64,000 nucleotides of DNA. It comes from Pocillopora damicornis. Lineage: Eukaryota. Positions 1 to 64,000 of the stretch are shown here, one piece after another (positions within the stretch are counted from its first letter, which is position 1; each line of letters starts with the position of its first letter). The translations under genes were made by a program, and so were the position numbers. Below the pieces are notes generated by a model. That model saw only the letters and a list, made by a program, of their open reading frames with translations. It ran no database searches and was not told where the DNA came from. The stretch lies in NCBI RefSeq assembly GCF_003704095.1, contig NW_020846346.1:1-64000 (forward strand). Reading direction: 5' to 3'.

Positions 1-2027
1 TTCCTGTTTATTTGTAGGGAGCTGTGCGTAGGAATTCTTTGTTTTTCCAGTATCTCATTGTCTTTTGGTTGTTCGTTTGTTTCATTTAAATTGAGACTGT
101 TCCTTTAAAATCGATGAACTTCGAATTCATCGGTAACTGCTTGAATAGAGTACATTAATTTAAACGTAACGGGTATCATTAAGTCGACACCAGTTTACAA
201 ATTAAAGCTAAGTTTACCACAATTTAAAGAATCTCGGCCAGGATCAATTGTCTTTATATAAGTAAACCGAAATGTTAAAGCCAAGACATCCGATATGAAA
301 CGTTACTTAAACATGGTTCAAACGTTCATTTGCTGATGTGAATTCCTCAGAGGTGTTTAAGTTAATGCGACAAGTATTCATGATCATGACTTTACTCAGC
401 TTCCTTTCTCAACAGTTAATGAATTCTTGACTGTCACTCGCTTTAGTATTGACTTTAATTGAATCATTTCTATCTTAAAGTTAATTTTGATTTGTTGAAT
501 TTGCCATTTTAACAAAGTTCTATAACTTAATTGTTACTTTTTGCTCCCGTACTAACTTCTCAAATATCACTGCTATGACACTATAGAGTATATACTAAGT
601 TTGACTCCTATAATGGTGAGATAATTCTACCTGTAGTTCTAATTAATTTTCAATGGCTTCACTTCAAACAGCTTTGCTTTGCCCAATTTTTGAAAAAAAT
701 TTTTATTCATTTAAAACAAATGCAAGGGAGCATAATTTGTAACTTCTTCACTCCTATCAGTGTCTTCCCTGTCTGCTTTTTTAACTTGTGGACTTGAAAG
801 TTTGTCAGAGTATAGTAAAGAACAGTATAATTGCTAATGTCTACAAGCCTCTTGTAACTAATCTGAGCTACTTTGATAATTGCTCTCTTTCTTCTGTTTT
901 TATTTCATTGCTAACTCAGGGTAACTTCTTTACTTGAGTGCCAAGTGTTAATTAAACTATTGAATTCAGTCACCATTTGAAGCAATGATTCCAAAAAAAA
1001 TGTTCTCCTCAATTGCAATACAAAATAGTTTCAAAGACCTTGACACTTTGCTGAAAACAAGTGTTAGAAGTTGATGTAATAAATTATGAATTCATTTCTG
1101 CATTCTTGAGTGTAGGTCTGCATGAAGAATACTGAGAAAACCTTACATGTTAATCAATACCTGCCAGCATTATTAACATTAAAATTCTAGTTGCAAACAG
1201 TCAATTTTCAGTAGTATTGGCAGCCAGCTCAGGTTGCAATTTTGCACCTTGTCTCCATGAACTATATTTATACATGTTTTCCTTTTGAATTTTGTGTATG
1301 ACATTTTGTCTTTGTATGCATTTTAAAAGTATACGTATTTGTTTTAACTTTTGTAGAAAACACCTTTCTGAGAATCACCTCATTGTAAGAGAGAACCCTA
1401 TATAGACATAAATATCCAAGAAAGAAGGAAATTATTAACTTTATAAACAGCTGATGCAAATCATCTTCCTTACCATTTTCATCATGTTTTTCATGTCATC
1501 ATCATCTTTATTTTTACGACAGACTAAGAGATGAGAGCCTGTTTTAGTAGCACATCCATGTGTTCAGGAGCAAAAAAAAATGTTACATTATTTTAAAACT
1601 TACTGTCTGAACAACTTACATTTAGTTGTTCATGATGTATGCATATTCAATTGTAAAATGACCGCATTGTTATTCCATGTGATAAATAGATTTGTGTTGT
1701 TGTACATCTGTCCAGCAATAGATCATTGTTGACATCAAAATGTGTGAAGAACAAAAACATGACATAAGGTGCAGTCGAGTGTGCCGTGGATGTGCTTACC
1801 ACATTTTGAAGTAGGAACCCATCAAAGTGTGTGTATAATTCATTTTATCATTGATCCATGTGTGTTTACTTCCCTACAGCTGAGTTCCAGAATATTCTTA
1901 ATTGGGGTTAAGTTCCATTGCAACAGCTGCAGGTGTTCTGATACTTGACTGACTGAAGAGCCACAACTTACAGTGATTTTGGCACAGAACAGTTAATTTT
2001 TCCAACAGCTGGTTGAATTTTTTGCTG

Positions 2028-2111
2028 TCCACCAGATTAATCACCACCCAGTAGATTGCTGTGAACACAATCAGCCACACAATCTACTGGGTCAGTGGTT
2101 TATCTGGTGGA
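2028..2111. repeat. Palindromic repeat (MITE-like hairpin)
   Basis: tccaccagattaatcac-cacccagtagattg...caatctactgggt-gtggtttatctggtgga. Confidence 0.65.
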
Positions 2112-2953
2112 TGGTATTTTTGATTCAATAAAGCAACAGCAAGGACCTGATCGAGAGTTTAATTCAACTACTGCTACCATCTCACAGGAGAAGCAACTTG
2201 AAAAGTGAGTGTTTATCTTGTATGTCTAATTAAGTCTATGTTCTTCAGCTCAGTGGTGTATATTTCTACAGCTCTGATTACATCAATTGCCTTATCTATA
2301 GTGACTCAACCCTTTGATTCATTTTCTGACTTTTATTTTAATTTGAATTAATCATCCAGACACATTAAAAATTATCACCTAGTGCTTTGATAAGAATATG
2401 TTTTAAGAAGTGTGAATTAAATAATAACTGGCTGCCTTTAAGAAAGAACCTCTGTACATTGGGCTTGAGACAAAACCTTCGGTTGATTTTTTTTTATCAT
2501 GTTTTTTGATCTGAGTATCGTATAAGCTTAGTTGTACAAACTGGAGATGTGTCCAGTTTTCTTTGATGTTTGCCATCAGATGTGATCATTCATATCTTTG
2601 AGGGATTTTACATCTATTGGGTAGGAGGTCAAAAAACACAAATCTTTATTTGTATTTGGGCTTTGACATCCACTGAGATTGATTTTGTATTTTTCAGTTA
2701 TTATGACTAATGATTCTTGGTAGATTTCTGCAGTAAAGCAGATTATCTAAGTTTAATATAATTCTGTCCCATAATAAACTAACATTAACTTCTACAGTTG
2801 CATCAATTAAACATTGCTTAAATGGACAGGACTGGAGGCTAGTTATTGTGTCCAGGCTTCATTATGGGAAATTAAATTGCATGGTAATAAGTTGCTGAAT
2901 TTTGGTTTTTAATGTGTTTCTGTATTGTTTTTATTTTCAGGAGCTGATTGGCA

Positions 2954-3270
2954 ATGTCAGAAACTGCAAAAACTGACGAGAGCAGTTCAAAGAACATTTA
3001 TGGTGACCCACCAAAGATTAATATTAGTCTTCCAGAGATAAATGAACTAACCCAGAATTCTAAACCCTCGAAGGATGTTCAACTCCCAATTGACATTCTG
3101 TTGTTAACAGTGAAAGACTGTGAGTTCTTAAGCTGTTACTATTACATTGCTGGTCCATTCAGAAGCTATTTTAAAGGGATTGGTCATGTATACTTTGGGA
3201 GCATTGGTGGAGACCAGGATGTTAAACTGAAAGTTGCTTTGATGAAATGCTCAGAGGGTTCTAAAGTTCC
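2954..3270 (+). CDS. PNP_UDP_1 / MTA-SAH nucleosidase-like domain protein, copy A, N-terminal part (cut by gap)
   Basis: Acceptor ttttcag ends at 2940. An in-frame TGA precedes the ATG at 2954. Translation contains LPIDILLLTVKDCEFLSCY...VYFGSIG...KVALMKCSEGS, a close paralogue of the 4733-4040 exon. Runs into the gap at 3271. Confidence 0.8.
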
Positions 3271-3370
3271 NNNNNNNNNNNNNNNNNNNNNNNNNNNNNN
3301 NNNNNNNNNNNNNNNNNNNNNNNNNNNNNNNNNNNNNNNNNNNNNNNNNNNNNNNNNNNNNNNNNNNNNN

Positions 3371-4733
3371 AAGCTGCTGTTACACTTGCAAATGTTTGCC
3401 AGTTTTCGTTTGCTTCAGTTCCATCTGCATACCCTGAAATACCCCTGATAACGACCCATTCCATTTTCAGATCACGTGCTGCGCTGAAAACTCCTGAGAC
3501 AAAAAAAAACAAGCTTTTAAGAATAAAACAACAAATTTTCTCCAACATCTACTGATTTTAACCATTGTTATCATGTTACCATTGTTATCAAAAATTTGTA
3601 AGGAACTAGAGATATATTTTGGAAAGTTATGTATACTAAATACCAAGCTAGTCCCTGTAGCACGAGCTTCTCCCAAGGCTCATACCATTCAGACACTAAG
3701 ACTGTACCCTTACTCCCTCCACATGTATATGAAATAGTGGACAGTTCATCAGTAGCCATCTATACTCCTGGGTGTAGAGACACACTGTGAGAGTAAAGCC
3801 TCCCAGCCAAGACTACAACACAATCCCATTAGCCCAGGGCTTAAACCCAGACCTCTTGATCTGAAGTCCAGTATGTTCACACACAGCCAGTGCATCTCTC
3901 GACACTGGCAGAAAAGTTTACCCAACACAACTGATATCATATAGGTATCAATTCTCTCTCCCTAGATTCAAATATACCCAAATATCTCTTTGAGCAGATT
4001 TTAAAGTAACAGTTACTTAAAAGGAAAAGGAGACCTTACCCTCTCCTTCTGTCTCAATTGCAATTGCTTCAGGAAATGACTTCACTAGTTCATCTCGTCG
4101 CCACTCAGCTTGTACGAGCTCTGAACCACTCAAAACCTCACCACAGTGGACTTCAACCTTCCTTTCTTTAGGATTTTCTAGGGGTGGATTCCAACCATGA
4201 CCTGCACATTCGATGAGTTCAGCGATGTCTCTGCTTACAGGAGTTATGAACCCACGAAATTTCTTGCCATCCTTTGCAACCTTCTGATAGGAATAAGTTG
4301 TGAGCTTTTTTGATACAACCACATCCCCCAGCTTTGTTGATTCCTGATTCATGCCACTACAGTGGCCTACAGAAAAGACAGCTTTTGGCCTCAGCTGAGT
4401 GACAGCATTTTTTACAACGATCAAAGCACCACCAGGAACGTTAGAACCCTCTGAGCATTTCATCAAAGCAACTTTCAGTTTGACATCTTTATCTTCACCA
4501 ATGCTGCCAAAGTATACTAAACCAAGCCCTTTCAGATAGCTTTTGGTTAGATCATTAATGTAATAGTAGCAACTTAAAAACTCAACGTCTTTCACTGTTA
4601 ACAACAGAATGTCAATTGGGAGTTGAACCTCCCTCCAACGTTTTTTCGACTGGGTAAGCTCACTTAACTTTGGAAGATTAACACTGATCTTTGGTGGATC
4701 ACCATGAGTGTTCCTGCGAGTGCTTGCTTCCAT
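3371..4733 (-). CDS. PNP_UDP_1 / MTA-SAH nucleosidase-like domain protein, copy B (exons 4733-4040 and 3493-3371; probably continues in 6945-7051 and 8028-8308)
   Basis: Family motifs LLLTVKDVE, LRPKAVFSVGHCSG, KLGDVVVS, HCGEVLSG, AIAIETEGEG and WVVIRGISGYADG. GT-AG phase-1 intron 4039-3494. ATG at 4733 with an upstream in-frame stop. Confidence 0.88.
3745..3890 (-). mobile_element. tRNA-derived SINE fragment in the PNP intron (related pieces at about 22630-22715, 43610-43800, 56620-56850)
   Basis: Minus strand reads tggctgtgtgtgaacatactggacttcagatcaagaggtctgggtttaagccctgg (degenerate A/B box tRNA head) followed by ttgtgttg..cttgg..tttactctcacagtg. Confidence 0.6.
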
Positions 4734-4764
4734 TCTAACTTGTAACGATGCCAATCAGCTTCTG

Positions 4765-5696
4765 TAAAAGAAACAATACAGAGCAATTGATAAGATACTT
4801 TGAACACTTGAAGCCATTCCATAGAACATACACTAAGATTGTTGTCGAGCTGTACATGTTGGTTGCTGATCTGAAGGAAAAGTACAATTTGAAATAAAAA
4901 AGGGAGGTACCATGCTCTTTTATGAGCAGCAATACCTTCTAGATATATATATCATATATTTGTTAAATTGGTATTTCTGAAATGTTCCTTTCCCTGCACT
5001 AAGAATTGGTTTATAATTGTTTGACAGAAAGAAAATAATTTCCCAATTCCAAGAAAGAGAAATAATGGTACACAGGAGGTCTTTAAGCTCATTTGCAAGA
5101 AAATGAAAATTTAATTTTAATTTTCTGGTGAGCTCCGATTGAGAAAAAAAGGCACCATTTTTACGAAGCATGCACCATAGTCACATGTGAAGTTATACAC
5201 AGTGAGGATGTTTATGCAATACTAACGAATGACAATTGAATTTACAATCTCTTTGCCGGGACACAATAATTAGCCTCCAGAATATTATACTGTCCATTGA
5301 ATCAAGGTTTAAGACAACTGCAGAAATCGATTTATTTCGGTATATAAGTAGCATTTATTTACTTCTGGAAAGAAAATTTTGAAGATAATGGCCATAAATC
5401 ATATGCATATGCACCTTCCATTACATAGAAAACTAAAAATACACATCATGTGAGTAGAATGTGAAATTGCAACCAGCTGGCTGTGAACCCTTCCAAAACT
5501 TCATATAAGTCACATAAATCCCCCACATAATTACATATCCAACATATACTGTATGTCACACGTCCCATAAATGTCACATGTATGTGCAATCACGTCAGAA
5601 TCTTTACATGTATGTCACATAAATGCAATATTTATCATATATACACATAAATATATAACAGACACATAAGTGTCACACATATGTAACAGACATGTA
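4765..5696. repeat. Segmental-duplication block U1 (upstream flank of PNP genes), copy 1
   Basis: Aligns by eye with 9771-10173 and about 12087-13070; shared strings include tatgagcagca, gaattggtttata and catatgcatatgcacctt. Confidence 0.8.
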
Positions 5697-6944
5697 NNNN
5701 NNNNNNNNNNNNNNNNNNNNNNNNNNNNNNNNNNNNNNNNNNNNNNNNNNNNNNNNNNNNNNNNNNNNNNNNNNNNNNNNNNNNNNNNNNNNNNNNGAAA
5801 CAATCTGTTGATAAACCACCAAGCTACCGATCATTTAATCGATCGATCGATCCGGTGCGACAATCTAGAGATACAATATGTAACGTAACTTATGGAAAAA
5901 TGCTTGAAGCGCGTAATCTTTACTACTAATTATCAAGTACAATGATCCGATTGGTGAATCTAATAGCTTTGAATTACAAAAAAGAAAAGGCTTAACAGAT
6001 GCTTTTGACTCTAAGAAAACTTCACGGCTGATAAAGATATGACTTTCAGATATTCTTAACCATTTATTAAAGAAACAGTTAATAAAAGTTATTGCAGGCG
6101 CAGTGGTAACTTATCTGGGGTCATGGGCTCCACGCCTGTGTTAAGAACAAAAGAAGAAGAAGAAGCTATCAACGCTGTGGGCGATCAAATCTTTTTGAAA
6201 ATGCGATCCTGGAGGGAAACTCCTACTCTTTTCATAGCTTAGAAGGTATAGCTCTGATGATTGGCCTTCAGTAATGTCAGCTGAATGTTCATCTTTATGA
6301 ATTTACCCAATCATTTCCACAATCGAATACGGTGAAACCTGTATCGGTGTTCATTTTCTTAAGGTTAATTCATTGCTGAACCTTAAATAGAACGAGGTGA
6401 GTAATCTGGAACCTATTGATTGAGGTAAACATACCTTAATGCAAGTTACTTTAAAAGAAAAACTGCGAGAAAATTCAGGACTTGCGTCAGGGTCCACTCT
6501 AGACAGGGTATCATTTGTGACTAGCCTTTGGAGGAAAACGCCTCATAAAAGAATGCGAACATCATTTCAAGCCGAAGCTCTCAAAGTTTATTATAAAGGG
6601 CTACCTTGAATTGAAAAAGAAATTCCTAGCCAATATGAAGGATGAAATTCTAGATTTTTCCTTTACCTTCTTTTAACCTCAACAGCTGCCAGATGCCCCT
6701 GACACATTCAAACGTTTGATCACGACCTCGCACGTATAGGAGTCCAGTGCCACTGCCATTGCCTTATCTGTTTCTTCGGGACTAAAGGGTGAAAGCCTTT
6801 AAGCACTGGAAAACAGTGAGACATGAAAAACTTTGAAGGAAGCANNNNNNNNNNNNNNNNNNNNNNNNNNNNNNNNNNNNNNNNNNNNNNNNNNNNNNNN
6901 NNNNNNNNNNNNNNNNNNNNNNNNNNNNNNNNNNNNNNNNNNNN

Positions 6945-7051
6945 TGAAGCAAACGAAAACTGGCAAACATTTGCAAGTGTAACAGCAGCTTCTTTTGTTG
7001 TCAGCATTCTAAACCAATGCAATGACTTTGAAGATTGGCCACATTACCAAG
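6945..7051 (+). CDS. 3' part of the PNP-domain C-terminal exon
   Basis: EANENWQTFASVTAASFVVSILNQCNDFEDWPHYQ-G|gtgaac (phase-1 donor). The first 47 nt are the exact reverse complement of 3371-3417. Confidence 0.8.
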
Positions 7052-7387
7052 GTGAACAGATCAACTTTTATCTTTCATAGGCCTACAGTATATTTGCTTG
7101 CAGTCACTAACTAGTCATGTATGCTTTTTTAGTTTTGTTTTCAATAAATGTGCTGCAACCGAATTGCCAAAACTGAATCAAAAACATGGTCAATGACCTA
7201 TGATCATGCGCTGATCAATGACTGCAGCTCTTGGATCAGAAATGTTACCTGGTTGTTGACGTCAATTCAACATACAGGAGTTCTATAAAAATGGGTGGAT
7301 CTAGCAAAATGGCATGAATAGCTGCGATACGCACCACTCGCTATCCCCTCATCTTGATGTTTTGCTGTGATGTCTTTATGTTTTTAG

Positions 7388-7491
7388 TCAAGGAAGAAGT
7401 TTTCAGTGACGAAGATTTAGAGTGGCCTTACCTAAGTTGCTTATTGTATGGAAAATATTTTTTTCAAGCTTTTCGCTCGATTGCAAAGTAG
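7388..7491 (+). pseudogene. Truncated death-domain exon copy (possible alternative terminal exon)
   Basis: Intact acceptor tttttag, then (V)KEEVFSDEDLEW matching the start of the DD exons. Homology stops at about 7426 and the frame ends at TAG 7489-7491. Confidence 0.6.
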
Positions 7492-8027
7492 AGATATAAA
7501 TAGTGGGACATCAAATCTGTTTACCTGGCGATGACAATTTTTCTGCCTGGCAGAAGAAAAGGAACAAGAAATCTTCTGTTCGCATATGTGGACGTGCATA
7601 TTTCGTGTAAAATGATGCACAATAGGGACGCATAATGCAATGGCACGAATTGTCCTTGAAACAAACTCCTCAGGAGACGTTTCATTAGGAAAGGAAAAAG
7701 CTCCATTGCTACAATGAATCTGTTGGCTAAAAAGATCTGGTCTAATGATTTGTTTATATTTGTTATCATGCAGATGGTCGAAATAAAGAATCGTCTCCGC
7801 GTGACGCTTTAACTCCAAAGAAAGGAAAAACTCGTTTAACAGGTAAAATAAGGACATATCTATAAGCGTGCCCGTTAACCCCCACCTCCCAACCCCATCT
7901 TCCCGCCCCCTGCCTTTGTAAAATAAAAGTGAGGGGATCCAGCAAAAGGGAAAAAAAATAGTTGCCATACGTACTACTCGCTATCTCCTCATCTTAATGC
8001 TTTTCTGTGATGTCTTTATGCTTTTAG

Positions 8028-8308
8028 TCGAGCAAGGAGTTCCCAGTGACGAAGATTTAGAGTGGCTTTCGCACCAACTCGAAAATTGGGAGGAACTCGG
8101 GCGTCGTCTCGAAATTGAGGAAGCAACTTTAACGGCGTTTGACGATGACTATAAGAAAAAGCGTAAAAAAATCTACAAAATGTTACTACATTGGAAACAG
8201 AAGGATGGCTCAGCTGCAACATACAAGGTCTTACATGATGCATTGTGTCATGAATTTGTTAAGCGCACAGATTTAGCTGAGAAACTTTGCTGTCAACAGC
8301 ATGAATGA
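8028..8308 (+). CDS. Death domain terminal exon (phase 1), likely C-terminus of a PNP-DD protein
   Basis: cttttag acceptor. (V)EQGVPSDEDLEWLSHQLENWEELGRRLEIEEATL...KIYKMLLHWKQKDGSAATYKVLHDALCH...RTDLAEK* has the classic DD pattern W..LGR.L / ML..W / AT...L..AL. Confidence 0.88.
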
Positions 8309-8888
8309 CNNNNNNNNNNNNNNNNNNNNNNNNNNNNNNNNNNNNNNNNNNNNNNNNNNNNNNNNNNNNNNNNNNNNNNNNNNNNNNNNNNNNNNNNNNN
8401 NNNNNNNNNTTTGTGATCAGCTTTTTAATATCACTACAAGTGAACTCTTCAAAATAACTTCGTTTTTCTCACATTTACAATAAGAAAGATAAAAAAGTGA
8501 AACTCTGGAGCTGGCTTTTTCCCGCTGTTTTGGTTTCTTTTCGACGGAAATGATCGGGTTACAAATATGGACGTAAATGGTGGTTTTGTCCGGTGATTTT
8601 GTACCGCGTGACGTCAAGTAGTCAATAGAGTTGCACGAAAAGTTATGGATGGGTCTTAACTAGCAATATTCTTTAACACTTAACGTTTTTCATTAAAAGA
8701 ATAGAAAGATGCATGTGTGTAAGAGACAGAAAAACGATCCCGTGAGGAAAAGGAAGATAACTGATTTAGTAATTCACATGGTAATAGTGTAACCATACTG
8801 GGGATGCTTGTTCATTTGGCAGTGGAATAATTAGTAAAAATAGAGATAAAAGCTGTCTGTGAGTCAATAAAATAAAAATTCACTCATG

Positions 8889-9160
8889 CTATTGACGGCA
8901 AAGTTTCTCAGCTAAATCTGCGCGATTAACAAACTGATGACACAGTGCATCATGTAGGACCATGTATGTTGCATCTGAGCCATCCTTCTGTTTCCAATGT
9001 TGTAACATTTTGTAGATTTTTTTACGCTTTCTCCCATAGTCATCGTCAAACGCCGTTAATGTTGCCTGCTCAATTTTGAGATGACGCCCGAGTTCCTCCC
9101 AATTTTCGAGTTGGTGCGAAAGCCACTCTAATTCTTCGTCACTGGGAACTCCTTGCTTGA
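8889..9160 (-). CDS. Death domain terminal exon, paralogue (stop 3 codons early)
   Basis: Same acceptor and phase as the other DD exons. KQGVPSDEELEWLSHQLENWEELGRHLKI...RADLAEKLCRQ*, with CAG>TAG relative to the QQHE* end of the other copies. Confidence 0.75.
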
Positions 9161-9374
9161 CTAAAAACATAAAAACATCAGAGAAAAGCATCAAGATGAG
9201 GGGATAGCGAGTAGTACGTGTTGCATCTATTCATGCCATTCTGCTGGATCCATGCATTCTTAGTTTATAAAGGCAGGGGGCGGGAAGATGAGGTTGAAGG
9301 TGCAAGATCATTGAATTGCAAGATTAGTGATATATAACCAGTGATAAATTGGGGTAAATTCGAATATGCCCCAG

Positions 9375-9767
9375 GTTGCTCAGCTAAAACTGTGTCATTA
9401 GCCAATGGGTGACACAGTGCATCATGTAGGACCGTGTATGTTGCAGCTGAGCCATTCCTCTCTCTCCAATCTCTCTCTCCGATGTAGTAACATTTTGAAA
9501 ATTTTTTCAGAGTATTCCACATTTTTATCGTCAAACGCCGTTAATCTTGCTTCCTCAATTTTGAGAAGATGCCCGAATGTCTTCCATTTTTCGAGTCGGT
9601 GCGAAAGCCACTCTAAATCGTCTTCACTAGGAACTTGGCTCCTATTTTTAAATAACGGGCAACACTCACTTATCTTTGGAAGATTAATATTGATATTTAG
9701 TGGATTACCTCGAATGTCTCTGAAAGTGCTTGCTGCCATTCTAACTTATAACAATGCCAATCCGCTT
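9375..9767 (-). pseudogene. Chimeric exon: N-terminal ~25 codons of the PNP exon fused to a frameshifted death domain
   Basis: Acceptor and MAASTFRDIRGNPLNININLPKISE are homologous to the start of PNP copy B. They run directly into SQVPSEDDLEWLSHRLEKW. A 13-nt duplication near 9458-9483 shifts the frame, and the DD resumes as WRERNGSAATYTVLHDALCH. Confidence 0.75.
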
Positions 9768-9770
9768 CTG

Positions 9771-12060
9771 TAAAAGAAAAAAATACAGAGCAATTGATAA
9801 AATACATTGAAGACTCAAAGCCCTTCCGTAAAACACACACTGAGATTGTTGTCAAACTGTACATGTTGGCTGTAGATCTTAAGTGAAAGTAAAATTTGAA
9901 ATGAAAAATGGGAGGTCCTATGCTCTTTTATGAGCAGCAGGACCTTCTAGATATCCATATTATTCCTATGATATCATGACAATTACATTTGTGCGAATTT
10001 GTAGATTAGCATTTCTGAAATTTTTACCTTTCCCTATACCAAGAATTGGTTTATAGTTGTTTGACAGAAAGAAAATAATTTCCCAGTTCCAAGAAAGAGA
10101 AAAATGTTAGTTATCCAAGCTCATTTGCGAGAAAATGACAATTTACCTCTCTGGTGAGCTCCGATGGAGAAAAANNNNNNNNNNNNNNNNNNNNNNNNNN
10201 NNNNNNNNNNNNNNNNNNNNNNNNNNNNNNNNNNNNNNNNNNNNNNNNNNNNNNNNNNNNNNNNNNNNNNNNNNATTTATCATAGAAATATAGAACAGAT
10301 ACACAAGTGTCACACATACATAACATATATGTAGTTCTGGTGAGGGGATAAAGGAACTTAATGACTTCCTCTCTGCTTTAACATAGCTTGGTTGTCAAAA
10401 AATTTGCGGATCAGCTTCGAAAAGATAAAACCATGCACCTCAGTCCTCGTTTAAGACATTTTAAGTTCCTCAGAGGGGCGATTCGATTTGAGTCACACAG
10501 CGGTTGGTCACTAGGTATAATATTTTTCTAAATGATGACTAGAGGCCGTGCGAACGAAAATAACGATAGTGCGTACGATGCAAGAAGAAAAATAACACTT
10601 GGGATTGGACTCATTGTGTCGTTTGATCACGAAATTTGCACGTAACTGATCAGAGTAAATATAAGATATCGCCAGACCTAACGAACAATCAATCGACGAA
10701 TAAACGTGACCCAAACTTCAATATCTTCGCTTTAACAATCGCAACTTGTGGCTTAACTTATTCGAAATAGAGTTGACCAACGAAAATCCAAAGAAACAAA
10801 TTCAAAATCAAGGGAACGAGAAGAAGAGTATGACAATAAGTCACAGTTTATGTCTGAGTCTGAACATCTCCCACCTATCGATCGAACCGAGTGGAACTCG
10901 ATTGTTTGGATGAAAACAAGTATGTACGATGAAAAATGTGCGCCTGTGATACGTTAAATTTTATTATGATGAAGTTCGGTTATAACGCTCGCTGCCAGTG
11001 GTTGAAAGAGAGTGCTCTATTAGAGTACAAAGCATAAAGCTGAGCTAAAGCTGTCACGTCATCTGTTAAATTGTACTATGCTCGACCTTTTCCGGGACTT
11101 CTCTCTAGTTTTTTTCGTTAATTGGAAGAAAAATTTCGGAACAAGTAAGCTGGCAAGTAGCAACAGAAGAACCAAGCAAGGGTTTGTAAACATGCTAAGC
11201 GCCGTAATTTACGTTACTATAGCATGAGCAGAGACGAAAATCCAAAGACAAAACGAAATGGACGGTCCGAATATTGAAGGTTTTCACGCTCNNNNNNNNN
11301 NNNNNNNNNNNNNNNNNNNNNNNNNNNNNNNNNNNNNNNNNNNNNNNNNNNNNNNNNNNNNNNNNNNNNNNNNNNNNNNNNNNNNNNNNNNTGTTCCAAA
11401 TGTGCTCTTCTGCGACAAATCTCAATGATGCATATCTTCTCAATTGTTTTTTATTTCTTCACTTTCCTTCCCTTTATGCAAAATTATTGATATTTCAATG
11501 AGAAATGTCTATTGATAAGGCGAAAAATAGCAAAGGGAGACATGACCTGTCACAATAAACCACATTTTTGTTTTCTTAGAGCAAATGTCATCAAAATGGT
11601 GATGCAGTCTGGCATATGGCCTTTTGAAGCGAAAAATAATATTTGCAGCCTTACTAATTTTTTTCTTTTTACAGAAAATCTGTTACCTAGGGACGTTGAT
11701 ATTGAGGTATGTATTTCATAGAAATATTATTTATAGTCATTTCTGTGATATACTGACAGACATCTGATATGGTACAGGCTGTGTAGAATCCATGTAAAAT
11801 GCTACCGACCCTTACTGTCAATAATGATATAATTGTAAACATGTCACATCATATCATGATCAGTGCAGGATAATAGTCTACTCCGGTGAAGTGTAAGAAA
11901 CTTGTATGTATAACTTCGTGAAGGTATTTTCTTTGGGGATCAAAGTTTTAATATGATATTTGCCAAGGTTTTTTTTAATCTATAGATTTTCTCCTTGCTT
12001 GGTGCATTTTCAAAGGCTGATACTTCTACAGAGGCTTCCCAAAAGGGTTCTTTAATCCCG
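9771..12060. repeat. Segmental-duplication blocks U1+U2, copy 2 (two gaps inside)
   Basis: 10274-11291 matches about 13010-13770. 11392-12060 matches about 32388-33040 and partly 15613-15770. Confidence 0.8.
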
Positions 12061-12086
12061 CGGTCCCTGCTAAAATTTTCTCTCAA

Positions 12087-25682: not shown

Positions 25683-25782
25683 NNNNNNNNNNNNNNNNNN
25701 NNNNNNNNNNNNNNNNNNNNNNNNNNNNNNNNNNNNNNNNNNNNNNNNNNNNNNNNNNNNNNNNNNNNNNNNNNNNNNNNNN

Positions 25783-27235
25783 ATTAACCACTGCGGATCC
25801 AGCACGACCAAACCATCTGGATTTTCTGCGAGATCTTGGTAGATAACTCTTCCGCGAGCTTGTAAAAAGTGAAGCAATTCTTCGACGTCATCTGGGCCAT
25901 TAAACTGGCAAATGCCCCCAGAAATGTCTTCTGCAAAACGCTTCTTTCCAATATAATGCATTCCTTTCTCTTTCACCATTTCGTCGACTTTTTGTTCCAC
26001 ACGGAGCCATTGCATAGGGATTACCTTGTTAATATGTGGCATTTTTTTAGCCAGATTCAATAATGCAACACGCAAAGAAACGATCTGTGGATCGTCTTCT
26101 CTGTTTGGATTTGTGTTATCCATGAAGAATACTTCTTTTGAAATATGGCCTAAGGTTGCTGGATGAGCCACGCTGGAAATGATTTCCTTCACAGATTCCA
26201 TTTCCTTGCAAGGATCCTTTACACCATCAGCATGTGTACCCACGAGCACCACTGGAGGCAAAGCTTGGTTAGTATCTGCCGACTTTCTTTGAAGCTCTGG
26301 CTGTCCCAAAGAGTGCACCAAGTCCAGCCATCTCATCATGTGATCGAGATTAGTGTCCTCGACGTAAGGCGAGTTTACCTCTATTTCATCTTGATTAAGT
26401 GGTCTTATCCGACATTGGGCAGGAGCACTTAACTCCTTCGTAAGATCTAACACTAGGACATATATGGCTTCTTGCGACAGGAAAATTGGATGAATGGCAT
26501 GGTATACTGCCTGGCCGGCAAAATCCCAAACAAAAGGCCATATATCCTCATTGTCGGAGGTGTCGTTTCCCTTAAGGCCACGCTCTACGAGGGAAAGGAC
26601 TTTCTTGGGTACTTCTTCTGGTTTTCCCTCAATTTTGACTCCCTGGAAAACTAATATTGATATTTTTTAATCAGTTTTTACGTTTCCTAAATACGCTATT
26701 CAAGTGCAAACAACACACCGAAGCTATGACCCAGGACCGGTTGTTCAAAGCAATAGCAATGCGATTGACTGAATTTGCACTTCGTGTAGAAGAACTAAAA
26801 TATTTGTAAAAACTTCGCGTCACTTTAGCAACCTGTGCAAAAAAAGAAACTTGTAATATAGCATGGTTTCACGCGAGCGTATGGGTAGAAACTTTACGGG
26901 CTTTACACATCCAAAATAATATGTTTACGTTACAGAGCTGGCGCAATGGAAAATACTTATCCCTACAAGTGAAAGGTCGAGGAATCGACTCCAGGCGCTG
27001 GCAAGATCTATTTTTTCTCGTCTTTCTTTTTCTCTTATATTTCCCTATTTTTTAAATTGTATTCTACCAAAACATACGTTTTTTTTCTTTTCATCCGGAA
27101 CATCACCTTTTTTTTAGCAGAAATCGGCAAAGCATGGCGTTTGTCTCTCCTTTGTCCACATAGCTCTTACGTTCAAATCGATAAAAATGTCGAAATGCGG
27201 AGGTGAGGCACTTACAAAAAAATTAACTAAGCCTG

Positions 27236-27271
<36 letters not shown>

Positions 27272-29411
27272 TCCAAAGAAACCCGATCAGATTCGATCAA
27301 CGATGGCCAGTGTCGGAACTAAACCAAGACGAGTCACAAGAGATGTTAAAAGTGTCTCACAATAGTCCCCCATTTTCAAAGCCGCGAGAGGTTTGGCAGA
27401 AGGTTTACGGACTTGCAACGCATCATAACGGAGTGCCTACAGCCTTCTTAGAAGGAGGGCAGTGTAGGCACAAAAAGGGGAGGTTTTAATCATACTAGAA
27501 TACAGTTCATCGATATTGTCTTCTTCGGCGATCGATTATTCAAATTCTGGATTAACAAGGTTTTTAAAAACAATGCCCATACTAAAATGTAAGGCGGCTT
27601 GTCGTCCTCGAAAGTATATTTATCCGAGCGCTTCGTATGCGCAAGATTTGTTCAAACCTTGGTTGAGACCTTATGCACGCAGTATTAATTAAAATCAATT
27701 TTTCATCCGTCAGTAAAACTTTCTGGTCTCAGATCTTAGCTGTCGTTATTTCTTAGCAGACTGGTAAAATTTTGACCAATTCCAAGCTATCAGTTGAGCT
27801 CCATGCAAGAAATTCTAATTGAATATGCAAAAGCCTCATGTGCTAACGGATTTACCCAAAATTGGAAAGAAGATGTGGAAAGGAGTTCTTGAATGATTGA
27901 TGCAAGGAGTGAATTTTGGGTCATAACAATAACTCGGAAATTCGCTTTCAGCCAATTTCCTAAACGAGTCACTACAGCAACAACGTTTGCATTTGTAAGC
28001 CGCTTCGAATAATGGGCACCGTAGATTCAAAGATAAAACACAACTCAACCAAACGAGAAGCCACGTTATAAACAGTCTTTCATTTCCCCACAAGTTTATT
28101 GTTATTTTAAATGCTATGCCTTAAAAAAGGCAGAGTGAAGCGTCTCGCTACTGCTCTGCTGAAGTAAGGAATTAGATCGACTTACCAAGAAAGCAGTATT
28201 AGCGTATTTGAAATAATTAAGTTCTGGGTAGACTGAATAAAATTCGGCATGACTCCTTAATGAGCAAGCCTTTCCATACCGCTCAACACTTAAGCCGCAA
28301 AGTAATAATGTTAGTAGAATGATTCAGAAAAAAGTGTTTAGTTTACATAGTACAGGGCGGGGTTGACAAAAAATTGTTTCCAAAGGGTTGTCAAACATTT
28401 TCACAATCAGTCGAAATGTACGGAAAAATTAAAACAGTTTATAAAAATTTTTTCTCCTAAGGAAAATAAAACAAGAGGTAAAAATAGCCGAAATAGAAGC
28501 GCTACAGTACTGAAGGGATTTATCACTCGTGATTTTGAAGACAATCTCAAGAAAGTCGTTCAAAGAATGGGCCTCAGTCTCTTGAACGAGAAAAGTTACG
28601 GGAGAAACGCATTCAGTTCGTTACTGAACGATCCAAGTCGTAAGACTGTCATTAAACCAAAACAAAAAAATTAACAATCCGTTGCAGTTTTACGTTAGAA
28701 ATTGCTTTTGCTAAATGGTTGGGGATTGATACTGTAATGTAAGGAGACAAAAACTGCACGGAACATTTTTCCGGCAAGAAACGAAGAATGACTGAGCTAA
28801 CATTTGTTTGACCATTTACTAAATCTTGACCGGCTACCGTGCTGCCGTTGTTTTTGAGTCTCGAATAACCTCTCTAGTACTTAACAAGTACCTTGAATCT
28901 GTAAAGAAGCTAGTCAATGTCAGGGCTATAGTGAGCTTTACCTTACCTTTTCTTTCAATGACTTCTTTTGAAGCAAGGTCGTCATTTGAACGTTCTTGAG
29001 TCACTCCCTTTTCTCCTGTAGGTTCGCCTCTCGTCTCCTTTACTTTTCCAGCAAACCCTTGAATCCTTTGTAGTCGTTCTTCAGAGCTGCTGCGTAACTC
29101 TTGTGTAACCAATTCTGCACACTTGTGGTCAAGTGCACTCGTTTTTTCAAGCAGGGCTGGATTCCTCCATGCCCCTTTTCCTGCGTTCTTGACAGGGGAA
29201 ATCATTTCGATCCCATTAGTGCTGGCTTCATCTTTAACAAATGCTTCACCTCTGAGGTATCTTCTCAGGCTTGTTTTGCCTACACGGTCCTGACCAATCA
29301 ACACAATTTTGGTACGTCTATCGAAAGTTTTGCCTGTCTCCAGTGCTCTCCTGTATGCCTCTAGTGCCACTGGTCCCCTCACCTTTATGTAGTCGGGGAT
29401 TGGAAATGTGA
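25783..29411 (-). CDS. Roco GTPase (ROC-COR), copy B, 5' part (exons 29411-28947, 26650-gap)
   Basis: GQDRVGKTS, STNGIE, WDFAGQ, VGTHAD, FFMDN, then COR motifs IPMQWLRVE, LLHFLQARGRVIY and VVLDPQWL. Same strand as, and collinear with, the COR-DD part at 22209-19327. Confidence 0.87.
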
Positions 29412-29802
29412 CTGCACACAAAACTTTTAAAGAAAAAACCAATTAATTTATTCCCTCGAAAATCTACAACACATACAGAATTCATGTTCAGTGAGAACAT
29501 CAAAGCAATCTCATATTGAGACTGTGAAAGGCCTATTTTTACGAGGACCTCAAGAAAATATTTCTCCGTAATCTTTCTTGGGACTTTAACTGCTAGGCTG
29601 GATTTTAAAATGGTTTTCGGAGGAGTGTTTTCTACAATCCCGCTCCAAAGCACACTCCTCCTGAAACCATATAAAGATCCAGCGATATAAAGATTCCCCA
29701 CACCAAAAAAAACATAACTCGACTTGGGTCTTCCATAAGTGTGCATGGAGACTAAATTTCTTCCCAACTCGAATTTGCCCCAACGAAACATTAAGTATTG
29801 TC

Positions 29803-30550
29803 TGGAAGTGGGGAATTTGCTAAGGGTTAGGGTTAGGGTCTAGGGAAAATTAGAGAGCCTGGAGAGAAAGTCTTCCGCAGAAGAAGAATACTGACAACAA
29901 ACTCAACCCACAAATGACAACGGGTCCGGTTTAACGATAAAAAGAAATGGTAAAATATATATATATGTAAACAAAACAAAAAGAAAAAGTCTTCAATCCA
30001 CGCCAGCTTCTACTCTTTAATGTAAACAAAACACACACAAAAAAAAGCCTTCAATCCACACCAGCCTCTACTCTTTAGCAAAAGGAAAGACTTTCTATCG
30101 TAACCTTTATCATTACCTTCTTTCTCCAAGTCAGATAATTCTCTTGGAAGGACAGTGCTCCCTCGAAATATCACCAGTCTCCTCTCCGGCTGTTCCAACC
30201 CGTAAAGGAGAGCATCTATTCCTAACAGGAGTTTATTATAGGATTACACTTACTAATCTTAAAAAATGCGAGTCAAATGCAACCATTTCAAAAGGCGTAG
30301 CTTTTGGATTTTAATGCACTAATCAATTCGAAGCTGCAACATGCCCCAGTGCAAGCTAAGGGCATTTTACTGTCGCCTAGAAAGGGGAGATGAGGGGTGG
30401 TGGGAAATTGGAACCTTGCGTGGCTGAAGTGGGGAATTTGCTTAGGGTTAGGGTTAGGGTTTAGGGAAAATTAGAGAGCTTGGAGAGAAAGTCTTCCGGA
30501 GAAGACGAATACTAACAACAAACTCAACCCACAAATGACAACGGGTCCGG
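29803..30550. repeat. Local direct duplication of about 125 bp (29803-29929 / 30425-30550) containing short TTAGGG runs, plus a ~55 bp tandem pair at 29964-30075
   Basis: gaagtggggaatttgct.agggttagggttaggg...acaaatgacaacgggtccgg occurs twice. Confidence 0.75.
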
Positions 30551-31354
30551 ATTCGAAACCAAAACGCAGAGGTGGGAAAACAACGTTCTTAATACTGCAC
30601 CATCCAAGTTCTTCTGAAATACAGGTTCGTGCATTGTTCTCCCTGATCGGTAGAAATTATTTATTGGTCACCGAACTTGAATTTTATCTCTGCCATTTAG
30701 ATTAAACATTTATTACAGTTTTAGTGAACCTTTTCGCCTTGATGAGAGGTAAATATACGTTTCTCATCATGTAACTCATGCTGAAGTACTCTAGTACTCT
30801 TTGAGCAAACTATAAATTCGAAATTATGCTGAAAGGCCTCGCTTTCAGTCACCACTTCTGTCATGGGTATTCATCATGCGCATCAAGAAATGGTCGCTTA
30901 TTCCGCCCCATTTCCCGCGCCGTACTAAAGTCATTTCGCTACTGGTAGCGCTTGGGAACTTTTGCCAAATCTAGGCGAAAAAATTTCGTGAACTTTAACT
31001 TGGCGGGACCTGGATGAAACGGTTCATTGCAATGGGATGGCGGGTCGGGATGAAAATTAGCGGCGGGTGCGGTATGTTTTGGGCTCTCTAGCTCTTTTCT
31101 TCAAGCAGAAAAAGCCTGGAGACGAGTCATTGGTCCAGATTAACAGTTACGGACGGGCGTGTTAGCCTCATTAGACCCTTGCACATAATTAAGTCCAACA
31201 GAGAAAGAAGAGTGAATGTCAAGGTAGGTTGTCTCCGACGAAACTTGTACTTTANNNNNNNNNNNNNNNNNNNNNNNNNNNNNNNNNNNNNNNNNNNNNN
31301 NNNNNNNNNNNNNNNNNNNNNNNNNNNNNNNNNNNNNNNNNNNNNNNNNNNNNN

Positions 31355-33040
31355 GCAAAAGACAATTTTTGCCTTTCTAGTAAACTAATTACAGTTGAAT
31401 TACACGCTTGTCGTGGCTTATACGAAACATGATTGACAACGGTTTCTCACGGTTTTGTTTATTAAGACGATTTTGAATAATTTTTACCCGAGACAAATTT
31501 TGTTGGCGATGCGTCTGAAGATTTTTCCGCTTCGGCCAAATTCGACTCAAGAAGTGGGCAGAAACACGATTGTGTTTCTTCTTAAACTTCTTTCGTGCTC
31601 TATCCTCTTCGTGCGTGCTTTACAACAGAACAGTAAGAGACTGATCATGCGTGTTACCACAAATCTTTTGATCTGGCGTAGGCTAAGAAAAACGATCGCG
31701 TCTGTAAACAAAATTTACGCCATAGTTACCACAAACTAATCTTACCTTGAAACCTCCGCTATAAACGTGTCTGATCAAGACTGTGTACATGTAGCTATCG
31801 CTAGCATAAACATGAAGGCTGATTTTTCAACAACTCCAACACACTTGGTAAAAGACATGCAAATGTTTCTGGGAATTGTATTAATAATTAATCAGGTCTC
31901 AAAATGAGCCCTTATCGCTAAGTTACTCTTTGGAAGCAGACAGTGACACTTCGTAACATTCCTCAGGTATTTCATTCCGCTCTTCGCTGTCTGTACGTTT
32001 CCTGCTAAAAGTAAATTTTCTTTCGATATTCTGGAAATTTTTCATCAGGGTACACAGAAAGAACTTGAGTTTGTAGAGTTTTAGGGTTTTTTTAAGTACC
32101 ACACTTGTGACTTGACAGCCAGGACGCATTGCGCGACCGAAAAATGAAATACGATGCAACCAAGGTGTACAGCCTAACACTGACCTTTCTTGATGCATCC
32201 CTATAAACCAGTTTCGTCATAGCTGAAACACACATTCTTTATTTGTTTCCTCCACTCAGTCTATTCCTCTGACTGAATAACACTGATGATCAAAGGGCTT
32301 CGCGGTGAGCCAACTCGTGAAAAAAACTGTTTTATGTTAAACCCTTGTTCAGGAATACAAATGACTATGGGTCACCAGACAGTAGCTTTTCCAAATGTGC
32401 TTTTCCGCGACAAATCTTAATGATACATATCTTCTCAATTGTTTTTATCCCTTCGCTTTCTTCTCTTTTATGCATAAATTATGGATATTTCAATGAGAAT
32501 GTCGAATGATAAGGCGAAAAATATCAAAGGGAGAAACGACCTGTCACAATAAACCACATTTTTGTTTTGTTAAAGGAAACATCGCCAAAATGGTGATGCA
32601 GTCAGGCATATGCCCTTTTGAAGCGAAAAATAATATTTTCAGCCTTGCTAATTTTTTTATAGAGAATTTGTTACCTAGAAACGTTGATATTGGGGTATGT
32701 ATTTCATAGAAATAATATTTATTGTCGTTTCTATGATATCCGGACTGACATCTGATATGGTACAGGCTGTGCAGAATCCATTCAAAACGCTACTGACCCT
32801 GACTGTCAATAATGATATAATTGTAAACATGTCACATCACATCATGATCAGTGCAGGATAATAGTCTACCCCGGTGAAGTGTAAGTAACTTGTATGTATA
32901 ACCTCGTGCAGGTATTTTCTTTGGAGATCAAAGTTTTAAAATGATGTTTGCTAAGTTTATTTAATCTACAGATATTCTCCTTGCTTGGTGAATTTTCAAA
33001 GTCTGATACCTCCATAGAGGCTTCCCGAAAGGGTTCTTCA
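31355..33040. repeat. Segmental-duplication block U2 upstream of Roco copy B
   Basis: Matches 14585-15770 and 11392-12060; the spurious ORFs KRLIMRVTTNLLIWRRLRKTI and MIRRKI.KG..TCHNKPHF recur in both. Confidence 0.85.
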
Positions 33041-35117
33041 ATTAACCGAAAACAATTTTGCTGAAACAAATACCTCTTCCGAAGCGAAAAACTCTCCGGA
33101 GCGGAATATCAGCCTCTGGTCCAAAGATTTAAAATCATATCTTCCCCCCCCCCCCCCTCTCTCTCTCTCTCCCTTTTTTTTTTTTTTTTTTTTTTTTAAC
33201 TACTTAAGATGAATTCTTGAATTCTTGATTACATTGCTTGACAACCGTGCTTCTGCATGTTCACGTCGGAATGCTGAAGTTCATCTCCTCGCCTTCAAAG
33301 TGCAGCCTGTTGAATTCAAATTTGAAGGTACTTGCGAAACTCTGATACCAAAAGAATACCACGTGAAAATAAAGAAAGAGAGACTCAAGGATTTTGGGTC
33401 AAAGTAACAGCAAATTAACATCATCATGCAGAAGAGTTACGCAATAGAACTACTATCCTCCCCAATCTTCTCGCGGTTACATTATGGACGGTGACTACGT
33501 TGGAAGAAGGAGTTTATCAGAAGGCTTTTAAAAACGCGGAGATACGAAAGTTTCAGTTTCCAGAGTTTAGTACGGAAAAAATCCAGCTTTAAAAGAAGGT
33601 TAGTGGATAATATATTGTGATGAAGGTCGTTTTGAGGTCATATCCGACATACGGCGCTGTTTGAACGAAAATATCCTCTGTTTGGGTGCGATAATTTATG
33701 AATTGAGTAATGGTTACGAAGTGTTTCTGTTTCCTATCATATATTTTCAGTTCTGGCATCCAAGTCCATGCTTCACAAAGTCACTTGAAGTAATAAACTA
33801 GTAAGAAAGCGTCCAAACATTATCAAAATCGATTATCAGTCGCTTGCAATTCGATTGCCATGTCGAACTGACAGAATAACACCCAGCTTTAGCTTTTCGA
33901 TGAGCGAGAGCGAAGCATCTTGGTCATGGAAAGTTGTTGTTTTAATTCGTTGCTTTAGCCTTGAAGAGTCGGTTTAAATCCATGACATTTAAATCAGAAG
34001 TTCTACTGCTGTTGTTTGCTAAACTTTCATTGTTTTAAATGATGCAAGGTTCACGAATTTCCATTAAAGCCGGAAGTGAAGCGGAAGTTAGGAACTGAAC
34101 AAAAACACTTTCTCTTTTGAATGTTGGCGCGTGTGACAAATAACTTCCTTTTTGTCACCCAATCTATGTAATTATACACGCACGAGATGCAAATTCCAAC
34201 TCTCTGTGACCATGAATGCTTATAAAAAGTCGGCGTAGAAAAATTCGTTGAAATACACAAAAATTTTCAAGCGAATCCTGCATAAAATCAGGAGCCATTA
34301 CTAAGTAAGGGGCTCCTGCGTGAAATACATTCAACCAAAAGGGAATCTGAAATTAGTTCATTCACGTTAGCTACGATGTACTTGAAGGACAAATCATTAT
34401 CAAATCATATATTGGTTATTTTTGGGGGGGCCGCATTTTGCACACATGAATTGGTAGAACAGTTTCAAGCAGGAATTGATCATTCGTCGGGCTTGTTATT
34501 GAACCATTTCAACCAGTGTCACCATACAAACTTTCAAATGTTTAAGCATTTGGTTCTTTTCACTATTTTATTTCATTAAAGGTGAGTTGTCCGTCAGTAT
34601 TTTTGTTCCTATTGTTCATCATTTGCATGTATTTTCGGCGGTAACGGCTGCCAAAATACATTTATCCATTTCATAATTGTGGTGACTTTTGGTAGAGGGG
34701 TGGTGGGGTGGGGCTTAGGGGTTAGCAAGAGATTATTAATTCTTGGGGGTTAGCTAGTTAAGCTTTTGTTTACATTGCTATCGATTCAGCCTGATTTCTG
34801 TTTTGATATGAAATATTTAAGTTTGTGGACGCGGCCTAATTGGTCGATAGATGTGATTAGATGTGAGTGTTTAAAAACGGCTGTAACGTTTTAGATGTGA
34901 GCGTCAGTCAGTAAAATATTTTTTTAGAGCAATAGAGAGCCTTCCTCAAAAATTATGCAAACGTGGGACGGATTCGAGGGTTTGTGTAGCTGTCTCGAAA
35001 GCTCTCGACTACCTAAAGTTTAGATGAGATTACGTAAACAAGGAGAAAGTCCTAATCCGTGGTTTACACGTGAAATTGTGTAGGGATTCTAATCAGAGAC
35101 AGGGCTCCGGGAATACC

Positions 35118-38100
35118 ATGGCGGCCATTCCATTGTGCATACCAAACAACTGCAGCTGGGATGAAACATCGGGAGCGTTCCAGCGCGACTCGAGTCAGCC
35201 CCGCACGGGACTTCAGCCTGTAAACCCGGCACTGCGGAAACTTCGGTCCATTGGCGGACCAGTGTGCGTCGTGTCGATAGCCGGGCCATGCAGGAGGGGA
35301 AAATCGTACATCCTCAGCAGAGCGTTCGATCAAGGGGACGTGTTCCCACTGGGGCATTCGTTTGATCCGGAGACCATGGGAATTTGGCTGTGGGTAGTAC
35401 CAGAGAAATACAGGGATGCTCAAGGCAGAGAGTTCACCGTTGTGCTGTTGGATTCCGAAGGAATTGATGCAGTGAGTGCAGAGGGTATTAATGATCACGC
35501 CATATTTACACTCAGCGTTCTCTTGAGCTCTGTATTAATTTACAATTCTGTTGGCGTTCCCACAAGAACTGATCTTGAGGGACTTGAGTATCCTTTTCGA
35601 CTCTACTACGTATTGATCTGCAGCTGAGTGTGCTCTTGTTATCTCTTGTATGTGTCTATCTATCTTTCAATTATATCTATCACTCGATGCCTACGTTCAA
35701 TTAAAGCATGTGCAATCTCGAAAAGTTACATTTAGCTTTCTCTTGTAGTCTTTCATGATCATATGCATTGGTTATTCGTGATGAACATCTTCCACAAAAT
35801 GGTGCAAGTTATAAAATGAAAGGAAATTAAATGTTTAGATGCCTCAACGAGTGCTAGTCACATAATCAAGATTTCTCAGCGGATTCAAGTGGTCTCAGGA
35901 CAACCTTTAGACAAAGAAGATTCACAGCACGTGTTTCCTTCTTTTGTGTGGCTGCTCAGAGATGTTGTGTTAAGTCTTCCCAAGGGCGTGGAAAACTTAA
36001 AAGCGTATTTCCTTGAAAAGGTAACCGTACCACAAAAGTTCAGAACTTGCCGTTGGTGAATGGAACGGAACTGTATTAGTCCGAACTGGTAGAAACAGTT
36101 ATGGCCAAATTTGTTCTGGGGAGGGAATTTTGAGTGCTGCATGCTGCAGGCAATGTTGCAAATAATTTCAAAACCCCTTTAAATTTTAGACTTGCGTTCA
36201 GGCGCTTGACTGTTCACAGGACTGTTCATCTTCTTGTGGAGCGCTTTTCATCTCAACCGGTACTTACAATCAATTTTTTAGGCTTTCACTTGCTCAGACG
36301 GGAGTTATAGCTTTTCTCACAAAACTTTCAAAACTGTGCGTTTTGCTGGACAACAGTACTCTTTCAAGAAAGGGATAGAAAGGATCCTAACAACAAGTTT
36401 TCAAAGAAGGTTCTCGATTTGACGTTAGCGTGTTCCTGAACTTTCATGTTCTTCATGTTTTCTGACGTTTAGGTCTTCAAGATGCGAGGTCGGCCTAATG
36501 AAAAGTCTCAAAAGGTCGTGGACAACATTCTGAAGTTCTTTCCTGACTTTGACGCCTTTCCCCTCTCCCCTCCGTCATCAGATGCTACACTCATACAAAA
36601 CTTAAATGAGAAGGGGAGGCAGGGGGAGATTAGTTCATCATTCAAGAAAGGAGTGGAAGAGTTCAAAAAGATGTTGCACTCAAAACTAACTCCCAAACGG
36701 AGTTTTGTTGGACAAGGATTTGTCACTGGAGAAGGTTGGCAATTTTTCTAAAGTTTTTAGAGACAGTCTAACGCTCTAGTAATAACTTTTTTCAAGAAAA
36801 AAAATTAATTTGTCGCGGGGTGCAAGGAATCAAGGAAATATGAAGAAGGGATTCTTGTCATACACGTAAACCAAATGACAGGCACTCTCTTTTTTTAATT
36901 TATTATTTTCATTCAACACTGATTTTCTTTAATTTGTCCCCTTGTTAGTTTTAACAGCTTCCCTTCTTCCTTCATGAAGTAGACACTAAAACCTTCAAAA
37001 ATACACGATTAAAGTATGTATGCATTATACATTAATAAGATACGTGTTTGGATTAAATGAAACGCGGTCGTGGAGATGTCAAAATTCAAACGCCCTTTTG
37101 TGATAGAAGGTCAATTTTCAAGGATTAGAGTAAGATGACTGCCTGAATTTTGAGCCAGATGAGTTGTTTTATAACCATTTACCCGCTTGTGTCTTATTCA
37201 CAGCTCTGGCAACTCTGGTCGAAGAATATATTCAAGCTGCAAATTCACCAGGGGCTGTTCCAGTTGTTGAGAGTGCATGGAACGTGTTTACCAAAACAAA
37301 ATGTACTCAGACTCTAAACGATGCTAAAGCTCTGTACGAGTAAGTACTACTAAAAGACTTGCCTAAATAAACCGGAATTTCTATACGCGCGCAACTCTGC
37401 TTCCATAATGACTCCGTTTCCGAAGCGGCGATCTTTTAGTCAGCACCACAAGTGTTGTAAGGTTGACCTTGAGCCTATTTCATTTGGGTTTGCGCAGAAA
37501 CTCATTTCCGTTGGCGTTTTTATTTTGTTGTTGTTATTTGCTATCCCAAGTGATCAGATCTCAGAAAAGATGGTTTTCTTCTACACTCGGAGAATCGCTT
37601 GATCAGAGCAAAAGAATTGCAGCTCTGTAACAGAAAACTATAGATACTTGCTGACTCGAAATATGCAGAAACACTGATGGAATTTATTTCTGCTGAGTCT
37701 GTTGATTACAGCTCAGGGAATAAGATCTGAGATCATAGTCGATTCCTTTCGGCAGTATTTCAAATTTTTTAATTTCTTGATTCAGTGGAGGGATACGAGA
37801 ATTCAAAGAAAAGGTGTGTCTTCCCTGTGACGACAGAAAGATTCGCAATGCTCATCAAGATTATTTGTTGGAAGCTCTAACTTTTTTTGAGACTGAAGCA
37901 GAGGACACGGCTGTAATGGCCCGGTGGATGTACATCGAGGAGTTAGCGGTAAATAATGAGTTCGATGTAGATATTTAGATTCATTAAGCTGATCTTTAAC
38001 CAACAAAGAGTAACTATATTTAGCTTGTTTATAGCTGTACGTTTGCTTATACCACATTTTCATAACTTAAATAAAAACAACAATAATAACAACATCGATG

Positions 38101-40948
38101 GACAGACGGCTATAGCAGTGCTGCCTGACGAGAAGCTTTCGCCTATATTCTCCATTGACAGCTAAAAGAGAAACTACAGATTCCTGCCAGCTGTCATAAC
38201 CTATTCATTATAATTTTCGCGCGATTCTATTGGCTACTAAACATCACGTCGTATCAGCTCCTACCCTTCATCAAATTGTGATTGAAATTGGCTTTGATCA
38301 TTCTTATCCTTTTAGTAAAACAAACTTGATAAGATTTCTATTACAGGACAAAGTCGAGGAAAGTGTAATCAAGAATACTTGAGTCATCCTACTTGCTATT
38401 CCTGTGGTTCTGTATGGTCATTTATTTTTTCACGCTTGTTAATTGCTCACTCTATATTCCAACATTAATCTTATCTTAAGATCATTCAAATTCTTTGTTC
38501 TTCATTTTTACCCTTTTGAGGGAATTAAGGATGGTGAACTCATGGTGCACTTGCCGCTCTCACCCATGTAGCCCGGTGTGCGATTCCTGATTCTGCTGGC
38601 ATATGTAGGAAGAGTTTGTTATTGGTTTCCTTCCTTTCTTTGAGGGTCGTGTTCTTCCTTCCACGCAAAAAATCACTCCGATCTCCTTTGCTGCCAGTGG
38701 ATTAACCCTTTAACTCTCAAGATCTCATTAACAATTCTCCTTACTGTCTGTCATATAAATCTTGTGATGTTAGTTTGAATCATTAGGTATTGGATCAGCT
38801 AATAATCCCTTATGGTCACTCATGGGAGTTAAAGGGTTAAGAAACACTCTGTAAATGTGCCACCGCTGAATTGAATTATTTCTATATCACTAGAACTATA
38901 CAGACGAAGCTGAGAGTGCTTTGCTAAGAGAGAACAACAATCTGACTGAGGAACAGTGCAGTGACCTGATGAAAACGCTACGCGTGGTGTGGTTGGACCC
39001 AGTCCTCAAAGATGTCCATGATCCCAATGATCACGAATTCTTGATTTTGGAAGAGCGTTTGAGGTCTGTTTATCAGAAACTTGACAGCGACTTCAAGCAA
39101 CAGGCCAAAGGAGACAAGAGCTTATGTTCAAACCTGGCTTACATCTATGAATTGGTATGGATAGTTTTTTTTTGTTCAGGGTACAATGAACTTCCTGTTT
39201 CATTCTCTTCCCTCCAACTCCTTCACCTGATTATTACCGCGGTTTATGGAAAGGTTTGGTTTGCTTCCTGCATACACATATTGCCCAAAACAACAAGTTA
39301 GAAAATAAATGACATACCACAGTCTACAACCATTTACTTTTTACCATCACTTAAAGTAATATTCAGTTTGCAGTTTTAATCATAATTCTCGGTCGCGAAA
39401 CATAATTTTTTTTTCTAGTTTAACGGACGTTGATGAAACGTTTTAGGAATGAGAAAAGGTAACGCGGGAGGCGTTGCATAATCTGTGTCTGTATCTGAGC
39501 AACTGCACCTACCCCTTCCCTAACCCAAAAACAGTCAACTGATGACAAGTAAGGGTTGATGTTGTTTTAGTGAAGGAGTTGGTGCGCAGTTTCTCAGATA
39601 CTGACATTGATCTGTGTTTCATTACACTGACAGCAACATTTTGAAGAGATGAAGAAACATCTTGCTCGACTTAGGACAAGGAGGAAGTATTATGAAGATA
39701 TCTCCTCCGAGAGAGCAGCGAGAGAAGCTGAGGCTGAGGAGACAGAAAGGCTAAGGGTCAGTTTTTTTCATATTTGAGAGCCTAGATTACCAAGCTAGAT
39801 ACCTTTCAGGCAGGAGGAAGAATGATACTCTTTGAACATTGGTTATTTATATGCGTCATTCGCTAAGTTTGTTTAGATTAGTGGTTGTTAATATTTGAAA
39901 TGGAGGTGACTATTGGATTAATGTTTACCGAACCGCAAGCTAAGGAAAAATGTTCATTAGCACATGATAGCAAACAAGTACGATTGCTGATATCACGAAG
40001 CTCGCTGAGTGTAGATATTAATTATAATAATGGTTATGATGCTGCTTTTCTTTCGATATGGCTACCTGGAGTGGTAAAGTTTCGACAAACAATACTGCTG
40101 CTATTTTATTATTGTATTTTACCCTGATGATCAACAAAAAAATGTTTTTTCGCTCGAAGAACAAGATTTGAATATAAACGAGTTTGGGTTTCTGGATACT
40201 TCCTTTATCTTAATTCAATATAGTTGATAACTTTCCTGTAGCAGTAAAATACATTTTCACGTATTTCATTGTTACTTAACTTTTTTCTTTTATTTATTTT
40301 TTCACTTTCATCCTTTTTTTTTTAGGATGAGAACTTGCATTTGGTAGAGAACAGAAAAGAAATCGAAGGAAAGGTAAGAGCTTTAGATAAAACTCTATCA
40401 ACTTTTTCAATTAAATTTTTTATGATGTGTTTGTAACAAAGTTGAGAGGAATCAAAATTTTTTTTAATTTCGAGTACGAGTCAGTCGCCCATATCTTAGC
40501 AGAATTAACTATCCTTCATTTATCTGAGAGGAGATTTTGAAAGGTACATTTGGCATTTGCAGTAGAGTCTTGCTACGTCGACTATTTTATAGTCAGCAAT
40601 GCATAATAAAGTTAAGGTAATAAATAGGAAGGTTCTCGTTTCCACTCTGTGCTTCGGAGGTGAAAACTTAAACAAAAACTTAATTTAATCTTTTCCACTT
40701 TTATTTCACGACATTCGTTTTACAAGGTGCTGTCTGGTTAAAAGGTAACCTATACTAAGTATCTTTAGCGTAAGTCGTGTTTTGAATTGATAACAAAATA
40801 CAAACCCAAAGTCTTTGTATCTCAGATAACTCGCCTAGAGGAGAAACACATCGAAGATCAAAGAAACATCAAACGCATGGTTGAAGAACAAATGCGAACA
40901 CAGAAAGAGCAGGCCGAAGCTGCCATATCCGAAGCGAGGGAAAGATCG
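35118..40948 (+). CDS. GBP: Guanylate-binding protein (GBP/atlastin family); exons 35118-35587, 35858-36020, 36473-36734, 37204-37339, 37786-37948, 38894-39154, 39634-39756, 40326-40373, 40826-gap
   Basis: G1 AGPCRRGKS, ETMGIWLW, G3 LLDSEG, LSSVLIYNS, G4 FPSFVWLLRD, GAVPVVESAW and a helical/coiled-coil C-terminus. Nine exons splice in frame. Confidence 0.93.
35588..35857 (+). other. U12-type (minor spliceosome) GT-AG intron in GBP
   Basis: 5' site GTATCCTTT. Branch-point-like GCCTCAAC at 35841-35848, about 9 nt before the AG. No polypyrimidine tract. Splicing restores the frame (GLD-HIIKISQRI). Confidence 0.85.
38706..38836 (+). mobile_element. TTAA-flanked piggyBac-type MITE, internally deleted copy in a GBP intron
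   Basis: ttaa-CCCTTTAACTCTCA...TGGGAGTTAAAGGG-ttaa. Confidence 0.8.
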
Positions 40949-41463
40949 NNNNNNNNNNNNNNNNNNNNNNNNNNNNNNNNNNNNNNNNNNNNNNNNNNNN
41001 NNNNNNNNNNNNNNNNNNNNNNNNNNNNNNNNNNNNNNNNNNNNNNNNCCTTAGTAATAACTAAGAAAGACCTATCTGTGACTACTTTAAGCTGAAATAT
41101 CGCACTTCAAGGATGATTAAGGAAATTATCATTAATTCTCTTAAACTGTTAGTAATAATTATAGGATCACCGTGATAGCCTGTATTTCATCTCTGCTCCA
41201 TTTTTACATGAGAGTCTCCTTCAGCTTTCCTATCCCAGATGAGTCTTATGCATAGCAGATAAACATATAATGAGAAGCCTAGCTATATTAAAATAAAAAT
41301 GGAGCATTAAGCTAAGGGAAAACCGACTCTAAGCTATCTTAAACAAGTACATGCCTTCATCTAAAGTCTAACAGTTACATAAATTCCTCATGAGCCTTGT
41401 AAAGTTCCACACACACATGCTAAGCCTCTCGGTCAAAACATCCTGGCTCAAGTTTGAATATAA

Positions 41464-44400
41464 TCAAATATTTTGCGTTTCTAGAGCGCTGGGAAGTAGG
41501 AGGCCCTCAGACATAGCCAGGTCCTCTTCCTTCTGCTTTTCTCCCTCGTCACGTTTGTGGAGATCGTGGAATCCCTTATAAGTTCGACGCAACCTTCGCC
41601 AAAGAGCTGCACATAGTGTGTTTGGTGCCTAATGAGTGTAAAGAAAAAGTTAAACTTATGTTCCTGCATTAACAATGACTCAAGTGTTCTTTACAGAACT
41701 TCTGGAATGCCAAGCCCCTCTCCACTCCTAAAGGGTTTGATGATATCTGAGCCTGATATAATTATCAGAAGAGGAAAGACAGATCTCATGCACCGATATT
41801 GCAAACAAACCTTCGCTGCATGTAGGTTATCGAACTCAAATAACGAATGACGCAAAGGGAGTCGAAAAAAAGGCTGGAGGGGGTGCACCATTAAGGTGTG
41901 ACGTAACTGATGGGAGACGTAAAAATAATCTTGCAGCGAACAACGAAGAAAAAGGCTTATTATTAGTTTATAACGTAATGTGAACTGTTAAGAGCGCAAA
42001 GTAAACGATATAGCAGATTTTTTATAACCGTGATATTATATTCGAGAACTGAAACCAATCAGTACCCACCTCGCCATCTTTAGACTGGGTGTCTTTGTAA
42101 GACGCATAAATCAGTTCCATGGACAGGACAATCAACCCAGCAGCCACGCCCACTACAAGGGTGATGAACACCCCAGCCAAATCACTAAACTGAAGCTGGT
42201 CACCGCCCTCCTCAGCAGCTTCCTGGGCTGCCTGTGTCTCTGCACCGCACACGCTGCGGCTTTTAAACCATTTCTCTTTCATGCGCTGTAAGAAGCCATC
42301 TTGTTGCAACTCCAACATGGCTACACTAAAGTTATGAGTGTAAAGTGAATTGCGAGGGAGAGCGAAGCCATAGTTGATACTACCAAATGGTCTGTGGAAG
42401 ATGGATCAAAATAGATTTAATAGAGACAATTCTTAGATTAAATAGAAGGAGGGGGAAGGGGGGAACGGGAATACTCAGAATTGATCCACTTGCGCATGCC
42501 CTATATTAGACGTCTGTGTTTGCGTACTGATTGGAAAGCGCCATGACACAACCATGTTCAACCTAAGAAATTTCCATATTTACCTTTCGATAAGAGTCAG
42601 TGTGTTACACGGTTCTTGTTGCACGTCATATTCAAGTACTGCCGAGTCCCAAATGAAGGCATAATTTTCCGTGTTTCGCACTTTTTCAATCCCAGCTGTA
42701 TGATTCTTTTCCAGTGTTCCATGACGCTCGATGAAATCCCATAGTTTCTCGTAGACTGGGAGCTTAGCCTCTCTAGGAAAAGGAAATAAGGCAATGTTGG
42801 TTTATTTAGTTCACTGGCATCTGAGAAAAAGAGAGAGTCTCCCCTACGCAAAACTTTTTTAGTTCTTGCTAATCGTTGCTAGGCGATTAGCTTCTCATTT
42901 TATGATGCTTTGCGAGCAACGAGCTGGGTTTAAGCATGATTGGAATCTTTTAGAGGAATTGGAAAGGCANNNNNNNNNNNNNNNNNNNNNNNNNNNNNNN
43001 NNNNNNNNNNNNNNNNNNNNNNNNNNNNNNNNNNNNNNNNNNNNNNNNNNNNNNNNNNNNNNNNNNNNNGCCCTATCTTACCAAGCTAATGTAGTCGCTC
43101 TACCAGATTGAGAAATCGGGTGCAGGTTATCTGGAGTCTGCTCTAGATAAGAGGCAACCGCTGCCCAGAATGAATGAAATAACGAGAGGGTATTCTTCGC
43201 AAGCGCTTCCTCGCTGCTGACTTCCGCTGATTGTACCACCTTGCCATAGTAGCCATACGGGCTCAGTCGGTCATAGATCCAAACCACAGTTCCTATGATC
43301 ACTGATGAGCTGATGATGGCAATCCACAAAGTCTTCTCAAAAGGATCTAAAAATCCCCAGGTATTCACCTTGTTTTCCATGTCTGTTTTCTTCATAACTA
43401 TCTTGAATCCCAGACTGTAGTAAGGTTGTGTAAAGTCCACCGCTTTTTCGCGTTCAGGGCTGATGATTATAGTGGACACGGCCAGTTGAGCTTTCTGTGG
43501 AGAGTAAATGGTCAGTTGGTAAAGAGACATCGCAGAATTTTCACCATTAAAGCAACATAGAAGCTTTATATAGGGTACGTAGATGTGTACAATTTGCACT
43601 CTTCAGCCAAGAGGCCCATCCAGCTGGAACTTATCCCAGTTTGTGTAACGTAGCGAATATGTCTTGCTCTCACCCCCTGGATGGGATGCAGTTCATAACA
43701 CGTTACCTCTCCCACCCCTCCTCCCCTAGCATTCTTTCAGGACTGACTCCTTGAAAGTGCACTAGTTCCTATTTACACTCCCGGATGTAGAGCGGCACTA
43801 TGACGGTGATCCGCGACATCATTTATGATCTTGTATTAAACTGACGCACGGCAAAATGGAATATTTTAGTTATTTAGAAAAGCGTTGTATTTGAGTAGTT
43901 TCCTGAAAGCTTGCTGAGGTCGGTAAATGCATCGCCGCTATAAACGATTACACACTCTTACACATTTCACCTTTCTTGTCAGCTCCCCAATAATTCCACT
44001 CCAAGTACCATCACTCTGCTGGTCACCAAAGTTATCTCTCAGTTCCAGATGATATTCAAATTGTAATTTCTTCTTCAGCTCGTCTAATAAGTCAATACAG
44101 AATCCCTCGTATTCTACATCTGAATTACTGTTCGTGGAATTTTCTTTTTTCATGACGAACGGCGGACTCTGAAAAGAACATTTAAATTGAATAGCATCAA
44201 CGTTTGTTTTACAGCTCCGTTAAGCCCAGTTTCCATGTAATCGTTATCATCTCTTTCAAAATAATATATATCGTGACGATTTGTACGATTACTTGGATTT
44301 GGGACAATCAGATAGGATCCTCTTCTATCCAGAAGNNNNNNNNNNNNNNNNNNNNNNNNNNNNNNNNNNNNNNNNNNNNNNNNNNNNNNNNNNNNNNNNN

Positions 44401-47400
44401 NNNNNNNNNNNNNNNNNNNNNNNNNNNNNNNNNNNNNNNNNNNNNNNNNNNNNNNNNNNNNNNNNNNNNNNNNNNNNNNNNNNNNNNNNNNNNNNNNNNN
44501 NNNNNNNNNNNNNNNNNNNNNNNNNNNNNNNNNNNNNNNNNNNNNNNNNNNNNNNNNNNNNNNNNNNNNNNNNNNNNNNNNNNNNNNNNNNNNNNNNNNN
44601 NNNNNNNNNNNNNNNNNNNNNNNNNNNNNNNNNNNNNNNNNNNNNTAGGAACTCGAACCGCCGAGGGAGAAGAAAGACGTTTGGAAATATTGAGGAGTCT
44701 GAACTGACTGAAATTAAATTACTGAAAATGTGCGTGAGTGGCTTCAAGTTCTAATTAACGGCAAATAGAGTTGTAAACCAAACTCGAACTAAAAAGGCCA
44801 TAGAATGCTATCAAAAAGGAAACTTGGCTGATTTGAATGCTTTTAAACATACCAGGGCGATTAGCACTTTGATTCTGCTGTATTTTANNNNNNNNNNNNN
44901 NNNNNNNNNNNNNNNNNNNNNNNNNNNNNNNNNNNNNNNNNNNNNNNNNNNNNNNNNNNNNNNNNNNNNNNNNNNNNNNNNNNNNNNCCACGGTTTATCA
45001 GATCTGCACAGTCCATTGCCAACAGGAGGCTGCGAGAGTGATTCGTTCTGAGAAAGAATTCCTTCGATAGCCCTGGCGACAGTTAAAACAGCGTCATAGA
45101 TCCGTCCTGACCGAGCCTGTTGTAAATGAAATAACAGAGGACACATTAAAAAAAAAGTTTGTTTCAAGTCTTCTTCGCAGCCGTGGTTCGAGATATCACG
45201 CATTTAGGCCCTGAAAGATTGTTCTAGTAAAAGTAGCATATTATGCTACTAGCATTGCTCTATTTTTTCCTAATTTACGCTCGTTTTTCAAAATTATGGT
45301 ACTTCTTACGAAGGATGCTTTTCGAAAAAAGGAACAGAAATAAGTCCATACTTAATACTTGTTTTTAATAAAGCATGATTCTTCTTTATTTTGAGTCACA
45401 TGCTTGCTCTAATCAAACACAATTAACTGCTGCACTTAATTCCAATGTACGATGTTAGCACTACGTTTCTTTTGACGTCATTTTATTATTTCAGTAAAAG
45501 CGGGAACTAGGACTGTTTTGCCCAGTCCTCTAGAGGACGAACGACTTCGTATAGTTATTCTGGGAACCTTCTTCCCTCAAGACCTTTCAAAATTGATAAG
45601 AGACTGAAACGTGGAACGAACTCGCAAACAGTAAATCTTAGATACCAAACAAGTCATGACTCTGGTAATGTTCTCTTCAAAAAAATAAAAAAATTAAAAT
45701 ATGCTGATAATGCTTGCAATGCTACTTTTATAAAAAGACCAGACATTATGCGCGTTTTTCCAAATTATGCCAAAGATCTAGATTATGCAAGTGCAATTTA
45801 CAAGGGCCTACATAAAACTAGCTTAAGTGTAGCAAGGTGAACCGGAGACGAGGTAACGTAGACGTTCACTCGCTTCCGTTTCACCTTGACGGGGGAGGGT
45901 ACGGCCACACGTTTGCTGACATGAAACTCCAGTCCAGAGACTCACGTTAAGAAGATCATGAAAAAGTTAAGCATTTTTAAAACTACTGCCTTTAAAGTCG
46001 GAGATGTTCCCAATCTATTTTCCTTCATTGCCCACGCGAGACTGACAAATTTCATCGAACTTTGCATTGCAGCAAGAGATACTCAAAGGTTGAGCGTGTG
46101 CTAATTTATAAAGACATTTGCCGCCAAAGATTTGGCTGCACCAGATAACTGATAGAATGATATAAGATATCGCTCATTATCTGTCGCCCGGGGAATGGGG
46201 GTTTTGAAGATTTTAACGGGGCTACGACAAAATTCATCTGGTCCCCCCCCCCTTCCCCGTGTGAGGTCCTGTAATACTCTAATGATCCTCCTTTATAGTC
46301 TGTTGGCGACAGCTGATCACTCCTCGATCCTCCCTCCCCCCCAGGCGTAATAAATAATGATTGGTCCCCAGACCTACATTGATAGATGACGTTTCATCAA
46401 TTTTGCTCCATTCCTTCGAGACACTATCAAACAGTTGGCCACGACCTCTGACGGGTAAACGCACGCCAATGACTCCCTCTTTGTAAGAAATATCTCTGTT
46501 ATCCTGAAACATATACATCTTAGAGGTTAATTGAGGGTCAGCGGGTAAAATATCTTAAGGGCACAGCTATGAAAAAACAGAGAAAATACAACATGCGTGA
46601 AGTAATGATTCCCCACAATGATCGTTTTGCCACAGCATACTCTGTTCGGCTACCAGAAAAGGCCAGATGGACCCATACTACCCGCCTAAAATTGCAATCT
46701 TTGCAGCTGGCTCACCTACTTACAAGTTTTAGGAGAGAGATCCTTTACAACCGTTTTTACAGCAATGGAATTGTAAAACACTTCTTTGGAGGTTTCCATG
46801 AAAAACCAAGGCCTTAACGAGTTTGGGAACTTATTTGAAGCTCTGTTGTATTATTTTATCTTTTTTTGCGCCCTCATGGACCTTGGCTACGAATGAGTTT
46901 TTAAAAGCTAAGGAAAGGAGCTAGTGCAGTCAACTTCTTCACGTTTGCTCGATGTATAATGCATATCTGTTGTTTTGTAAAATACCAACAAACCAGGCAC
47001 GCAATGGTTGTGCGACCGGATGCTTGGATATGAGTGTTTCTTCGCCCTCGAGAGAGTATGAGGCCTTTAGGCAACGCGAGCCGTTGAGAAGTCTGGAAGG
47101 GGTCTGGAACCGAAATAGTAAAGGGGGCTCCTGTGGGTAGTAGGTGGTTAATTAGGCGTTGTTTTTTCAAACTTAAGGGGTGTGGCCCAATAAAGCTTTC
47201 TGATTGGTCAAATGGGTCACGTGGTACAAAATACTGCTCTGTGACTGGTTACTACCCGTCGGAGCCTCCTTTAGTTCTAACCGATTTACAGACCTCCAGC
47301 AAACCTCTCTCAGATTCATTTCAATTCTATTGCGCGGGCGGAGAAACGCTCGCCTTGCAGCGCTAATAATATGACGAGGGCTTGCTTGTAGGTTATACGA

Positions 47401-50400
47401 ATAATTGTAGCCACTGATCACAGGGATTAAAAGGTACTATCGGTGCATCACAATTGACGCCAAAAAGTTACAAAAGATTCTATTCGCTAACCTGAGAAAT
47501 TGCATTGTCAGTCAAAATCCACACCCATTCTCTGATCATGTCCAATTGTTCCGCTTGTTCCAGTACTTGTGGTACATAATCAGCTTGGCAACTTAACAGT
47601 ATCACGCGTGCGCCCTTCTCCCTCAGATTTAACAGGTTTTTTGTAGCATTTATTTTATAACTACCAGCTGTGACTGTAAAGTGCTCAACTCCCAGTATTT
47701 CCCACTTTTTGGCTGTAGCAAACCCTATGAATTGGCTCAATGCATTCATGTCTGAAATATCAAATTATATGGAATGAACTTTTATATCTTTTATTAACAT
47801 GCAAGCCACCAAGTTTCAATTGATTGGCTGATTGTGGCGTGTGGTGCCGACCAAATTCGCGGAAGACAGGCATGCGTATTGGTAAGTCATTTGTGACAAA
47901 GTTCCAGTTAGATATTGGAGTCCGTGGGCAACCTGTTCAAATTTTTATTTCTAAAGATAAAGAATCTAAATGGACTTAAGAAGTTATATAGAACTAATAT
48001 AAAAAGATGGTGAACTTTGAGCTCCGCAGTCTTGACCCTGCCCTCCCCTCCTACACGTAAGGGAGGATATGTTACATTTCTAGGTTCAAAATTTGCCATA
48101 CTTTCATTATTTTTTAAATTCTTGGTTTCTTGATGGGTGTTAATTCGAAGAATTTTTGGGAGCTTTGACTATCTTCGAGCAATATTACTGAAAGACAAGC
48201 ATTTAGAGTGGACTAGGTATTGACTTGAGGGTGCCAGAGGTGTAATGGCTTTTGCGGCTAACATTTAAAATTTAGGCCATTTTACGGCTAACCGTCAGTT
48301 TCTTTCCGACGTGGTCGACGAAAAAAATATTACGGTTAATCTATTTATAAACTGACGGTCAAAATTTGCCAATTTTTTTTACGCCTGACTGCTGATGGGT
48401 TAACCACATGAAGACCCTCTGGCTATGGATATGGTTGAGTGGTGCCTAACACGCCGTTCATTGTGTTCAAGTGACAACTAAATGGCTTACCATAAAGTGT
48501 GCTTGCTGTTAAGATTCCCATTCTTTTCCACTTGTGGTGTGCAATTAATTCCTTCATCGCAATATTCATTTGTGTATCATCAGGAGACATGCGCAGCAAG
48601 TACCTGTAACGACCACGAGAATTGAAATACAAATCTGGATCCGTGGCACTGGCGCTAATCTGGGGAATTTGCAACTTAGAACATAATGGGTGCGTCGCTT
48701 TCACAGCAACTGAAGTCTTTGGACCAATGATTGCAATCACTCCCTCGTTGATCAGCTGATTGACTAAACAAGGGAAGAAGTGTAAAATTATGAGTTTACA
48801 AGTGACACACAGGTTTTTTTTATTCATTCAAGATCTTGTCTTGAGCTTCAAAAGCGTTGAACTGTTCAAAAACACCGTGATTTACCAGCTTTATTGGTTG
48901 TTAATGACTCCTGTGAGACTACTCGGTTCTAGCGGCCTGAAAGTAAGATGTCGGGCCGGTCATCGTACTGTTTAAGCGTATACACATAAGCAAACGTTTG
49001 ACCGCTATTTTCATAATGTTCAAATAACTTCCTCTGACTTAGCCTGCAGAACCGGCGTTAATTTTTGTGTCTTACAGGCGAACGGAGACAAGTGCTAGGC
49101 GAGTGCGAATTGCAAGTCGCGCGCGAGGGGAGTCCTCCTCCGTTTGACTGAAAAATGCTATTCTGCAGGCTACCTCTGACTTGAACCAAAGCTGTATGGC
49201 GTTAGGAAGGATTCGCAATCACTAGCGCACCGAAACTCTCAGGGGTCGGGAGACAATGCATTCAATTCTTTTCTCTTTTGGGAGACTTTTAAGTTAAAGG
49301 TATGATAAGGCAGATTTTTTTCAGTAACCTTGCTATGGATGATCATGGCATCCACTGACACTAAAAAAAAAGTTAAGATTTTTTTTTGTTCGGAATGCAT
49401 TCAGTTTCATCCATAAAAATTTAAATATGACTTAAAATGGACCACGCGATGAAACACCGCGTTCAACCTTTCACAAACAGCTAGGTAATTTTGTAATTGC
49501 ATTCACACAGTAGGAAAGAAAATTACAAATAGTCCATTTTACAGTTGTGTGCTTGGTTGCCAAGGCTTTGGACAGGCTAAGGTTGACCTTGTTTTGATGA
49601 AAACCTTGCTGCTTTCGAATGCAAATTACTTTGCTATCATGCTAACTTGATACTGGTCTCTATCACAACAAGGTCACCTTCAGCCACACTCTAAATCAAA
49701 GACTTGGCAACTAAGTACACAACTGTAAAGGCCTATTACTGAAGCCAAAGAAGGAGAGAAAAAACAGCATAAATATTGTGCGAAAATAAAGCATTGTAGC
49801 AATTTGAGATAATTTGTTGGCATTCAAAAATTTAATAATCTCTCTGAAGAACACATGTTTCATTCACAATATATTGCTTTTACCATCATGATAGATGAGG
49901 AAAAATTTTGATTGAACAACGTGCCATTTGCCAAAAGCCACGTTTTAAGAAAGTGAAGTTTAAATTGGAGGACGCTTTTTAATATTTAACGATAAAATTA
50001 ACTTTCATTTTGATAAGGTGCACGAGTATTTATTTCAGTTTCTAAAAATGAGGATGTTAATCAATTTTAATTTAACTTTTTCGCGTTTGTGAGGGAAAAA
50101 ATTGTCACTATTTATTATAGATTAGAGTGTGATATGTCACGCTGTTTCAATGAGCACCAAAGAATTGTTTCGCATTGACACATCTAGCCGCATCCATTTC
50201 CTGTAAATTAACGGTTAGCCCTTAAAAAAGGGAAATACCGTTAGAGAAATGAGAAATGTAAAGACTTAACGGTATTTAGGTAACCTCAGACGGTCTTTTT
50301 CTCGTCGAAAGAAGACTTCGGATCTGTTAAAATTTTATGATCTGGGGTGAAGCACTTGAACAGGGTAAACAGGGTTGTTCCAGCTTACCTTTATAAATAT

Positions 50401-50761
50401 TCTCAAACGAATTATCTGCAGCCGCATATCGTATCGAACAGTTAAGAGTGATATTGGAGAGCCATCCCTCTTTATTCACGGTGTCGATTGCAAACCTTAA
50501 AATCTTTTCGTCTAAATCTGTGTTGTTCTTGGGGAAAATAGCACCTAAAATGCAAATACATGTATAAACTTGTTGTTAACCGCCGACTGGCCAGGTTAAC
50601 TGAAACATTTCCCTTCAGACGATTTAATTTAACAAACTATACTCATTAGAGAGTTTCATTCGCTTACCTAATTTGAAAACTTGCACTCCTTTCACTGGAA
50701 GAAGACGAAAGCAAACAAAGAAAGCGAGGAAAGTAACAAACACCAGATTTGTGCAAGACAT
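41464..50761 (-). CDS. Ionotropic glutamate receptor subunit; exons 50761-50668, 50544-50389, 48763-48491, 47751-47492, 46503-46378, 45116-gap, 44168-43971, 43494-43082, (M3 exon in gap), 42772-42584, 42391-42070, 41628-41464
   Basis: Signal peptide MSCTNLVFVTFLAFF. ATD GVIAIIGP...IPQIS. S1 SPPFVM, YEGFCIDLL, EREKAVDFTQP. M1 FLDPFEKTLW. S2 YAFIWDSAVLEY, YGFALPRNS, KEKWF. M4 LAGVFITL. Confidence 0.93.
45205..45810. mobile_element. Putative non-autonomous DNA element in an iGluR intron
   Basis: Ends TAGGCCCT / AGGGCCTA with imperfect extended inverted repeats and repeated (att)atgc subterminal motifs. No clear TSD. Confidence 0.45.
49040..49172. mobile_element. MITE with 12-bp TIR and 9-bp TSD
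   Basis: cctctgact-TAGCCTGCAGAA...TTCTGCAGGCTA-cctctgact. Confidence 0.85.
49528..49737. mobile_element. MITE with ~40-bp imperfect TIRs
   Basis: aatagtccattttacagttgtgtgcttggttgccaaggctttg ... caaagacttggcaactaagtacacaactgtaaaggcctatt. Confidence 0.75.
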
Positions 50762-53700
50762 TTTTCGCCGTTGGACATTTGTAAAAATGAAGGCCCTTCG
50801 AAACCTCAACGCTGTATTTAATTCTCCTGTTCCTTTTTGATTCGTTGGTTGCAATTGTGTTTATTCATTCGTATGTCGTATGCAAATGTTTTCTTTTTTC
50901 TTAGGGCAATAAATGGTTCTAAATCAATCAAACTTGGCAAGTCCTTGTACAGGCCAAGGGGCTTTCCACAAAGCTCTTTGGGATGATAAATCATTAAATA
51001 GACACGAAATGCAATCAACGCGTTCTGATGGCAATTTCATTCTTCTTTGATAATCTACAATTGCCATCACTACGGTACAAATAGTGATTTGGGTTTTTAA
51101 CAAATTATCTTGAATTATAATGTCATATCACGAAATTGTCTGAACCGCGCGAAGGTCAAAATGTTTACAGAGTAGGTTTCTCCAATCGCATTACCTTACT
51201 GACTTATTTCATGGCGTAAGTTTAAAATGTTTTAAGTCGTATTCTCTCTATCTCCTCACGCAAATGTTTCGATTTTCACGTGAACTGTAAAATCACAAAC
51301 GTAGTGTGTAGATGGCTTTTGCTTGTCGTATATTTTCCTATGTAGAATAAAGAGGCCTCCATACCATAACTTTTCGCGAACGAAACGTATTCGGTAAAAC
51401 CTTTTACACAGACTCAAAGGCAACTCAAGTTACCCACTTTGTGTTGTCTAGAATGTGCGCACCTTAATTTTGTAAGTTTCGCGCCGATTATCATACACTT
51501 CTCACGACCGTGATAAAATAAAACTGATAAAAATGTAAAAAATGTATTTATAAATTGGCTTCTAGTGTTCCGTTTTAAAAAGATCTCTTTATGGAAATGA
51601 AGTTAGTTCCTAATCTGATCAAAATTGTTTACGTGAAACTTCTCCATTCTTCATTTAACAAAGCGTTTATGAAAATAACGGCTTGAATCTTTCGAATAAA
51701 TTATGGTATCGTCATAATAGCGAAGATTATTACTTATTACCGTGAGAGTCTGAAGCAGGTGACAGTTACCGCTGTCAAACTTGAAAAATGGGCAATAACA
51801 TTTTTAAAAACATTGAATAGTCTGGACGATTTTGCAGAATAGTGAAAATCAATTGAAGCCTTTTAAAACATTTTTTCTTACTTTGTCTAAATCACACTAA
51901 TTTTGTTTATCAAAACTATTGGATGAGGTAGGAAAGATGTCTTGTGTTTGTATCAATTAAGCGAGCTGGCGAAGCTCGGAGCAAATAATTTAAGTGACGC
52001 AAGACATTACCAATTCACCATATCCTATTAGGAAAATGTTCTAGACATTCTATCATTCGATTAGCCGACTTTGATTAGTGTCATATGACTCTGGACGGAT
52101 CACGAAAATAATTTTGAGGTTTTTAAATATTGCGAAGGTGACAGACTAAATGCGCAGAAATGTGCGTGTACATAAACGAAAACAATTACTTTGAAACCCC
52201 GTTCTTAAAGCTAGTCGTTCTCACTAACCGTCCGCGTCCGACCCGCGAGGACGTGGGAACGAGAATGAGCATTTTACGGAACTGCACGCATGAGCAGAAA
52301 CTTACTCCCTTTATTTATTTCAAGAACTCGGGTTGTGAAGCCAAGCCACCAGTCGCGAATTTATGTCAGTTATTTCTATTGTCATAATTTCAAAATATCT
52401 ATATTCCATAATCAAACAGTAAATGGTATAAATTTGTTCTGTTTTTTGTTTTGTCTTGTTCTTTGTTTTTAATTAAAGTGCCTGTCACCTTAATCTCTTA
52501 CTGCTCTACACTAAGGTTGGACACGCCAGACTCCTGCTGAGAACAACTTTTCCTGGGTTTGCCGACTCAAAGGACTTCTGCGAATCGCAATAAAAATGGA
52601 ATTCCGAACAGTGCCTTCACCGCTTTTCTCTAAATTCCATGGTTTTCCATTTAACCTGGAAACTGATTTTGTAGTATTTTCTAGTGTGCAACAGTCTCTT
52701 GAGACTCATTCCTCATAAGCCTTCGCTGCTATCGAGTGCCAAATACTCGAGGCAAAACGTAAAAAATATGGAAAAGCCCCAAATTATCGGAGAAACGACT
52801 GGCACAAGCTGCTCGATGGCCGACGCAATTTATTATGCAAATTATCAACAGCTAGAAGGGGTGGTCAGAATGAAAACAACTTAGCCTTCGGTTTAATGAA
52901 AATCTAAGTTAGACCATACCAGGTTTATCCCGTCCGAAAGGTATTCTGAAACATTGGACACATAACTTGGAACGCAGAGGTTTGCTTGAAACAGCCTCAT
53001 AAAGAGCATTTTAAGAAATTATATTTGGTTCGGAGTATTTGCATAAATAATTACTTTAAGTACAATATAGGAGGTTTAAGCATACAATCTTTTATTTGAC
53101 ACCATTTCCTATGTAAACCAGTAAAATACACATGTTACACAAAGCCTTGGTAAGCGTCTGAATAAAGAAAGCTGCTCCAGTTACATCTGATTCAATTCCT
53201 ACATGAGTTTGTTCTTTCCAATAATTGATTTAACCACTTTCCTACAGAAAATAAAATTCAACATAAAAATACACAAAAATATCATTATTCCTGTGAGGAG
53301 AATGAAATGTTTATTCGATTCAAAAATAGAATGAAAACTTGTATATAACATGAGGCAGTTGAGAAATGCAAGTTTCATCTCCGAGTATTTAGAGTGTGTA
53401 TTACTCTCCAATGACTGCAAAATCACATACATTTCAACAGCAGAACAAGTATTTCAGAGCAACCTAAAATACAAATCAATGTGATTGTAGTTGTTTTTCT
53501 CATAATTTTTGAAGAAAGAGTCAGAGACGTCTTTCCATGGCCACCTGCCTACTCTTCCTGTCATGAGGTTTTAGCAATCAATCAAAAATATACCAAAAGT
53601 GCTACGAGACAATTTTAGATGGCTGAAAGGATGCAGCAGTGAATTACAACAATTTCAGTGGTTAGTTCACGCTGATACCATAATGATAATAAATCTTGTG

Positions 53701-55589
53701 TTGAATTCTAAGCAATCTTATTCTACTTCTTTATAACAAAGTTAGGCATACACTGTGTATCTCTTTAAAGGAGGCCTTTTTTGATGGATACCACATTTAA
53801 CAAACAAAGATATCTCCACATAGAAGAACACAGTTTAACCATGAACGGTGAAGAACAGAGAAACTACTGCTTTGTAATATAACATTACTAAGGACATATT
53901 CTGTCTTAATGTATTTTCAGAGAATAATTTTTTATTTCTCTGACTTTGTGTGAACTATTTCATTGCAATCTCTAAAAGTTGAACTTTATGGTTGACTAAC
54001 ACAAATTTTATTTTAAGTCTCTAAATGCTTGAGTTGCTACCTCTTAAATATTATTAAAACAAGAAAACTATAATAATAAAATTTTCTAGAAGGAAAAACC
54101 TGTTTGCAATATTTGTGACTTGTCAAAGTAATCACATACTGATAATTACCCAGAAAGAAACTAATATTTTGTTAAAATTAGCATTAGGTCAGTCTTTCCT
54201 TTCAGTTATTTTGAAAATAAACCATGGTTCCTAAAAACTTTTCTGAGTAAAAATTTTAAGTGAACCAGTTTCTTGAAACGTGAACTTTAGCACTATCAAT
54301 CATACTCTCATTCTGAACAACACAGCAGTCACATGTCTGTGCATGAGCAAACACTTTATTGACTAGATGGCTTGCTTTCAGGCTGTCAGAACCAAGTTGT
54401 CTCACAAACTTCAAGTAACTACATGAGCCAATGGGCCACAGAATTTTAGATGCATACAATTTTTTTAGTAAAGCTCAAAACAGAATGATAAGTCAGCAAG
54501 ATTCTTGTACTTGAAAAATCTTTGTGTTCAAAAAGTTTGAGCTGTTCTTTTTTCTACTTTGGTATCCTTTCACAAATTTATACGAACATATTAATTTTCT
54601 CTCTCTCATGTTGCCAGACAGTAGTTGTTTCTTATATTTTCCATAGAAATTTTGCACAGGGCATTGATGCCCAGGCACCAAAAATGGATTTCCTTTTAAA
54701 TAACTACACTTGACTGCTGTATCCTTCTGAACAAACTTTAACTCCTACTGATCAGTGGATATGTCTCTTATAATTAAAACTAATAAATAATATATCACAT
54801 AATAAATTATTCTGTTTTTGTACTTGCCCTATGGGCAGCTCACCCTATAATCTCTCATTACAGGTGACATAATTATCTGATGAGTGGTTAACTAGCAACT
54901 GATTGAAATAAAAATGATTTCCAGTGACAGGCTTACATGATTCTTAGACAATGGATGTCCATTCAGGCATATTCTCCAAACATTTCCTAAGGCGTTGACG
55001 AGGAGAATTGTTTGAAAATCAAGAACTTCTTTATGTGATGATCACTTCCCTTATTCTTATGACCATAATGTTTGATCCAGGTGTAATATTGTAAAGAGAA
55101 ATTAGATGCTGATCACTCTCAGGGGTCAAAGGGTTAGGTTATGGGAACAACAATCATCTTTAATTGGTCAAAGTTGGATCAACTTAAAAAGTTTTCATTA
55201 TTGAATTACTGTTCCCAAATGATTGCATGTTTTCAGGGATTTATATCAATGTGAGAATCTAGTTTATAAACTTTACTGTTTGTTTACAAGGATGTTAACA
55301 ACTAACCTGGGTCTTATCTGCTTATCTTGAAATGATTAATCAAAAAAAGAAATGATAACAGAATTGTTTCACCAACAGAATGAATTTATAACAGAATACA
55401 AAAGCACCCAGCAATTATACAGAAAATTTATTCACCTCTTGCTCATTGAATATTTTGGAATAGTCCCTTCCACTTAGTCTTGGGTATCATTCAACAATAT
55501 TCACTTCACCTTTGACAAATAACTGTTAAATAATAATTGAATCAGCTTGATGGATTCTTGTTTTGCCCCTGTTGTTCTTAATTTCAAAC

Positions 55590-55806
55590 TTAACCTTTCA
55601 CCTCCCATGAGTGACCAAGAGAGAATTTCTCCTTACAATGCTAATACCATATCAGGCAGACAAGTGATGAGAATGGAGAAAAATATCAATTAAGAAACTA
55701 TCTGTTGATCCAATACCAAATTCCCATAAGGAAAATCATAAGAATTGCATGGCAGACACAAAGGAGAAGTACCAACTAAATGAGATCTTGGGAATGAAAG
55801 GATTAA
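55590..55806 (-). mobile_element. TTAA-flanked piggyBac-type MITE, diverged copy
   Basis: ttaacctttcacctcccatgagtgaccaaga...gagatcttgggaatgaaaggattaa; same family as 63495-63697. Confidence 0.7.
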
Positions 55807-56194
55807 ATGATACATTCTTGATTAACATCCTTTACCAGGGTCTCAATGGGGTTAACTGTTAGCAGTAAAATGGCAAAACAGGTAAGCCATTAGGCACAAA
55901 TCTTGACAACTTTAACTGTTAATCAAAAAAGAAAAGTTAACCGTAAAAATTCTCCTTTTAATCTTAACAGAAAGAAATTAACCATTAGTTGCACAATGAC
56001 CAAATTTTTAACTGTTAGCCATATAAGCCATCACCACACTGAGATCTTCCTTCACTTGAAAACTAATCACTGTCACTTAAAATTAGTCTCACTGTCAATA
56101 CCAGTTTGTCCAAATATGAAATAATTATCATATGATGGGGAATGCCATCTCAAAAATTGTTACACTACAATTATACTGAAATTATTGCAAGAAA

Positions 56195-59100
56195 TTAATT
56201 CTCAACTTTGACATCTTCTAAAGAAATTGAACTGGGGTCAAACTTTTCCCCTGTGATCCTCTCATACATATCCATGATATCTTCGCAGACAGTTTCAAAA
56301 TGAGTAGTAGCATCGTAAGACTTCGAAATGAATATCTGATGAAATAAATGGCAAAAAAGGGTAAGTCCAAATTATACATCTTTGAGAGACATGGTGAAAT
56401 ACTGGTTACTGCAGAACAGGGGTTTTAACAAAATTTTTCCATGAGTAACTGCCCATGGTGTAATAGATGGCTGTGGCCACTAAAGGAGCCAAAACATCAC
56501 AGCCTGCTCCTGAGGTCAACAAGCAGCAGTGGGAGGTCTTATTGGCAGCAGTACACCACCAGTAACCACCTTTTTACAAGTTACTTTCCTCCCACAGTCA
56601 AGAGGTGACATCTATACTTGAGCCAAGAGGCTCCACCAACTGGAGCTCCTCTTAGTTTCTAGAGCAAGGGTATGGTTACTTTTCCTAAATGGGATACCAG
56701 TCCGTTGCCGGTTACCCTACAGCATTTTGTAAGGCCTCCCTGACAATTCACTGGTACTCATCTATATTCCTGAGTGGAGAGAAGCACTGTAAGTCGAAGT
56801 TAAGTGTCTTGCCTTGGGACGCAACTCTATAACCTGACCTGGTCTCAAACATAGCCTTCAGTTCAGCTGTAATTTTGGCAGGCATGTACTAAGCATTGTC
56901 TTGGTGAAAATTATAACTGCCACATTTGATTTTTGGAGCAGCTGAAGACTGGGAAGAAAAAGAAATTTGTACCCCCCCCCCCCCCCCCCCCCCAACACAC
57001 AGACTGTAACTCCAAATCAAACATGGTGGGTTAAATAAATGATTGTGAACTTCTTAAAATTACCTAACCCTAGTAAGACACCTGCACTGCAGGCTGTCTC
57101 AAACCCAAAACTCTCGATCAGGGGTCTGGTAATAAACTTTAGATCAGCACTTGTTTCATACAGTGCTTCTTCACAACTGCATATTAAATGAGTAACAGAA
57201 AACTATCAGGAAGGAAATTCAACTAATTCTTGTAACTGCAATGGACAACAATTTCATCCCAGAAAAATAGCAATACTCTAAAGACCTACATGTAGGAACA
57301 GCAATTTCATTTGAAACATTTTCTACTTTTGTATTGCCTGTCGCCAAATATCAGTCAGCAATTTTGGGAAGCAATATAACACTAATACATGCTTTGGACT
57401 GTTTAACCAAAATAATGAAACAAACAAGTGCAAATTTTAAAGTAAAAGCATATCATTGTGACAATAAATGATTCATGTACATGCTGGAATGCAACAAGAC
57501 TGATCACGATATTTTTCTTCCTGCTAAAAGGTCAAGTGAGATATTAAACTCTGTTTACTTTGGTTTACTGCTGTAACAATTATTACTAACAGTAACACTG
57601 ATATACACATTGGGGTATATTGAGTACAACGCCAAGCAGTCTACAGTTTACTAGGCAAATCAAAGGATAGAGATGGCTAATTTTTATGAAAATCTGAAGG
57701 TTTAAGGTTTGATCACCCATGGGACTCAGAATTTTTTCTTTGTCTCTTATGACAAGATGGAAAAGCCTCTTTCTCTAGTCAACAAGGCAGTTTGATCACT
57801 TCTCCCATTTCAATTCAATTTTTATAAATAAGCCAGATATATACAAGAGCCAGCTACAGGAGCAAAGTCCAAAAGTCTGCTTTTGAAAAAAAAAATAATT
57901 GCAGTTACTAACCAAATGTTTACTAACTGACGATGTTAAATATTTTATTCTGTTCAATAACTTGTTTAAATAATGAGCAACTGCAAAGACATTGGCCATG
58001 GAAAAAAAACACAGTTACAAAAGCAGTGTGTTTATAGCCTGTTCTCTTTTAAACACAAACTAGTTTGTAAAGTGCTTACAACACATTAAGATGGTCAAAT
58101 GCTTCTAGGCTGTAATGTCCTCTAGATGTTTATTACTCCTAAGAGTTTAGGGTTAAATTGTATCTTTAATGAAGCAAGAGAACAGTCCGTAAAAAGAACT
58201 GGAGGCATAATGACTACATACCTTACTTTCTTTACCATCATCTTTAGGCATGTACATGTCACTGATCCATACAAACTTCTTGTCAATCTTGCCAAGAAGA
58301 TTCAAGCCAGGCTGTAACTCGGACGAAGGGTCATTCGTCTCAATTTTGGTGCTAACAATAGCCAAATATTTAGCTCTTGGGGTGACTGAGTTGGTGTGAG
58401 ACATACAGCACACATAGATATCTGGTAGAAATGGGTAAAAAAATTTTAAAAAAATCGGTAATGTCTCAGGAGTCAAACACTTGAGAAAATTTCTCACAAA
58501 ATTGGATCCTTGATGATTAGGAAATTGAAATATATAGAATATCACCCATAAAAACATGATATTAGTTAAATTTGTTTGCTGCCAATAAAAATATGGGAGA
58601 TAAATAGAAATTTAAAGTTAGAATGAAAAGGAAGTGGTTGAATTACTGGTCTCAGTTGTCCCAGGACTCAAAGTTAACAGCCCATCAGAAAATAGGCAAA
58701 AAGATAGATATGAATTTATATATATATACACACACACATGTAAAATGGAAAGATAAACATTAAAGCTGTGCTTTAAATTTGAACTGAGGGTTTCGAATCT
58801 AGACTTGACAGCACATAAGCTCCCCACAAAGAAATATGAGAGTCCTGCTCGACAAAAAAGTTTCTTAAACCAGAGGTTGCACCAAATATTGAATGGACCT
58901 TTCCCTGACACAATCTAGGGTAAATATGAATTCCCTAAACTATCTGTGAAGCTTTCTTATAATCTTAGCCCTGAGAACAATATCTCCTTGTTGAATCTTT
59001 TGTATCTATTTTTGAGGGTAGTAATGAGTGGTCCTGATTCCTCTTCACACACAGATAATAGAAATATTCCTGCTTTGCTTATATTATACTTTGAACAACA

Positions 59101-60937
59101 TTTCACAAATCCCAAACTCGAAATGGGAAATTCAACTCTCTCCTCTTGTGCGTAAAGTTTCAAAGAAATCTCGAGGTTTTCATGAAATGAAAGAAAAAAT
59201 ACAGAAGGCAAATCACCTCTTTGGTTAGTTCATAAATTCACAGATCAAGCTTGCCTTCCTGTAAAGACAAATTTTGGCCTTCATTACCACTCACATAGGA
59301 ACCCCTTGCCACCCTCAACAATATTTTTATTTTTTCTTCAAAATATACTGATATTATAAGGAAAAGTCGTGTTTGGGCACTCTTAATGTAAAAAGGATAA
59401 AAAACTGTATGACACTTGTATTTCAACAATATTTAGTAAAGGAGCAGGCGATAACAACGACGACTAAAGCTTTGTGATAATGTTTACTAATCATGGACAG
59501 GTGTCTGTATCTTGTTAATATTAATAACTTCATGCAAATCGATTCGAAAGTCATTTAAATTTTTGAAATTTTCCATTTAGGAGGAGACCTGTGACTTAAA
59601 CCTGAAACAAATAGATTTTGCTGGTAAAACGAACATTAATGGATTTCCAAAACATAAAATGCCGATAATTAGGTTCCCGTCGAAACCACATTATCTTAAC
59701 TTTATTTGTATGTACACAAACTCATCCAGGTTATCATCTTTGAACAAAAACATGGCGGACAGCTGTTTGACCCTAGTTGATAATCAGGAAATCGAATCAC
59801 TTTCTGAAAGGTTTATGACACCCGAAATTGAGATAACTGCTGTAATTGTAAGGAATTTATCGTCTGTCGAACGAAAAGTCTTATGCGCAGCGATGGAAGT
59901 TGTATCTCAAAGGATGGTAATAAAGCGATAAAGATATCAAACTTACCTGATTTTCGGCCAACTTGATTTTGGGGAATGATCAACTGGCAGGATTTTGCAT
60001 CGTTTGTATTAGGAATTGGGTGAGACAGAATACAAATGCACCGAACAACTTGTCCTACTTTCTCTACTCTCTCGGAGAAGTACGAAGGATCGGCGATAAC
60101 AGCTTTCGTTTTTGCAACCTCTCCTTCCGACTTCACTCCACAGACTACGCCGTTCTCCATGACAATTTCTTCCACTGGTTTATTCAACATGTATGTACCG
60201 CCATAAACTGCCGACAATCTGGCAAACCCTTGAGGCAATTCGCCAAGCCCGTAGAGAGGATACAAATAGGGGCTATGACCGTAGCGAGACAGAGAATCAT
60301 AGTACAGCTTTATGCGCTGTAGAGGCTCCCCACACGGCTTTGTTTTGTAGTCATCATCGAGATACAGAGCGATGGCATGGCCTGTGAAGTCCTGAGTGTT
60401 CTGATCAAGACCGTACTTGGAATAAACATCTTTCATAGTCGAAGTCTTCGGGTCGATGCCTTCCCAAGTAGTTGGGTCTTCTACGTTGTACTTCAGAACA
60501 AAAAGAAGGAACGATCGAAATCGTCGTTTCTCAAAGATTCCCATCAGACTGGAGGAGAGAGCTTCCTTGTCATTCGCAGGAACCTTGTAGACGCTTCCAC
60601 CGCGGAAAACATAGCTTCCTTCAATCTGCTTGAATTCCAAGTAACGCGTTACTTTAGTATGAACCAGCAACTTGACAAGACCACCATCTGCCATCAAAAA
60701 CTTGGGAATCAAGTCGACATTCCAGTCCCGACTATTACCGAAGCTGTCGCCCGGGCCTTCGGATTCTTTAAATCTCTTGAACAACTCATCAAGAGGATGC
60801 ATGGAAGTGCTTTCTCCACCGTAGTAAGAGTTGCGATCCATATGAAGAACCTTTTTCCCGTTTACGGACAACAGACCACTCAAAATACATTCCTTGAGTC
60901 CTGTACCAAGGATAACATAATCGTATTCCTGGTCCAT
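56195..60937 (-). CDS. GDI: Rab GDP dissociation inhibitor; exons 60937-59947, 58421-58222, 56335-56195 (443 aa)
   Basis: [79 protein letters not shown]. Exons of 991+200+141 nt splice in frame. Confidence 0.97.
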
Positions 60938-61398
60938 GATTAGGAAACTATTGGAAAAGAGATCAAAGGGCGATTATTCCGATATTCTAGTAAAATGTTA
61001 AAATGATAAAATGAATGGGTGTTCCACTGGTTGAATAAATAAATTTCACTGTCTCAGGAGATTTTTCATTGGATGAAAGAAAAAGTGACCAATTAGAGAT
61101 CTTGTAAGAAAATATCTCGTTCCTCATTAACCGCTGGATAGTATAAGTTAGGGCTCATCATATATTACTTACTCTTGTGATTGGATAACCCCTCGTCCGA
61201 TTCACCAATCGTAGCTCTTCTGACATGGGCAACACGTTTCAGATGAAATTGACCAACACTGAATTCATAAAAATTGTTCGTTCGACTGAAATCAGACATA
61301 CACGAGAATTGTCCTTAGCCATTACGAGCATTAAAATCAGCTTAAAATCTTTCAGCCGTGAGAAGGATTTGTCTACATCTCATTACGGAATTTACATC
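60938..61398. promoter_or_regulatory. Probable bidirectional promoter between GDI and GFAT with several CCAAT boxes
   Basis: 461 bp separate the divergent ATGs. CCAAT/ATTGG occurs near 60950, 61068, 61089, 61180 and 61205. Confidence 0.65.
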
Positions 61399-61806
61399 AT
61401 GTGTGGTGAGTATGTTTTGTTTTTTTTTAAGGAAAACAATTGAGTTTATACTGTCGATATTCTTTCTGATACAGAGAAGTTTTTACTAGGTTTATGATAA
61501 ATACTTAAGGCTTAAGTCTGAATCGTCATGTGTAGAGTATCCTGTACAGCCAGCTCCATTCTATAAGTACTGTTCAATTTCTTTACAGGCATATTTGCAT
61601 ATATAAACTTCTGCGTTCCTCGAAAACGTCAATACATTCTGGAACTCTTGATCAGTGGTCTTCAGCGACTCGAGTATCGAGGCTACGACTCTGCAGGTTT
61701 GTGCTTTATATTAGTCGTAAAATGGTTTCTCTACATTTTATAAACTGAAGGACTAACTGATTTTAAACATTTCAGGGGTGGCCTACGATGGAGTTGGAGA
61801 AATGAG
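61399..61806 (+). CDS. GFPT: Glutamine--fructose-6-phosphate aminotransferase, 5' exons (61399-61405, 61589-61696, 61776-61806); continues beyond the window
   Basis: Splices to [44 protein letters not shown], the diagnostic GFAT N-terminus with the catalytic Cys. Not recovered by the ORF track. Confidence 0.95.
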
Positions 61807-63494
61807 GTAACTCTTGCATCAGTTTTAGAATTTCCCGCTTCAGTTGTGTATTGCGAAAATTTCTTGCAATGATTGGATTGTTGTGGTGGCAACCGTTAGT
61901 AAAGCACTCGGAGGCACGGATTCTGTACGATCAAGCTTAACTAAATCGAGCAAATTTTTGTCTACTGAAAGAGGCTGAGTTAAGTCTACGAACAGACAGT
62001 TTTGCTACCCTCAGGTACTTTGCAACTGTTGAAGAATTAAACTGTACTTTGCAGTACAAATTTCCCTTCATGTTTATTCATGACCACGGGATTGCCAACG
62101 TGGATCTCTTCGTCCGATCAAAGACGATTGCACTCCTTTTACTAGTAATTCGAAGCTTCATTGTGCGAGTTTGTCCATTTAGTCTATCTTTTCCGGGAAT
62201 TTTAGGAAGTCACCTGAACGTCCTCTATATTAAATTACTTCTTTAAAGTTATTAATAGTTGTGACGTGGATATTCAATACAAGAATCTCTAAATCTTCAA
62301 GCGAATGATCCTGAACTGTTGAACTTTACAGCATCTTATATCTGTTGCTGATTGTTTTTAGATTGATTGTATTTTTGCACATCATAATGGTTTGTTTTTT
62401 TGTGTTTTGAGAGCCAGATGAAGGAGGTCTATAAATTTGATTAATTAATTATATTGAGGGTTTCCTGCAACTGACATCGGCTGAGATTTTCTTGACTTGC
62501 AATCAAGCTTGAGGGGTTAGATGTTTGATGCCTCTTTTGTTCATGGGAGGCAGTAGTTTTTTAAAATAAATTGATTTCATGATTTGAGTTCAGAGGTCAA
62601 AGTAACATTTCTGCATAGCCCCACAATTCACTGTGGAGAAAGAAAAAGAATGGTGAAAACAATAAATTGCCTTTGAGACTACTGATCTATTTTACAACAG
62701 TATGAGGTTGTGCGGAAGTCTTACTGAGGTCAATGTTGTTATTGGTGTGGCTGTTGAAAACTGCTCTTTTTGATTAAATAATTGTGGGACTATTACGCAT
62801 TAACCCATAAATAACAAATGTTGACCTATGCTGAAATGTCTAGAACAGCTTTCTTCTAAAATTTCTAAGTCCACATTCTCTTCTGCAGTCCAGCAATGAT
62901 TTATTTCATTACTTGCTGCCAGAAGCAGTCATTCAGTTCTGAGTGAAATCGTCAAAAACATTGTTGAATTCCTTAACCAAGGGAAGCAACATTCTGTGTG
63001 ATTCTTTTTCTGATTATTATAAGGTTAAAATGAAAAAAGAGGAAAGAAGAAGAGAAAAGAAAATCTTTCTCAGCTTAAAAATTAGCTAAGTATATGCTCA
63101 CTAAGATGCCAATTAGTAAGTAAACTTTGATCAATTGTTAACTAGATCTTTGTATTCAGCAAAATAGAAAGAAGAGTTTAAGCTTGTCATTAAACTTCTT
63201 ACCATATTTCTTACCTATAGGATTGTGAAGAAGAGAGGGAAAGTTGCTGCACTTCAGCAAGAAATCCAAGGTACTGCATTTTAAAAGATTCAGTAGCAAA
63301 ATGTGCTTATTAACCCTTAATACCCTAAGATTGGCATGCACTTTCTCCACTTTGTTCTATGTATATTTTTAATGCTACAAGACCTTTTATGGTCAGCGAT
63401 CATTTCCTTTATTCCCATGATCATAATGATTTTTATTCAATGGTGACTGAATACTGTAAGGAGAAGTTGGATGCTTGTCATTCATTGGGCTTAA

Positions 63495-63697
63495 CCCTTT
63501 AACTCCCAAGATCTCATTTGTAATTCTCCTTACTGTCTGCTATACAGTTCTCATGATGTTAGTTCGGAGAATTTGGTATTGGATCAACCTATAATCCCCT
63601 AACTGATATTTATTTTTATTCTCATCACTTTTCTGCAGATATTGTATTGATATTGTAAGGAGAAATTCTGTCTTGGTCTTTTATGGGAGTTAAAGGG
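63495..63697 (+). mobile_element. piggyBac-type MITE, full copy with TTAA TSD, at the end of a related older element (about 63310-63490)
   Basis: ttaa-CCCTTTAACTCCCA...TGGGAGTTAAAGGG-ttaa, a perfect 14-bp TIR. Confidence 0.85.
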
Positions 63698-64000
63698 TTA
63701 AGGAGCTAAAGGTTGGATAGTAAGTTCACCTCAGCCAAAGTCATCATTTAGAGTCGAGCTACTGAGGATTTTGTTAAATTTAAGAGTGAATTGATTTTTC
63801 ATTGATAATAATTTACAGTAAGTTGTTGTTCTTCTTAGTTCAGAGTGACTTTAGCTTGGATGAGGAGCTCCGAAAGCATTGTGGTATTGCTCACACCCGT
63901 TGGGCCACTCATGGTGAACCAAGTGGTGTGAACAGTCATCCTCAAAGATCAGACCCATCCAATGGTGAGCCATATCATGTGATTCACTCATTCATTCATG

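Follow-up and report, generated by a model that had tools for sequence, protein, structure and literature searches.

Does a stretch of coral DNA in which PNP, ROC-COR and death-domain (DD) exons lie intermingled encode one family of signalling proteins, and is that family an immune receptor? In the window analysed here (64,000 nucleotides of Pocillopora damicornis contig NW_020846346.1), an earlier note had proposed an undescribed innate-immune receptor family with an ancestral PNP-ROC-COR-DD order. Our main new result is that intact PNP exons lie directly upstream of ROC-COR-Cys/His-DD exons in three related scaffolds. We consider it reasonably probable that the cluster is a lineage-specific, rapidly duplicating family of pocilloporid corals, built from shuffled modules and engaged in DAPK1-like death-fold signalling.

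Exon modules and their reassembly

Pfam and profile searches placed PNP/MTAN-like, Roc, COR-A and Death modules where the earlier note had read them, and the same exon modules recur at the locus in different combinations, as it had claimed. We suggest that modules bounded by phase-1 introns recombine into three protein types: PNP-DD (~385 aa), Roco-DD (split Roc, COR-A/B, Cys/His exon, DD) and PNP-Roco-DD (1075 aa in a related genome). The proposed phase-1 rule held at the boundaries between PNP and DD, between PNP and ROC, and in front of DD exons generally; it failed at the passage from COR to the Cys/His exon (phase 2) and at the Cys/His donor (phase 0). Recognition of these types is complicated by the assembly (234 Mb in 4393 scaffolds), which has eight gaps and flipped contigs between 2954 and 29411; it appears to have broken the cluster into small, partly inverted contigs and to have split the PNP-DD gene over two of them.

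Exon 1 of the PNP-DD gene (4040..4733, - strand) begins at ATG 4733 and has a phase-1 donor after 4040. Its PNP_UDP_1 match (4020-4754, - strand; 17.9 bits, E 2e-3) falls below the Pfam cut-off of 25.1 bits; the family profile, searched against PDB, retrieved MTA/SAH nucleosidases (MTAN, E 3e-7 to 8e-8), and the exon had an Atlas score of 0.98, every match being PNP_UDP_1. A relative with 84% identity carries a precomputed PF01048 match, and a 415-aa relative, P0269, carries PF01048 and PF00531; P0273, of the same cluster, corresponds to the annotated protein XP_020621437 of Orbicella faveolata. Exon 2 starts at 3371..3493 (- strand), with the motif ISGYADG (SD in the MTAN counterpart), runs to the contig end, and is completed at 6945..7051 (+ strand; phase-1 donor after 7051), giving 183 nt in total, the same length as in the related scaffold L033. 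The first 47 nt of the contig from 6945 are a 100% copy of the reverse-complemented end of the contig stopping at 3371, and in a related 556-kb contig (L031) the two pieces are collinear on a single strand; 6945 thus continues 3371, which rules out its being the continuation of 6844 across gap 6845-6944. The death-domain exon with its stop codon (8028..8308, + strand; Pfam Death at 7922-8305, E 6e-11) is collinear with 12016-12553 of L031, and P0269 gives a collinear tblastn match along the pieces. The order in L031 shows that 4733-3371 (-) and 6945-8308 (+) belong to a single PNP-DD gene.

Continuity across gap 3271-3370 was rejected, since a + strand PNP exon-1 fragment there faces the - strand PNP exon-2 end. 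That fragment represents the 5' portion of a further PNP exon 1 (2954..3270, + strand; ATG 2954, ~105 codons) and is open until it ends at gap 3271. It is 66% identical to the window's other PNP exon and 84% identical to that of the related scaffold L034, and it matches residues 3-102 of P0269 by tblastn. Further along, a relic with two DDs (8889..9810, - strand) joins a PNP 5' end and ~25 N-terminal codons to a frameshifted DD (9745-9361), with an intact second DD exon at 9160-8889 (Pfam Death at 8892-9230, E 1e-11).

The Roco-DD gene (29411-19327, - strand) opens in the window with ROC exon 1 (29044..29411; phase-1 acceptor 29411, predicted donor 29044), which bears the P-loop; Pfam places this Roc P-loop exon at 28837-29442 (-), and finds it again in inverted orientation at 24339-24779 (+). 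The exon lacks its own ATG. The contig ends 1.8 kb upstream, no PNP exons occur in that stretch, and at least one upstream exon is either absent or concealed by the 31255 gap. The assembly of this genome thus contains no intact PNP-Roco-DD gene. The first part of the large second exon (25783..26650; start at 26642 or 26650) contains WDFAGQ, THAD and the start of COR-A before entering a gap (Pfam at 25785-26666, - strand: Roc G3, E 1.5e-7; COR-A, E 2e-5). The GTPase motifs are intact (G1 GQDRVGKTS, G3 WDFAGQ, G4 THAD), and an insert of ~70 aa splits the Roc domain. The last part (21809..22209, - strand) matches relatives' COR-B regions by BLAST; in the three related scaffolds (L032-L034), ROC exon 2 and COR-B form one open frame. 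Gaps 22210-22309 and 25683-25782 cut this exon. RNA contigs join 25783 to 22209 (runs X1 and X4) and the three gap-free scaffolds agree, so the intervening contig (22310-25682) is an interloper and is ruled out as part of the Roco-DD gene; ~160 nt missing from the assembly between 25783 and 22209 are present in all three scaffolds.

Downstream lies a 90-aa Cys/His-rich exon (21205..21475, - strand; RNA joint 21476>21810 in four runs), which is 82-92% conserved in L032-L034 and 60% identical to Stylophora XP_022808466; it had no match in Pfam or Atlas and no confident AlphaFold fold. The earlier exon model had the domains right and missed a 34-nt exon (20439..20406, - strand; phase 0 to phase 1), which is indicated by loose RNA ends at 21204 in three runs and is kept in L033 and L034. 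It precedes the death-domain exon with the stop codon (19327..19607, - strand; Pfam Death at 19330-19677, E 5e-12). The DD exons of the PNP and Roco genes share 88% protein and 92% DNA identity, and ~380 nt of the introns upstream of them share 84%.

A transcribed chimera and its intact counterparts

The interloping contig carries a PNP::ROC chimera that has decayed but is still being transcribed, its reading frame now beginning inside the PNP remnant. In its PNP exon-1 relic (22312..22486, + strand), the 5' end and the final ~18 codons survive; ~600 bp between these two parts are missing, and so is the ATG. RNA contigs begin at 22353 and are spliced at 22486. The exon-2 relic (23487..23608, + strand) starts from a cryptic acceptor; its former frame is interrupted by a TGA, one nucleotide has been deleted, and the ROC frame is opened by ATG 23539 within it. 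There follow a P-loop-bearing copy of ROC exon 1 (24340..24711, + strand; Pfam Roc, E 1e-6) and a duplicate of the first part of the ROC-COR exon (25241..25682, + strand), which is open to the gap and shares 90% protein identity with its counterpart. PolyA RNA contigs, informative at the level of junctions, contain the GT..AG joints 22486>23487, 23608>24340 (X1, X4 and X6, from three studies) and 24711>25241 (X4 and X6). The junction originally predicted, 23608>24349, is present in X1 as the minor form, the major acceptor lying 9 nt upstream. Since the PNP relics are spliced onto 24340/24349, the decayed PNP exons and the ROC exon copy are one transcription unit, as the note had supposed.

Could the locus then consist largely of pseudogene remains and assembly artefacts, its duplicated exons having no present function? 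The gaps and flipped contigs lend themselves to such a reading, as do the deletions, frameshift and stop in the relics at 8889-9810 and 22312-23608 and the frequent duplicated blocks (74-92% identity). We nevertheless regard it as highly improbable: the Roc-COR exon at 25783..26650 occurs in polyA RNA from at least five studies, splicing is correct and uses canonical sites, long open frames are kept in four gap-free related loci, and the GTPase motifs have been preserved.

Intact PNP-ROC-COR-DD genes, an architecture that the note had inferred, were found in three Tara metagenome scaffolds (L032-L034), all gap-free at the locus. Each has a full-length, stop-free PNP exon 1 (245 aa aligned, 76-86% identity) and exon 2, followed on a single strand by ROC exon 1, ROC-COR, Cys/His and DD, with no DD exon between PNP and ROC. 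All junctions are canonical and homologous to RNA-verified ones. The reading frame is uninterrupted over 1075 aa in L033, and open to the contig end over 992 aa in L034 and 947 aa in L032. The PNP-ROC-COR-DD architecture is intact in all three scaffolds; among the RNA contigs, no full-length transcript of an intact PNP-Roco-DD gene occurred.

Alternatively, PNP and ROC may be adjacent without being fused, PNP being a separate short gene, Roco-DD starting alone and the PNP-ROC splicing representing read-through noise of a decayed copy. The RNA contigs do resolve single junctions only, the best covered being that of the decayed copy; L033 has a 4.2-kb intron between PNP and ROC, and the Stylophora relative has a different N-terminus. 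Against this, PNP exon 2 ends open and stop-free at a canonical phase-1 donor; no DD or other terminal exon intervenes before ROC, which in L032 and L034 follows at a distance of 830-1030 bp; three independent scaffolds keep the joined frame open; and ROC exon 1 has no start codon of its own. Furthermore, X1 has a loose end at 24341 at which another paralogue, its PNP exon-2 tail being of the intact type, is spliced to ROC exon 1. Mere adjacency is thus unlikely.

Relatives, known systems and probable role

Several further Roco-DD and PNP-DD loci occur in the same genome, and in public coral metagenomes the PNP exon is represented by more than 100 90%-clusters and the Roc-COR exon by ~68 (72-98% identity). 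In Nematostella, amphioxus and a hemichordate, proteins related to the Roc-COR exon have the form X-ROC-COR-DD, where X is kinase/SH3, HEPN, OTU or ankyrin; NACHT, TIR and caspase fusions are likewise found. PNP_UDP_1 was absent from all 63 of the closest Roco relatives in a Pfam scan, BLASTP with the window PNP exons matched none of the 150 listed relatives, and the Stylophora relative has a low-complexity N-terminus in place of PNP. The term "ancestral" therefore stands within this coral lineage only.

The closest characterised architecture is that of DAPK1, a metazoan Roco protein that likewise comprises an effector, Roc-COR and a C-terminal death domain; the closest long relatives retrieved here share this X-ROC-COR-DD form, and by analogy Roc-COR would be an intramolecular switch. 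The coral family differs in lacking the kinase, calmodulin site and ankyrin repeat, in its PNP/MTAN-like N-terminus, in the insert in Roc and in the Cys/His exon between COR and DD. NLR/STAND receptors, including fungal and coral PNP-NLRs, similarly combine an N-terminal effector, an NTPase switch and further modules, and are, like the coral family, lineage-specific expansions with domain shuffling. Unlike them, the coral proteins have no NACHT or NB-ARC, their switch being a Ras-like GTPase with COR.

Parts of the architecture are already published, and "undescribed" is accordingly true in part. PNP-Death fusions have been described, with the sponge protein DDAN assayed; N-terminal PNP occurs in hundreds of fungal and coral NLRs; and fungal "Ras GTPase - PNP" proteins appear in Table S6 and Roc/COR/LRR abbreviations in the Fig. 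4 legend of the same study (Rousset et al. 2023, bioRxiv 10.1101/2023.01.24.525353). The Cap17-like ATP-nucleosidase (PNP) proteins treated there resemble the coral family in fusing PNP_UDP_1 to immune-type modules; here, in contrast, an animal protein has PNP N-terminally, ahead of Roc-COR and DD, whereas in DDAN the DD precedes PNP. Roc-COR has already been treated as an immune-type switch both in prokaryotic AP-GTPase conflict systems (Kaur et al. 2021, PMC8195603) and in the LRR-ROCO candidate receptors of brown algae, which diversify via exon shuffling (PMC11378527). Both pair a Roc-COR switch with variable effector domains, as the coral family does, but theirs have LRR sensors, no death domain and a usually C-terminal effector.

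Two elements of the original proposal fared less well. Firstly, the family proteins contain no LRR, WD or TPR repeats and no recognisable sensor domain, the Cys/His exon being the sole unexplained part, and "receptor" is not borne out. Secondly, the MTAN general acid Asp197 aligns with a Gly, both in the window and in its relatives L032-L034 and P0269 (Orbicella). In Cap17 and DtcC, mutation of a catalytic-site Asp abolishes activity (Rousset et al. 2023), and the mutated residue appears to be the one that is Gly here. The ATP-nucleosidase effector role is therefore doubtful for this clade.

We infer that these are most likely DAPK1-like death-fold signalling proteins whose switch is a GTPase and whose N-terminal module is of the nucleosidase type. 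As in DAPK1, the effector-ROC-COR-DD order would allow the Roc-COR tandem to act as a GTP-dependent dimerising switch and the death domain to recruit the protein into homotypic death-fold assemblies, which short PNP-DD and Roco-DD proteins may enter together through their near-identical DDs. The N-terminal PNP could be an ATP- or nucleoside-cleaving effector or, given the Gly across the clade, a pseudo-enzyme that binds nucleotides or has a regulatory task. Biologically, the family probably serves in immunity, cell death or allorecognition.

DAPK1 itself is a kinase of cell death and does not serve as a receptor for pathogens. The family may accordingly be real and non-immune, a regulator of developmental or stress apoptosis or of nucleotide metabolism whose diversity reflects neutral birth-and-death duplication, and the absent sensor repeats and the missing PNP Asp are compatible with this. 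The effector-switch-adaptor layout, N-terminal swapping among HEPN, OTU, TIR, NACHT and caspase as is typical of conflict systems, the very many metagenomic variants and the neighbouring GBP gene point the other way, and we think such a role rather unlikely.

Intact PNP-Roco-DD genes and their modules

The architecture inferred in the earlier note, in which a nucleosidase-like module (PNP) precedes a Roco GTPase switch (Roc-COR) and a death domain (DD), is intact to the DD stop in one related scaffold and open to the contig ends in two more. Close relatives of both exon types, PNP and Roc-COR, were numerous in ENA assemblies, and relatives of the two on contigs of equal length led to the scaffolds L032 (from ERZ28656431), L033 (ERZ28656757) and L034 (ERZ28656034), each named TARA_..._METAG and free of N. 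All three carry, on one strand, PNP exon 1, PNP exon 2, ROC exon 1, the Roc-COR exon and the Cys/His exon; L033 additionally has a 34-nt exon and the DD exon, and none of the three has a DD exon between PNP and ROC. PNP exon 1 is full (245 aa aligned, 76-86% identical) and without a stop, and every splice site is canonical when the junctions of the window are mapped onto these scaffolds. Joining the exons leaves an uninterrupted reading frame, which in L033 spans 1075 aa and closes at the DD stop, and in L034 (992 aa) and L032 (947 aa) runs off the end of the contig. The L033 exons matched Pfam PNP_UDP_1 (E 7e-5), Roc (4e-6), Roc with COR-A (3e-13) and Death (2e-9). The assembly of the genome from which the window comes has no intact copy. 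The observation made in the earlier note is confirmed, and its structural inference confirmed and extended.

Domain searches and folds were run exon by exon, while joined-exon frames were checked by a local script only. Within the window the PNP, Roc, COR-A and DD modules were present where they had been placed, by Pfam and, for PNP, by profile search. The PNP exon at 4020-4754(-) scored 17.9 bits against PNP_UDP_1, below the cut-off of 25.1, and PNP exons of the window and related scaffolds ranged from 17.9 to 22.7 bits. Profiles of its relatives matched MTA/SAH nucleosidases in the PDB (E 3e-7 and 8e-8), all 30 of 30 neighbours in an Atlas search were PNP_UDP_1, and P0269, a 415-aa Orbicella relative that clusters with P0273 (annotated in Orbicella faveolata as XP_020621437), has both PF01048 and PF00531. 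By sequence the exon is homologous to the PNP_UDP_1/MTA-SAH nucleosidase fold.

The Roc P-loop (PF08477) was matched on 28837-29442(-), with an inverted copy at 24339-24779(+), and the Roc G3 region with COR-A on 25785-26666(-). The GTPase motifs read from the translation are intact (G1 GQDRVGKTS, G3 WDFAGQ, G4 THAD), and both Roc exons match PF08477, as in a Ras-like Roc GTPase domain. This domain is split over exons 29044-29411 and 25783-26650(-), which cover Pfam positions 1-38 and then 53-91, and bears a hydrophilic insert of ~70 aa between G2 and G3. COR-A follows Roc directly, as in Roco proteins; PF16095 scored 24.8 bits in the window exon, which a gap cuts, and 47-53 bits, over the cut-off of 35.3, in L032-L034, where the exon is whole. 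Downstream, 21808-22209 had no match to PF25497 (COR-B); BLAST aligned this stretch with the part that comes after COR-A in more than 60 Roco relatives, and only 2 of the 63 Roco relatives scanned matched PF25497 themselves. Pfam Death was found at 7922-8305(+), 8892-9230(-) and 19330-19677(-), all three exons scoring 42.7-46.2 bits against a PF00531 cut-off of 22.6 and so matching the six-helix death-fold profile, and the PDB sequence matches of P0269 include the death domains of THOC1, RIPK1 and CRADD. The Cys/His exon had no Pfam match and nothing above 0.78 in the Atlas features search, and its AlphaFold2 model had a mean pLDDT of 36 (alignment of 4 sequences); its Cys/His spacing, as we read it, recalls zinc-binding modules.

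Gene models and splicing in a fragmented scaffold

Across the cluster, the scaffold (C2981, in a genome assembly of 234 Mb and 4393 scaffolds) consists of short contigs with a 100-N gap between each: c1 (1-3270), c2 (3371-5696), c3 (5797-6844), c4 (6945-8309), c5 (8410-10174), c6 (10275-11291), c7 (11392-22209), c8 (22310-25682) and c9 (25783-31254). The window's DNA is eukaryotic and rich in AT (GC 0.30-0.43), the sequencing runs with its exons were coral or marine metagenomes and metatranscriptomes, and its closest named relatives were proteins of Stylophora, Orbicella, Desmophyllum and Nematostella.

A PNP-DD gene had been drawn across two contigs of opposite orientation. Contig c4 opens with 47 nt that repeat the end of c2 in reverse complement without a mismatch, and L031, a 556-kb gap-free contig from a related genome, has the equivalents of c2(-) and c4(+) collinear on one strand in the order PNP exon 1, exon 2, DD exon. 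The PNP-DD model is therefore correct, with c2 in the wrong orientation; exon 1 (4733-4040), exon 2 (183 nt) and the DD exon (8028-8308) give a product of ~385 aa. At the gap at 3271, a PNP exon-1 fragment (+) lies on one side and a PNP exon-2 end (-) on the other, and the two sides are not continuous. P0230, a Logan-derived protein of 302 aa, is a spliced PNP exon 1-exon 2 product that goes on with 'DGRV' after ...WPHYK. This tail differs from both the DD exon and the ROC exon, and PNP exons may therefore have a further partner module.

The connectivity proposed for the Roco-DD gene (29411-19327, minus strand) agrees with both RNA and the related scaffolds. PolyA RNA contigs join 25783 straight to 22209 (runs X1 and X4) and 21810 to 21476 (four runs), while L032-L034 have the Roc/COR-A part and the putative COR-B part in a single open exon, in which ~160 nt take the place of the window's two gaps and all of c8. 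The gaps at 22210-22309 and 25683-25782, with c8 between them, break this continuous exon, and c8 is therefore an interloper. A 34-nt exon absent from the earlier model (20439-20406) was traced from RNA loose ends at 21204. All splice junctions are canonical. Introns are in phase 1 at the PNP exon 1/2, PNP/DD, PNP/ROC and x/DD boundaries, in phase 2 between COR and the Cys/His exon and in phase 0 after the latter. The locus is a clear, RNA-backed case of exon shuffling via phase-1 introns.

Contig c8 carries a transcribed PNP::ROC chimera. It begins with a PNP 5' end (22312-22421, 86-90% identical to other copies), lacks the next ~600 bp of exon 1 and resumes with its final ~18 codons, ahead of the intron and exon 2. 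The PNP relic and ROC might have been separate transcription units, but RNA contigs of three studies splice them into one, with GT..AG introns at 22486>23487, 23608>24340 and 24711>25241; the alternative 23608>24349, the very join predicted earlier, was seen in X1. The original ATG is gone, and exon 2, spliced in at a cryptic acceptor, contains a TGA and has lost 1 nt. A long open frame starts at ATG 23539 with 23 residues of PNP tail, continues into Roc and remains open to the gap. At a loose end at 24341 in X1, a different, intact-type PNP exon-2 tail is spliced to ROC exon 1, and a second paralogue therefore uses the same PNP-ROC junction.

The ROC exon 1 donor in c9 and the RNA-verified c8 donor are 1 nt apart; a phase-0 donor at 29044 with an acceptor at 26642 is predicted to keep the c9 frame. 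No PNP exon was found 5' of this main ROC exon 1 in 29443-31254, a stretch that related loci share only in the ~260 bp nearest the exon and in two islands. Contig c9 stops 1.8 kb upstream of the exon, and c1 or c2 may belong there.

PNP active site and spread of the family

In the HMM alignment, 'RAISDVAD' of MTAN lies opposite the family consensus 'kgiaGyad', so that the S-D position (Asp197) corresponds to a small residue and Gly in the PNP family consensus. The translations read ISGYADG in the window and ISGY(A/V)DG in L032-L034, and P0269 has A-G where MTAN has S-D; the E-M-E motif is ETE in the PNP exon, both Glu being retained. Asp197 of MTAN, the general acid, is thus absent from the window PNP, L032-L034 and P0269. 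Because it is replaced by Gly, the PNP domain may have weak or altered activity, or be a pseudo-enzyme, and this active site is the chief doubt about the proposed mechanism. Mutation of a catalytic-site Asp abolished activity in a previous study (Rousset et al. 2023, bioRxiv 10.1101/2023.01.24.525353), and we infer that this residue is the position that is Gly here. Other PNP paralogues of the same genome (~50% identical) vary at the catalytic position: Asp is kept at C1043:6683-13449 (IKDFAD), C1276:20724-43357 has CG, and those at C3982:205746-225647, with DD exons downstream, have SG or SN.

The genome holds at least 30 Roc-COR, 14 PNP and 55 DD matches, with other Roco-DD loci on scaffolds C371, C4045 and C4113 and PNP-DD loci on C3982; among the matches listed, a PNP exon and a Roc-COR exon occur together on the window's scaffold only. 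Several long architectures are found among the best 150 relatives of the Roc-COR exon, including kinase-SH3-ROC-COR-DD and HEPN-ROC-COR-DD in Nematostella, OTU-ROC-COR-DD in amphioxus, Ank-ROC-COR-DD in a hemichordate, and NACHT, TIR and caspase fusions. PNP_UDP_1 was found by Pfam in none of the 63 closest Roco relatives scanned, nor was PNP in 10 long relatives searched at E 0.05, and BLASTP with the PNP exons of the window matched none of the best 150. PNP-Roco is therefore no general feature of this Roco subfamily. The N-terminus of a Stylophora relative (XP_022808469 with XP_022808466, 61-65% identical) is low-complexity. Given this and the relatives without PNP, the fusion looks specific to the Pocillopora lineage rather than ancient, and the term 'ancestral' used in the earlier note applies within this coral lineage only.

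Grouped at 90%, PNP exons from coral metagenome assemblies in ENA/Tara form more than 100 distinct clusters (75-98% identical) and Roc-COR exons ~68 (72-97% identical), against only two or three copies in the window's genome assembly. Either the family was collapsed by assembly or it is extremely polymorphic. The published short-read coral assembly misrepresents clusters of this kind. Non-coding blocks at 10275-15764 and 31355-33042 are duplicated at 84-92% identity; in L031 the same blocks form a ~4.7 kb tandem repeat upstream of the PNP gene with PNP 5' sequence after each, and the duplication unit is therefore larger than the genes.

Proposed mechanism, comparisons and neighbouring features

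ATP-nucleosidase immune effectors are conserved from bacteria to animals, and how the Roco GTPases (the LRRK2/DAPK1 family) are regulated remains under debate. For the coral genes, the architecture, its splicing and expression, and the intact GTPase motifs were observed. From what is known of DAPK1, Roco proteins and death folds, we infer a function for the PNP-Roco-DD family in which the DD would draw the protein into homotypic assemblies and Roc-COR would serve as a GTP-dependent dimerising switch; PNP would occupy the effector position. A complex prediction pairing the Roco DD with the DD of the PNP gene scored 0.02, a score that carries no verdict. NLRs of the STAND type combine a NACHT/NB-ARC NTPase with a C-terminal repeat sensor, whereas no exon of the window or L033 had a Pfam match to these, and no sensor repeats were found in the cluster proteins. 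DAPK1 has an N-terminal Ser/Thr kinase and ankyrin repeats, neither of which Pfam found in the coral genes, and only the Roc-COR-DD order is common to both.

TIR/Death-ROCO proteins occur in Aplysia. In conflict systems whose effectors vary, Roc-COR ('AP-GTPase') has been described as the switch (Kaur et al. 2021, PMC8195603), and brown-alga ROCOs are proposed immune receptors diversified via exon shuffling (PMC11378527). Rousset et al. (2023) described Cap17-like PNP domains as ATP nucleosidases, reported PNP-Death fusions (assaying the sponge DDAN) and PNP-NLRs in fungi and corals, and included Roc, COR and LRR in the legend of their Fig. 4; the part of their supplement covered lists 'Ras GTPase - PNP' proteins in fungi and held no cnidarian rows or 'Roc' label. 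A limited literature search found no description of an animal PNP-Roc-COR-DD protein. The cluster thus contributes an animal architecture that joins work on ATP-nucleosidase immune effectors, Roco GTPases and death-fold signalling. The locus offers a natural 'deletion series' (PNP-DD, Roco-DD, PNP-Roco-DD and a decayed chimera), and the role of each module is therefore directly testable. A more far-reaching reading, which we regard as rather unlikely, is that of a pocilloporid, hypervariable Roco-based counterpart of NLRs: the catalytically altered PNP would sense a nucleotide or ligand, or act as a guarded decoy, dimerisation of Roc-COR on GTP would nucleate DD assemblies with short PNP-DD and Roco-DD paralogues, and the hundred-plus reef-metagenome variants would stem from diversifying selection driven by pathogens, symbionts or allorecognition.

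Guanylate-binding proteins are an interferon-type immune GTPase family, and an exon for their N-terminal GTPase (PF02263, E 3e-27) adjoins the cluster at 35028-35624(+). Farther along lie exons of an ionotropic glutamate-receptor-like gene (Lig_chan and ANF_receptor; 43081-43602 and 48426-48827, minus strand) and a Rab GDP-dissociation inhibitor gene at 58156-60973(-) (PF00996, E 2e-174) with an unusually long exon of 386 aa. A dispersed repeat of ~200 bp, probably a small transposable element, recurs at 16415-16625, 55589-55806 and 63491-63702 in both orientations with 78-82% identity.

Follow-up and report, generated by a model that had tools for sequence, protein, structure and literature searches.

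Does the PNP-Death protein encoded near the left end of this window (the whole 64,000-nucleotide stretch analyzed here) still cleave nucleotides, or has its PNP domain been turned to another use? The PNP family, the combination of Death and PNP domains, and coral NLRs carrying PNP domains are already known. The original prediction for this locus was that two catalytic motifs are substituted in an otherwise intact open reading frame, and it proposed surveying the altered D/G column, and calculating dN/dS, among coral paralogues. The window is eukaryotic, with 35-40% GC and 13 N-gaps, and the nearest named homologues of the PNP-DD gene among the matches listed in a homologue search were from Pocillopora corals.

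The gene encodes a spliced PNP-Death protein of 408 amino acids and is split across two mis-oriented contigs. Both strings on which the prediction was based, AIAIETEGEG and VIRGISGYADG, are present on the minus strand, flanking a 546-nucleotide GT..AG intron. The stretch 6945-6991 repeats 3417-3371 exactly in reverse complement (47 nucleotides), and this is the sole contig-end overlap of at least 15 nucleotides among the contigs of the window; because of it, the gene was continued on the plus strand of the contig at 6945-8309. Four exons (4733-4040; 3493-3371 joined to 6992-7051; 7774-7842; 8028-8308) then yield 408 amino acids without an internal stop. The reading frame is therefore intact once joined, whereas the minus-strand PNP frame itself enters a 100-N gap at position 3370.

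By sequence and profile, exon A (4040..4733, minus strand) encodes PNP residues 1-231, of Cap17/MTAN-like type, and contains the codons of Glu51 (4583-4581, the MTAN E12 column) and of E227-T228-E229 (4055-4047). Intron 1 (3494..4039, minus strand) separates it from the first part of exon B (3371..3493, minus strand), which encodes R248-G-I-S-G252-Y-A-D255 according to the alignment; Gly252, the residue at the MTAN D197 and Cap17 D472 column, is encoded by GGG at 3434-3432. The second part of exon B lies in the oppositely oriented contig (6945..7051, plus strand, including the 47-nucleotide overlap), followed by exon C (7774..7842, plus strand), which encodes a disordered linker, and exon D (8028..8308, plus strand), which encodes the Death domain and the stop codon. 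The resulting protein consists of PNP (residues 1-292), the linker, and a Death domain (residues 317-408) matching PF00531 with an E value of 2.5e-11.

The gene is transcribed, as spliced RNA contigs are present. The intron 1 joint occurred in contigs from 3 of 4 runs of one RNA set and 4 of 4 runs of a second set, in which two runs are RNA by guess and one is marked as probably DNA. The strand-flipping join (3371>6992) was found in one X6 contig (1 of 4 runs) and the intron 2 joint (7049>7772) in 2 of 4 runs (X1 and X6), and the RNA contigs contained no clean case of the exon C-to-D joint at the 8028 copy. The P. verrucosa protein XP_066019811 (P0384) was identical to the joined protein at 395 of 408 residues, including 289 of 292 in the PNP domain and 24 of 24 in the linker. 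Its Death domain was identical at 90 of 91 residues to the window copy at 19330 and at 82 of 91 to the copy at 8030. This best match to the 19330 copy suggests that Death-domain exons have been exchanged by conversion, or that the assembly mixes copies.

Four Death-domain copies lie in the window (8028-8308, 8889-9160, 9376-9643, and 19330-19608). A 10-codon leader of PNP exon A type is spliced in frame to a Death-domain exon (9739-9709 and 9160-8889, minus strand) across a 548-nucleotide GT..AG intron in contigs of X1 and X3, giving a 100-amino-acid Death-domain-only protein that could possibly act as a decoy by analogy with CARD-only proteins. Roc-COR genes (PF08477, PF16095) are located at 29442-19330 (minus strand) and 24339-25682 (plus strand). 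The automated model P0464 links a COR-like tail, by way of a short piece resembling exon C, to the Death-domain copy at 19608-19330; it adds two further Death-domain copies and looks chimeric. One linker-Death cassette appears to be common to the Roc-COR and PNP genes. Farther along the window, exons at 42022-48827 (minus strand) resemble those of an ionotropic glutamate receptor, and the long reading frame at 59813-60973 (minus strand), which looks like a single exon, is presumably a Rab GDI.

Two further PNP copies flank the argument. The first is a relic (22312..23620, plus strand) with most of exon A deleted and a stop and a frameshift in exon B. It reads ATTTCAGGGTATGCAGAT at about 23480-23497 and thus keeps the ISGYADG that had been claimed for it, though its first motif is QSER in the place of ETEG. 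The relic itself appears to be transcribed: loose ends of X5 and X9 match the exon A remnant joined to a cryptic acceptor that falls within the exon B codons for ISG. The second (2954..3270, plus strand) covers the initial ~105 codons of exon A of a PNP paralogue, cut by an assembly gap, with an N-terminus like that of the NLRs P0001 and P0004. This fragment is covered by RNA contigs, and one X12 contig links it, by a loose end, to an exon lying upstream at ~2177-2206.

The central observation concerns which Asp is missing. A coral PNP profile of 12 proteins aligned to MTAN without gaps over EME...RAISDVAD, and the result was the same with 26 sequences. The relevant residues of Escherichia MTAN are E12, E172, M173, E174, R193, S196, D197, and D200; E51, E227, E229, and R248 of the target fall in the E12, E172, E174, and R193 columns, and these four columns together with those of S196 and D200 are conserved. 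A 505-amino-acid Cap17 homologue (Pfam Cap17-like_N plus PNP), found by family search in 2 of 401 genomes, reads RGISD472FGD475 where the target reads RGISG252YAD255; the Cap17 column was read from this homologue, and KTE188, DtcC, and DDAN were compared by description. By both alignments, Gly252 occupies the column of the general-acid Asp (MTAN D197, Cap17 D472), which bears out the earlier claim that the D of R.ISD has become Gly. The Asp of YADG was considered as the catalytic residue and rejected, as the alignment places Asp255 at the second Asp (D200/D475); it is no stand-in, because active enzymes carry that second Asp as well.

A sequencing error at Gly252 was also rejected, since turning GGG into an Asp codon takes two substitutions. 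The contigs of X6, X9, and X14 span exon B without any alternative letter, an X5 contig has two differences, both elsewhere, and the P. verrucosa orthologue has the same Gly. Only one of the two predicted catalytic substitutions held up as such: the Asp-to-Gly change is catalytic, whereas the change from EME to ETE retains both E227 and E229. Nor was the Met-to-Thr change usable as a diagnostic, since Met was present in 12 of 24 Asp-bearing coral-like domains (de-duplicated at 80%) and ETE occurs together with Asp in several coral-like domains.

What removal of this Asp does is known from related enzymes. In Cap17 of E. coli KTE188, whose PNP domain spans residues 239-505, Rousset et al. reported that with the D472A mutant infected cells showed no drop in ATP or rise in adenine, and defense was lost (bioRxiv 2023.01.24.525353). 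E. coli PNP D204A/R217A is described as ~400-fold slower on adenosine (PMC6193948), and by their PDB titles (1z5o, 4oy3, 4p54), MTAN D197N/D198N mutants hold MTA or SAH. The role assigned here to MTAN D197 draws on PDB titles and on the work on Cap17 and PNP. Because the Asp that protonates N7 is gone, cleavage of ATP and dATP is predicted to be orders of magnitude slower, though the pocket may remain able to bind ligand. From this known chemistry, the target probably has little or no ATP nucleosidase activity.

The fold is that of an enzyme of the family. An AlphaFold2 (AF2) model of P0384 was confident (pLDDT 88.5), and its best solved match was MTAN, with a Z of 28.2 and an rmsd of 2.5 A over 225 residues; the Death domain of the model matched RAIDD (Z 13.9) and FADD (Z 13.3), and the linker had a pLDDT below 50 at residues 296-310. 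P0384 scored 35.5 bits against the PNP_UDP_1 profile (PF01048; cut-off 25.1). The nearest predicted models were bacterial defense-type PNP fusions (TM 0.83-0.89; Cap17 cluster 0.85), and PADLOC returned PDLC00759 (E 6e-11, with P0187 as proxy) and PDLC04726. Judged by these PADLOC and predicted-structure matches, the PNP domain groups with defense PNPs, not with housekeeping PNPs. The same proxy fell below the NCBIfam cut-offs for MTAN (NF004079, 43.6 versus 169 bits; TIGR01704, 27.6 versus 73.8 bits). Since the catalytic Asp is absent, we class the PNP-DD protein neither as a Cap17-like ATP nucleosidase nor as an MTAN; its PNP domain is descended from a Cap17-like immune ATP nucleosidase.

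The proposed survey was extended beyond this genome. Of 398 PNP domains collected, 232 were dropped for missing one of four columns or for coverage below 75% (mostly exon-A-only gene calls), leaving 166: 145 coral-like (HMM score at least 200) and 21 distant, some of these rows having no known origin, with 2 of 7 distant rows looked up named as bacteria. Asp was missing in 101 of the 145 coral-like domains and kept in 44, a share of Asp-less domains that is biased upward because the homologue lists (the best 120 of 173, 120 of 1216, and 150 of 10,971) were ranked by likeness to an Asp-less query. After de-duplication, Asp was kept in 29 of 71 domains at 90%, 24 of 49 at 80%, and 18 of 36 at 70%. 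Every distant full domain (21/21) kept both [ED]ME and Asp, as did all four plasmid PNP proteins, of which two are DtcC-like, one is a CBASS SAVED-PNP, and one is unassigned; Asp was also kept in 2 of 2 Cap17 homologues. A GTDB scan for a DtcC-like protein confirmed none, and neither sponge DDAN nor fungal NLRN was recognized among the homologue matches listed. The replacing residues were Ser (30), Arg (22), His (20), Gly (17), Asn (8), Cys (2), Glu (1), and Tyr (1); eight different replacements look like lost constraint rather than one new chemistry. In the present genome, the 7 readable paralogues had Asp in 2, Gly in 4, and Asn in 1. By architecture, 71 of 97 NLR domains and 8 of 10 PNP-DD domains lacked Asp (10 of 18 and 5 of 7 after de-duplication). 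Judged by this single column, at least half of the sampled domains would be unable to cut ATP.

In a quick tree of 66 rows, Asp was the state of the outgroup and of a basal coral branch, and the Asp label needed 10 changes, at least 7 of them forced by well-supported branches. A single origin of all Asp losses was rejected (p-AU 1e-43). The target's ETE/SG clade (support 100) comprises Pocillopora NLRs and a Stylophora protein, and a second Gly clade (support 99) comprises PNP-DD proteins of Pocillopora, Stylophora, and Orbicella. Holding the two Gly clades as one was not rejected (p-AU 0.47), so judging from these sequences the Gly may be as old as the split between them. The prediction that the D-to-G change predates the relic duplication thus agrees with the relic's ISGYADG but was too narrow, since the Gly is common to Stylophora and possibly Orbicella. 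Asp loss recurs across the coral family, and the observation describes a gene family, not one gene. This family pattern was unexpected.

Some members of the set depart further from the enzyme. Six Porites NLRs (P0019, P0021, P0022, P0039, P0042, and P0090) have His in place of Asp and have lost the E174 column too (for example FEIGGEG and FAFGGEG); on these motifs, their PNP domains are the clearest candidate pseudo-enzymes of the set. Five proteins (P0005, P0006, P0008, P0009, and P0010) have two PNP domains each, and P0008 has KD in one and KN in the other at the catalytic column, possibly a built-in active/inactive pair. In P0012, P0015, and P0016, PNP is followed by an unnamed C-terminal domain of ~110 amino acids (KGRxIxxxSRGRxHSLxEP) in the place of the Death domain.

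The rest of the site was then compared between the two classes. The E174 column was kept in 20 of 25 Asp-less versus 24 of 24 Asp-bearing domains (p=0.05), the E12 column in 20 of 25 versus 23 of 24 (p 0.19), and K/R at the R193 column (target R248) in all 25 Asp-less domains; the second Asp was kept in just 12 of 25 Asp-less coral domains. These counts suggest that the remaining site is slightly relaxed in Asp-less domains. Within the close clade, E51 was present in 102 of 103, E227 in 104 of 105, and E229 in 103 of 105 sequences, with 36% of columns in the close set equally conserved; such near-invariant Glu residues would fit a site that still binds ligand or performs chemistry. At E229 (the E174 column) P0384 carries Gln, a rare state, as ETE is present in 14 of the 15 cluster members listed.

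On paralogue pairs, dN/dS was below 1 in each case: 0.56 for the target versus the neighboring fragment (p 0.049), which at 2957-3268 ends before the Asp column, 0.56 for L004 versus L005 of the Asp-less clade (p 0.023), and 0.26 for the Asp-bearing L006 versus L008 (p 9e-5). The difference between Asp-less and Asp-bearing was not significant (p 0.063, three pairs only); pairs with L003 (0.33 and 0.37), whose Asp column is unread, were left out of the Asp-bearing class. Nineteen of 40 listed RNA differences were synonymous versus 22-34% expected, with codon 252 untouched; this list mixes alleles and paralogues, and adjacent differences in one codon (e.g., 4122/4123) were scored singly. When JGI metagenome contigs were scanned for closely related DNA, 85 pattern matches appeared, of which 0 were confirmed. 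Taken together, the comparisons indicate a PNP-DD protein that is apparently still maintained, less tightly than the Asp-bearing ones.

A maintained domain that would not cut ATP calls for another role, and the NLRs point to one. Pocillopora NLRs P0001-P0004 have N-terminal PNP domains 81-83% identical to the target, with the same ETEGEG and KGISGYADG, and in P0001 and P0003 an exon-C-like linker exon follows PNP. P. verrucosa P0001-P0003 and P0384 share the same longest contig listed (32,159,411 nucleotides). Because the NLR domains equally lack the Asp, these receptors would need an output other than ATP cleavage, and because they carry the same Asp-less domain as the target, a docking role is favored. 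We therefore prefer, at a probability of roughly 0.4, the reading that the target PNP is an ATP-inactive docking module and that PNP-DD is a MyD88/ASC-like adaptor between NLRs and death-domain partners. Activated PNP-NACHT-LRR receptors would cluster their PNP domains, the clustered domains would recruit PNP-DD through the dimer surface of the family, and the Death domain of PNP-DD would relay the signal onward. MTAN forms dimers. A homodimer prediction for PNP residues 15-298 of P0187 scored 0.00 when run without an alignment, which weighs neither way. Yuen et al. had already placed the sponge DEATH-PNP protein among possible NLR adaptors, since coral NLRs carry PNP (PMC3879445), a proposal that predates the proof of ATP cleavage by the sponge domain.

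Several points count against the adaptor. A search for a close NACHT of the ETE/SG NLRs gave none in the window and a best match of 52% in this assembly; because of this, the proposed receptor is represented here only by the fragment beside the gap. Recent exon shuffling alone can explain the likeness of the NLR and PNP-DD domains. The transcript may end in a Death-domain copy other than the one at 8028. Apart from these points, a Stylophora protein (P0007) fuses an ETE/SG PNP to a GBP C-terminal domain (PF02841), and a guanylate-binding protein gene (35028-39301, plus strand; PF02263, E 3e-27) adjoins the cluster in the window; this pairing hints at local exon shuffling. A broader form of the proposal, which we regard as tentative and rather doubtful, is that stony corals repeatedly disarmed a bacterial-type ATP-destroying immune enzyme to obtain a new homotypic signaling domain, with many coral PNP-NLRs recruiting PNP-Death adaptors or Asp-bearing helper PNPs instead of destroying ATP on their own.

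The same data allow other scenarios. The Asp-less pocket could, in line with the original prediction, be a ligand sensor that binds ATP, ribose-5'-triphosphate, or another nucleotide uncut, with binding or release switching the Death domain. The residues for ribose and water (E51, E227, E229, R248) are kept, Asp-to-Asn MTAN mutants were crystallized with MTA or SAH according to PDB titles, and a sensor is compatible with the adaptor reading. We nevertheless judge it unlikely: a disordered linker between PNP and Death domain is a poor allosteric path unless oligomerization intervenes, the column takes Arg, His, and Tyr in other clades, the orthologue has E229Q, and NLRs already have LRR sensors.

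The strongest chemical rival, which we also hold to be unlikely, is a changed substrate, in which the site cuts nucleosides that are already charged (7-methylguanosine caps or nucleotides, or NAD+/NMN) and need no protonating Asp. There is precedent in E. coli PNP D204A/R217A, reported to be 5-fold more active on m7Guo (PMC6193948; PMC13057136), a nucleoside that needs no protonation. Of 103 close homologues, 102 keep the water-activating E51, and the Gly may be old in the lineage if the two Gly clades are one (p-AU 0.47). However, the precedent is a phosphorolytic hexamer and not a hydrolase of the PNP clade in question, a positively charged substrate would be repelled by the Arg or His that other clades have at the column, the P. 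verrucosa orthologue carries Gln at the E174 column, and such cutting has no known cellular role.

Residual ATP nucleosidase activity, perhaps slower, in which Asp255, water, or a partner subunit would supply the proton, seems quite unlikely. The fold is nearest to bacterial defense PNPs including the Cap17 cluster (TM 0.83-0.89), the sponge DD-PNP protein is reported to be an active ATP nucleosidase (bioRxiv 2023.01.24.525353), and Asp255 is kept in the target. Yet MTAN, Cap17, and DtcC-like proteins also have the second Asp and removing the first disables Cap17, while only 12 of 25 Asp-less coral domains keep the second.

It is improbable that the protein serves, as the original prediction also proposed, as a dominant-negative brake on ATP destruction, whether by pairing its inactive PNP with Asp-bearing paralogues or by soaking up partners through its Death domain. 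Immune PNP domains expressed alone were reported to be toxic (bioRxiv 2023.01.24.525353), the same genome has 2 Asp, 4 Gly, and 1 Asn among 7 paralogues, and a spliced Death-domain-only transcript adjoins the gene; but the Asp-bearing L006 and L008 are only ~47-50% identical to the target, and the NLR domains that are 81-83% identical are equally Asp-less.

A decaying duplicate in a birth-and-death cluster, its Asp lost as unleashed copies are toxic and its PNP now functionless, would suit the relic, the fragment, and the several Death-domain copies in the window, the dN/dS of ~0.56, and one X9 contig with two 1-nucleotide deletions in exon A, but is very improbable given an open frame spliced in several studies, 289 of 292 PNP residues identical in P. 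verrucosa, an ETE/SG clade extending to Stylophora, a Gly-bearing PNP-DD kept from Pocillopora to Orbicella, and the excess of synonymous RNA differences.

If PNP domains of corals are scaffolds, the path from enzyme to adaptor taken by TIR domains has been repeated. TIR domains are NADases in bacteria and became scaffolds in MyD88, so that the animal TIR is an enzyme-derived scaffold; the coral PNP, if the adaptor reading is true, would join TIR as the second immune nucleosidase in animals to have turned into a scaffold. If instead m7G or NAD+ is cut, the domain would represent new immune chemistry. The label "ATP nucleosidase-like" for coral PNP-NLR and PNP-DD proteins rests on likeness to one sponge enzyme, and how a large part of the coral NLR repertoire signals deserves reconsideration. 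Rousset et al. treat coral NLR PNP domains as likely ATP-cleaving, the eukaryotic domains they tested being fungal and sponge only, and sections 5 and 8 of the preprint do not discuss Asp loss (bioRxiv 2023.01.24.525353). A literature search by title and abstract listed no reports of Asp-less PNP domains in corals or NLRs, nor of repeated Asp loss among coral PNP domains.

Compared with known systems, the target resembles Cap17, DtcC, and DDAN in the PF01048 fold, the RGIS motif, and the Glu residues. It differs from Cap17 in having Gly at the D472 column and Thr for Met in EME, and from MTAN in having G252 for D197, T228 for M173, and SGSEL for SGDAF, as well as in its fusion to a Death domain. 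The sponge DDAN shares the Death-plus-PNP architecture, but its order is DD-PNP and that of the target PNP-DD. The coral PNP-NACHT-LRR NLRs (Hamada et al., as cited in PMC4986451 and PMC3879445) end in NACHT-LRR, whereas the target ends in a Death domain. Plant NP-like and bark storage proteins likewise reuse the nucleoside-phosphorylase fold and are described as lacking evidence of a salvage function; in contrast to the target, they are of separate origin, serve nitrogen storage, and have no immune domains (PMC3751785). A parallel in layout exists with MyD88 (DD-TIR) and ASC (PYD-CARD), each of two domains, the first also found on receptors and the second a death fold; the target likewise joins a receptor-type module to a death fold, with no sensor or ATPase domain. 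It is homologous to these adaptors only in the death fold, and the adaptor role is drawn by analogy with them.
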